A DNA stretch of 64,000 bases, taken from contig CAJINV010000007.1 in the NCBI GenBank assembly GCA_905178155.1, positions 3,800,265-3,864,264 on the forward strand. Direction: 5' to 3'. Source of the DNA: Amoebophrya sp. A120 (lineage: Eukaryota > Protista > Dinoflagellata). The number at the start of each line of letters is the position of its first letter. Position 1 is the stretch's first letter. The notes beneath the pieces are model-generated. The model was not told the DNA's origin. It was given only the letters and a program-made list of their open reading frames with translations, and did no database searches. Positions 1 to 64,000 of the stretch are shown one piece after another. Both the position numbers and the translations under genes were made by a program.

Positions 1-10
1 AAGTCGGGAC

Positions 11-3000
11 GTGCCAGGACCTGTTGGAGAGGGCAGCCCGAAGCCGAACCACGGAAGCACTGCAAGCATATCCAACTTCGGGACTCGCGTAGCTGCAAAT
101 CGCAACGTCACGACGGCTGAGGCTTCACCGGCCAGCATCGATCTTCGTGACGAAACCTCCACCCCGTTGGATCGATTTCAGAAACGGGCGATCCACCACA
201 TGCTGACGAATCGCCTGGCGATCATCCAAGGCGCCCCCGGAACCGGGAAATCCTTCACGTGCCGGCGCATAATCCGCATTCTGCATTCGTTGCAAGGGGT
301 CGAGAACTGCAACACCAACCCGGGCAGGTGGCGGTTCGTGCCGACGCAGGACCGGCTTGAAGCTGGTGTTGGTGAGGACCTCGGGAATATTAAAATACAG
401 ACGACAAAAGAAGAGCAAGGTTCCCTTTCGAAGATATCCGACCTTCAGAGCTGCCAGCAACTCCGTTTTCTAGTTGTCACCTACAAAAATCTGGCACTGG
501 ACGAAACGCTGAGCGGATTGCTTTCCACCTTCCCGGATAACCTGGTCCGCATCGGGAACTCCAGCAGCCCGGCGGAGACGCCGGAGCTGTCCGCGCGGCG
601 GCTGTTTAACCTGAAGAAGCAGAAGAAGTATGGACTGAGCTGGAAGATGCGGAAGGAGTACAAGCAGCTTTTGTTGAGGGCGAGAAAGCTGCAGCTCCGT
701 TTGGAGGACGAAATCCGCCGGTTTCAGGTCGTGCGGTTCTTCTCCCCGACGATGTTCTTGCTGCAGTGCACCTACGAGCAACTGTGCAACCTGCTATTGT
801 TGAAATGGGAAGAGCAACGCCCGTTCATGGTCGAGGCAGTGAAAAGCCGAACCGCTTTGCTCGGTATGCTTGGTCACGTGTCAGACTTCCTCGCGAAAAG
901 AGAACAGTTGGGCGCAGCCGCGGGAGCAGTTGCGGGGCAGGCAGTAGATGAACAAGTATCTAGAGCAAGTAGCTCTTCTTTGCCTTTCTCTTATACCCCA
1001 CCCCCGCGTCGGCTGGTTGCGGAATTCTTCGCGAACCCGGGGCGGCTGCCACTCGACTACCAGGAGACGTGTGCGGTTCTAGGCAACCTAACGACCGAGG
1101 CTCTCAACGAGTGGGCCCCAGACGTCGAGGAATTTCGAAATTTTTCGAGAAGCCTGCGCGAGGCGAAGATCGATCTGTACAGCACCAGTGAGGAGATTAT
1201 TGACTGGAAGGATGGCAGAATCCAGGACTCGCTGCGCGACCAAACCGAGGACCAAGCAGCCGCAGAGCGGCTGGGAGAGAAGGAGGCGTTCCTGAAATCC
1301 CTCGCGGTGCAGGAGAACGAGGAGGTGTTGGACTACAAGGAAAGGCTGCGAGAGGAAACAGAAAATTTGTACGGGCGTGCGAGGGCGAGTCACGAATCGC
1401 AATTGAAGAAGCTTGACGAGATCGTTTTTTTCGACAAAGAAGCCGAGGTTTCCGCGCGGAACCACGTCAAGGAGCAGGCGAAGGAGCTGGGCAGGAAGGC
1501 AAAACAGGTGGCAAAATTCAGCAAAAAGTGGTTTTGCGACTTGAAGAAGAAAAAGAAAGCTGAAAAGATAAAGGAAAAAAAACAGCACAAAGGTCAAGCA
1601 ATGCAATCTGAAGGACCATCTGTTGGCGCAAGAAGGACCGTAGGTGTCCGCGACACAGCAGCTACTGGTGGAACGACAACCGCGACTAGAATCGCACGAG
1701 GCGCAACCCCTGCGAAGAAGAACGAAGACAACAGCAAGACCAGCCCACTTTCTAACAGCGACGAGAGCGATGCGTCCTCCGACACCGACTCCATTTCCTT
1801 TCTCAGCGACGCGTCCTCGTCTTTTTTGGAAGAAGAGGAGCTTTTTGAACGTGGAGACGAAGAACGTGATAGAGGCACGCGTCAACCCGATTCTGATTCT
1901 GACTCCTCTAGTGAAGAGGACGAAATCAATGATCCTCATGCGGCAGCTGGAGATAGAGGTACTAAAGCACCGACCAACGTTCCCTATTTCCCCGCCGTCG
2001 TCGACAACCTTTCCGAAACTGCGAGACTTACCCTGCTAAACGACCAAAATCTCGCTGGGATGTCGCAGCGGCAACGGATGAGCTTCTTGCAGGTTCTGAT
2101 CCACGAAGCGGTTCGGAAGGTCAACAAAGATTTTGAAGCAGTGCACAAGGAATTCGAAGACTGTCGGGCCGAAATTCAGAAAATCCGGGAGGAAAGGGTT
2201 GTGCGGATCCTCCGCTCGCAAATCATCGTTGGGGCGACCATCGTCGGCGCGTCCATTCACACAAAGGTGCTGCAGAGGCTCAGGCCGGACGTCGTGGTCG
2301 TCGAGGAGGCCGCGGAAGTCTTGGAGCCGCTGTTGCTACCGTGTTTGGGACCCTGGGTGAAGCACTTGATCATGATTGGAGACCACCAACAATTGCCGCC
2401 CATGGTAGAGTCTGACGTTTTGCGCACGCAGCACAACTTCGCGTCCTCGGCAATGCTGAGGATGATCAAGCTGAAAGAGAAGGTAGAAATGTTCTTGAGT
2501 TTTGTTGCTCATTGAAGTAGAAGTCTTTGTCTTGCTTTGTTCTTTAGTCCGGACATTTGTCTAGAAGTGATCTGGTGCGCACGCGGTGCTTCGAATACGG
2601 CTGCGGTAGACGCCGTGGCTTTCGTCTTCTTTCTTGAAGCTTCGAAGCAAGAACTCTGTTTCAAATCGCGTTCCACAACCCAACACATCAGGACCTTTCG
2701 TCCATTGACCCCCGAAATCGCATCTACGCGCCGCTGATGCTTCAAGCGCGGAGCTTACCGGAAATTTCCAAGTACCTTCGAAGATACGAGTATCCTGACA
2801 TGCAGGACAACGAAGCAGCGGTGGCCGTCCTGGAAACTCCGAAATTCGTCGCGCATCCCATTTTCTGGTGGGACACGGGGCGCACGCAGGACCGCGAATA
2901 CAACCACAGCTTTGAAAATCCGCGGGAAGCGGCGTTTGTGGTCCATTTAGCGTTCTATCTGTTCCAGAACGGCGTTGCGCCCGAACAATTGCACGTCTTG

Positions 3001-5538
3001 GCGCCGTACCGAGCCCAAGTGGCCTGTATCGGCAAGTACGCAAGGGAGAAATTTGGGCGGGACCGAAAGAACAAACAGATGCTGCAGCAATTACAGCGCC
3101 AGCGGGACGAGACCTTTGTACGTGGCAGAAATTACGCTGCAGATAAAAGACCAGCACCAGATGGTATAAGCTGTTCTAGTCAAGCTCTGTCATCTTCATC
3201 TAATGCTCCTGCGGGTGGCGGTATTCGTGGAGGCCCGGGTGAAGAAAACGCAGCTGTGGCTAGTAAAGTAGACGGTTTTGCGCTGCAGCCACAGCATGGA
3301 AATCATCAAAAGCAGGAGCAGACTGACAGCGAACAGCAGCAGACCGCAATTGACTCCCGGGAGCGTAATTTTCTCGACGCGTTTGTGAAGAATATCACCC
3401 CGATTGACGGGTTCCAGGGGAACCAAAACAAGTACATCATCATTTCGTGGACGCGCTCCAACCCCGACCACATCTGTGGGTTTCTGAAGCGGCCGGAGGG
3501 CATCAACCGCCGAATCGTCGCGCAATCCCGGGCACGGTGCGGGCTGTTCATGGTAGGAGACGTGAGCAATTTCGAGTATGACGTGCCGAAACGGAACTTG
3601 TTCGCGGAGCAGGTGGGCAGAACGGGTGGAACAAGCGGGACTACAAGGAGTGGCAATACCAAGAATTCCAGCAAGTCGCCATCGAAGAAGAAAAACTCCA
3701 AAGGAAAAAACGCGACCATCAGTGCGGCCAGCGGCGGACTTGATGCGAAAGACCTCCGGATGATAAACGCAGCAGATGACAACAAGACCGCGAACGAGTT
3801 GTGGAAAACCCGGTTCGTCGATTTACTGCGAGAAGACGACCGCGTGAGCCCGTACCTGCCGCTTTGTTGTCCCCGGCATCCGGAGAAGAAGTTACAGTGC
3901 GCAGCGCCGGAAGACTTTCCGAACTTTGCGCTGGGGAAGAATTTGATTTGCCGGGAAAAGTGCGGCAAGGTCATCGACGCCTGCGGCCACACCTGTGAGC
4001 AGCTCTGTCATTCCGGCCCGTGCTCGCAGGCATTGTGTGTGAGGGAGGTAGAAATCCCGTGCAGCAGGTTCCCAGCGACGCACCCGAAAAAAAAGGTACC
4101 TTGCTGCAGCCGCCTGCTGTGGTCGACATCGTGGTCCTCGTCGATTTCAGGAGCTTCTAGTGCCGCTGGTGACGTCACCCTTAACACGACTTGCATCACT
4201 GCTGGTTGCGGCGCGACCAGAGCTATTTCTGCCTTATCTCTGCAACCAATTTGCGAGGAAATCGTGGAGCTTGCCTGTACACATTGCGGAAAACCGAGCA
4301 AGAAAAAGTGTGGAAAACTGCCTCAACTACAACAGCCAGGAGAGTACGTTTGCAGAAAGAAGTTCAAGTGTCATAAAGACCCAGAGCACACCCTAGTCCG
4401 TTACTGCAACGAACAAGAGGCAGACATCAAGTGTACTCAGAAGTGCGGGAAGCAGCTCCCGTGCGGCCACCCGTGCCCCTTGCTTTGTGGCGAGGACTGC
4501 AGTCTTGCGGTGTGCAAAAAAATTATTTGGATCACGTGTGCAGCAGGAAGGCATAAGCAAAAAGTCTACTGTGACGATTTCAAGAAGCAGGCGGAGGAAG
4601 AGGCCGCGAAAATTATGGATAAAAATGCAGCTGCCGCAGCTACCACGGAGGCAGCTGCGCCAACATCAACCTTCACCAGCAAAAAGCTTTGCAAGCAAGA
4701 GGTGAAATTCCGGTGCACCAAATGCGCCGGTTCCCTGGTCCGTTACTGCTACCAAGCGGAAGCAGACATCAAATGCGACCACTACTGTCGGCGGAAGCTG
4801 AAATGCGGACACCAGTGCACGCGGCTGTGCCACGAACCCTGTCCAGAAACGCCCGAGGAGTGCCTGGTTTGCCGCGAAGACATGAAGAAAAACTTTTTCC
4901 GCTTTGTGGACGATTTTGAAGACGACGAAGAGGCGGCAGAAGAGGAAGAGCTGCTGTCTCGTAGAAGTAGCAAAAATGGCATGCCCGGCATGCCGTCAAG
5001 CTCCAGCACATCTTCGTCGAGCAGTGCAGCAAGTTCGTCTGATCAAGCGACCAATGCGGGGTGTTCTTCGTCAACCTCCGCAACAACCCCAAGAAGTACT
5101 AGGAAAAAGAGGAATTTGAATAGGGACAAGGAGAAGAAGCACGTCAAGACGCTTCATTTGTCCGAAATCCGGTACAGCCAAAACTCTTGCTCCGATCACT
5201 TCCGGAATGGAGACAACTTGTTCGAAACCCTGGAAAAGTTAAGAGCCGACGAGGAATTGCTGAACTCTTTTCCGAGCATCGAGGTGGTCGAGTACGAGGA
5301 AATGTTTTTCTCCATGGACAACCGCCGGCTGTTTCTCTTGAAGCAATTGTATAGCGACCACACGCTGATCGAGACGATTTACTACCCAGACCCGGCCGAG
5401 TATGGGAAGAGTTTGTTTTTCAAAAAAATGAGAAAGAACTTAGAGTCAGGAGATGTGCGGGAGAATTTGAAAAGTTTGTGGGCGATAGAAGTGAAGCCGT
5501 TTAATCCGAAGCGGAAAGGGGTCAGCCGTCGCGCATGA
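11..5538 (+). CDS. ZNFX1-like Upf1-family (SF1) RNA helicase with NF-X1-type Cys/His fingers and C-terminal ParB-like domain; probably 5'-partial; join(<11..2482,2692..5538)
   Basis: Walker A IIQGAPGTGKS, YKNLALD, Walker B VVEEAAEVLE, IGDHQQLPP, LAPYRAQV, IDGFQG, VAQSRAR. Cys-rich repeats (CGHTCEQLCH, CGHPCPLLC, CGHQCTRLCH). GT-AG intron 2483..2691 joins KLKEK|DLSS..LMLQARSLPEIS in frame. Confidence 0.88.
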
Positions 5539-6926
5539 AATTAGGGGACGGGCGATGGCGAAACGGAAAGTACAGCCAGCACATCTGCAATACCTTTTCG
5601 GAGAAGAACAAGAAAGGCACATTTTTGCATTTCGAAAATAATATTAAAATGACTCATTGTAATATCCTGAATCAACAACAATCTAGTCCCTTGCTTGCGC
5701 CCCAAGCAAGCTTGAGCTAAACCTAAATCTAAATCATGTAGAAGGCAGTCAACGAGCTCGAGCCAAAACCAAACATAAATCCAGGCGAACCCCGCTGGGC
5801 CCTGTGTATGATCTCACTCGGTGGACTCGTCCTCTCGATAAATATGGTTGAGGTCAATATATGTTTGAATCTCTGAGTACTTACAAAAAAAGATGAGTAA
5901 GCTAGTACAGCACGTAACATGTATAGACGCACCCACAGATCGTGCAAGTTAGTAGATAGACTTGCAAGGCATTTTCAGAACGAGAAAAGTTGATCCAGAT
6001 ACGAAACACTGACTTCGACGGCTGCCTGTGAACGAGATTCCAGCACATCAGTGCTGGCTCATTCAAGTTATTCTCACCAATCTCAGAGGCAAGCCGTCGC
6101 TCATTCATCTTCATTTGCGAGCATTTCGTTTGCAAGCAGAACGAAGCACTTCCAACGACCCCTTCCAATCAACTCGAACTTTCTAAAGAACGCTAGCACA
6201 AAGCACCACGAATAGGATTAGCGAAAGTGGAAACACAATGACATCGCAAGAAATTCGGCCTGGAAGCTCTTTTATGAGTTGAGTATAAACGAGGACTCGT
6301 GATGTGTTGCTTGTGTTCTTCCTTAGCTCCTGACCATCGTAGCAGCAGAGTGCGAAAAGCTCTGAGTCTATTTAGGCACCGTCGGTCCGTCGATAGCAGG
6401 CTCTTAGTTCCTTATTCGTGAGGCTTACAGCGACAAACAGCTCCCGTTTGTGACTGCTACAGACAGCTCATCGGCAAAGTTGTCGGTGAAGGTATGACAA
6501 TATAATCGGTCGTTGGCATATACACAAAGATCTGTCCAGATCAGAAAAGTGTACAGTAATCGGTAGAAGACGATGCTGATGCTACTTAAGCTTAACAAAT
6601 CGCTGCATCGTTTATAGTTAAGTTTATGGATGCAGCAAGTAGGACTAGGACGGAGCCCAGGTTCTTGTTGCACACCCCGAATGAATCTGTTTTAGAAGTC
6701 TGCTATTCGTCCAATGTACAACCCGCAGTGCCTGCTGTGACATGCTGGTTTCATAAGGATCCCAAGCACCGTCGCTCCACCGGACGATCGTTGTTGATCG
6801 TTGTAGTATGATGCGAATACTATACTAATTTTCTTTTCTCTGTCCCCTCTTGAAAGAAGGAAGTTCCAAGTTCTTGCCATATCCGCAAGAAAGACATTTA
6901 CCATGTTGGGCTAGAAGCTGATCCAA

Positions 6927-9900
6927 ATGAAAACTACAAACACGAAAATGCCAAAACACTTCCAACTAACCCTGCAGCGAGCATTCGGGCTTTTAATAGC
7001 CTTTGTTTATCATCATCAAAACGGTGCGACCACGTTCGTCCACGCCGTGGCCTACCACAGCTACCCGTCGGGCGACGTGTACCAGGGTCCCGCGCACACG
7101 AATGACCTGCAGAGCGTCGAGGTCGTGGTCCGGCACAACCCCTACGCGGATTCGCCCACGGTGGCCTTCAGCACGGTCTTCGACTCGACGAAGGCGACCA
7201 TCCTGCACTTTGCCACGACCTATTGTCCGGTGGCGGACGAAAACGTGAAGAAGCTGAAAACGTTGGCGGATGCGAACGCGGATGTGCAATTTTTCACCAT
7301 TATTCCCTACAACAACCAGGACGGCAACTGTTTCAAACAGGAAGCGCTGACCGACTCCATGACGGGAGCCAGCATGACGTGCCAAGGCGACGGCGGCGCG
7401 GCCCTGTACTACGTGAAGGGTTTCTCCTACCTCTGGTCCGCCAACCTGAACCAGCCCGAAACCCCAAAAAACTACAAGCTGCTCCAGGACACGCCGTACC
7501 TGAGCTTTTCCGGAATGAACATGTACCTAAAGGGGGAATTCTACTCTAAATTCGGAGTGTCCACGGCGAACGGGGAGTCCTGGCACACGAAGGAGCAGGT
7601 GGTGGCGTTCACGAAAAACGGCAACAACTTCGGAATGATGTTTCCGCAACGCCGATCGGGGTCGCAAGGCATCGTGGGCATGCAGTGGGACGCGTACGAC
7701 AGCGCAAACGGGGGTCCCAAAACCTCGGGCGTGATGTGGGAAGATGTGCAGGCGCTGCTCACCGCCGTGAAAGCCGACAATTCCCCGGCATCGCAGACGC
7801 CGACGCCCACGCCGGCACCAACGCCGGCGTCATCTTCCTCGGACTGTATCGGCACACAATCAAGGTCTTGTCAAGAGAAAGAGAGTAGAGTCATAGTCCT
7901 TTTGCATATTTTTCGTCCTTTTCGCCAGAATTTTTATGTAGTTGAAAGTGTAAATCAGCTTCCTCTTCGACTTCGTGTGGAAGTTCGTGTGTACAAAGAG
8001 CTGGCGTCAAAATGGGTTCTGGCGTATCTGTGTTCTTGCATCACGAGAAATTGAGACACCTTGTGTCTATATACGAATGAAAATCTCTACAACTACATCT
8101 CACTAACATGCAAGGTTTTGCTTTGATACACTCGAGGGGCACACCGTCGCCCACTCCATCAAGCCCATCGCCGTCGCCCACTCCCAGTCCCGCACCGGCT
8201 CCAGGTATGGTTTTCACCTAGGATTTTCATGGATGCTGGTGTTAGTTTTGTTCCAATTGAATGCAGCAAAGATGTGAATTTCATCCGTCGTTGAAAACAG
8301 TATGTAACAGTGTCGCCATCTTGCGTGATCGCTCTGGCGTCTTGTTTGCTATCCATCGTGCGAAAAGAACTACATATTAGCGTACCTGTACCACTCCTCA
8401 CTGCATGTAAAAAAAAACTTCACCGCAAATTTTTCCCCATCCTTCAAACAGCACCGACGACGCCCGCTCCGGACAACCACGTGTTTTACGGGCAGACGAA
8501 ACTGACTTTCACCACGAGCGAAACCTGCACCACTGGCTATCTGACCTCCACCCTCGGGCCGTCGGTGGTAAAGGGGCTGGCGTCGTTTCTGAGCCTTGCC
8601 TATCAACTGTAAAAATGTCTGGGCCTGGAAGATAGCAACTTGTCATGCTGTTTTTGGACTCTAAAAAAAATTTGTATTGCATGACCAGCAAGAGGGGCGC
8701 AGTTTTTGCTACACGGACAGGGCATTTCTCATGCGGAAGGTGCATCAAGAAGCACTCAGAAAATCTGTGATGCTAGGGCATACACCACAGCCGTCGTGGG
8801 TAGTGTCAGGTGTGCATGACAAATCTTCCAATCTTCCAGACCCAGACATTTTTACATTTCATATTGGCGAGGACCGGGTGGCGCTGGATTCCGTGGCGTG
8901 TGCGCGAAGGAGGGAACTTCTGATGGTGGACGAAAGTGGGAGGACGGTTGAAAATTTATTTGCTCATGAGACGGCCGACGCGAAAGAAGAAGATGCACGC
9001 CGACTTACGAGCAGCACGGTCAGTGGCGACTTCGGGTACCGCGTCTCCGGTTTTTCCAGTCAATCGTCGGCTTTGACCTCGCTGATTGCTTTGCAAAACG
9101 TGGACGGCAGTGCCGGGTCCGACACCGCTCTGGTTTCTGCGGTCAACACGGCTCTGCCGTGTCAGACGGTCAACACGGCTCTGGTTTTATCGCGCCAGAC
9201 CCGGACCAAGAGCCTCGGGGGCGCGCCGGGAAGAATTTTCGGCAGCATGGCGCAGTCCATTCGCAAGGCGATGCCGACAAAGACGACCGTCACGTTGACA
9301 AAATGCAATGGAGCTGCAAGTGCAAGCACTACCTGCGGAGCGCAAACTGGTGCAACAACCGGCACTACACGCAGTACCAACGAAGATGAGGAGCGTGACG
9401 AATTTTATTCCCCGGTTTCTCCCACATCGCCGCAGGAGCCGAATCACTTCGGCCGCGAGGCGTCCGGTTCGTCTAGCGGATGCGTCGTTTATCATACTAC
9501 TCAGCTTTACCAAGAGCTTACTGCGCAGCACCATCAACTACCCTTCCGTCCGCCCACTCCGCAAAACGCGCCGGAGCTGCTGGATAACTTTTCGCCGCCT
9601 GAGACTCAATCAGGAGCAGGAACAGCAGGAAGACAAATGGAGCCCCAACAACCCCCAACGCAGCTGCAAACCCCTCGTGGTTCTGCCGTTAACGCAGCAC
9701 GTAGTAGAAGTAGAGCGGGAAGCAAAGCCTCCTGTTCATCGGAGCACTGGCCACTGCACTGCTCTCAGTTGCAGCAAGTATTGGCGGCAGTGGGCGCAGG
9801 AGGAGCTCGTCCGGTTACGGGCTGTGATTACCACAACCACGGGCCGCAAGTGGAAGCAGCCGGTAATCATGGTTGCCACCCACACATCGTTGATCACGAC

Positions 9901-10074
9901 CTGCAAATGGAAGAGGAAGAAGAACGTCAGCGCAAGGAAGAACCCGCGCCACTGAAAACGCATGTGTATTGTGCGGACGGCACGGGGTTAGTACTAGACA
10001 CACCAATGCTAGATTGTTGTGGAGCAGGTACTAGTACAGGCACTGGAGCTGTGTGTTTGCTTTCTCTGAGATGA
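6927..10074 (+). CDS. Putative secreted protein: hydrophobic N-terminus, thioredoxin-like region, Pro/Thr linker; join(6927..7845,8133..8204,8452..8598,8867..10074), 3' end uncertain
   Basis: ILHFATTYCPVA..LKTLAD..VQFFTI resembles a redoxin/TlpA fold. The TPSPTP linker continues across exons. One GT-AG intron (8205..8451) and two non-canonical introns each restore the frame. Confidence 0.6.
7847..8128. mobile_element. Degenerate introner-like non-canonical intron (TATC...GATA)
   Basis: Flanks GACTG / CACTC (3/5 duplication). Removing 287 nt gives in-frame SSSSD|SRGTPSPTPSSPSP. The nearest GT-AG pair gives a different, less plausible frame. Confidence 0.55.
8601..8863. mobile_element. Introner/MITE-like intron, family A copy 1
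   Basis: About 33-bp imperfect terminal inverted repeat (TATCAACTGTAAAAATGTCTGGGCCTGGAAGAT / ATCTTCCAGACCCAGACATTTTTACATTTCATA). 5-bp TSD TTGCC/TTGGC. Removing 268 nt joins FLSL|GEDRV in frame. Homologous to 15229..15496. Confidence 0.85.
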
Positions 10075-10308
10075 AACAAAAACATCGTGTCTTGATGAAA
10101 AAGGTCGCGCAGGGAGAAAGTTTAGTTTTTGGCTCCTTCCCAGCAAGGCAAGATTAAAATAAAAAGATAGCCGAGTCATCCCGTAGATGTGGATTTCTTT
10201 GTAGTTACAGCGAAAAATTACAACAGGCGCGATGCCTATTCAGTGGCACTCGGCGACCAGGGTGGAGCCTTGAAAACCGCTCTGGTTTCTGCGGTCAACA
10301 CGGCTCTG
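9124..10308 (+). repeat. Exact 33-bp direct repeat (9124..9156 and 10276..10308), partial copies at 9167..9183 and 10309..10317
   Basis: ACCGCTCTGGTTTCTGCGGTCAACACGGCTCTG occurs twice, 1152 bp apart. Both copies encode TALVSAVNTAL. Confidence 0.9.
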
Positions 10309-13300
10309 ACGGCTCTGATGAACCTCATCAACAAGGAGCTCGCGGCGGTGCAAAATGCTACCCAGACGGACAAGCTGCGCGAGATTCTGGGTCCCCGCGG
10401 CGCCAGACTCATCGCCACGTACGTTCCTCGGCAAAGGCGGAGCGGCCACGGACGTAAAAAACATAACATCAGGGCCACCATTTCGCAGGAAGCTGTGTGT
10501 CGAGAGACTTACCGAGAGCGCACAAGAGGGGCGCTAGCAATCGGAAAAGTCCTCAACGCGCCATGGCTTGCCACCGCGCGTGCCGCTGTGGCTGCTTGCT
10601 ACCATAACGGAAAGCTAAGCAAGAACAAGATCGACGCAGCAAAAGTTGCTCGACCAGTTGCAGTGCGACGAGCGACATGCAGATCGACGAGTAAATGACA
10701 GACAGCAACCTCACCCGACCAGGATATTTTTTAAGAAAGAAAGAAAGAAATAACTAACAGCGAAGATAGTATGGTAAATATACCGCGGAAGGGTAACGAG
10801 GTCGAAGTAAAGAGTCGATAGAAAGAACAACGAAGTGGACCGGTAAAGGATGCAAGACTACCAGTGTTCCTGCGGCGTCAGTATGCATTATTGTTGCGAT
10901 GCATCGGTAAGAAAGCACTCCGCTATCTTTGTTTTTTCTCTCGTTTTTTCTTTTTTTTTTGTATCTGTTTTTCCTCATTCACTCGCAGCAACATTGCATG
11001 TCCAGGCCGCAAGAAAAGCTCACACTTCGTAAAGATTATAATTACTCTTCGGAGTTTGTTACTCCTTCGTCGCTCTTCGGGGCCTAGTATTAGTCGCCGA
11101 CCAAACGACATTTGATTGCTAGCGCTCGAATGATAGAAAGCGTGGCCTGTTGCAATGCATAGACAGGAGCGCAGGGGGAATAGAGGGGCACATGGTCACG
11201 GCCAGGACACGCCACCGACATACCACCCAAACGCGGCTTCGTCCGGACTAGTGCGGAATCCTATGCTGTGAAGAACATCGTTTCGGACCCTGTTGATGGA
11301 TTATCGATGCCCTTGTCAGGGCACACAGTTTTTTGCTTTCTTGAGTGCAAATAGCAGCTGCGATGTGGTCGGCACTAATGTTTCGACTCGCTCTACTTTG
11401 TCCGCCGTGGAATGGAAGAGGAAAAAGAGCCGCTGGTTTGCAGACTATCATTCGTGGTGCTGCTTTAGGGAAATTGAGTCGCTGCATGATCTGGCAAGGG
11501 CAACGAAAAATAGATATCATTGTGGTGTTGTTAATGTACCATTTTCAACAAAGATTTTTTGAAATACTCTGTTGTATCCTGGATCTCTTCGACCGTGATT
11601 TTTACTACCTGATGAAAAATGCAAAACCACTTTAATTATAGGTACTCAGGCATTGCAAATTTTTAGATCCGAACGTGAGAAAGAGAATGGAACGAGCACT
11701 AGGAAGATGAATGCAGACATATCTATGCTGACATGACAACATAAATTATCAATCGACTTGTTGTATGGGGAAGTCCAACATGAGGTGCCGGTAGCACGTA
11801 TTGTGCATGTTGTATACTCGTTGACGTGGAACTGATTTGTACAGATTGCATACTAAATATTCATAAGAGCTTTACGTAAGGTAGTGTCGTTGTCTTTCAC
11901 TAGGTTCAGGTAGTTGTCCAGCAGAAAAAGTTTTTCTATAAGGGCCCAAGCCACAAGTTGCTTGCCCAGCCTGTCTTTTTGTTGAAGTAGCGCTAACCAC
12001 GTGAGGAGAAAGCAAAAACTTTCAAGCGGATTCCACGTGACCACTCACAACAAACAACAAACAAATACTCATAAAGACAAAGACACTTCACGTAGACATT
12101 AGAAAACGACTTAGAAAGTAGATTGTAGAACACGCAACATTTTTTTGTTTTGCTTTGTTCTAACTTTATCGTCTTTTCCGCTCCAGGAGGAGGCCCCTCT
12201 GATATAGTTCCTTTCAGCGAACAAGTAGTGCTTCCTCTGCTTGAGCGATAAGACATCAGTACTCCACTATTTGCATGGCTAGTAGAGAACATTTGTCTCT
12301 CACATCAGTTTCTGAAAGCACGGCAAGAGGATGCCCCGCCTTTCCAAATTCAGGCGGCGCATTTTTTTCGAATACTTTTTCAAACTCATGCTGTTGAGCA
12401 AAGAAATGTTTTTTCGCGACATGGCCATACTTTCTTATTGGGTCAGAGCAGTTTGTTACTACTAGACATGATTCGTAGCGTTACTTAGCCAGGCTGCAGA
12501 TACTAGCTGCAGAACAGGACGACGCTCTTGCTCCACTAGCATGATGAAGGAGCTGTTTCAGTTTGGTTTTATCTATGGCCCCAACGACGTCTTTACCAGA
12601 TTGCTACCAGCAGAAGTGTGTAGCAATTTTGTTGTCTTTGTTGCGTTAATCAAAAATGTCTCTGAAATATGGTATAATTTGTGCAGCTTATCATCGAGAT
12701 ACGACTTTAAAAAAATAGTGCTACTCTGAAAACTAGAATAGAAAGCGACTTTTTTTGTGAGCAGAATTTTATTTGATTTTGGTATAGATAAAAATATGAT
12801 GTATATAGATATGAATTGACTTATTGCACACTAGCATGTCGTTTCTGTCGTCGTGAATGATAAATATGTTCATTGTTTTTGCGAAATGAAATGGAAACCA
12901 TTGCAGCAAAGGCTGTCTTTTTTTCTGTCTGTTGTATTATTTTTGGGGAAGCAGTGAAAATGTGAAATAATCAGCAGCGGAAGTTGCCGCCCATAGTGAA
13001 CACCAAAAGCGCAAACAGCTCTGTGCTAGTGTTGCTGCATAAATCAGAAAGGCAGTGTTCATCAGAAACGTCGTCAATGCTGTTCCTAAGGCTCTTTGAC
13101 TTTCACGCGAATCAATGTCAGTTTCTAACCCATCTAGGAACTTTTGTCTGTTCGCGAAGCGTGTAGACGTGCACGCCCACGCGCTGCCTGGTTGTCGTCC
13201 CATTAATATCATGGCACCGCTATAAATGAAATTGTGCACAATTTGGAGCACATTCTGAAACTGCGATTGAAATTGACACTTGACCCGCCCATTGCATGGC

Positions 13301-13799
13301 TCCAAGTACTACTGGGCATAGACGGTAGGTGTAGTCGTACACTCAATCATCTGAATATCTTGGGATCATCGGCTTTTTGAAAAGACGTGGTGGTATTGTG
13401 TCTCTCTCAGACTACAAAATCTCTCTGCATTCTTCAACAGAAGAAAGAGTTCGAGTATAAAAGAAAAAATGGGGGTAATCATGCGAATTGTGATAACCAT
13501 TGACACGTTGTTTATTGCGTGTAGAACTCCGTGCTGTTTCACGAGCCGCGACTGCACTTTGCATTAGCGTTCGTTATTCGCAGACGACGAAAAATAGGCT
13601 GTTGTGAAAAGGCTTCTTCGTCCTCCACCGGCGAAAAGACGTCGACGCTCCATCCTCCACTTTTGTCGAGACCGCCGCAGTGAAAAAGCCGCCATCAGGA
13701 AAGCTGTTCCGCCATCTGGAGTTCAGGAGCTGTACGAAAAGCACTGACTAAGTAAGTTCCCTGTTCCGCCGCGAGGTGGGTCGTACCTACAATCGTACC

Positions 13800-14558
13800 A
13801 TGGGCCTAGTCTTTTCGTCCCTGTTCCGCCAGCTCTTCGGGCAGAGGGAGGTGCGAATTTTGATCCTGGGACTGGACAACGCTGGGAAAACGACGATTCT
13901 TTACCGGCTGAAGGTTGACCAAGTGGTCTCGACCACGCCAACCATCGGCTTCAACGTGGAAACGGTGCAGTACAAAAACATCTCCTTCCAAGTCTGGGAC
14001 CTCGGCGGGCAGAGCAGCATCCGACCCTACTGGCGATGCTATTTCCCAAACACAAACGCAATCATCTACGTCGTGGATTCAATCGACAAGGAAAGGCTGC
14101 AGGTACTTACTCTAACCTTTTTTACGGAGGTTCTTGTTTGTATTTGTTCGCTTTCTTGCATTGGGATTGGTATCTTCATCGACGCATCTTTCAAATCTAG
14201 TAAAGGGAAAAGTCACAGGAAGGAAGATTTATTTTTCACCATGGACATGCTGGTTGCACCGCTTCATGCATATATACACGACCAAAGTTCTAAAAGAGCC
14301 TGTCGCAAAAAAAAACAGGACGCTAAGGAAGAATTGAACCTGATGCTTGGTGAAGAGGAGCTGCAAGGCGTGCCGCTGCTGATTCTGGCGAATAAACAGG
14401 ATCTACCGCAAGCGATGAACGCAGCGGAGGTCAGTGAGGGTTTAGGGCTAACCGAAATTAGGTCGAGGCAATGGGCGATTTTCCAAACCTCGGCATTGCG
14501 GGGGAGTGGGATATTAGAGGGATTGGATTGGTTGTGCAACGTCATATCCGCAACGTGA
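13800..14558 (+). CDS. ARL1: ADP-ribosylation factor-like GTPase ARL1, 180 aa; join(13800..14102,14319..14558)
   Basis: MG myristoylation start, [25 protein letters not shown]1-type [15 protein letters not shown]. 216-bp GT-AG intron. Confidence 0.95.
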
Positions 14559-15168
14559 TGCATGTTGACGACTTACTTTCGCGTAGATCTACAGCTTGAC
14601 CCACGACACTCATACCCAAACAAGCTGACTCAACCTAACTATCATGGCAAAGACCAACCGTACCAACGCCAAAGCGCAGGACCTTTTCAAACAGCCTCTT
14701 CAACGCTCCAGCTCTCCGAGTAGTATGTATCGGTATGCATCGCAATGGCTGCGTTAGCGATCTCGCTGTTGTATATGTCATCGACCATGTTGGTGTTCGC
14801 AAAGATTCATATTTTGCTTGTCTTGTTTTCTTTCGAATTTTTTTTCTCATTCACGAAGTTGAGCGTACCTCTGCTGCTTGTGGCCGGTCTGACAGGCCAC
14901 TAAGTAACGGAGAGGAGAAGAAGAACGACGAATTGAGCAATGCGCAGTTTGTTTACACCACTTGATGCGTGGTCTCTGACTGTATTTTTGATTTTGAGTG
15001 GTGGTTGCGAGGGCTGCTCTGGCGCTACGACATCGTGATGAAGTACTTCTCAGCGTCAACTTATCATCTGTTCAAATATTAAAACCAAGCCGCTTCATAT
15101 CGTAAGAGTGGTCGAGGACAATTGTTTTGCCCGCGCGCGAAACAGCACAAGAACCCTTCCTCCAGAAA

Positions 15169-16026
15169 ATGATGCTCCGTGGACTTCTGCGACGCGCCAG
15201 GCCGATGCGCATGACTCTCCCAACGGACTATGAAATGCAAAAATGTCTGGGTCTGGATCTGGAAGAATGCAACTTGTCATGCTAAATCTGAAGCATGCAA
15301 AAATCTGTGTCGCATGATTACCAAAAGTCGTCCAGTTTTGACCAAGCCGGGAGGGAGTTTCTCATGCAGGATAGGCATTAGAAAGGTCTCGCTGAGTCTG
15401 TCATGCTAGGTCCTGCATTCCAGACCTCATGGGTCATGGAAAAGCAGAATGACAAATCGCGCACTCTTCCAGACCCAGACACTTTTACATTTGATACGGA
15501 CATCCAGTTTACGAAAGACCGGGCGGCTAGGCGGGTATGATAGTGCTACAAGTTTTTCAAATTGTCATGTTGACCTAGACCACCTCGAGCTTGGCATTTT
15601 TATTGTTTTATGTTTATCGATTATGCTGTATCAGGATCAGCCTCGCATTCGCAAATTTACATACAAAATCAGATGACAAACATGATGGAGGAGGATCGCG
15701 TCAAGTTCTACAATTGGAACCTTGCCTGCATCGCCGTCACCGGTGTGCCCTTGGCATACTAGTATAATTCGCATAAAGTTTTCTATATTCTTTTTGTTTG
15801 AATGATAAACTTTTATTTTGCTTCCTGTTCTTTTCAAAGTGCGAAGATACCGCTATGCCTGTTTTTGAACGATTATGATTATGACATGCGCAACGCATAA
15901 AATGGATCACATCCTCTCAGCCTCACGGTGAACTACAATTCCTCTGACGATACGGACCGCATTTTGCGAGTCTTGGACCCGGACGCGCGATCGCAGATCG
16001 GGTACTATCCGGGCATCATGGGTTGA
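15169..16026 (+). CDS. Small single-pass membrane protein with Arg-rich presequence-like N-terminus, 95 aa; join(15169..15228,15502..15534,15673..15761,15921..16026)
   Basis: Spliced product MMLRGLLRRARPMRMTLPTD|IQFTKDRAARR|MTNMMEEDRVKFYNWNLACIAVTGVPLAYY|LTVNYNSSDDTDRILRVLDPDARSQIGYYPGIMG*. Two GT-AG introns plus one introner, all phases compatible. Confidence 0.75.
15229..15496. mobile_element. Introner/MITE-like intron, family A copy 2
   Basis: TIR TATGAAATGCAAAAATGTCTGGGTCTGGA / TCCAGACCCAGACACTTTTACATTTGATA. Perfect 5-bp TSD CGGAC (15224..15228, 15497..15501). Interior collinear with 8601..8863. Confidence 0.9.
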
Positions 16027-17260
16027 GCTTGGTGGTGAGGCAGATCGGGTTGGTCACCACTCTAGTACCACTCTAGGGAGTAGAACGACAATACTGAAAA
16101 AATTTTTTTATCCGCTGCCGCAGCTCGTACTGCCTGCTTCTCTACTTCTACTACTTTGTTCACTAGTTACAACCCGTGTCGTCCGCGGTGTTATTGCATG
16201 TTTAGTAGTACTAGGTGCACGAGGACGACGCTTCTGTGATGGACTTCGTAAAAACCGCAAGGTGAACCACATCGATTTGAGGCTCCTGAAGATGGGAAAG
16301 GCTTGTGTAGTAGTGCTGGTGGCCACCAGCATCGATCCGAAACAATTGAAAGTAGAGCCAGTTGTAGTGGAAAACACCTCCCTTGGTTGTCAACGAGATA
16401 TACGTGTTAGGGAGACAGTGGTGTTCGATTCCTTGATGATGTTGCCAACACGATTTTTACAGGAGTAAAATAAAGAAGAAGTGATGTAAAACCACATCGT
16501 CCATTGTTGAAAATTAGCATGCTGTCCTCGTGCGCGTGGGTGGCAATATCGCATGATTTCACAACCAAAAGGTGTGATGGAAAAGCTGTTCCTTATCCTT
16601 AATAGAAGTCGGCTTTGTAGTCGCCTCTAGCGGGAAATTGACAGTCGATGAGAGAAAAATCTTGGTCTTTATGCGAGAAGTGTGGAAGCTGAGGGAGCTT
16701 GCTTCGAGTCATTCACATTCTGTATAGTCAGATCGTTGGCGTGGAGGAGCGAAAAGCTACGCACTTGAGTAGCTTTCGCGGTTTCGTTCAGCGCTTTCGA
16801 ACGAAGTTTCTTCGTTGCATGTCTGAGATTTCGTTTTTGATGATTGGACAAAACTCTTCATCAGTTGCAGTGTGTGAAGACTGATAGAGTTACCAGTCCT
16901 TCTACTTCTTTACACAGCCACATCAACGAAGGAGTTGTCACATCAAACTAGTGCATGCGGCAATAAGATGACGTCACCAGCTCCGCAAGCTAGTGACGTT
17001 CCGCCCCGGCGCGCGGGCTACGAGATCCTCGGCGACCGCATTGCGCGGTTGAAGAACATGCAGCAGGTACTTTTGCCTGTTGAGACGTTGAATTGATGTT
17101 GTGCTGTTTATTTTCTGACTTGTCCTTGTCCATCAAGTTCAAGAATTTACGTCGGAGCAGACTCATCTGAGCAACGGAAAGTTGTTCCAATCAACATCCT
17201 GAGAAATTCCGAAAAAATGTAAATGATCTTCAGGTGAATGCCCTCGCGTCCCGCGCTAAC

Positions 17261-20200
17261 ATGCGGTCGCGGCAAGGTCAAGCTCAACCCGACCCCCAGC
17301 ACACGAGCTCCGTCCCGGACTTGAGCAGCGCGACCACCGAAGCGCCTAACACCTCTGCCTCGGAAAAATCGTCTTCTTCGTCCGTGAAGGCGAATTATTT
17401 GGGGAACTACGACGAAGCGCACGTGGTTGGTACTGTTTCTGCGCAGTATGATCAAATGCAAGACGAAAATCTGATGGCGTCGAAGAAGAATCTGTCATCC
17501 TACCTCCCCAGTACAGCGCCCCCCGCGGCAAATGTTCCGTCGTCTTCCCGGATCGGAGATGGTGACACGAACCGCAGCAACGACGATGACCAAAGCGACA
17601 CGGGCTTTCAGAGCAGGGCTTCCACGGCTCGCGCACGGGGGGAGCTCGTGGCTAGATTTATTCGGGAAACGCAACAGGAGAAGAATATTGACGTGGGCAA
17701 CAAGCAGGCGGCTGCAGCACCACCACCAGCTGCGAAAACAAACCAACCTCTGAATAATTACAGCGTCACCCCGCCGCCGAGCACTTACAACGCTTCGCAC
17801 CAACATGCCGTAACGACGACTCCAGCGGTGAACGTTGCTACCACCAGCGCCACGCGCCACTACAATCGACTAGCGGCCACCGCTGCGCCCGTCATGATGT
17901 CCACTTCCACCGTGTATGGCAGTAGGCAAAATCAGCAGCTTCCATCGCGAAACAACTCTGTGACCAGAACAAGACCTGGTGTCCTGGTCCCGGAGCGCCA
18001 GGTTGTTACAGCAGGTGGAAGCTCGGGAGCAGCCGCATCGCCAAACAAAGCTCCAGGTACCAAACAACTCGCGGGTGGAACATCTGCTGGTGCCTATTAT
18101 CATGGTTCAGCAGGAGGAGCTTCTGCGAAACAGACAAACCTTCGTGGCAGCTACACGAGAACCACCAGCAACCAAAACTTTTCATCGGCGTCGACGTCCC
18201 AACCCGCTGCTTCTAGGGCAGAATTTGGCTTTGCGAAAGCGAAATTGCAGCAAAAGCAGGCGATGTTGCAGAAGCAGTTGCTCCTTTCTGGCACCCCCTC
18301 TTCCCACGATAGCAACCATTGGAACGAACTCGAACCCGAGGTGGACAGCGGCGCGCGCACGCCATTCTCTGACTTCGAGGACAATTGTGTCGGCGGAGGT
18401 GGAACTATTGCGGGTCACGGTCAGGACGATGCTGGTACTACGCTGCCACTAGACGGACGACGTGAAGAAGGCGCTACTGCAATGACAAACTTCGCAAGTT
18501 CCACAGTCACTTGGTCGTCCAATTTTCTTGGAAACGCCACCGCTTGGGTCGACTCGTGGAAGCAACAAGTGGCGGATGTGTTTGAATCTACTTCATCAGC
18601 GGCACACAAGGGCACTAGTGGCGGTAGTGCAGGAGCAAAAACCAGTAGTCCTGCTGCGTTCTCGTCCAAGCGAGCAAAGCCTTCTGAAAGCCAGGCTCTG
18701 CTGCAAACTCCAGCCCAGCAGCGTCGAGGAGATTTTTACACCGAAGAGCCCCAGGGCACGGCTGGGGCAGCATCATCCGGCGGGCAACGCAGCAAGATGA
18801 AGCAGCACCAGAAGACTTCTGGAGCTAACAGTATGAACTACCAGTTCTTTTACGGCTCCGCGGCGGTGCCGGCTTCCTCGGAAAAGTCGCTGATTCTCTC
18901 GCCGCAACCGGTAGTAGAGGACCACGCCGCTTTTGGGTTGTCGAGCGCCAAGCGCCCGCGGCCGAAGCCGAGTTCTAGTACTACCAAGAGGAAAAATCTG
19001 CTTTCCGCAGCACCTACGTCCGACGACGAAGCAGACGACTTGCACATTTTTGAGCAGGCCCTGAAATTGTCGGAGAGCAAGACGAAAATGCAGATCCGGG
19101 CGGTGGGCTTCACGTTGTTCATTCTCATTTCCTACTTGGTTCTAGCCCACTCCGCACTGTACTATCCCTCATCTTCTAGCAGTACAGCAGACCACGGCAC
19201 GCAACCGGTGGTCGACGGGGCCACGTTTCCCTGTCCGCACATTGTCTTTGGGAGTTACCGCTTCGGCCCCGGGTGCGAGCTCTTCTGGAGCCGGGTTTTC
19301 AATGGTTTAGGGGGTGGACGGACTATTGCACCAACTAGTCCCTCTGCGAAAGAGAAGAAACAGCTTTTACGGCGAGAGGCAAACAGTAAAAGTTCGGATG
19401 GAGCTACGAAAAAAGCGCCTCAACAGGAGCCTTCCCTCTATCCTGAAGATTCGTTGTTTGTGAGAAAATCCCACAGCAATTTAGAGGACTTGAATGAAGA
19501 ATCAAGTTCCTCTTCGTCCTCTAGTGCATCGAAAGATGGCGGAATTGACCTGGATTCTTCGAAAGAAATGACCGAGGCCGCCACGACAACGACCCTGACC
19601 GCGACCACGACTTTCATTGCGAAGATCCTCGACAGCGTTCTCACGGGCGGCGCTTTGAGCAGCCTAACCAACAGCCTCACGGGAAGAAGTAGTAGTAGTG
19701 GTTTTCTTCCGAATGGCTTAACGACCACGGTCGAGCAGCAGCAGTTTAAGAAGCAGATTTTCCAGGGTTTGACGGATTTGGAATCGTCCCTGGCCTTCTA
19801 CTCGTCCGAGCAGCTGAGCGACGACGCTTTGAAGTTTTCCGGCGTGGTGGCCCACTTTGTGAAAGACCGGGCGCGAATGGGAAACGAAGTGAAGCAAATG
19901 CTGAAGAAGTTTCCCGAGTACACAGGGCTGGACAAACCATCCGAAATCAACCTCGTTTACTCGTCCGACGACGAAAAGCTCGCCGTGGTGGTTGACAGCC
20001 ACGGCAACGAGGTGGCCGGAAGTACAGCAACCTCGCCCGGAACACCAGCGGTGATACAAGAACTACCCCCGAGCGCGCCGGGGGCTATGAGCGGCGAACT
20101 CGGATCGGGACCGGTGATTGGATATTACGGTAGCAGTACCACACCGTCTTCCGCCATACCGGAAGGAACTCCGGCCGCAATACAAGATCCACTGTTATCG

Positions 20201-22388
20201 GAGCAGAAAGACCAGAAGCGGGTGTACCTAGCGATCGAGAGATTCGCGCCGGCCATTCACCATTGGCTTCGCCACCTGCAGAATAACATGATTCTGAAAG
20301 TGCAAGTCGTAGTGTCTCCGGGGGACCATGTTTGGCTGTTGCCGTCGAACCGGCGGAGGAACGCGAACAGTCTTGCCGGTGACATCTTCCAGGGGCCAGA
20401 GCAGTTCTCGTTGCTGACCCCGTTTTTCGGCACCGGAACGCTGAACGTTGCGGGCCAGTTGGAAGCCTTGACGGAGGGCAGTGTCGCCGGTGCCGATTTG
20501 TCTGTACCCTACCAGCTGCAAGGAAAGGGCGTGGCGTGGTACTTGGAGAAAAGACGCATGCGATTATTTTTGTGATCAAATTTGTGATGGTGCGAGGGAG
20601 GCGGCATGATCGAATTTGCATTTGCTCGTTCTTGAAAAAGGCCAGTGACAATCCTCGCCAAGGATGATCATGAGGCTCGTGCTTGGCAATAGTAAAAAAT
20701 TGCGATAGTGAGTCCATTTTTTAAAACGGACACAAATTCCAAACTCATCAGGCTTATCGTCGACCTCCTGTCTGACAACGTCGTCAAGTACCATGAGACC
20801 ACCAGTAATCGCGGGTTGCTCAAGGCCGCAAACGACGCTGTTGCGAGGATCCAAAAGGTGCGGCGAACCACGTTTCCCGAGAAGGTGGAGGCGGCCTTTG
20901 ATCTGTACTTCAATCTCTGGACGGGTAGAGCAGCGTCCAGAATACTGTCAAGAACTACGGAGGAAAACACCAGCACCATCAAGCAACAAGACCTTCACTC
21001 TTTGCCTGCTGCATTATTTCGTACCACACTCGAGTCTGAATTTTACGACGCGACCTCAAGTTCGGACCAGGATCTGCTCAGTAACTTGAAGCCCACGATT
21101 GACCCGCCCACACCAAAATGGATGTTTGATCAGCCTGCTGCAGTATCAACGTCTGGGTCCACCTCAACTGCAGCATCTTCGCACTCGCTTCTGCCCTTCG
21201 CCATGCAAAAGGTCTATGTGGTTTTCGAAGAGCCGATTGTGTCTAGTGTCGTGGCGAGGGTCATGAGGCCAGCCGCCGCGGGCTCTCCTGACGACGTAGT
21301 GTCAGTGGGCGGAACGGGTCGCGCAAGCACGATGAATCCCACTTGCGTCGTGGATCGCGTGCGGAGTAGCTTCTCGCCGTTGCGGCTAACCTTGCGGAGC
21401 CACCTGAGCCAAGTGTCGTCGCTAGAAGGAGCTTTGAGCAGAATTATTCGGGACCAGAGGTATCATTTAAGGTTTACTGTTCTGATATGTTATTTCATCT
21501 ACTTGCATCATGATCATGCGTTTTTGTGTGTGCAACGAAAAAACGAAACGTTGTTGACTACCCGTCTCGTTCCTTCTCCCTCTTAATCAGCCAAAACCTA
21601 TGAATCCAAAACACAGTTCTGACGACAGTATGGCAGCTTTGGTTTTGCACCCGGAGTATCTGACGCCGAAGGTGTGGAGAAAAATCACCGAGGCTTTGAA
21701 GCAGGTACTTGATTATACACGACCTATCGATTCTTGTTTCTATACGCACGAATGTTCTTTGTATGAGGCATCCCTATGAAGATTACGTTTACGTCTACGG
21801 CAACATGCATCATCTTCTATCGTGCTACTTTCAAAAAGAAAAAGCAAAAGACAAGCCCATTTCCAATACAACATACTCAAACAGACCCCGAACACCGCTA
21901 CGCCGACAGCAGCATCAGCAACTGCGTCAACAGCTGCTAAATCTGCGGACGACAAAGATGTCGTGTCCTCCGACTCTGCCAAACCAGACGACACGACAAC
22001 TTCCGCCGATACGAAAACAGCAGCGGCAACCGAAACCTCCGCAACCGCACCAGTTTTCACCGATCTGGTCGCGTTCGAGACACTAAAGGCCACGTCGCAC
22101 GCGAGCGAGAAAGCGGAGATTAGTGCGTTTGTCGAGATCCGGGCCGCGGACAGTACACCTGCAGTAGCTACTTCGGCAGCGGCGGAAAAAATCGTGGAGA
22201 GAAGCATCACCGATTTCCCGATCTTCCTGAACGCAAAAACCGCCGGGGAGGTGCTGAATAAGATTACACTCCTGAACGAATTCGACGGAAATTTTGAGGC
22301 GTTCTTGCTACACGCGCTGGGACAAAGCCGGCTGACGAAGTACAAGTTACCGGGATTGCCGGCGAAGGAGATGCCCGGGTGTGTGTAG
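17261..22388 (+). CDS. Large hypothetical single-TM protein; join(17261..20538,20752..21459,21617..21704,21885..22388), start uncertain
   Basis: 1113-codon ORF plus three phase-compatible GT-AG introns. TM segment AVGFTLFILISYLVLAHSALYY. No domain recognised. Confidence 0.65.
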
Positions 22389-22664
22389 AGGGTAGCACTA
22401 GCAGTGAAGAGATGAAGTGTTTCATAGGAAGCGGATGCCCAACCTCAATGAATTTTGTAGTGAACAACAAAGCGGTCTACGACTTCCGCTACCGCGTTTT
22501 TATACTGTCAGCCAGTTGTCGCAAGGCCCCAGTTTTATGTATCAAATGAAAAGATGGCTTGCTTCTGCTTGTAAGATGTACAAAAAGACGAAGAAATACG
22601 CAAGAAAATTTTACCTGTAAAGACCCAGTATTAATAATTGATGACTTGGCATCTTCACTGCTAC

Positions 22665-22977
22665 TGTTGGAACACACGAAGCCGCTAAAGGGTTCAAAAT
22701 GCTAAAGCTTGACACAGCTAGCAAAATCCTAAGAACTCACACGGCAGGGGCTGCGTATGCCTCTAACTGCCAAACCTGGGAAAGCATAGGAACAGGGTCC
22801 AGGGTCTCGATCATCATCATCGTCATCATCATCATGCTAGCGCTAAGCCTAGGGCTGAAGGATCTCGATCACACTGCTAGCGCTAAGGGTCAAGATCGTA
22901 AGCATTTGGATCAGGGTCATGGTGCTAAGCTTAGGCATTTGGATCCGGAGCGGTGCGTAGAGTGCATCTCGTCAACG
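22665..22977 (-). repeat. 3' LTR
   Basis: Identical by eye to 27881..28193 except the terminal base (G vs A). Confidence 0.95.
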
Positions 22978-22985
22978 CCCCTCCT
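22978..22985 (-). other. Polypurine tract
   Basis: + strand CCCCTCCT reads AGGAGGGG immediately before the 3' LTR. Confidence 0.75.
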
Positions 22986-23049
22986 GCAATCGTCGCCAAA
23001 AGCCATCGCTGACCCATGTCCATTCAATGCATGTAAGCATAAGTCAGTC

Positions 23050-26000
23050 TGAAAAGAGTGAACTACTTACAATCACGTCGAAGCTCAGGCGAGCTCGACT
23101 AAAGTCAATACTCCGAAAGGATGTAAACCGGTCCGCAACGCAATTCAGGTCTGTGCCCACTCCCACGTCTACCCTCATCCTGAGACGGTGGGTCTCGCAA
23201 TGCTGTAAGCGCTGGAGATGATCCTCACTGGATAGAAAGCTTCTGACGCTGTTCTATACAGAGCGACAATCGACAACGTCACGGCATGGCGAGTAGCGGC
23301 GCAAGAATTGCGTAGCGACTCTCTGCTTGTGTCAAAATCAAAACTCTACTAATGGCAGGCACGCTCGCAGAAAAGCTACCTGTCCCCTCCTCGAATGAGA
23401 AGCGTCCAGCGCGCTCTAGCGTGCGCGATCCTGTCACGAAATGTATACTCATTGCGAAAACTCTTCTCTAACTTCAGAAATCAGCGTAGCCAGCCTCAGA
23501 GCTCACTAGACGGGTCCCCTCCTCAGATGAAAGTCCCCAGGCTGAGTCCGAAAACTGCAGATGCCGTATCTGGGTCCTTACAAACTGAGAGGTGGCTGCC
23601 CGCAGCTAACTCAAGGGTCTGAAGATAAATCTACAGAGAATCTGGAGAAAGTCTACTCTATTTCACTACGAGGGAAGTTCGTAAGCTTCTGCTACTACCT
23701 AGGGCCCAGACTATGAAACTCGACACATCATAAGACTTGCTGCTCCGTCTTTGACGTTGACTAAGCACCAAGGGGAGGCTTGGCGCGTCTATCTGTCTAG
23801 CCACTTCCACTCTGGGCTTCCAAAAGTCAGCTTCAGGCGTGGCCTCGTGCGTAGCTAGGGAATGTCGTCTGTGTATCCTGTGCATCATCCACACACTAGG
23901 AATCTCACTCCTCCTGCGATGACTTGACGCAAGGGAAGAAATTTCACTAGCTATCAACTACGTGGAAAAGTGTAAAGCAAAATGGATCACACCTATCCGG
24001 CGCCACGCCACACGCTCAAGCATCTCGCTTCATCTGTCAAACCTGTCGCAGGTCCATCTCTGTCCACGCTTCGCGCGTATTCGTTAGTCTATGACTCACT
24101 ATTCACTTTCTGCTTTCGGGAACTGTTGCTATCTAGAGGATAGGCTTGCAACTGAGATAGTCGCTATCTTTCATTCCTGGAAACTCCGCTTCAGGTAGGT
24201 CCCAGCGGACTGCGATGCAGAATGAGTCGCCGAAGCAACGCAACACAGACCACCAAAAAGGGCTACCGTAATCATTGTTCAGATAGAATCGACTTGATCT
24301 ATCAGAATCAGCGGGGTCACGCACTTAGCTCACCGAGTCACCCCTGACTTTCGTCATTGACTCTAGGTCTCACGCAGGCACAGGGCCACACGAGAAGAAC
24401 ATACCTAGGTCGATTGGACACCTTGACCATGCAAAGTAGGGTCGAGACACAGGGTCCTTGAGCTGCTCAAAAGTCGCTCTTGGAGTATGAGACTCACCCA
24501 TCAGCTCAGTGCATCTGCTGGGTCTGAGTAAGAGGTCACTAGTCATGGTAGATCTAGCCTCAGAGTGAGTTTGTATCTAAGTGCACCAGGATCGGGTCTC
24601 CATGCTTCTCAGCTTAGGGCTGGAGGCATGTTGCATCAGGTAGCCTCGACGCTTTTCCAGCGGTGAAGCGCTCGAACCTCCGCAAGCAAGCCTCCCAAGG
24701 TAGGTCGACTGCCTGTGATTCGATGCAGTACCCACTCGCTCACGAGTCGCCATGTAGATGCTGAGCATGTTGTAGTGCGGAGGCGAACTCCCTACCACAT
24801 ACACACACTCACCCGACTTCGTCCGCGTCAAGTCTTTCATAGAAGAACGACACCGCGTCAAGTGCGTCTTCTTATATTTACAGCATCGGAGTTCTGGACA
24901 CGAGTGGAGTCTCGCTTATCAGCGATCTTCCGCCACGAACCTAGAACCACAAGACTACAATCTGGACAGCTCGAACCGTGCAAAGGCACTTTCTTAGACA
25001 ACTCACGCGGGACCGCGTAAGCTTGTCTTGTATAGAGCTAGACCTCGCGGACTAATATGCTCTATGTCTCCAGACTGTGTTCTTGTCACAAGCTGCCTCG
25101 GGGTCTTCCAACCTCGTGCGTCAGCTTGCGCCTAACTGAGTTGGCAATCCAGGGCTCCTTCACTGAGAGCATACCTCTCGAGCCTTTCTCTCACTTACTG
25201 GATTCTTCAACGCCTTCACCTCATCGAAGGGTCTAAGCTTGACTACTATGGACTTCTCTCATGCGTTTCGTCCAACTTCGATCCTCCCAGACGAGTCACG
25301 CGCACGACATTGCTCTACCTGGGTGCCAATCAGGAAAGTAGTCATAGCGATCATCTATTGAATCGGACTTCACAGCATGAGCAAAACTGAATCTTCCTCC
25401 TCCTGTCCTGACGACGTGCAAAGCAATGTCTCTCCCCTCCTCAGATTGAAAACCATCGGAGCATCGGAGAACGGACCAGAGGGGTTCAGTTCTGTACTTC
25501 TCTCCGTTTAGTTTCTATAAGACTAAGCCTTCCGCCTTCTTCTCAACGTGCTCCACCCCATGAACCTCCAGGCGATGAGCCGACCATCCATCTATGGTCT
25601 AGTCGTCCAAGCGCGGGCTGAACCGGCTGTGACGCGCCGTCTCGAAGGGCAAGATGATCTCTCTAGATAGGCTTCGCTTCACATACAAAACAGAGCTTCC
25701 CCATCGTGCGTGCCGAATCAGGAAAACCCAGCTGGAGAATAAGCCTACAGACGCAGAGGACTTTCAGCAGTATCCAAGCAACCAGGCTAACCGATAAAGC
25801 TCGCACAGGGATAGAAGGGGGCCACCAACTGCCGAGGGCAGTGGTAGTCTCTGCAGCTTCTCACGCGTGTCTCGCGCTTTCTCACTTCCTCTAGGCATCT
25901 CACCTTCTCAACATGGATTCTGTACTTTTGCGCTAACCTCCATGGACAGGACCTGAATGGGCTTCCTGTGTCCGATGGGTTTGCGGCGATTGCTCATCAC

Positions 26001-26900
26001 TTGACGAGATCACCACTCAGGACTTCTCCTCCTGTCTGCTAACCAGACCGAAGAGATTCACGAACCGAATTCGATGACAACTGGGTCTCTCGGCTCATGT
26101 CCTGGCGAGTACACACACAAGGATAGACATTCTCAAACAGATTTCAAGTTTCTAGAACTGGCCCGACTATCTACTTCCACTCTATCTACTCTGACCGATA
26201 CTCGGCGCTGCTGCGCTGGCTCTCAGGCCACGCAGAACACCTCTAAACGGGCTCGAAGCTCGTCGAACTCGGTCACGTCATCCATCAGCTGCTTGCTTCG
26301 CGTCGTCCTTCGTCGTCCTAGAGTGTTTCAATCATTTCAAAAGGTCACTCACTCACAGTCTTCAGCTCATAGCGGTTGCAATAGCAGCTGCGTCAGAAAC
26401 GCTGCATCGCTATGCTTCAAGTGCTTCTGAGCATCATTCACTAAACTAATGCTGTCTATTGACAATCGACCTCGAGACCAAGGCAGCTGGGACTGCTAGC
26501 TTAGCTGTTAGGCTAGGCCTGCTGTCTCAGAGCCTCCCAGGTGGGCCTCATGTCTTTGGTCGTTGTCTGTCATACATACAATCTATCTTCACTTCTGTCA
26601 ATTCATTCTACTTGGATCCTATTCAAATTCTGATCTACTTCATACATAGAGTCCCTGTCTTCCTTCCTTTACCAGGTCACGAGACGCAGTCCAGATGCTT
26701 TAGCGTGTTTGTTTTGCCAGGTCACTTGCGTAACCAGCTCAACAAATTCAGCACATCTGTCATCTTCCGCATCTCGAACACCTTCAAACGCAACAACACA
26801 AATCGGCCACGCTTTTCTTCGCTTGCCGTTGTTCTGCGCGTTTCCGCTTTTCGTTTTTTTGTACTTTTTCAAACACGTTGGCGACATGTTTCATTTTTCT
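23050..26900 (-). pseudogene. Highly degenerate Copia-type pol
   Basis: No long ORF. Remnants YLGRLACGG (~24676-24702, KARLV.G-like), WSRCPIDLGMF (~24397-24429), and RNase H-like FSDSAWG..SEAGY (~23490-23556), VVDCRSV (~23257-23277), VADRFTS (~23119-23139). No intact YVDD seen. Confidence 0.6.
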
Positions 26901-26970
26901 TATTCGGTTGCAAAACCCACTCAGTTGCTGAACTGATGGGATGTGAGAAAAGGAATCTTCATCCACTCAC

Positions 26971-27804
26971 TTAAGGAAGAACTTTGATCATCCGCGCATA
27001 CTTCAAATCAAACAGGAATCCGTGAGGATGGTCCTCGTTCTTCCCTTCCTTCGGTTCCTCGGTCTTGCTCTCGCTCGTCTTCTTCTTGTTCCCCTCTTCG
27101 TTGTTCGCGTTTTCCTCGTCCTCCTTGCTTTCTTCGTCTCCGCTCTCGCGCTCGTCGTCCCCACTGCTTCCGCTGCAGCTCGTGAAACGGGGATCATCGG
27201 GGTGAGCGATCACCGACTCCAACGAGGGGGAGGGCGGCGGGGTCCGGAGTTCCTCGCTTTTCGGTTGGAACTGGCGCCAGGGCCGGAACTCCCGGGGCGG
27301 CGGGCGGTTTTCCTTGCGGCCGGTGCGAGGCGGGCCCCCATGGTATCCCAGGAAACCCATCCGGTAGGTTTCTCCGGGGCGGTTACCGTACGGGTGCCCG
27401 TGGGCATCCCATTCGTCCGCGTCCATGCTGCTCGTTTCGGCCTCCTCGTTCTCCGTTGTTCCGCTCTCCGCCGCGCTCTTCTCCGCCTCCGCCTTAATCC
27501 GGTGGATTTCTTTGCCAACGTTCTCGATGCGCTTCGCCGTCTTCTTGCCGTCGCAGTTCCGGACGTTCGCGCGGAGTTTGCTGCGCTGCTCCTCCAAGGC
27601 GTCCAAGTAGGCGGCGCGGGTTTCTCCGCGGTGCTGTCTGCTGCGGTCCCGAGACTCGCGGCGCAGATGCGTGCCCTTCGGGCGCACCAAGTAGCGGACA
27701 CGCAGGCGGTCGGGGTCTTCTTCGAGCTGTTTCGCGCCGTGGCGCTCAGTGGCTCGCTCCGCTCGCAGGCGTTCCGCACGGGTGCCGGCGCTAAGGCTGT
27801 CCAT
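26971..27804 (-). CDS. Intact ORF1 of the LTR element (277 aa, charged/coiled-coil, no zinc knuckle)
   Basis: GC-rich stop-free ORF from ATG 27804 in the gag position, followed by decayed sequence. Confidence 0.65.
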   Translation of the reverse strand: MDSLSAGTRAERLRAERATERHGAKQLEEDPDRLRVRYLVRPKGTHLRRESRDRSRQHRGETRAAYLDALEEQRSKLRANVRNCDGKKTAKRIENVGKEIHRIKAEAEKSAAESGTTENEEAETSSMDADEWDAHGHPYGNRPGETYRMGFLGYHGGPPRTGRKENRPPPREFRPWRQFQPKSEELRTPPPSPSLESVIAHPDDPRFTSCSGSSGDDERESGDEESKEDEENANNEEGNKKKTSESKTEEPKEGKNEDHPHGFLFDLKYARMIKVLP

Positions 27805-27862
27805 GGTTTTCAAAGCTAAGGCCGAAGGGCTAAACCTTAAAAATGCGAGGAATTTGCTAAAG

Positions 27863-27880
27863 TTGGCGCAAGTTTGGCAG
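27863..27880 (-). promoter_or_regulatory. Atypical primer-binding site CTGCCAAACTTGCGCCAA
   Basis: Abuts the 5' LTR and lacks the TGG expected for tRNA-CCA priming. Complementary to LTR 27982..27994. Confidence 0.6.
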
Positions 27881-28193
27881 TGTTGGAACACACGAAGCCG
27901 CTAAAGGGTTCAAAATGCTAAAGCTTGACACAGCTAGCAAAATCCTAAGAACTCACACGGCAGGGGCTGCGTATGCCTCTAACTGCCAAACCTGGGAAAG
28001 CATAGGAACAGGGTCCAGGGTCTCGATCATCATCATCGTCATCATCATCATGCTAGCGCTAAGCCTAGGGCTGAAGGATCTCGATCACACTGCTAGCGCT
28101 AAGGGTCAAGATCGTAAGCATTTGGATCAGGGTCATGGTGCTAAGCTTAGGCATTTGGATCCGGAGCGGTGCGTAGAGTGCATCTCGTCAACA
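27881..28193 (-). repeat. 5' LTR
   Basis: TG...CA termini with 5-bp inverted repeat, followed by TSD GCTAC. Confidence 0.95.
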
Positions 28194-29021
28194 GCTACAG
28201 ATGCCCTCCAAAATCAATGCGTGTGTATTACGTTCTTCACCACCACAACCTGCACCACTTACGGAAAAAATAACTTACACTATGTATTCCACGCAGAACA
28301 AAAATGTATCACAGAAAAGAAAAACGGCATGCTGCATGAGCTTCCACTTGAGAAGCGCTCGCATCCCTCGTTTGTTTCTTGTATCATTCTACAGTAACAA
28401 TACCAGTTTCAATTCTAGATGATTGTAGTGGAGCAGGAGCTAGTGTATCGGTTATCGTTATTCTCTACCAAGTAAGTACAATACTTCACCGCTCTGGAAA
28501 TCTGGACGTAATCGCGAAAACTACCTTGTAAAAGAAAGAAAGACCCCAATTGTACTGCGCTTGCGCTAAGCACTTCGTCTCAGATCAAGATTGATGCGTC
28601 TCCTGAGATACGTCTGAAGGAGGTACCCTGAAGCGCTATGTCGCTTTCGTCTGATGCTAGTTTTCTTTCTGCTTGTTCGATAGCATTGTACCAGGTTGTG
28701 CTGCAACCTCAAAAATGAAATGCGACCTGCACGACTTGCTTCTTAAGCAAATCATGTGTGTAGCTCCTGAGTTCCGCTACAAACAAACATGTCTTGTCTA
28801 CATGCACCGAGGGTGGAGCGATGTGCATATCTTATCTTCTATGTTAGTTCTCCAAGTAGATGGAGGTGATGGAACAGGCAGCTTGAGCTTGTCTGTCACA
28901 CAGGTGGGAGTGATGTTGTCGCGGCCTCTTTCGCGTTTGAAATCAGGAAGTTTAGAACGAGCGCAATTGATGTTTGGGTTTGCGTTCTTATTACCACCCT
29001 CCAAAACCGCCCGAGACAAAA

Positions 29022-30972
29022 ATGCAGCAACCCTATCATGTAACCGCTTCCGCACCTGACGACAAGATCGATCCTTGGCTGGTGAAGCAGGTTACTGCTG
29101 CGACGAAAAAGCCTTTTGCTTTCTTCGAGAATAACGACGCGCGAAAATTTCGAGAGGACGAGCAGCCCGTCTACACGCTGCTCGACAAGCCCTTCCCGAG
29201 AGACGGGGCAAGCGGAACAAGTACAGTTGGAGCTGCAGAGTTGAAGGGCGGTGGTCCTCGCGAAAAAATTGCCAAAAAGAACAGTACAAGTGCTACCTCG
29301 TCTGTTGTATCTTCCACTGCAGCTGCAGGAACACGAACAACAGCAAGTGTAATCCCCGAGGCGAAATTTGCGTCGTCGAAGATGGACAGCACGTCTTCAA
29401 AGAGCGGCACTGCTGCAGTGAGAGAACCCGTCACCTCGAATAAAGCGAAGTTTCCTCCGAGGGTTGCGCAGACACCTGCCGCAGGTGCTGGTGCGGGTAC
29501 GGCCCCAGGAATGTCAACAGCTTCATCGGGCAGAAGAAAATCGTCGGGGGCCGCTGTTTCGGCGACCATACAACCAGCTGCAGCTGCGCCCTCTGGGTCC
29601 TCTTCCTCGAGATCAAGGACCAGACCACCGGGCGTGCCATCCCTCACAAGCGGCATCAAGAACATCAATGGGTGTAGTGCTTCTGCGAGTGTGAGTGAAA
29701 AACCGAAAGAAATAACGAACGTGGCCAGCTGCGGCAGCAAAAATTCTCTCTCGGCCTCGTCTGGTAGTGCGAAGATGAATCAGCGTGGTTCACGCACGGC
29801 ATCCAGTAAAGGATCCTCAGCGCCACATAAGCAGCCAGATCCCGCTACGACAACCGCGGTTCCGCCTTCCTCGGGCAGGAGTGCAACAGCTGGGAGAAGC
29901 TCTAGCAGTGCTGCGACGTCGCACCGAACTAAAGACGCAACAAGAGGCGAGAGCACAAGTGCGGCTTCCGTTGGAAGTGCCTCTGCCACCAGAAGCCGGG
30001 CAAGCAAAGGGCCACCGAGCTCCTCGTCTCAGCCAGGGAGTTGTGCAAAAAAACCCGATGACAGGCAACAAAGCCGTAATCGGACGGCGAAACTACAAGA
30101 GAAGGAGAATAGTAAAGACGCCAGCGCGGCCAAGAATCCTAACATCGAAAAAAGACCACTTTCTCCGCCGCTGCCAGCACCAGCCGACCCCGCCGAGCCC
30201 GACGACGGCTCCGACCTGGATGAGGCGATTACCAAACTTCGGCTGCAGAACTTTCAAAAGAAGTACATGCTGTTGCAGCAGAAGCGGGCAGAGGAGTTGA
30301 ACGAGACCATCCAGTTAAACGAAAACGTCCGCAGGGCTCAGCAGGAAGCCAGTTTGTTGAAGCAGGAGCGGGTACGGAAAGACAGCGAGATTTGTCAGCT
30401 GCGGCTGCGCCAGGAGATGGTCGAAGCGAAGGCGAGCAAACACAAGGCCGAATTGCTGCGGTTAGCCGAGGCGTACGAACGACTGCAGGCGGAAAAGAAG
30501 AAAGTTCAGGTAAAGTGGAGTGACTGCGTGAAGTTTTTTGTCATGAGCGGCCTTATGAGGTCGCATGCCGCGGCATGGCCTCTTCTTTCTTGAACTGAAT
30601 CTGCGTCTACCTTCAATATTCAATGAAAAAAGCATCTACCGTACTTCTTGCCCCCGAACTTAAGAACATACCCCTCCACCTCCACAGGACTCTCTCCACG
30701 AGCTGGAGCAGCGATCGCAGGAGCGCGACGCGCTGTTGCTTTTCTACCAGGTGCGGGAGCGCGAGTTTACCAGCACCGACGCGGAGAACCTAGAGCTGAA
30801 ACAACAGAACCAAAGACTGAAGGAGCAAATTGTGTTTCTCTCCGGTCTGGTGTTGCAGTCGTCGGACAAAGAAAACAAGCAGGCACAGGAGCTGTATTTC
30901 CGAGGTGACGATTTCAAGTGGCCCGGGGGAATGCAGGAAGAGGAAGTGTCAGGAGAGCAGAAGGATGACTGA
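29022..30972 (+). CDS. Hypothetical protein, Ser-rich disordered N-terminus and C-terminal coiled coil; join(29022..30509,30688..30972)
   Basis: Heptad-like E/K/Q/L-rich C-terminus continues across GT-AG intron 30510..30687 (KKVQ|DSLHELEQ). Confidence 0.75.
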
Positions 30973-32084
30973 AGTTGATGCAGACATGACGTTCTTTTAG
31001 TTTTACTTCTCGGATCCTCGTGGTGGTCGGTGAGCTACTTTCTCTCCCACCGCGGCTACGCAGCAGCTGTCTTGTTTGTGCTTGGGCCTGATCTTTATTT
31101 AGCAACCTCGCAGTCGCATCGAGATATTCGCACTCTAGCCTTAGCCCCTTGACCAGCTTAAGGCTACTACCGATCCAACATAATCATCACCATCTTCTAC
31201 TTCTACCTCGTTTTCGCATTGCTCACTTTGTTGGATGTCTTGGTTGGAGATCGAAAGAGCTGGGGTGAGGCCTTACAACTTTTCGACGACCAGAGGATAA
31301 ATTCCACAAGCTCTTCGTGATGAGTGATGTGCTCGCAGCTGCCCACTCCCTGTTGTACTCTTTCGTCATGAACTTCTCGAGTCTAAAACCAAAACTACAC
31401 TATCGTGGTTCTTTTTCACAACATTGATTGGTTCTTCAAGACTCAACCGTGTTTTTTTGTATGATGCTATCGTGAAGGTACTTTCATCTATGATGTTGAG
31501 CACTGCCTAGAGGCAGTTGCCCTCCCAACTCTTAGTACGAACTATGTAGCTTGTACTAGCTGCTGCGAATTGAGTGGTCGCAGATCCACAAGAAACCGCG
31601 TTTTGCCGATTCAAAATGGTCGATTCTTCAGTCTTCGTTCTGTTCGAGCTCAACGTGCGTTGCTATACTGTTCTTACTCCGTTGCCACGTTTGCAGCGGC
31701 TACACAGTGACGCGAGCGAACCTGCGAGAGGGAGATGAATAAAGCCACCCATCAGGTCGACATCGGCATCCCCGAGGTGTAGGTGGTTAAGTTTGATGAG
31801 CAAGGAGGCTTTGAGAGTTGCTGAGGAGCTGGTCGTGTGGCCGTGTGGGAGATGATGCCGGACTTCAGCTGAGAAGTGTGCACTTTGTGTTGACCACCCA
31901 CCCGTAATGCCATCAACTTCAAATTAGCCGTGGTCTTCTTTGGCGGTTGCGGTTCAGGTTTTTCTTGAAGCAGGTGAATAAATCTTTTTAGCACACTGCA
32001 CAAACGAACGGATTCTCATTGTGATATGGCCAGCACGACCGCACGTGCTCAAACTCAACAAGCGCCGCACCGACCCACGAGAAG

Positions 32085-35000
32085 ATGAGCAGGACCGGCA
32101 TGATGAGACCGCAGCAGAACCACAACCCCGGTGCCGTCGAGCAGCCGACCACTAGCGCACTCGACGTGGTCGCGGTCACCCCCCGCGTGGTGATTTTCCG
32201 CAGCCCCTGGCTGCTCGCAACGCACCGGGAGTGCCACCGAAACAACGTGGACCAACTGAGTCTTTTTTTCGAAGCCTTTGCACAGAAGCACGCCGAAGAG
32301 GATGTGCGGAAAGGAGTTGTAGGGAGAACATCGAGCTCTTGTTGCGGGTCCTCGTCATCCTCGTCCTCTTCAAGCAGTGCTGGTTCGATTTCGAGAACTC
32401 GTACTCGAGATGCTGACCATAATTCGCCCGCCGACTCCGTTGCTCCTGTAAAAGGATCCTACCAAATTTTCGATTTGAACGGAAACGAAAATTTGCGAGA
32501 TTTCTTGCAGTCCAAATTCAACTCACGACTAGTCAGCTTCACCTCGCCGGTTGGAGCTGCGACTAGCTCGTCTTATGCGACGGGACAGCCCTCTGGCACA
32601 ACAAGCAGTGCGGCTGGAGGTGCAGGAGAAGCGGGCAGTCGCAACTCCGCCACACAGCTGCATGACCGAATAGACCTGCAGCAAGAGCAGCTGTCTATAG
32701 CAAGCAGAGCCACTGGCTCCAGCACCACAAGATCTACAGCGAACGGTCCAGGACCGCCGGCGTTGGAGCTTGTGCTCGAGTTCGCGCTGGCCCTGAAGTG
32801 GTGGCTGTCGGTGGACAGGAAAAACGTCGCGTTTGTGCACTTCAAAGACAGCTCCTACTACAACCTCCTCTACCTGCTGGCCATCTCGTTTGCCGCTTCA
32901 ACAGCAACAGGCAGAAGTGAGGGTGGTTCGTTGATGTTACAACCGGAAGGACTGGCTGAGACAAGCAAAGAGAAAGATAGCGATAGTGGATCGGTGGACG
33001 GAAAGTTGAAAAATGCTGTCGAGTTGTGTGGGAGCAGGTCCTCCTCGTCTTCTGATGCTGTATCAGCCTCCACGAGCACGGTCATCTCCGCCCGGGACAA
33101 CTCGTGCCCGCCACCGCCGTTTCGAAGCCCAGAGGTGCTGCAGGGAATCGGTTTGGTGTCCACACCCAACTTCACCCGATCGAACTCTGGGAATAAGCTT
33201 GCGGAATCTACTTCTCGCGCCTCAGCGAACTACGACGGGCGTGGTGTGGCTGGTGACGTACAGGCGAGAAGGGCGTCGAGAATGGCGACTGCGGAGGAAA
33301 GTGCGCATACGCTCTTTCAAGGCGAGGTCGGAAGTGCTTGCGATTCTACTGGTAACAACTTCTGCAAAAAGTTGGTAGTGCCATTAGCCGGACCGTTCGC
33401 ATCATCAAGAGGGGCACAAGCGTCGAACAGTCAGCATCGCGGAGAAGTAGAGAGTGGGAACCTGTGCGCCAGCGCAACATCAAGTAGGGCGGCAGATGAA
33501 GGTGTTGTGCACTTGATGCTGGTTGACATAGCCGCACCTGCTGAAAGGGCATGTTCTTTGGCTGCACCTTTGCGCAAGTACAATCACAGCAGTGGTGCTG
33601 GCAGTGATCGTGCCAAAGTCGCTTTCGGACAAGAACCGCAGTTCCGCTCATGGAAAGAGATTTTGGACACCTTGCTGACGACAGCACCAGGGAAGCAGCA
33701 GGGAACAACTAACGACGAGAAAATTCCAACTTCGAACACATCTGGCATCTCCGCAGTCGCTCCCTTACGAAATTCGTCTTCCGCGAACGTGATCTCTCCG
33801 TCGAAAACAGGACCAACGGGATCGAGCGTTTCCTCGGTCGTAAAGATGCTTCTCTTTTCCTCATCGAGCAGCTCAACGAGCGGTGGTACTACATCAGGCC
33901 CTGGATCTTCTTCTTCATCTAGCAGCAGCTCCATGATGATGCCCGCGTCCTGTGTGCGTTACCTGACCTACGTCCAGGAACTGCTTCGCACCTGGCCTAG
34001 GGAGATGGGTCGGATTTGCGATTTACGACCCGTGCGGGATGAAACTGCTGATGCAGCAAGAAAAGCAGCTGCTGACCAAGAACTTGCACTAGATGCAAGA
34101 AAGCAACCAAGTCTAATCGCTTCGTCCAGCTCGGAAGAAAATCTCCGCGTTGCCGCGGTCGAAGACCCCGGGGGTTCTGATTTGTCCACCTGCGAGCCGT
34201 CTTCGGGCATGGTTTCTTCCGGTGGGTCAACATTTTCCGACACTACTGCTAGCAGGAAGATGAAAGCGAGTGAGGCTTCCAATGGTGTCCGTAATGGCTC
34301 GATTGACGGTGTTGATGTCGGCGGAAAACCTGCTTCACTCGCAGACGCAGAAACGCAAAAGCCGAAGATTCGAACGCGGAAGTACCGGCTCCGGCGCATC
34401 AAGGTCAGCCATCCACCTGCGCCACCGCTGCCCCCACACCAGCACAACTTCGCACCACCATCCGCCGGACCGGTCTACCACGATACCGCAAACAGTCGCC
34501 CTCCACTGGCACTGGGAACTCACCACAGGATGAAGTTAACTTTCAAAATTTTCCATTTCAACCACGAGTTCCCGACTGAGACCGCTTCCGACCTGATTGC
34601 GACTGAACAGCATCACCTGCAACAAACCGCGACGTCCCCGGAGTTGAGCACATCGAGCACTAGCGAGGAGAGTAACACTAACAGCAAGCCGCACCCCTCG
34701 AACAGCAGCAACGCGCCATCGATCGCCTCCACGCACAGCCGGTGGAGCGAGCTCGAGCGGCAGCCGATGTGGCAGCCGAGTGCGCGGCAGAAAGGGCCGA
34801 TACGCGCGACCTGTGCGAGCTTGAGTCGGTCCCCGAACTTGGTAAGGGCGGTGGGGGGCGGCGGGGTGAGTGGTAATGGTCTAGCAACAGCAGAACAGCA
34901 AGACGACACGCTGTCCGCATCGGAGTTGCGCCGGTTGGCGGGCGCGGGCGGGAGCTGCACGCCGAAAACATCAGGGAGCTGCTACGACAGTGCTTCTGCG

Positions 35001-38000
35001 CTTGCCAGCCCAGCACTGTACAACCCATATAGTACAACGAGTACGACATCCCGCACGCACAGTCTCCCCGGGCCGCATAGCATGGCAGGGTCAACGCTTG
35101 CCCCTCCGCCACCTTGTGCTTCCGCGGCAGCAAGCCAAAGGTACCGGAGCACCTCCCGGCCGCCGCAGCTGCCACCGCAAATTGGATCATCGCAGATGAT
35201 GTTGAGTCAGCAAGACGGGCTGTCTGCCTCGGAACTGCGCAGATTACACAGTGAGGCAGCGAAGACCCCGAAGAGCTACGCTGGCGGTGGAGGTGGAGGG
35301 GGCTTTCTTACCAGCGCCAGTCTCGGGCTGAACCTGCAATTGGGCGGAGCTGCTACGGTCAGAACGGCATCCGGGTCGTCAACTTCTCGAACACCAGTGA
35401 AGCAAACGGGGACCGGCGCTAGTGGAACCTCTAGTACTACCAGCACGCTGTCGTTTCTGCAGTCCGCGGTTGCGCACTGTATCCAGAAGACGCCCATCAT
35501 CAATTGCGGGCAAAATAGCAAGGCAAACCAATACGGTGGCTCCGCAAATCTCCGCTCTCCCTCTGCACACTCCGCGATGCTGGAGGAGCAGCACATTTCC
35601 TACACGCAGGCCCGGGACCGCTTCGAACAGATGGCGCAACACAACAAATCGCCGTTCCTGTCGAAAAACCAGGTGTCCATTGTGGAGTACCAAAACCAAT
35701 TCAATTGGAAAACCGGGGGGAAATTCAAAGAAGTGATGACCTTGTTTGACGACGAAAATGATGCACGCGTTGATCATCAACACGGACATTTGTTGAGCTA
35801 CGGCAGCTCCTCCTGCAGCACAACCAGGAACAACGATAGCAGTACAACTGTTTATTGCAAAGCCGTGAGTTACGAGGACTACACCGAGTTTCACTTTGCG
35901 GAGGAAGTTTTATTGGAAGGCAACGTATGCATCACCTGTTACCAACACGTCGACCACACAAGTAGCAACCTGCTTCCGCTCTGGCACTACTTCTTCCACA
36001 CAAACTTCCTTCCGGATCTGGTTGCGAGTTGCGCTCTTGCGGACACCTCAGGGAGGAGCAGCAACGACGATGCTAGTGTCACAAACATGCTCAATCTGGC
36101 GCTCAGGAGAGAAGATGTCGACCACGTGCTTGCGGACAAAAACCACGCCAACAATCTTCACGCTGTCTGCAGCTTCCAAGCGTTGGACCCGGAAGATGAG
36201 GTCGATCCAAAGTGGCTAGCGTCAGCCTCAACGCAACAACATCACTTGCAACTCAGAGATGTGGTGTCATCAAGTGAACAGCAGCAGTCTGCAATAGCCG
36301 GCCGAAGCAACAGCAAGACGTTCACCTCGATTGAAAACGGGGTGCTCCAGATGAAAACGACAGTCGGCGTGATCCAGAATGGCATTGCGAGGGTGGAAGT
36401 CGTTCCTGTGTCCGCGTCCTCGACTTCTTCTACGTCAAACGGAATAAAGAGAAGCACTAGCAGATCTTCGTCCGCGAAAAACAGCCCTGCGACGGAAACG
36501 GCATTGCCCTCGCCGGTCTCCTCGTCGCCCGCACGGGTGCACAAGGGTTCGTCGATGAATACGAGGAGGGAAAACACTATCCATCATCTCCTCTTCCCGA
36601 CAATACCAAATCTGGAAAAAACCCATCTTCTTTTCCGTAAACGACACCACTGTGCACCGAGCATGAAGGAACTCCGGCTGCTGCTTGCGGACAGGGAGTT
36701 GTTTGCCGGTTCGAAGGTGCAACAAGTGCAAAATTTGGAGGCGAAGGAAAAAGCGGAAATTTTGAAGCTGGCGTTGCAGATGTGCAGCAACGATCTGGAA
36801 AAGGCACTGGAGGTTTTGGAAACCGTTTTTTCTCTGAACACAAACCCCTTTGTCAAGAAGCTGGCCGCAAAACGGGAAGTCGCAGCGCAACGTGCAGCGG
36901 CCAGGAAGCTGTTGCGAGAGAAGTTGTCTTCTAGTGGTGGGGCAAAAGTAGAAGCAGAGACCACAACGTCGCCAGGGAGGAGATGCGGGGCTATGCATAG
37001 TCCACACGACAGAACTCATTCTGGTGAAATAACAGGGAGCAGTACAGCTAGAATCGAGGCCGGAAAAACCACCAGTTTGCATAGGACGCGATCCGCGGCG
37101 CCTGTGCCGTCCAGGCTGTCAGAGTCTGAATCAACTAGTCTGGGTGCTCGGCCCTCGCGTTTAGCGGTGACGCCAAATTTGGAAAAGCGAGACGCCGCAG
37201 GTGTGCTGCCAGGGTGTGAAATACGCGAGCAGGAACGGCAGGCCGACAAGAATGACCAGTCCGCCTCCGTTTCGACGAGCAGCACGGTGGAACAAGCGAA
37301 AGCCAAGTTCTTACCCGGCTCTCGCATCCTCGGCGACCGGCCCCCAAGACCACCGCCAGTGGCATCGAAAAGTGTTCTTGGAGCAGCAAGCACCGTCACG
37401 CAGGCGGTCGAGCGGGAGCTGTCTCCTCCGGAACGAGCGACGTTGAGCGGCCCTGCGTCCGCCGTAGTTGCTGTTACGGGAGGTGTTGCTCGTGATCATG
37501 CTGGGCGGGACGACCTCCCCTTTTCAGAAATCACCGCAACTTCACAAACACAAGTGATTGTCGGAACTTCACCTTCCTCGTCCTCGAGAGTCGTGCCGCC
37601 AGAACTAGTGCCACCGGAGGAGGTACGACACGCTGATTGTTAAGATGATGCACAGGCATCAATATCAAAATGCTGTTGGCTATCGCCTGCACCTTTTGCT
37701 TTTGCATGCACGGTCCCATTGTGCATTGTGATTGTGATCCGCTTTCTTGAGTCCTCCGACATTCTCCTTTTATTCCTTGGACTCGTAAACAAAAAAAAAC
37801 CTCAAAACGTCAAGGTCTTATCCTCTTCATCACGCCGCACCCTGGAGCAGCAGCCGCGACCCCAGGGTGCCCTTGGAGGAAGGAGTGCGACAGAGGCTGA
37901 TCTTCTGACGCCGGCACTTTCCTCAAGGCAAGGGTCACCGGTCCACGTCAAGGAGCCTCCAGATAAAGGCGCTTCCGATCCTGTTGTTTCCGGTGCGGGT

Positions 38001-41000
38001 ACACAGCCGCTGCAACCGGAGCGCTCTCCTCCTCAGACGACGACTGGAACGTCGTCGAGCACGATGAAGTCGAAGCTTCTTGTCCACTCCTCCCCAAAAC
38101 TTGACGCGCTGCGGAACCAGTTGTACGTGCCGCGCCCGCCGCCGCCACGACAGAAGAGCGCTGATGCAGGAACTTCCGGCTTGCAATTTCTCCCCGGTAG
38201 CCCGCCACGCTCTCCCGGGTTGTCGACCCGGCCTGCTGGCACTGTTCGTGCTGGCGTGTTGCCTGCGAAAACCGATGGCGTGTTGCAAGGACAACATGGA
38301 CAAGTTTCGCGGCTTCGCGATGTTGTTGGACATCAGACGCAAACGCCACAGCTGCATCCGACAGGCGGCGCAAACAGCGAAAGAACTCCCACGGTGTCGG
38401 CGTCCTCTGCACGTTCGATGTACCAGCGGAAGAGCCTTCCAGCCGCGCCATTGCCACCACCGCACGCGCTGCTATCGCCGGCGAAAAGTGTTAGTGGTCA
38501 ACATCAATTTGCTGGTGGAACCTACGCGAAGGAGCACGAATCCTGGTGTTTGACCTCGGAAAAGATTGGCGGAGCCTACCAGTCCTCCAGACCGCCGGAG
38601 AGAGTGGCAACCAGCGATGACCATGAGGCAAGAACATCTGCCGCTGGTGGAACTCATCGTGTGGAGGAAAACGTCGGACAAGCCAGCGGACAAGGGTCCT
38701 TCGAGGGTCGGAGGGTGGACTCTTCACGCATTCAGGACTCACTGGAGCTTCCAGGAACTCGGCTACAGGCGCCACTTGGGAGGCACCAGACGGACCACAG
38801 AGAGAAATTGCACGCCAGCTCTTGTACTACTGAAACGAGCGCAGGACTTACTGCTGTTGTTCATCGTGATCATCCTGTGGCACCAGAGCAAGTGCTTGCA
38901 TCTGGGTCCGCTTCATCTTCACGTGTTCTTGGGGCCGCTGCTGGTGAAGAACCAGAGCAGCTCGTCTTAGTACCTGCCACGGTGCATGTCCAATCTTCGC
39001 ATCCGCCACAGCAGTCGCCAACTTCATCTGCCAGCACGCAGCCGGGTGCTCCTTCGATGACGAAGCGACCTCCGCTGCCGCCGAGCGGATCGCCGGTTTC
39101 GAACCAAGGAGCTGGTCGTCAACCTCCTCAACCCGATCAGCGCGTCGTCCTTCTCCCAGCCAACGGGCAGCAGCAGCCACCACTGGCAATGCAAGACGAC
39201 AGGGGGGAACCGGTTTCAGCTTCAGGAGTTGCCTTGGTCAATAGCAGCACCGGCACTTGTTTTCCCAATAGCAAGCCCCCGGTGGAGCAGCTGCACCAGC
39301 ACACTCAGCCGCACGTCAGCATCACATCTTCCTCGACGCGCACGACCTCCTGCTCTATCGCGTCCGTCTCATCCATTCTCGACAGTCTGGACCCGAACGC
39401 AGTCGACGACGACCCGCTGCTGGCACTGGTGCAAACTAGTGGAAGTCAAAGTCGCAAGTCGTCTTTGCAGGACCACGTCGATCTGCCGCCGGACCGAAAC
39501 GTCTTACGAAACCAGGATGAAACTGCGCGCCAGCCTGTACCTGTAGATAGCGATGGTGGAACGAGCGGTGCAGTCGTGGCAAGCGGACCTCCAGCTTTCA
39601 CGGCCAGCACGAGTGCGGCCTTCGACGCGCTGTCGCAGCCTCTGGTGCTGAAGTCCAGAAGTCCGTCTGGTTCTCCGGGAGCAACGCCACTGCAGCAAGA
39701 CGGACACCTGAACCAACAGCACTTGAAGAAAGCTGGGACTAACTCGCCTTCATCGGTTCTTCCCTTTTCACAATCGCGATTGTCGTCACCTGCCGCCGCG
39801 GTCAATCCGTCCATAACGTCGCCACCGAGCACGTCACCCACTTCATGCACGGGCGGGCAGACAGTCAGTGTGCCAGAAGGTTTCAAGATCGCACTGGTCC
39901 CGGTTGCGCAAGCGACGGCGAGTAAGGAGCCCTCTCTCGTCGGCGATGCAGGTAAAGGCGATCTTGCGGCGAGCGCAAAAGCTGCAATGGCGGAAGATGA
40001 CGAGCATGTTGGCGGCTCCGCAAAAGGAAAATCGGGACAGGAAAAGGGTCTTGGTGGAAAAGAGAATCTGCAGCTAGGTGGAAAGAAGGGCAAGCCGCCG
40101 AGCGCACCGCCTGCGAAAGGAGGTACTTCCAAAGAAACCTCCTCGAAAGGGGCTTCTTCCAAGCCCGCCCCACCCGCGAAGGGCAAGCCAGAGCCCCCAG
40201 GCAAGGGAGCAAAGCCGGCGCCACCGGCGAAGGGCGGGAAAAAGGGGGCTCCGGCGTGTCCACCAACCGGGGCGGGGGGAGCGAAGGGCGCGAGCAAAGG
40301 CGCGGGGAAGAAAGGGAATAACTCGACTGCAGCAGGGAAGAACTCTGCGACAGCGGCGAAGAAGCGGCCTGGGTTTCTTCCCCTCGGAAAACAGCTCTTC
40401 TGGACCGACACTTCGCACGAGGCCACGGGAAAGCACACAATCTGGGAGGCGCGGATCTCCGCGGATTTGAAGGCGCAGCTTTTCGACGACGTCGAGGAGT
40501 CTGACTCGGACGCAAGCAGCAACACGACTGAGGACGACGAAGACAGAAATGAAGGCACTGCAATGTTGCTGGATAAGACGAACAAGCCGCTTTCCTCTGC
40601 CTCCAGACTGAGCTGCGAGAGTACCAGTAGAACAAGCTCTTGCACAGAGGCTGGCGCTCCTGATGGTGAAAAGATCGATGGTGCACAGCGCGAATCAACA
40701 ATATCCCGCTCGGGTGGAACAACTGCGAACGCAATCGTGCTGGACCAAGGGCTGCATCGTCCAGACGACGGCGAAAGTGGTGTTCTGGAGCGGAAAAATT
40801 CGGGTCTCGACGCTTTGTCCGTCGGCGACAACGATCCTGATTTCGTCCCGTCAGACAAAGAGATCACGGACGCTTCGAGCACGACCACCGCCAGCACACG
40901 ACACCCCGCGGAAAATACCGCTCCGGACGCCAGCTTGTCACAGAAACGGAAAAATCTCGACAAGAAGCTCGCGAACCGCGAGCGCCACGACCTGAAGTCG

Positions 41001-43754
41001 ATCGGGTCCTTCGCCGCGGAACTGCAGAAAAAGTACGGGTTCCGAGTGCGCAAATCGAAGAACAGCAAAAATGACAGCTCGGATGACGAGGGAACCGCAT
41101 CGGGCCGAAAAGGCGGCGCAGGAAAGAACGGGCAGAACGGCGGTGGAGGCAAGGGCGCGGACGGGAATGGCAAGGGTGCAAACAAGAAAGGGAAGAAGCA
41201 CGAGGAGCAAGCAATTCTCTCCCGCGATCGGCATTTGCAGATATCCGTCTGTCTCGCGAGACTGCCGCCCAAGGACCGGATTCTGGCGGATTTACAGGCT
41301 TGCACGTACCTGCACCGGATACGCGAGCAGCCTATTGTGGAAGAGCTACGCGAGCGGTACTTCGCGACGGCCGCGGAGAAGTCGGTGCAGGAGATGCTTG
41401 ACGCCGGGAGTCCGGCAAACAATTTTGGTGGAGGTGGTATCGACGAGCAAAGGGATCCCTTCCTGGCTTTGCCCTCAGATGTAGTTGTGAAGGAGGGCGG
41501 TGAGGACGCACTGGAAATGCTTGAAGAGAAGAGCTACATTGAAGGAGCAAGATCCAGCACGGTCGTGGCTGCAAGACCAGCTACGGCAGCGAATGTAGGA
41601 GCCGCAGATCTGGTTCAACTGCAAGAAGGGCCAGGAGCAGATACAGAGCGAGCCGCTCTTGAACTCGAACTCCAAGACAACACGAGCAAAAAACTGCGCC
41701 CTCTCTCCTTTTTCGTCCGCTATGACCAGGACGAGTTGGAGAATTACAAGCGGCTTTTCCCCACGGACGAGGAGATCAAGAAGATCAACCTTGTCCAGAG
41801 CCCCGAGCAGCTGCACCCGATCGAGCAGTTTGTGATCCAGCTGAAAAAAACCGTTCCCCGGCCCATCGAGCGCATCCGCCTGATGCAGTTTCAGCTCGAG
41901 ACGAGTCTCTGTTGCAACACCGACTACGCGGGGCACGCGTTCCTCCTGCAACAACGCAGGAAGCTGTTTTTCTCCCCTGGATCTTCGACTCTTCCGGGAC
42001 CTCTGGAAGCGATGTTGTTCTCCTCGGACCGGTTCATGCCGCTGCAGTTGCAGGGGAAGCACGCGCCACTGGTTTTGGCGGTGTTGTACGGAGGCTCCTG
42101 CTCGGGGGCGGGCCGCGCGGAGCGGCAAACACCGACGGCACGACGGAGTGCCCCGGGCGCGATGGTCGACGCGGCGGCCCTCGCGCGGATGACGGTGGCG
42201 ACCACGTTGCCCGAGCCGGTGCCGTCCATCACGGCGAGCGCGGTGACAACGATATCGGAATTCATCCAGGCGAACTCGGACGAGTGGCACAGCGTGACGC
42301 ACGCGAGCTCCCCGGGCGTGGAAGACGAAGCGGCAAACTTCTCCTGGTTTTTGCAGGCGGAGTTCGGAAATCTCGGTCCCAAGGCCGCGGGAGTGACCGG
42401 GCACGCGCGCGCGGTTATGCCGCTCGAAAATTTGCCGCCGGAACTGTTTCTTGCGTCCTCGTCCACCTCGAGTGCTGGAGCATCATCCTCAAATGCACAG
42501 CTTTACAGGGGAGGACTCGGCTCTAACCAGCAGAAGGATCAGTATCAAGATACGGTGTTGAAAGAGCTCCTTGCGATCGAAGCGGCTGTGTACGAGTGTT
42601 TGCACAGTAAGGCACTGCAGACCCTGCTGACGATGGTTTTGCTGCTTGGAAACTACGTCAATTACGGTGTCGACATCGTGGCGCACTCGACGGGGGCAGC
42701 TGCAAGTGGGCCTAGCTCCTCGTCGTCCTCCTCGTCTTCAGCGACCGAGGAGAAGGACAAGCAAGCAAGTGCGGCCGCTGAAAATAACCTGGACGGCAGT
42801 GGTGACTCGTGCCAAAAGCAACCGAGCGAAACGTCGGAGGGAGCGGAAACCGCAGCTAATGCGGAAAACGACGGGAGCAAGACGCCGTCCTCCTCTGCGA
42901 AGGGCGATTTAGACGATCTCCTGCACACGAAGTCTTTTGCCATCGGCAGTTTGAAGAAGCTTCGCGAAATGAAGATTCAGGGGCAGAAAGGAGAGGTATG
43001 GATAACTTTCATGATTTCTTTCTTCAATTCACGATGAATTCGCACGGACTTCTGCGCCGGCTCCTGTCGCTTATATCTTTATGTTGCAAGTCCAAGTTGC
43101 CATTGCTTTGCATGACCGGTCTGCATACTGGTTTTCACTATTTTTGTCATTCAGGTCGACATGCTAACGTTCCTGGTCCACCGCCTCCCGCCCGACTTGA
43201 ATGAGCAGCTGAAATCCGAGCTGCACTACGTCCTGGCGGTTTCCAACAGCATCGATTTCGCTGACGTCCGGGAGAAATTGAAACTCTTCAACGACAATTT
43301 GAATTTTGCGACCCGGGAAATTGCCAAGGCACCAACAGCGGTCATACCAGCGGGAGTTCCGGTAGCTGTACAAGTACAACAATCGTCAGCCACTGGGGGA
43401 AAAAAGGACGAAGACAGTGTTCCTGCGACAAACACTAACGAGTCCGCCCCCCCACGGCCTCTGTACAGCGCAGCTTGCATCGACGACATCAAGGACAGCA
43501 TCCAGCGGGGTGAGCAGAGGAGAATCCTGCTCCAGGCCCTGTTCGGCTACACGGACCTGCTGGGGCGCTACCTGGTGCGGTATTTTGCGGAGGACAAAAA
43601 TAAGGAGACTTGTGAGACGTTTTTCAAAAACCTCGGGTCCTTCCTGCGCGACTTCGACGCCGCCGCGAAGAAAAGCCGGAAGGAACGGGAGAAACGGCCG
43701 AAGACTTCGTCGGCTGCGTTTTCGAGAAGGGAGGCCAGGAGGGGGACGAGGTGA
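32085..43754 (+). CDS. Formin with PTEN-like pseudophosphatase, C2, UBA-like, Pro/Lys-rich FH1-like and FH2 domains, ~3772 aa; join(32085..37622,37815..42995,43155..43754)
   Basis: PTEN-like LDVVAVTPRV, RNNVDQL, WLSVDRKNVAFVHFK, PASCVRYLTY. C2-like LEGNVCITCY..FFHTNFL. FH2 KQLFWT..TIWE, RHLQISVCL, FPTDEE, IERIRLMQF, VLLLGNYVN, SLKKLREMK, YFAED..FF. Two phase-0 GT-AG introns. Confidence 0.88.
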
Positions 43755-44987
43755 AAGTTGGACATCTTGTTGACTACCTGCCAGTGCCAGCATTGAGTTT
43801 GTCGTTTCCTTCAATTAGTGTTGGGGTTGGCCATAAATGTACTTAATATGCTGCCTACCGTGACCGTCGCTACCATCTGGTGCCTGTGGGGTTACGTATT
43901 TGATTCGCGTGTTGACGCATTCGCAGGCCCTGAAGATGCTTAGCTTTCCTTCGCAGTTATTTTGCCGGCTTTACCTACTTTTTAACTTTTTGAACCTTTC
44001 CTGTAGCTATTCCAGACCGTGACAATACAAGAACTACTACCCTTTTATTATAAAGAAAAAAGTTACTCACGCGAGCTTTACGTCATTTTTGCACCTTAGT
44101 TTATTTTGCGTCGAATCGGAACAAACTTTGGATACATGGAGTGCTAGCTTGTATTTTTGCGGTAGTGTGGTGCTTTTGTGTTGCCATAGAATGCCGAACC
44201 GTGGCGGATTTTGCACGAGAAAAAACTCTACGTACTCTATACGTAACAAGCAACCTTCAGACTCAACTTGTGAAGTGCTAAGCAGAAAGAAGAGAGACAA
44301 CTACAATTTTACCTATCAACCTCAGAATTTCTTGGGAATGATCCAATACCAATCTTATTTTTTTCACTAAAACATAACGCCCGGAAAGCATGACGCGGGT
44401 GCTATCTGACTCAGCAACGCTCTATCTTGAAGAGCCGTACGATGTCGAAAAAGGCTTTATCAACCTCTAAGTAGTGATAATAAGCGCGACCTCAGTGCGG
44501 TTTCTGTTGAGATGATTTATTGCGCCTCGTTTTCATCCCGGTGGATTTTATGGGATGGACAAAAGTAGGCAGCCGCGCAACAACCCGATGCAGTGACAGC
44601 CTTCAATTTGCGGGCAGCAGCTGGAGCACAACCAGGAGGAGCTCACAGCTGTCATCGTGTTCACGGTATATTGGCAAGAGGTCGTCCAGCAGCTGCTGCT
44701 GCAGTCGCCGTCGTGTATTGGCGTTTTGGAGATCAAGATCAAAAGGGGCAAGACAACCTTCGCAGGCTGAACGTTAAAGATGTTTTGGCTTGATGGATCA
44801 TAGCGATGTTAGAGCTAGATGACATCAGAAGATGCAGCTTGATTCACGGTGCCTTGAAGCAGGTCGAAGAAGAGTATAATTTGATGCCCTGTAGAAGAAT
44901 CGTAGGTATATTCAGTTTAATTATTTCTGCGCGAAACAGATCAAGACACAACTTTTACACATTGTCACCATTTTGCCATCAAGCCTG

Positions 44988-45734
44988 ATGTGCGACAAAA
45001 TGGCAGCTTGGATGACGTATAACGAGCATGTTCTCGAGCAGGCCTGGGAGCTCGCCGCCACCAAATTGAGCGACTTGATAGCGGGATACGAAAGTGGAGT
45101 AGATCGTGTTCGGGTCAAACGATTGATTGAACGCCAGGAGGACTTTCCGACGTTTTATTCGAGGTTCCTGCAGGAAGTGGAGCAACGTCTCGTTGACAGC
45201 ACAATTAAAGCAATGGAGGATAGTTTGGGAGACGTGTTGCAATTTCCCGACGAACTGATTCTCAAGATCAACGAATTCCTACCTTTCACCACCCACCATG
45301 AATCCGCACAGTTGCTGGACCCGTGGATCCCGCGAATGCTACCGGTCATTTTGCCTGCTCGTCTCAACTCAATGCCAAAGGAAGTTCTGTACCAGTTTTG
45401 TGCTTCCAAGCTCGAGCACGATCTGCAGCTGTGGCGGAATTCGGAGAAGTTGAAAATTGCACAGAAGGTTCAGGAAAAGGCCGCTGCGGGTGAGAAGAGA
45501 CGTAGAATCAATATCAACTATCGGCGCCACGACCGCGTGCTTGACGAAGCGTGCGACCTTCAACTGCGACCGTGTCCATCTATTCCGCAGTGGCTACGGG
45601 AATTCGACCTGTCCAGGAAGCAAGCGGGTGCCGAAGTGGGAGAAATCATGGATGTGTTTGTTGCCGCGGGCTACAAAGTTGATCAGAGGGCACCGGGACA
45701 GTCGCATCTTTGTGACATCCAGCTGTCGTGGTAA
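44988..45734 (+). CDS. Hypothetical protein with internal F-box-like motif
   Basis: Globular-looking ORF. LQFPDELILKINEFL resembles the F-box LP.E+L..I..FL core. 5' end uncertain. Confidence 0.55.
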   Translation: MCDKMAAWMTYNEHVLEQAWELAATKLSDLIAGYESGVDRVRVKRLIERQEDFPTFYSRFLQEVEQRLVDSTIKAMEDSLGDVLQFPDELILKINEFLPFTTHHESAQLLDPWIPRMLPVILPARLNSMPKEVLYQFCASKLEHDLQLWRNSEKLKIAQKVQEKAAAGEKRRRININYRRHDRVLDEACDLQLRPCPSIPQWLREFDLSRKQAGAEVGEIMDVFVAAGYKVDQRAPGQSHLCDIQLSW

Positions 45735-46432
45735 AATGATATCTCCTTTTCGACGAATTGGCGGAGGGCGTTAGAGATTGAAGAATTTTACGCGAAGTCA
45801 GTCTGTTGCTTACTTACTTCTTTTGGGATCTTGGTCTTTCACGTGGTAAAGAACAACTTCCAAGATACTGCCAGACAGCAGGTGGAATGGCGCGCTCGCT
45901 CTTGCTATTGATCAAATCCTTACCAGTCTTGTCGACCAGCTCGCAGACAGTATCACATCAGTGATTTTGTTGAGTTGCTCTGTAGAGTCAGTGCCGCCAG
46001 TTTCTAGCGACAACATCGCATTGCTCGTTTAGCATGAAGTGCCTTCTTTTTCACGACAGACAAACAGTGTGAGGGGACGTCAAACACTTGAGACAATGAT
46101 TCCGCAACAAGGGTTGTGCGGCTCACGACCGGCATTGGCTGCACTTCCAATATCTATGTAGGAGTTTCACCGGATCCGGAGAATGGAAAAGAAAGACACT
46201 TCGTTGGTATCTTCTTCGGAGAGACGAAGCATTCAAACTTGGAGTGCACGAAACGAATTTTTGCGTTTTTCGTGAGGAGTCTTGAAGTATTTTTTTACCA
46301 TTTTACTTAGTAACGTTTTCGCAGAGCGAGACAGAACAGCCGCAGGAGTGTGTGGCAGACCCGTGAGACGACCCAGAAATACGCCAGAGGGGAGCTCGTC
46401 AAACGTAGCACTCGGCACTTCTAGAAGCAAAG

Positions 46433-47836
46433 ATGAGCTTGGGTCGTACGGGCTTCCAGAAAGCTTTGCTCCCTACTCCGTGTCGTCGCGCAATCCGGGT
46501 GGCACCACAGCCCGCCCACGCAGCTTGTCTAGCAAAGCCGTTCAGGCTCCAGAGACGAAGCGTTGCCGACGTAAACCTGAACGCGCAGGTTCGAGCTACA
46601 GTGGGTGATGTTGCCGCTGGAGGTAATAGTGTGGATCCCATTTGGGCGATCGCGGACCGTGACTACGAAAGGCGAAGAGGCGCATTTTACTTTCGAACGG
46701 AGGGAATCCAGTTTTTTTGTGACGAGATCAGTGGGGTTGACAAAGAAGTGGAATTTTGCACCCTGCCACACACCCTCGGAGCTGTACTACTGTTCCGCTT
46801 CACAGACGGATCACTTGTCTCGACTGGCAGGACGATGGAAATGTGCGCGAACTCGTCCACCGGTCCAGACGGAGAAGACACATGGCGTCCGGTGTTTCTG
46901 CGTTCCGCAAGACGAGCGGACTACCGTCGCAGCGATGGGCAGGAAATCTTCCGCTTTACGGAGCGCCGCGCCTCGGGTCCGAGTCTGTCTTTCTGCGTAA
47001 CTCCGTCGCGTCGTTTCATATTTGGTGGCGAGTCTTCTGATGGGACCATGTCGACGCAGGGACTACGCAGAAACGTTTCCTTCTCGGTGAAAGATCACCT
47101 CTCAAGGACTCTCGTCGCCAGGATGTTGCGTGAAAATTGGGCTTGTCAGCCGTCTTACCCCCGCGCGTATTGGCTGCAGGAACTGGATTGCTGGAAGGAT
47201 GTGCACGGCTTCGTCCGATCGAGACTTATACCAGGAATTGTTGAATTGGAGCGATTGTTGTGGAAACCCTTCGGCCTTTCCCTGTCGTTTTCCCTGTCAA
47301 CCTGCGACACTGGCGCGCTTCTGTTCTACCAAGTCGGGCATTACCGTGTCTTGCATCGTTGCGCCGCGTATTCAGGTCCGGGTAAGCACCACAAGCTTAT
47401 TCCGATGACGAGAGCGGTTGGTGGCAGTGGTCGAACAACGCCGATGGCAGCGAGCGACATCGACGCAATCGATCTCGTCGCTGCGCTCGATTACGAAAGA
47501 GGACCAGAAAGAAAACTCGTGGGATGTTTTCTTTTCCCTCAAGCAGTCGTTCGGGCCGAGCTGCAGTGCCATGAACAACATGACGCTCGGGCGCAATGTG
47601 AAAAGTATCTGCTACTGGTTTATCCCCCTTCTAGCCAGCCCACCATGCGCAAGACGAGAAAGAAAAAAGACGAACAGCAGAGATGGTATATCGACCTACG
47701 TGCAGCCGCGTGTGCAGCCACGCGGCTTCAGAAGCTGCGCGGAATTCTCGAAGAAATCGAAGCAGTCAAGCGGATCTCTACTGATTTAAACATCTCTGAA
47801 ACGCCAGTAGCTGCAGGTGCAGCCATCTCCCGCTGA
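46433..47836 (+). CDS. MepB-like domain protein
   Basis: C-terminal VGCFLFPQAVV...LVYPP...QQRWYIDL matches my recollection of the MepB pattern G.F.FP..L / VYPP / Q..YF.DL. Confidence 0.6.
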   Translation: MSLGRTGFQKALLPTPCRRAIRVAPQPAHAACLAKPFRLQRRSVADVNLNAQVRATVGDVAAGGNSVDPIWAIADRDYERRRGAFYFRTEGIQFFCDEISGVDKEVEFCTLPHTLGAVLLFRFTDGSLVSTGRTMEMCANSSTGPDGEDTWRPVFLRSARRADYRRSDGQEIFRFTERRASGPSLSFCVTPSRRFIFGGESSDGTMSTQGLRRNVSFSVKDHLSRTLVARMLRENWACQPSYPRAYWLQELDCWKDVHGFVRSRLIPGIVELERLLWKPFGLSLSFSLSTCDTGALLFYQVGHYRVLHRCAAYSGPGKHHKLIPMTRAVGGSGRTTPMAASDIDAIDLVAALDYERGPERKLVGCFLFPQAVVRAELQCHEQHDARAQCEKYLLLVYPPSSQPTMRKTRKKKDEQQRWYIDLRAAACAATRLQKLRGILEEIEAVKRISTDLNISETPVAAGAAISR

Positions 47837-48757
47837 AACCAACGGTCACAGAAATTGCTACACGTATACTCCACATACACATAGTACGTTCTATAAATAT
47901 TCTTTTCTGTTTCCACTCGGCATGCTTTTCAGCATATTGAACTGAAGATCGAAGAAGCAGATGCTGATGAGGATGATGGGTCGGCGTGTCTAGCGTGATT
48001 AAAGGCGGGAAGACCAGATCGTGGCGCTGATCGTGTTCGAACGCATGTATATATATGTCTTTCGGCTCGTGGAGGTCGGGACTAGATCAGAGTCAGAAGA
48101 ACACCCAAAACCGGTGGGTACAAGGAGGGCTCTTGTGCAGCTTTTCCGATCTAAACAATGGAAGAATCATATGAACGGATGAAGAGAAATTGAAGATCAT
48201 ATAAAAGAACGCCGTATGATACGCATGATTGGCTTCGCGTCGGCTTTCGCAACATTGATACGTAGGACGTTCCATGTTGGTTTTGCAACCGTAGTCGTGA
48301 TCGTAGCTTGTGGAGATTTTAGGGTCGCAATGCAACGTTTCAAATAAAGTTTCCTATAATCCCCGTGGCCAGGTCATCACGTCAACGTCATGATTCTGTA
48401 CCACAGAGAGAATCCCTTTTTTTCTACTTTACCTTGTTTCGAACCTGAACCATACACGATCAAGATCATCTCAAAACTCTACAACCACCAGTCGTTCGCA
48501 AATCTTGTTGCGGCTGGCTTGTTTTTCAAGCGCGTTTGCTTTTGCGTTTGTTACTTCAAAGTTTTTCTAACCGTACTCACCACCACTGCTTTCAACACCG
48601 GGGGCATTTGTTTCGCGAATGGGGTTTCTATCAAGGCCGGCACTCCATCATCACCGTACCCCTATCCCTACACGTTCACCCGTATGAAACCAAAAAAACA
48701 CACATTATTTTGTTGGCAGGACCGTGTCGTTGCAGTTGTCTTCATTTTTGTCATGCG

Positions 48758-51700
48758 ATGAATGTTATTCATGAGATGCAAGCAAGAAACCGCAGCACTA
48801 GAACTGGGAGTAGGACTAGCTTCGTATTGTGTCGTTTTTTTGGTTCCACTACCCGCATTCCGATTTCCTCTGGAGACAACGAGACCAGGCGTCGCTTTAC
48901 CCGCCGGCGATCTTCGGGTTCCGCGACCGTTTCCGGCGTTGAGGAGTCCGCTTCAGCGGCGTCGGGCTCTCCTAGATCATCTGTCCGCGGTTTTTTAGGG
49001 ACCGGCTGTGCGGAAGACGCTTTTGTTGCTGAAGCACCTGACGGGGGGGCCGGGGCGGACGCCGAGGGAAAGAACAAGTGCGATGAATTACTCTCTGACG
49101 AAAATTTAATTGTTACGACGCCACCTCAGTACGAACACGAGGAGCAGTATCATCATGTAGGACTTTGTCCCGTTGGAACGGACAAACACGAGGCGGACGA
49201 TACTACTGGGGATGTTAATCCACCGGCGGTGGCGTCTCCAATTTCTAAACCGATATTGTTTGCTGCGACAGAAACATGTGACGACGGCAGCTGCACACGT
49301 ACTAACGCACCAAAAACAGATGAAACCGAACCAGCCGGATCCGGCCACAAGAAGGACGCAAGAGCCACCGCGCCAGTGACTGTGACTGTGCCTTCTCCGG
49401 AGGAAAGTGCAATCGGGTTAAAGAGCGGAATGGGAATGAGGGAAGCTGAAAGCGAGGGAAGCCAGATGCACGTAGACTGCAACGCGACACGTGAAAATGA
49501 GTCAAGCATGATCGCTGCCGCAGCTTCCCCTCCCACAGATGAGCTCACAAGCAGCAAACCCCTCTGTGAAGATGCCCTTCCGTTGAAGCGAGACGATGGG
49601 TCTCCTGCGTTGAAGAGCTTTTCACCGCCCGAACAGCAAATGACACAAACGAGACCTGGGACAGAAACAGCGGAAGCGCTTCTAGCGCATCAACCGACAA
49701 AAATTAGTTCGAGTTGTAAAGATACAAATGGCGTAGACCGGGATGCGTCTGGGAATAGCAATAGCCCCTTGCAGATGAATCTAGTACCAGGATCAGCCTG
49801 CAAAGGCGCTGCTTCACGACCAGATCACTCCACCACTAAAGACGGCACCAACGAAGCCGAAGACCAAGATGAGGAGGAAGATGCACTGCCCGTAAAAAAA
49901 GCTGCGAAGACAACAGCTTCTGGGAGTACCACGGGCCCCACAACAACCAGCACAATCTTCGTCTACGGCACACTCCAGTCCGTCCTTGTGCTGGAAGCTT
50001 TGTTGTCCCGCGTTCCAAAACGCAAACCCGCCGTTTTGGTCGGACAGAACTTTGAAGGTCCGTTTTTCGTGCGGGAGCAACCGTATCCCGGGGTGGTGGT
50101 GACTAGAAGTGCAGAGAGTTCTTGTAACGGTGTGTCGAAAACAAGAGGCCCAGTGGCATGTGGCGGTCAGCACTTCAGTTCTTCGACGACGTCGCCCCGT
50201 GCTGGAAAGTCGCCTCCAGCAGTGACTCAGCAAAAGAAGCAAGATAGCGCGCTCAAGCATTTCGGTGCCGTTCTTGCCGCCGAGCCGGTCCACTTCCCTC
50301 CCGGGACACCAGTTTCTTCGCCGGGCGGGAGGAGTAGAGGTCTGAATTTGAATATGGACGACAATGAAACTACCTTGTCTACTTCGGTTGTGAAAAAACC
50401 TGCAAGCTCTTCAAGCAGTTCTCTCACAAATCCAGCAGCGGAGAACTACAATACCTGTTCTTACGTGTATTCGAACTCGACATCATCAACTCCAGCACGT
50501 CCTAAATGTTCTGGAATAGCAGGAGCGGCGAGCACCAGTACCAGAGCTCCTGAACGCGAACCTGCGGCGGAACAAGCACCTCCCGCGGACCCGGTACCCT
50601 ATCCCAGCTCGCGTTCTTGGTGGTACTTGCCCATTGGGTACGGTGCGGACAGTGGAAGTGGTAGTGGTGTAGCAAGTTCATCCATCGGCAAAAAGAAGAC
50701 CGGTGAAGGAGATGGGGGCGACCGCGAAGCGTCTGCGGGGCTGGGTTTCGTTGAAGAAAACATTGACCATTCGCCTTCGCCCAGCAAGCATCAAACCGAG
50801 CAACATCCGGGAGGCGTCGCACCGCCATCCTCGTTCAGCCTCGCGGAGCAGTTGCAGCGCTTTGTGGGCGGTTGCTGCACCGGAAGACAGAAGGAGTTCC
50901 CCCACAACTTGTTCAGTGGTGAGTACTACCACAAGTTGCACCAAGACGGGCGCAGACGCGACATGGGCGGGAACGCAATGCAGCCGCGGATGAACCCGAT
51001 GAAGAGAGGGAATAGAGGGACTAGTTGTAAGCGGGGACACAAGCAAGCTGCAGGCCCAGCGGGTTCTTTCCTCACACAGGAGGACGCAGAAGAAATCTTC
51101 GAGAAAATCTTACATGCACAGGCGGAAAACGGGCCGGGGCTGTATGTGTTTCCGGATATGAAGGACTGCCGCGTCGGAGGTTTCAGGTTCAGTACAGACC
51201 AGGACAACGTCTACACGGGGAACGAGGGTGGAGCTTCTGGCAGCAGTGTCGCAGCTGCAGGCATCCTTTCAAGAAATACTAACCTGGCACCGGACGACGA
51301 CCCCTTTCTGGTCCGGGACTGTGCGGCGAACGACCACGTCGGCGAGAATTATGGGCGGGAACACGAAAGCGATATCAACACTGGTGTTCCAGACAACCAC
51401 AACTCCTGGTGGCTCGGGCAGCAGTTGCAGTTTGTTTCCGAGTTCTTCAAGTTTATTTTGGCTCGCGACAATGTTGAATCGCAACAAAGTACATTAGGAT
51501 CCACGACGAATCACGATCAGCTTGAAACTGCTCCCGCAAAAGAACGTGTGTTGAATCTGATCCCGGGGTTTGTGATGGAAAACCTGTCAGAGGAGGAATT
51601 AGCATTACTCGATTACTTCGAGGACGAAGACGAATACGAGCGGGTGGCCTTGCCAATCATCGCTTCTGGAGCTGGTTGTGAGGACTACAGCGGGGACAAC

Positions 51701-52183
51701 AGTTGCTCATCATCTTCCGGTAAGGGAGAAAATACTGTAAGTCAGAATCATGAACAAGATCCTTCTTCGTGCACGACGAAGTTCGCTTCTATGTACGCCT
51801 ATCGGGAGCAGCGAAGGGCGAATTTGGAACTGCCCGAGTCCCTCAACGCGAAGGTAGACCACGAACAGGACCCCATGCCAGAGGACGGTATGAGTGAAAA
51901 GGAGGCATCAACTCGAACTGCATTTTCGACCAAAACCTCGTCGTCCCCAGTCTCGAAAAAAGTCGGAAGAATTGTGAAGGAAAAGTGGTTTGCGATGCGG
52001 GACTTCATGGAGAAAAAAGACGTACATGAGCAGTACGTGGACGACTGCAAGTACTGGCGCGGCCAGTTTTTCGAGGAGGAGAAGTTTTTCAAAAACGTAC
52101 ACTGTCCGGAAGAAGAAGCCGAAGCTTCTTCACAGCTGGACGAAAATGAAGATGAATTATTGAAGAGGACGGATACGGAATGA
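48758..52183 (+). CDS. Gamma-glutamylcyclotransferase (AIG2-like) protein with long low-complexity inserts; start uncertain
   Basis: IFVYGTL..VLEALL.RVP, QPYPGVV, then IPGFVMENLSEEELALLDYFE..EYERV and MYAY. Confidence 0.8.
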   Translation: MNVIHEMQARNRSTRTGSRTSFVLCRFFGSTTRIPISSGDNETRRRFTRRRSSGSATVSGVEESASAASGSPRSSVRGFLGTGCAEDAFVAEAPDGGAGADAEGKNKCDELLSDENLIVTTPPQYEHEEQYHHVGLCPVGTDKHEADDTTGDVNPPAVASPISKPILFAATETCDDGSCTRTNAPKTDETEPAGSGHKKDARATAPVTVTVPSPEESAIGLKSGMGMREAESEGSQMHVDCNATRENESSMIAAAASPPTDELTSSKPLCEDALPLKRDDGSPALKSFSPPEQQMTQTRPGTETAEALLAHQPTKISSSCKDTNGVDRDASGNSNSPLQMNLVPGSACKGAASRPDHSTTKDGTNEAEDQDEEEDALPVKKAAKTTASGSTTGPTTTSTIFVYGTLQSVLVLEALLSRVPKRKPAVLVGQNFEGPFFVREQPYPGVVVTRSAESSCNGVSKTRGPVACGGQHFSSSTTSPRAGKSPPAVTQQKKQDSALKHFGAVLAAEPVHFPPGTPVSSPGGRSRGLNLNMDDNETTLSTSVVKKPASSSSSSLTNPAAENYNTCSYVYSNSTSSTPARPKCSGIAGAASTSTRAPEREPAAEQAPPADPVPYPSSRSWWYLPIGYGADSGSGSGVASSSIGKKKTGEGDGGDREASAGLGFVEENIDHSPSPSKHQTEQHPGGVAPPSSFSLAEQLQRFVGGCCTGRQKEFPHNLFSGEYYHKLHQDGRRRDMGGNAMQPRMNPMKRGNRGTSCKRGHKQAAGPAGSFLTQEDAEEIFEKILHAQAENGPGLYVFPDMKDCRVGGFRFSTDQDNVYTGNEGGASGSSVAAAGILSRNTNLAPDDDPFLVRDCAANDHVGENYGREHESDINTGVPDNHNSWWLGQQLQFVSEFFKFILARDNVESQQSTLGSTTNHDQLETAPAKERVLNLIPGFVMENLSEEELALLDYFEDEDEYERVALPIIASGAGCEDYSGDNSCSSSSGKGENTVSQNHEQDPSSCTTKFASMYAYREQRRANLELPESLNAKVDHEQDPMPEDGMSEKEASTRTAFSTKTSSSPVSKKVGRIVKEKWFAMRDFMEKKDVHEQYVDDCKYWRGQFFEEEKFFKNVHCPEEEAEASSQLDENEDELLKRTDTE

Positions 52184-53252
52184 ATTACGCCATTGTCCGG
52201 CCAAAGCCATCAAACTAATGAACTTGCTGACGAGTTATCTGGTCGCAGTCGCAGTTGCAGGGAACTGATGAAAGTAATATTGAACATCACCAGAGGAGCG
52301 AATCTGACTGAAATACTGTAGAATCGGCGAGACGACATGAACTAGAGCGTAGCCTTGAGCGGATTTTATATTGTCCACAAAAGTAGTACAAGTACAGAAA
52401 GCGGTGCAGTTTTGACAACTTTGCGCTTTTTCTGCTTTTTGCGAAACCATCGTCAAAATTTATTTCTTGATATCGCGATGCGTATGTGATGAATCATAAG
52501 GGTGAACGAGCGTGATTTGTCAGTAGTGTTTCTGTGTTGATGCTGGTGTCGTACCAGCTATTCGCCCGCTGTGTACTGTAAGCCCAAGGAGTTGTTCTCT
52601 TGGTCCTTTCTTGCGATAGTGCTCATCAAGTAGGTCAACGTCATTGTCGAGCTCATTATCATGGACGGGAGATCAAAGCCGATGGAAATACCAGCCGCGA
52701 TCGAGACCGAGATAGAAATATTCCCCGATCTTGACAGACTTCCGAGCACGATCGCGATCATGGGGATGTTCTGCATTAAAATGCGTGTTGCATTCAAGTT
52801 CTAGATCATCATCATGTTGTGTAGGTCGCAAAAAGATCTACGAACATGGATCATAAAGAGAACGATGGACAAAAGACACACGAGAGCACCTTGTGAAGAT
52901 CAGATTCCTAGTGTGCTGTAGGATCGTTCATATGTAACAGTTCGAAGAACTCAACTCTCCACCTGTGGTGCCGCATGTAGTTTAACACGACCGAGCTTCA
53001 TCTTCATAACCCAGGCGACCGATGAGGATCATTGCGACGACAATTCCATGACACATCCATAAAGAAGGTGCTAATCATGGTAGTAGTGCTAGTATGAAAA
53101 TATGTCCTTCTTCTACTGCTCGGCTGTACTATCTTGAGCGGCATAGAAATCTTGCGAACGAACACTAAGGTCATCCCGTAGTACATCACCTCACCTACAA
53201 TTGAAAAGGAGCAAAGTCTTCTGTTTTTCCCTAGGACAGTACGCAAAATATC

Positions 53253-56200
53253 ATGTCCGCATCAAGTGGCGCGCTCGCGCAGCTGCAACAGCTGGACGTG
53301 AGCACCGCCGCTGCCCGCGACCTGGTGTTTCACCTTCAAACCACGGCGAAAAAGATTGACCCAACGAATCCGGCCCAAAGTCGAGCTTTTCTGGAAGCGC
53401 TGAAACGCTTGCTCACCGGCTTGAAATGGCACCTGGAGCAGGAGAACGGCGTCTGGTCCAGGCAGCTGACCCAGATTTGGTGGAGCCTGGCAGCGCTAGC
53501 GGCGGTGCCCGATTTCGGCTCAGTTCTTAAGGCGGAGTTGCAGGCACTTTTACAAAGAGACGTCGGCGGCGAAAAATGTAGTGGCCCTCTCGTGCAAGCG
53601 ACGCTGTACCAAATCGGGAGTTTCGCAACAGACGCGATGGGTGTGTCTTTGGTGCTGTGGAGTGTGTCAAAATTGATCGACTTTTTCCCCGCCCCCGCGG
53701 GAAGCAGAGAAGCGTCTAATCATGTCCAGATGAAAGGCCGCGAGAATCCAACGGACGCATTGATCAAGCCGTTCCTGTTGCTTGTCGCAGAGAGTGATGG
53801 AACAGGGCAGCACAGCTTGGTCATCAATTTTCAAGACACAGCGAATGCCCTGTCCGCACTGGCGAAGCTCCATGATGCGCGGAATGCGACGAGGACTTCG
53901 ACTTCATCGACGTGGTCCAACCCTGTTGTAGGAGACGCCGACGACAACTCTGCTGGAACTGCGTCTTCTGAAGCTTGTTTGACTTCTACACACCACAACC
54001 ACGATGAGATGACTCGTCTTTACCGGTCCGCCGCGGCCGCGTTTCTGAATGCAGCAGTTGCTGCATTGGGCGGCGGCACTGGGAAAAAAGGGAAAGGGAA
54101 GGCGGTCAAGGGAAAATGCAAGAATCAGAAAGGTGGAAATGCCGGGAATAAAAGCGGCAAGGGGAACAGTAAGGGTGGAAAAGATGGTAGTGCCATCAGT
54201 GCTGGCCCTTCGAAGCAGATTCAGCCGGTGGAGATAGCTACGATTCTGTGGGCGTCTTTTGTGAGCTTGAGGCTGCAGGTGAAAAATCAAGTTCGCGAAC
54301 TGTTGTGGACGAAGGCCCACGAGCTAGTCGCGCAAATGGAGCTGTCGCAAATTGCGATGTTGCTCCAAGCACTGACGGTCGGCGTGGAAGGTCCTGGAAC
54401 AACCAACGGCGCTGCGTGTTCAAGAATAATGGAACAGGGAACCAACAGCAACAAAGCTGCCTCGTTGGAGCGCTCCACCACTGTAATCGGCCCTCGGATT
54501 ACGGAGTTGCTAGGAAAGAAAGCGCAAACACCTTTCTCTTGGTCCTTTATCACTGTTTTGCGGTGCTGGGAGAGGATCGTCGCAGAACAAAGGGGAAAAA
54601 ACGAGAAGAAATCTTCAGAAGGTGCAGATCATTGCTGCGCAGTCTGGAGCACAATCCTCGACTTTGGCGCCGAGAAGGCCCGCGGGGGCAAGTTTTTCTC
54701 GCCCCGCGACATCGCGGAGCTGAGCAGTGTGAGACTCGACTCCTCTGGTGACATGTGGCCGACACACGGTCGTGGGAACGAAAATAGCAAGGAGCGCGCT
54801 CTCATAGACGCCTTGGAAAAAGCGTGGTTTGCGAAGCTGGATGAGAAAACTGAGAGCAGCACTTGCAGGAATTTTTTCTCCAGAACCCTCTCCGGGTTTC
54901 TCCAGGTGCGACAGGTTATCTCCCCCACTTCTTTGCCCGAGTTCGAGAAGAAACTGCGCCGGTACTGCGAAGGCGTCGTGAGGACAGCGAAAACAGGTCA
55001 TGAGGTTGCCGCCAGCAAAGGCGCACGTGATCAGATGATGTTGATTCCAGACATTCTGCAAAGTTTCGCAACAGTGTCCACCACGAAGCAGCAAGTGATT
55101 TCAGAGAAGCTCCAGGCGAGTTTGCTCAAGACCCTGACGGAAAACGTGAATGTCAGCATCGATGTCGCAGAAAACGCAAACGTCAACGAGTGGAAAGATA
55201 CTTGTGAAGCCGTCTGCAAAACGCTGTACGCGGTGGCAAAGCTGAGCCGTGGTCGGGCGCGGAATGCCTTCAGCCTGAAGGTTTTTGGTGCAGTGGTGCG
55301 GTTTCTGGAGAGAGTCGAAGCTTCAAGACTGTTCACGTTGTGTCTTAAAACAGCGACGGCCTCCTGTGGAAATGCGTCTCGCAGCACTCCACAACTTCGC
55401 ACCGACCGGCTCACAATCGGCATTTGGGCGCTGGGGGTTTTGAGTCAGCAATACCCGCTGAAAGTGGATCAGACTTGTCCTAACTTTTTCGACGCTTTAC
55501 TGAAAGAGTTGCGTGTGGTAAAGGTCAACACTTTGTTCGGCGCCGACCTCGCAAACAGCATTTGGGGGGTTGCGGCCCTGTCCTTGGGAGGAGTTGAAGA
55601 AGAGGAAATTGGAATTGCATCTGCGAAGGACGACGAAGACAATACTCCTGCGGCACAAGAGATGCAGACGCTTGCCGCTACAGGCGTCCAGGCGCACCTC
55701 GCGAAGGCCTTCTGTGCCAACCTGCACACCCTTTCCCCAGGTCAGTTCGCGTTCACACTTTTCAGCGTGGCCAAATTTGAGCTGAGTGCCGAAGTGAGGA
55801 ATCAGCTCGTGGTTGCGCTGACCGACACTGTTCTGAGAATGTCTACATCGTCTGATGCCGGAAGACATCAAACAAACGACGATCAGAAACGGGGCACAAC
55901 TTCTGCAAAGCCCTCCGCACAGCTTGCCCTGCGCAACTTCCCCTCCGAGTCGTCTGTTGGAATGATGCTTTCCGGGTTTGTGTCTGTGATATCTCCCTCC
56001 TCCTCGTCGGCGTCGCAAATAGGGGGAGTCGAAGGGAAAGCAAATGGCACGAACGTGGAAGGGCGAAATCTCACTGCACAGCTATCCATTGCACTTCGCA
56101 AATGTCTGGTGCCGGAACTGTTGCACATGTATAACAGTTCGTGCGATGTTGACATCCAGGAGGAGAAGGTCAGCGGAGAAAATCTTCCGGAGCAAGGTAT

Positions 56201-58448
56201 TACTTCCTCTCACACGACAAGCATATTAGCACCAGCATCGAGTTCCTCGTGGCAATTCCTAGCCCAGCTACGAGCCTTCTTGCAGCTCGTCTGCCTGGAG
56301 CCTCAAGAAAATGATGATGGGGTGAACGATGCGGAGGCATTGTCTGACTTGTCCGCGGCCCGGACCACTACGGTTGGAAACAATGTTCAGGATTTGGTAC
56401 ACCTTCTGGAGAACCGCTATGCAAAGATTGCCAACGACATGCAAAGCGCGGCTGTCGCTGCCGCGACTGGGTTTGCGAATGCCGTGGAGGGGAAGGTTTT
56501 GGCAACGAAGAAGCTGCAAGAGGTATTAAACCTAAAGGAGAACAAGACTGCCCGCCCTGTTGGTGATCATTTTGCTGTACTAGCGGTGAACCTGTCGTGC
56601 AAGAAGTTGGAGAAGATGTTCCGCCGGCAAACTGGGTTGAAGAAGAAGAATTTCAAAGTTGTGTCAAGGTTCTGTGCTTCTGAACCCGAACAACGTACGC
56701 CGGAAGGACCTGAACCACAACCAGCAGCGGAAAGAAATACCTGCACAACGAGGACGACCGTAAGAAAAATCACAACCGTGGCCGACGCCTCGGTAACGAA
56801 GTTCCTGGAGCAAGCCACCTCCGGCGCTAGCACCTCCGACGAAGCTTGTTCAGCCTCCTCCTCAGGAGCCAGTTGTTTCTCCTCGCCACCGAGGCTTATT
56901 ATCGTCGAAGCCAGCACCAACCGGGAGGCGACGAGCTTTTTGTTGCATAGTTTCGTCGAGGGGCAGCTGCTACAGACGCCTCGAGACCACGGAACGGATC
57001 GCGACACGGGAAGCGAAGTTGACGCCGAAGGAGAGTCCGAAAGTAGAGTAAAATCTGTCGATGTTCTACTCCTCGGCCGGGAGAATACGGGAATTTCCAC
57101 CACTTGGGTGCAGCATTTCCGCGAGCTGGCCACGACAAATATATCTTCATCCACTCCGAACAAAGAAGCGTCGGCTTGTGATGCAACGTCACGTATTAAT
57201 GAAGAACCTTGTTCCTGTTCGTGGAGTTTGAAAGCCGTCTACAGCCTGACACCGCCTGCGGACGATCGTGGTTGCAACGATGTCGCAAATACTGGCGGGG
57301 CGATTCTCCACCTGCAATGTTCATTCACGAGAAAAACAAGTGCCAAGGAAAATCTTGTCCGCAGCACGCAGACGCGCAACATTTTAAAGCCAACCTCCGT
57401 CCTCGGAGTCCAGACTGAGTTGCAGAAGGTGCTCGCGTTCTTGCCGGATCAAAATACAACTGCGGCTGGTGGCGCCACGTCTTCAAAAGCAGCTCCGAAA
57501 GAAAAGTGGTACGTCTACCCGGGTCTCTTCGCCGGTGGCACTGTTGACAAGATGACGGCTTACTTGCTGCAAGTGGTGAGCAAAAACTTCGACACGATGA
57601 GGAATTTCGACTGCAAAACTCCGAGGACCTCGCCATTCGAGATCCTAGACTTCTGCTCCGGGTCTGGTGTGTTGGCCCGTGGGGTGCTGGATTGGATCAA
57701 CGTCAACCATAAAAGAAAGAAAGCGCCACTCGCAGTCGAACTCGATCTGCTCGACAACGACGCCCTGGCCCTTCTCGCAGCAAAGAAAAACGTCCCCGAG
57801 AGCCGGAGTTTTTACCTGTCGAATTGCTTCAAAACACTCCTACTAGATAGTGCTGACAGCGAACAACAGGAACTACAAGCTAGTGCACCAGCTGCTGCGG
57901 CAAGAGCGGAAACTACGGTAAGAACACACGTGACGTACGACCTGATCCTATCCAACCCGCCCGTCCACGATGGGACCAACGCCGATTGCTTCTCCGTTGT
58001 GGAGGATCTGCTGGGGAAGGCGGAGAGGTTTCTGAAAACCAACGGTGAGCTCTGGTTGGTCGCACAGAACTACATTCCTGTCGGCTGTATGTTCGACAAA
58101 GTGAGGAGCGCCGCGGTGATGTCGAACAAGAGCAAAACTACGAACAAGATGAACGAGCAAAAATCATTTTCGTCCCTGCAATGTGTCAAATTGTACACGA
58201 ATGGCCGGTTCTCCGTGTGGAGGTTCGCAAAAACTTCTACGGGAATTCGTGTCTGTGAAGAGGGGGCAGAATCAAGAACATCCCGAAGGATAACAGGTGG
58301 CGGCGCAGAACAAAGACAAAGAACTAAGACGACCAAGAGGCATCGGAAACGAAGCAGTGAGCATCAAGATGAGTCTCCTCAGCATGCAGTCGCAGGCACG
58401 CCAGACACCGAGGAGCCTGTAAAGAAGAAAAAGAAGCAGAAGATGTAG
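53253..58448 (+). CDS. Helical-repeat (OPR/HPR-like) protein fused to RsmC/MTS-type SAM methyltransferase
   Basis: PGLFAGGTVDKMTAYLL, ILDFCSGSGVL, DNDALAL, YDLILSNPPVHDG, LKTNGELWLVA. N-terminal repeats such as QDTANALSALAKL, LANSIWGVAAL, QFAFTLFSVAKF. Confidence 0.82.
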   Translation: MSASSGALAQLQQLDVSTAAARDLVFHLQTTAKKIDPTNPAQSRAFLEALKRLLTGLKWHLEQENGVWSRQLTQIWWSLAALAAVPDFGSVLKAELQALLQRDVGGEKCSGPLVQATLYQIGSFATDAMGVSLVLWSVSKLIDFFPAPAGSREASNHVQMKGRENPTDALIKPFLLLVAESDGTGQHSLVINFQDTANALSALAKLHDARNATRTSTSSTWSNPVVGDADDNSAGTASSEACLTSTHHNHDEMTRLYRSAAAAFLNAAVAALGGGTGKKGKGKAVKGKCKNQKGGNAGNKSGKGNSKGGKDGSAISAGPSKQIQPVEIATILWASFVSLRLQVKNQVRELLWTKAHELVAQMELSQIAMLLQALTVGVEGPGTTNGAACSRIMEQGTNSNKAASLERSTTVIGPRITELLGKKAQTPFSWSFITVLRCWERIVAEQRGKNEKKSSEGADHCCAVWSTILDFGAEKARGGKFFSPRDIAELSSVRLDSSGDMWPTHGRGNENSKERALIDALEKAWFAKLDEKTESSTCRNFFSRTLSGFLQVRQVISPTSLPEFEKKLRRYCEGVVRTAKTGHEVAASKGARDQMMLIPDILQSFATVSTTKQQVISEKLQASLLKTLTENVNVSIDVAENANVNEWKDTCEAVCKTLYAVAKLSRGRARNAFSLKVFGAVVRFLERVEASRLFTLCLKTATASCGNASRSTPQLRTDRLTIGIWALGVLSQQYPLKVDQTCPNFFDALLKELRVVKVNTLFGADLANSIWGVAALSLGGVEEEEIGIASAKDDEDNTPAAQEMQTLAATGVQAHLAKAFCANLHTLSPGQFAFTLFSVAKFELSAEVRNQLVVALTDTVLRMSTSSDAGRHQTNDDQKRGTTSAKPSAQLALRNFPSESSVGMMLSGFVSVISPSSSSASQIGGVEGKANGTNVEGRNLTAQLSIALRKCLVPELLHMYNSSCDVDIQEEKVSGENLPEQGITSSHTTSILAPASSSSWQFLAQLRAFLQLVCLEPQENDDGVNDAEALSDLSAARTTTVGNNVQDLVHLLENRYAKIANDMQSAAVAAATGFANAVEGKVLATKKLQEVLNLKENKTARPVGDHFAVLAVNLSCKKLEKMFRRQTGLKKKNFKVVSRFCASEPEQRTPEGPEPQPAAERNTCTTRTTVRKITTVADASVTKFLEQATSGASTSDEACSASSSGASCFSSPPRLIIVEASTNREATSFLLHSFVEGQLLQTPRDHGTDRDTGSEVDAEGESESRVKSVDVLLLGRENTGISTTWVQHFRELATTNISSSTPNKEASACDATSRINEEPCSCSWSLKAVYSLTPPADDRGCNDVANTGGAILHLQCSFTRKTSAKENLVRSTQTRNILKPTSVLGVQTELQKVLAFLPDQNTTAAGGATSSKAAPKEKWYVYPGLFAGGTVDKMTAYLLQVVSKNFDTMRNFDCKTPRTSPFEILDFCSGSGVLARGVLDWINVNHKRKKAPLAVELDLLDNDALALLAAKKNVPESRSFYLSNCFKTLLLDSADSEQQELQASAPAAAARAETTVRTHVTYDLILSNPPVHDGTNADCFSVVEDLLGKAERFLKTNGELWLVAQNYIPVGCMFDKVRSAAVMSNKSKTTNKMNEQKSFSSLQCVKLYTNGRFSVWRFAKTSTGIRVCEEGAESRTSRRITGGGAEQRQRTKTTKRHRKRSSEHQDESPQHAVAGTPDTEEPVKKKKKQKM

Positions 58449-59064
58449 ATCATGGTTCCTCCGCGTAAAACAGGAAAAATAAAAAATGGCTTATTGATTA
58501 ACGAAGACCATCGCAGTTGGTTGCGCGAACATATTTTTCGAACCTACTTGCTGTTTGCTCAGTCATGGCGACACTGGTGAAGAATGCACTCGTGCAGGGA
58601 GGTTTACGCTTGCTCCACTAAATCAAAATCTGTCGCCGAGAAAACAATGTGTTCCTGAAGTTCCAGCAACGGTCGCCGGCACAGTTTTTCCAACTATGAA
58701 TTTTCTTGTTATTGGATCCCGGCAGATCAAGCACAAGCCTCATTATTTCTTTTCAGGTCTAGAACCGATCATACTCTTTCTTAGCCGGATATTTACTAGT
58801 TTCATGATTTGAATTTGTTTTTTTGCAACGAAAATTTGAACAGGGTATTGCCGGCTATGGGTCGGCAAGTACATCCTTGAGTATCGCTTTCATCGCGTTG
58901 TTGGTCGTGCCTTCAAGTTTTCACATAGCGGCTTCGGTTAGCGAGTGTATCCCAGACCCACGCTTCCACTGGTGAAGAAGTTGGTTAGTGACAAGATCGT
59001 CACATGCTATGTATACGCTTAGATACATTTTTGAAATATACAAACACCGAAGTAAAATAAAACT

Positions 59065-60813
59065 ATGAGCGCCCATAAACGCCCGCAAAACAACGCCGCC
59101 AGTAGCAGTTCGTCGGCACAAAACCAGGACCCGTACCAAGCCCTGAGTCTTCCCTACCATGCGGATGAGAAGCAAATTCGGCAGCGATTCAAGGAGCTCG
59201 CGAAATCGAAGCACCCGGACAAAGGTGGGAGCAAGGAGGAGTTTCAAAAAATTCTGGCCGCGTACGAACTGCTGCAGGATGAGGAGAAGCGAAAAGAATT
59301 TCACTTCAAACGCGCGGAAGACCCGTACCGAGCGGCGGCGGGAAATTTTTATGGCGGTAGTCACAACAAGGACAACTCGCGAAGAGCCTACAAATCTGGG
59401 TTTGACGACCACAGCGGCAGCGAGGGAGAGGATTTTGATTACGGGCACCACGGCAAACAACATCACGATGACCTCGGTCCGACCCCGCCCGGCTCGCCGA
59501 CCTTCGCGAATGCGCCGATGTTTGGCAGCCGCAGCGAACGGCAAAAGGAGGAGGAGTTTCAGGGACACTACGACGACTATTTGAAACGCATGAAAAAGAG
59601 GAAGAAAAGGAGAAAGCAGAAACTCGACTCGTCCGATTCGGAGCGGGATGAAGAATACCACTACGGGTACCGAGAGAGGCGCAAGAACAGTAGGGATAGA
59701 GGACGAGGAAGAAGATCGAGGTCTCCCTCCTCGTCGCCGGACGGCGCTTCATCCTCGTCCAGACGGCGTGGTGAACATCAAACGCGAACAAACACAACAA
59801 ACAGGATCACGGAGAAAAGCAGCAAGCAAGAAGAGGAGGACGACCACGCGGCACAGGAAGCCATGCGGAAAGAACTGGAACGGAGGGAGAAGCAAAGAAA
59901 AGAGTATCTCGCGACGGCAAAAAGAACCGCAGCTACTGGGAAGCTGCAGCACACAAACGGCCACACTGAAGATGAAACGGGAGCAACGCCTGCGAGTGCT
60001 TCGTCCTACTTCTCTGAAGGACGAGCAGGGACTTCTGCAGCTTCGCCTTCGTCGGCGTTTCATGTTGGGAACAATTTTAGCAGCAGAAGCGACGGTGCAT
60101 TATTCCCTACGATAATTCCCGCGGCACACACCGATACCGCGCCGAAGGCCATTTACGTCAAAGTGAAGATGCGAAGTGATTTAGCACTTACCGCATGGCT
60201 TGATGCGATGCGAGACTTCGGAGCCTTGCCTATCGTGCTGGACGGTGGCACCGGCGGCATGGGGAGAATCACTGCTGGGGTAGAAGAGCTGCAAGAAAAC
60301 GAACAAGTACTGGAACCCGGGGCGTTTTCTAGTGGAAGGACAGCAGCAGCAGGAGAAAACAAGACTAGTTCATCATCCTCGACCCGCCAAGAAATGACCA
60401 TCATGAAGGCGACTCACGACTACTATTGCGGATTCAAGTCGATTGGTAACGCTTGGCAAATCGCCATTACGTTTCACCACTGGGAAATGGAGTCGAAATC
60501 TGAAGAGAAGCAGCGCAAGGTTTTTTCCGCTATTTCCCTGCTCACGTCTCCCTCTTTTCCGCCAGGTAAGCGGTTTGAGGAAGAAAGAAGAGCGTTGTAC
60601 GAAACGGAATTGACTCTGGTCGTGACAAAGAAGAAACTAGAGGTCTTAGCGCCCGCGAAAATAGAGATCGCGAAAAGAACGAGATTTAATTTGAGTACAA
60701 ATTCTGAAAAAGATGACGTCCATATGCTCGCACAGCCTGGAGTTGTTGGGCTTCAGATGGGAAAAACATTTTTCATTGACGAGTTCGGCGTTGGGCGACT
60801 GGTCAACTGCTGA
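59065..60813 (+). CDS. DnaJ (J-domain) protein
   Basis: DPYQALSL..IRQRFKELAKSKHPDKGGS.EEFQKILAAYELL, followed by an RS-rich linker. Confidence 0.9.
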   Translation: MSAHKRPQNNAASSSSSAQNQDPYQALSLPYHADEKQIRQRFKELAKSKHPDKGGSKEEFQKILAAYELLQDEEKRKEFHFKRAEDPYRAAAGNFYGGSHNKDNSRRAYKSGFDDHSGSEGEDFDYGHHGKQHHDDLGPTPPGSPTFANAPMFGSRSERQKEEEFQGHYDDYLKRMKKRKKRRKQKLDSSDSERDEEYHYGYRERRKNSRDRGRGRRSRSPSSSPDGASSSSRRRGEHQTRTNTTNRITEKSSKQEEEDDHAAQEAMRKELERREKQRKEYLATAKRTAATGKLQHTNGHTEDETGATPASASSYFSEGRAGTSAASPSSAFHVGNNFSSRSDGALFPTIIPAAHTDTAPKAIYVKVKMRSDLALTAWLDAMRDFGALPIVLDGGTGGMGRITAGVEELQENEQVLEPGAFSSGRTAAAGENKTSSSSSTRQEMTIMKATHDYYCGFKSIGNAWQIAITFHHWEMESKSEEKQRKVFSAISLLTSPSFPPGKRFEEERRALYETELTLVVTKKKLEVLAPAKIEIAKRTRFNLSTNSEKDDVHMLAQPGVVGLQMGKTFFIDEFGVGRLVNC

Positions 60814-61548
60814 ATTTACTTATCTTGGATAGAACCAAGTAAAAAAGGTGGTTGTGTTCGCCTGTTTCTGGTAAAAGATACAGTGCCATGATTGCAACGC
60901 GAAGGCGTAGTCCTCGGTACTATGTATAATTGTTTGAGTTTTGATTTAGACATCGAGATCTACTCCGATAAGATGAAGAATTTTCAACTCTCGAATACAA
61001 ACCTACCACTCTTATTCTTGATCATTGATACTAAAAAGCATGTTTTCTTTATTTCAGCCTGCTAATATCGGTTTTGAAGGACGAACTGCAGCTGACAGCG
61101 CATTCCATCGGTTGACTTCCATCCGCCATCGGTGTTACGTTGTATGTTGTGATTTTGTGCCCACTCTACCGGCAGCTTATCTTGTATCTGGATGATATGC
61201 CCAGAAATTGTTTGCCGACGGCGGCGCGAGGTGAATATTTATGAGCGATGCACAGCGGTTTTCTGTTGTGGACGTGGAGGCGGGGGCTCTTGTACTGACC
61301 AAGCAGCAAAAAAATGGCACACGATACAGAAGTACATGTCGGTGAGTCAATGGCTGAGTCGTAGAGTTGGCTTCAGAGTTATTTTGGTGAACAAACATAA
61401 GCAGGACACCATGCCCGTCGCCGTGCATATAGCGGGAAAAGTAGCAGTCACAGTAGATTAAGTTTTCAAGGGTTAAGTTACTATCCTTTACATTCATAGG
61501 TAATTCTCCATTTGACGAGGCAGCTGACATCCACGAGGCGAGACCAAG

Positions 61549-63982
61549 ATGGATGTTGACATGGGGGGCGGCGACGGCACCCCTACGGCCACCACCGTCG
61601 GCATAGCCGTCGCGGGAGCGGCGCATGCAGCGGCCGGGCAACAACAGCCCGGGGGTTCCCCAACCTCCCCGACGGCAAGGCAGCAACAGCGTCCCAAGGC
61701 CACCAAAGCTGCCGCCGAGGAGCACCAACAGCTGTCGCTCGTCAGGAAAGTTATGACCTGCTCAAACGTTACACTCTCAATCTCAAACGTTACAATAGGC
61801 TCTGGATTTTGTATTGCATGACGAGCATGACAGACTCGCAATCGCAGAGGCAGAGCGTTCCGCTTTCTGCAATACAAATTTTGCTAGATTCCGCGCAATG
61901 CTATGGGAGTAGGGGTAGGCCAGACCTAGAACATGCACTTCTTGCATCACAGATTTCCATATTCTAAAGTGAAATGCTTGACAAGATTGTAGTAGCGGCT
62001 GAGCAAGTTATAAGAGTCCAGGTAAGCTTCGAGACCGTCCGGCAGCAGGCGCAGCAAAAGGGGGTCGACGTGCCCAGGCAGCTGAAGGACCTGGGGTACA
62101 ACCGCTTCGAGGACTTTATCCTGAGTTGCGAGCAGTTCACCTGGACCTGCGACCCGATGGCGCTGGCGGAGCTCGGGCCCGGGATGGTGCTGTACTTCGA
62201 TTTTCTGAAGTATCTGATGTCCCTGGCCGCTTTTTTTTTCGTATGTTACCTCCCCGCGATGTTTGCCGTGGTCAAGGGGCAGGACGACCGAGAATTGGAG
62301 TTGAAATCCTGGGTGGTATCCCCTGTAAAATCCTCTTCGCCTGCTCGCCCAGCTGTTCGACGTAGTTGTTCCAGTGGTCTTTAATACCACGACTCGTGGT
62401 AAAGATAGGAAACCTAGTACTTGTGTGCGTGTCGTGTTCAAGACCTGGTCCTGGTGGTGCATTTCCATTTATTACGCTCATAGGCAACATGTGTATCATC
62501 CTCGTCGTGTGGAGGGTCTTGTCTTTCTCACCACATGCTTAAGTACACATGTGGTTCGGCTTATGGCACAGCCGAGGGAGGAGGAGGTCAAGAAGAGGAC
62601 TCTTTTACATTGCATACCAGATTGATTCCTTGACAGTGCCTGCCAGTGTGAATCCCCAGGGCGCGGGAGCCGTATTTACGTGGCTAATAAACAACAGCCC
62701 CGCGGTGGTTCCGTCTTACTACTTCGCCATTGGCAACACAGGCAAGGGCGTGCTGAACGACAACTGGGTGATTGTTTTGTACTTGGTTTCTCTCTTCTTC
62801 GGGGCCATCTCGGTCGGACCCTACTCCGTCCGCCAAGAGAGAATCGACCAGGAGTTATGCAGTTCTCAAACGTTACATTCTCAACTGTTACACGAATTTG
62901 TGATGCAAAAACAGCAAAAGTGAAATGGGGAAGATTGCGCCTCTTGCAGTACAGGTTTGGCACAGATTTAGATACTGTTTAGCCCTTTGGAAATTTGTCA
63001 TGCGAAGCAGCTTGATGGTGTAGATGATGATGAGCGTTTTGCATGGCAAATTATGTAACAGCTGAGAATGTAACGCTTGAGAACGCCATAGGAGTGCGAC
63101 CTCGCCTCGGTGTACCCCAACGACTATGGTTTGTTCATCCGGAATCTGCCGCGGGACGAGTGCGAAGAGAGCAAAATCAAGGAATATTTTGAGCAGAACG
63201 CGCTACCGGGCGATCGCAACAACCGCTGCGAGGTCGTCAAGGTCATCATTGCCTGGGACAGTACGAACCACAAAATTCGAAGCCACTGAACCGTCCACCT
63301 AGAGGTCAGAGGAGCATCAAAACGCATGACAGCTACTTGATTTCGGCGAAGATTCGAACTTCAATATTTGTCATGCTGGTAGTTGACGTAGTGAAGGAAG
63401 AGGAATATGCAAAAGCCGTTTGTTTTTTATATCATGCATCGGCCGCATGAAGAATTTGATTTTCCATCTACCTGTGCGGTAAAACGAATTTTTCTCTGGA
63501 CACAAATCACCATGTTCAAGCAGTACAGCGACAAGCAAGCCCAGCTGGGTAAGCAGTACTTTACCTTGTTGCAAAAAGGCGCGGAAAAGGACGACCCCAA
63601 AGTGCTCGAGGTAAAAACGCAGTTTGAAGAGGTTACTAAGGAGCTAAAATCGCTGAAAGCCGGACAGAATCTGCAGGGATCCGGGTGCGCGATCGTGGTG
63701 TTGAAGCACCAGAAGGACCACCGGGCGGCGCTGGACAAGTGGGAGAGGTCCATATGGCTGAAGATGGTGCACGGGCTGAGTGAGTCGTTTCCGGTGTGTG
63801 CCTGTTTGGAGGGGTTTGTGGCCTATATGATGGGCACCCCCTTGTACAAAAACTCCGCCGGGGAGGGGCACCTGTTGAAGGTGACGCGGGCTCCGAACCC
63901 GTCGGACGTAAATTGGCAGGACCTGGGACGAGGTAACTGCGAGTCCTTGCTCCAGCGGTGGCAGCTGTATTCCGTGATGGGG
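61549..63982 (+). CDS. OSCA/TMEM63 (CSC1-like) cation channel, 3'-partial; exons approx. 61549..61751, 62018..62312, 62621..62855, 63096..63260, ~63500..63982
   Basis: LGPGMVLYFDFLKYL, NDYGLFIRNLP, GSGCAIVVL, LKVTRAPNPSDVNWQDLG. Two introners removed in frame. The acceptor of intron 4 is unresolved. Confidence 0.8.
61752..62012. mobile_element. Introner-like intron, family B copy 1
   Basis: TIR TATGACCTGCTCA / TGAGCAAGTTATA. TSD AAAGT/AGAGT. Subterminal CTCAAACGTTACA repeats shared with 62856..63090. Removing 266 nt gives VRKV|QVSFE. Confidence 0.8.
62856..63090. mobile_element. Introner-like intron, family B copy 2
   Basis: About 37-bp imperfect TIR (TATGCAGTTCTCAAACGTTACATTCTCAACTGTTACA / TGTAACAGCTGAGAATGTAACGCTTGAGAACGCCATA). 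Perfect TSD GGAGT. Removing 240 nt gives IDQEC|DLASVYPNDY. Confidence 0.9.
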
Positions 63983-64000
63983 GTATAGTCTTTCGCTTTT

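What the first reader, a model, noticed from the sequence alone, without database searches (positions are those of the whole stretch)
27863..28020. PBS also complements the dinoflagellate spliced leader: possible SL-assisted priming
Seen: the PBS complement reads TTGGCGCAAG-TTTGGCAG, and the LTR self-primer sits right behind a pyrimidine tract+AG (TGTTCCTATGCTTTCCCAG|GTTTGGCAG). Known: DinoSL ends TTTTGGCTCAAG, a 9/10 match to 27863..27872. Inference: trans-splicing at this AG would create SL-GUUUGGCAG, pairing about 18 nt with the PBS (one mismatch, one bulged G). The host trans-splicing machinery would then build the reverse-transcription primer. I know of no described example. The SL-specific part is only about 5 extra bases, so chance is possible.
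Basis: partly seen in the sequence, partly recalled or inferred. Interest (0 to 1): 0.88.

Follow-up and report, generated by a model that had tools for sequence, protein, structure and literature searches.

The report
Self-priming retroelement with spliced-leader-like primer site
A young 5.5-kb jumping element in a parasitic dinoflagellate has a primer site that pairs with its own end repeat, so it likely starts copying itself with its own RNA; that the host's spliced-leader tag lengthens this primer is possible but untested, and RNA assemblies suggest the host cuts the whole element out of its message like an intron.

Summary
The sequence observation holds. [quoted passage not shown] It pairs with the LTR 9-mer at 27991-27983, which follows an AG. 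But the unspliced LTR already gives 12 pairs; the leader would add 5 pairs (about 6 kcal/mol), at the cost of one mismatch and one bulge. Chance is 0.05-0.9% by match count, 2-15% by energy. No test of leader addition succeeded: raw RNA reads did not map, contigs gave no positive control, and no relatives were found. Best reading: Tf1-like self-priming (0.55); leader-extended primer 0.33. The scan noted the leader idea before on other DNA (unchecked, not counted as support); my paper searches listed no described case. Unplanned result: the element lies antisense in a host 3' UTR, its LTR ends are predicted to form a long stem (0 of 500 shuffles), and RNA-type contigs join the flanks at two non-canonical junctions absent from the DNA-type run, so it is probably removed like an Amoebophrya introner.

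The parts
27881..28193 (-). 5' LTR, 313 bp, TG...CA, 5-bp terminal inverted repeat; first and last ~55 bases partly complementary
   Evidence: 312 of 313 bases identical to the 3' LTR; end-to-end duplex -45.0 kcal/mol, 0 of 500 shuffles
22665..22977 (-). 3' LTR (first base C instead of T)
27863..27880 (-). Primer-binding site, abutting the LTR, no TGG; bases 1-12 pair with the LTR, bases 9-18 resemble the complement of the leader 3' end (9 of 10)
27983..27994 (-). Predicted self-primer: 9-base core 27991-27983 plus CAG 27994-27992 (also the candidate trans-splice acceptor)
27992..28008 (-). Pyrimidine-rich stretch + AG, candidate acceptor (use not shown)
26971..27804 (-). ORF1, 277 aa, intact, strong codon periodicity, no homologue; first ATG downstream of the primer
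22990..26970 (-). About 4 kb interior with stops in all six frames, almost no codon periodicity, no recognisable pol
22978..22986 (-). Polypurine tract abutting the 3' LTR
28194..28198 (.). Target-site duplication (5 bp), right copy
22660..22664 (.). Target-site duplication (5 bp), left copy
22389..28579 (+). 3' UTR of the host gene that ends at 22388, interrupted by the element; RNA-type contigs join about 22660-22665 to 28188-28190

Best explanation
The 18 bases at 27863-27880 directly follow the 5' LTR of a young, pol-less LTR element and pair over 12 bases with a stretch of that LTR, so the element likely primes reverse transcription with the 5' end of its own RNA, as Tf1 does, probably without needing the spliced leader. 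Shown: LTRs, TSD, PPT, PBS position, complementarity. Predicted: a 13-bp duplex followed by a second stem that involves the U5 end. Inferred: RNA starts at or near 27994; RNase H of a helper element supplied in trans cuts after 27983 and the released 9-12-mer primes minus-strand synthesis. The leader likeness of the last PBS bases is then partly forced (the LTR has CAG where the leader has CAAG) and partly chance.
For: PBS abuts the LTR and has no TGG. 12 PBS bases pair with 27994-27983 with probability 0.85-1.0 in the ensemble; the region folds better than shuffles (z -2.54, 5 of 200). Tf1 uses an 11-base self-primer (PMC7175516, passage), so 12 is enough. 12 ATGs lie between 28183 and 28003 and none between there and ORF1 at 27804, which fits a working 5' end near the primer. 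By energy, 13-15% of AG-ending 12-mers and 2-5 of 187 LTR-internal 12-mers do as well as the leader. A PBS re-copied from a leader-bearing primer each cycle should be an exact complement (inference from tRNA-primed elements, recalled); this one has a missing base and a mismatch.
Against: By match count the extra leader likeness is unlikely by chance (0.9% given the 12-base duplex, 0.05% given the 9-base core). The primer core begins exactly after a CAG that has the most pyrimidine-rich upstream sequence of 26 AG sites; all six canonical host acceptors printed end in CAG. PBS base 10 forms a G:U with the LTR but a Watson-Crick pair with the leader. At least 18.5-37.8% of Amoebophrya transcripts carry the leader (PMC7789003), so trans-splicing of the element RNA would not be unusual. 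No pol was found, so reverse transcription itself rests on structure alone. The transcription start was not mapped.
Confidence: 0.55

Rival explanations
1. Leader-extended self-priming. The element RNA is trans-spliced at the AG at 27993-27992; the new 5' end, leader plus 9 element bases, pairs with 17 of 18 PBS bases and is cut off to serve as primer. The host spliceosome would then define and stabilise the primer.
For: 17 pairs, -24.1 against -18.1 kcal/mol; in the folded RNA the five leader-specific pairs form with probability 0.69-1.0; match-count chance 0.05-0.9%; best pyrimidine tract + CAG exactly at the 5' edge of the core; leader reported in Amoebophrya.
Against: One bulge and one mismatch; energy-based chance 2-15%; host cis acceptors are not pyrimidine-defined; a single site chosen after the fact. 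In C. elegans Cer1 the 8-kb gag-pol mRNA avoids the SL1 site (PMC3315495, passage), showing that an acceptor in an LTR element need not act on the full-length RNA.
Confidence: 0.33
2. The primer's 5' extension is built by cis-splicing or non-canonical joining from an upstream LTR segment (the repeated TAGCGCTAG-type motifs) to the same AG.
For: 4 of 187 LTR-internal 12-mers pair as well as the leader when a 26-base PBS side is allowed, two of them followed by GC; the host has many non-canonical introns.
Against: This rate (about 2%) is no higher than for random 12-mers (about 5%); GT-donor joins reach only -20.7; RNA-type contigs cross the LTR without a joint.
Confidence: 0.04
3. The PBS is served by a host tRNA fragment or another small RNA, or is a decayed site, and the LTR complementarity has a regulatory role or none.
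For: Half-tRNA priming exists in several lineages (PMC6317226, passages); the host tRNA set could not be checked.
Against: No TGG next to the LTR; exact 9-base and extended 12-base complement lies in the LTR about 110 bases upstream, the Tf1 geometry.
Confidence: 0.08

Closest known systems
Tf1/Tf2 (S. pombe), Tj1 (S. japonicus), Tf1/sushi, Tcn1 and TAR self-primed LTR retrotransposons
   Same: PBS abuts the LTR, is not tRNA-like and is complementary to about 11-12 bases inside the LTR (PMC7175516, PMC4600332, PMC6317226; passages).
   Different: No pol or chromodomain is recognisable, so lineage is unknown; host is a trans-splicing alveolate; the primer core follows a candidate acceptor and the PBS runs on with a leader-like complement.
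LARDs (large non-autonomous LTR derivatives)
   Same: Over 4 kb, LTRs, PBS, PPT and TSD kept, no pol (definition in PMC4558846, passage).
   Different: Keeps one intact orphan ORF; only two LTR copies are suggested by DNA contig depth, so no family or helper was seen.
Amoebophrya introner elements and LTR-derived introners
   Same: Terminal pairing plus a short direct repeat, non-canonical and variable splice sites (PMC7789003, section 11 and passages); introners attributed to LTR retrotransposons are reported in Amoebophrya, and full-length and solo Copia LTR introns in Panicum (PMC12130899, passages).
   Different: 5.5 kb (the first study kept only introns of 40-1000 bp), apparently single copy, antisense in a 3' UTR, imperfect ~55-bp stem made by the two ends of the LTR itself, a few LTR-end bases left in the mRNA.
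C. elegans Cer1
   Same: An LTR element whose RNA can be trans-spliced to a leader (PMC3315495, passages).
   Different: Cer1 has a tRNA-Pro PBS and its full-length mRNA is not trans-spliced at that site; the leader has no role in priming.

Membership tests
LTR retroelement (non-autonomous, LARD-like) | Two direct LTRs with TG...CA ends, TSD, PBS and PPT | tested here: met
   the 3' LTR starts with C instead of T
LTR retroelement (non-autonomous, LARD-like) | Over 4 kb with no gag-pol coding capacity | tested here: met
   5529 bp; no Pfam match of note in six frames read with X at stops, none in PDB sequences for three frames; one orphan ORF
LTR retroelement (non-autonomous, LARD-like) | Multi-copy family with an autonomous helper | tested here: inconclusive
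   LTR contig depth 83 against 41-48 for flanks in X5 suggests only these two LTRs; no genome held
Tf1/sushi self-primed elements | PBS abuts the LTR and complements about 11 bases of the LTR, not a tRNA 3' end | tested here: met
   12 pairs, no TGG; tRNA halves not checked
Tf1/sushi self-primed elements | [quoted passage not shown] | not testable with these tools
   contigs cannot show starts; ATG layout fits
Tf1/sushi self-primed elements | Ty3/gypsy chromovirus RT-RH-IN | tested here: not met
   no pol detected; works like Tf1 but is not filed as a member
Tf1/sushi self-primed elements | RNase H cleavage releases the primer | not testable with these tools
   needs biochemistry
Leader-trans-spliced transcript | Leader joined at the AG at 27993-27992 | tested here: inconclusive
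   no usable reads, no positive control
Leader-trans-spliced transcript | Host has a DinoSL-type leader | tested here: inconclusive
   host is Amoebophrya-like; leader reported for the genus but not seen in my data; the figure with its letters was not readable
Amoebophrya introner elements | Removed from host mRNA at non-canonical sites | tested here: inconclusive
   flank-to-flank contigs in X1, same branch point in X2 and X4, none in X5; the best contig has 33 and 30 letters on the two sides, one short of the tool's bridging rule
Amoebophrya introner elements | Terminal inverted repeat and 3-5-base direct repeat | tested here: met
   imperfect stem, z -4.6, 0 of 500 shuffles, 9 of 1500 random window pairs; 5-bp TSD; the perfect inverted repeat is only 5-6 bp, below the 8-20 of the definition
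Amoebophrya introner elements | Repeated family | tested here: not met
   depth suggests a single element

The most novel reading that the evidence does not exclude
An LTR retroelement whose reverse-transcription primer is built by the host's trans-splicing machinery (spliced leader plus 9 element bases, read by an 18-base PBS), and whose LTR ends also fold into an introner-like stem that lets the host splice the whole 5.5-kb insertion out of its mRNA: one element using both of the host's unusual splicing systems.
Probability: 0.27. Interest if true: 0.82.

Novelty: new variant of a known kind. Interest (0 to 1): 0.6.

Why it matters
LTR elements are known to prime with a tRNA, a tRNA half or their own 5' end. 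A leader-built primer would be a further route, tie retrotransposition to mRNA maturation, and predict anti-leader PBSs in trans-splicing lineages, which is a cheap genome-wide test. Even without it, a self-priming element in a syndinian extends the mechanism to alveolates (I found no report of this, but did not search for it specifically). The apparent removal of the whole element from a host 3' UTR gives a concrete, PCR-testable substrate for the open question of how Amoebophrya cuts out non-canonical introns: it suggests end-to-end pairing works over 5.5 kb and for a retroelement.

Tried and rejected
No genome held, so other LTR families and host tRNAs could not be surveyed. Run search: no RNA holder listed on record. 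Raw RNA runs X8-X10: 0 reads laid on 22990-29400, no test. X1 contigs: 3 loose ends, none at 27991; no contig covers the PBS or 22990-26841; contigs drop short tips and show no strand, so this is no evidence against leader addition. One search showed 24 of 525 loose-end rows, crowded by introner copies, none leader-like, also not at host genes: no positive control. Metagenome scan for primer + LTR end + PBS: 103 loci, 108 matches, none with 2 or fewer mismatches to the anti-leader and none related to the element (one weak 29-bp BLAST hit). Viral contigs: 0. ORF1: no homologue (0 of 1401 candidates; 0 in 1.84 billion; no Pfam match under E 0.02); the Atlas gave no answer. Stop-codon recoding of the interior: rejected, no frame is open or periodic, and host genes read in the standard code. 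A 'PYLGPYKL' stretch on the plus strand looked integrase-like (recalled motif) but matched no family. Rfam: 0 matches in 22600-28700. Whole-LTR folding is not better than shuffles (z -1.24); only the end-to-end pairing is. Relic leaders in the window: no exact 12-mer, one with 1 mismatch at 5757, not followed up. The primary Tf1 papers PMC109269 and PMC231564 were not held.

Full report
THE ELEMENT. The finding lies at the 5' end of a minus-strand LTR element. The LTRs are 27881-28193 and 22665-22977, identical at 312 of 313 bases, with a 5-bp target-site duplication and a purine tract next to the 3' LTR. ORF1 (27804-26971, 277 aa) is intact and strongly periodic (chi-square 67.8) but has no homologue. 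The remaining 4 kb has stops in all frames, periodicity at chance level in 7 of 8 blocks, and no match of note in Pfam (6 frames) or PDB sequences (3 frames). It is therefore LARD-like and would need a helper. In the DNA-type run X5 the LTR contig has depth 83 against 41-48 for flanks, which suggests no further copies (depth is only a hint).

THE HOST. The one non-self homologue of a window DnaJ protein is from Amoebophrya sp. AT5.2. Two inverted-repeat introns at 8600-8867 and 15223-15495 are removed at non-canonical sites in X1, X2 or X4 and belong to a very high-depth repeat family in X5; their repeats start TAT and run into A's, as described for Amoebophrya introners (PMC7789003, section 11). 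The host is thus Amoebophrya-like. That paper reports a 13-base DinoSL motif on at least 18.5-37.8% of transcripts (passages); the supplementary figures with the letters were not readable, so a strain-specific leader variant cannot be excluded. X1, X2 and X4 lack introns that X5 keeps, so they are RNA-derived.

THE OBSERVATION. Confirmed in every detail. The PBS abuts the LTR, has no TGG, and its first 9 bases complement 27991-27983. The LTR's own next three bases (CAG) extend this to 12 pairs with one G:U; with the LTR's last base the predicted stem is 13 bp and is followed by a second stem with the U5 end (z -2.54, 5 of 200 shuffles). Replacing the upstream sequence by the leader gives 17 pairs with a bulge and a mismatch and gains 5-6 kcal/mol. 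How surprising this is depends on the null: 94 or 1772 of 200000 by match count; 340 of 20000 shuffled leaders, 836-1005 of 20000 random tails, about 5% of random and 13-15% of AG-ending 12-mers by energy. The AG is the most pyrimidine-flanked of 26 in the 5' region, but six host cis acceptors have only 4-11 pyrimidines in 15. All 12 upstream ATGs lie 5' of the primer and none between it and ORF1, so a working 5' end near the primer is likely under either model.

MECHANISM. Self-priming from this LTR segment is the shared core of the two leading models (together 0.88). Tf1 uses its first 11 bases, released by RNase H (PMC7175516, passage); Tj1 and plant Tcn1 and TAR elements are predicted to do likewise (PMC4600332, PMC6317226; passages). 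The LTR alone offers 12, so I put plain self-priming first (0.55). The leader model (0.33) explains the CAG at the exact edge of the core, the G:U and the five extra pairs, but needs two imperfections in a site that should be re-copied from the primer (inference). My odds for it were 10-15%; I raised them after the acceptor and match-count results. Earlier scan notes of the same idea in other genomes (e1-7334932, e1-7804146) prompted that recount; they are unchecked and are not counted as support. Notes on splice-built primers in BEL/Pao elements led me to test cis joins, which do no better than random. The direct RNA and comparative tests gave no verdict (see Tried and rejected).

LITERATURE. 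Four full-text searches (listings only, 20 of 51, 19 of 20, 0 and 4 papers shown) gave no title or abstract opening that describes a leader-built primer. I read passages of the two closest, PMC3315495 (Cer1: tRNA-Pro PBS, full-length mRNA not trans-spliced) and PMC4558846. The library lacks most subscription journals.

UNPLANNED RESULT: REMOVAL FROM HOST mRNA. The element sits antisense in the 3' UTR of a host gene ending at 22388. In X1, a 63-base contig (depth 20) consists of 22632-22664 followed by 28188-28217; a second record joins 22632-22660 to 28189 (loose-end row; depth about 28 by subtraction); a third keeps one LTR between the two flanks (depth 10); downstream the UTR continues to 28579. 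These three sum to about 58, close to the upstream host contig (54), and reproduce the bin depth (30.3 against 30.4). In X2 and X4 (one sample) the host contig also stops at 22661 and a one-LTR contig starts at 22632, so the graph branches at the same place; in X5 the contig runs unbranched from 15470 to 22694. The skipped parts are 5523 and 5528 bases with non-canonical ends in both possible registers. The first and last 60 bases of the LTR pair far better than shuffles on both strands (0 of 500, z -4.6; 0 of 300; 9 of 1500 random window pairs), approaching the weaker of the two introners (z -5.2), and the flanks add a 7-bp stem (5 of 500). I read this as introner-like splicing guided by end pairing (about 0.75). 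Caveats: the two sides were seen in separate calls; the best contig has 33 and 30 letters on either side, one short of the tool's bridging rule; the RNA runs are one study and X5 another, so DNA-level loss in the RNA cultures is not excluded; the one-LTR form may be a solo LTR, a template switch or a collapsed repeat; one of the three non-canonical introns checked (7843-8129) has no significant end pairing (172 of 500), so pairing is not universal. LTR-derived introners are already reported in Amoebophrya (PMC12130899, passages; 19 of 58 supplementary rows for one strain seen, none finally classed as LTR), so this is a variant, not a new class.

VERDICT. A real, self-complementary PBS in a non-autonomous LTR element of a trans-splicing parasite. 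Leader-assisted priming remains open at about one in three and is easy to test. The element is probably also spliced out of its host transcript. Novelty: new variant of a known kind; interest 0.6.

Noticed in passing
window 22632-22665 and 28188-28218: RNA-type contigs join the two flanks of the element at two non-canonical junctions, leaving 4-6 LTR-end bases; a third form keeps one LTR. Not seen in the DNA-type run.
   Followed up: yes
window 27881-27940 with 28134-28193: The two ends of the LTR form an imperfect stem of about 55 bp (0 of 500 shuffles), like an introner; a solo LTR of this element would itself look like an introner.
   Followed up: partly
window 22648-22654 and 28199-28205: The host flanks carry a perfect 7-bp inverted repeat, so the element inserted into the loop of a small predicted hairpin.
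   Followed up: partly
window 23000-26900 and the LTR, minus strand: Strand-biased composition: AA low (0.84; LTR 0.56), AG and GA high (1.37-1.62), TGA and TAG high, TAA low. Could reflect A-to-G hypermutation; unexplained.
   Followed up: no
window 8600-8867, 15223-15495, 62856-63090: Inverted-repeat introner-type introns; the first two are spliced at non-canonical sites and are related to each other and to a very high-copy family.
   Followed up: partly
window 7843-8129: Non-canonical intron (AC..AC) with weak intron-end pairing but some exon-flank pairing.
   Followed up: no
window 10767-10926: RNA-type contigs differ from the DNA at many positions in a short stretch (table 3); probably a mis-laid splice junction or repeat.
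   Followed up: no
window 5711-5768: Two leader-like 12-mers on the minus strand (2 and 1 mismatches), 46 bases apart in an intergenic region; possible relic leaders or chance.
   Followed up: no
window 32025-43037: Two in-frame ORFs of 1872 and 1797 aa separated by one stop; the second has an FH2 formin match. Probably one gene with an intron.
   Followed up: no
window 22977: The 3' LTR starts with C where the 5' LTR has T, the only difference between the LTRs; it breaks the TG end next to the PPT.
   Followed up: no
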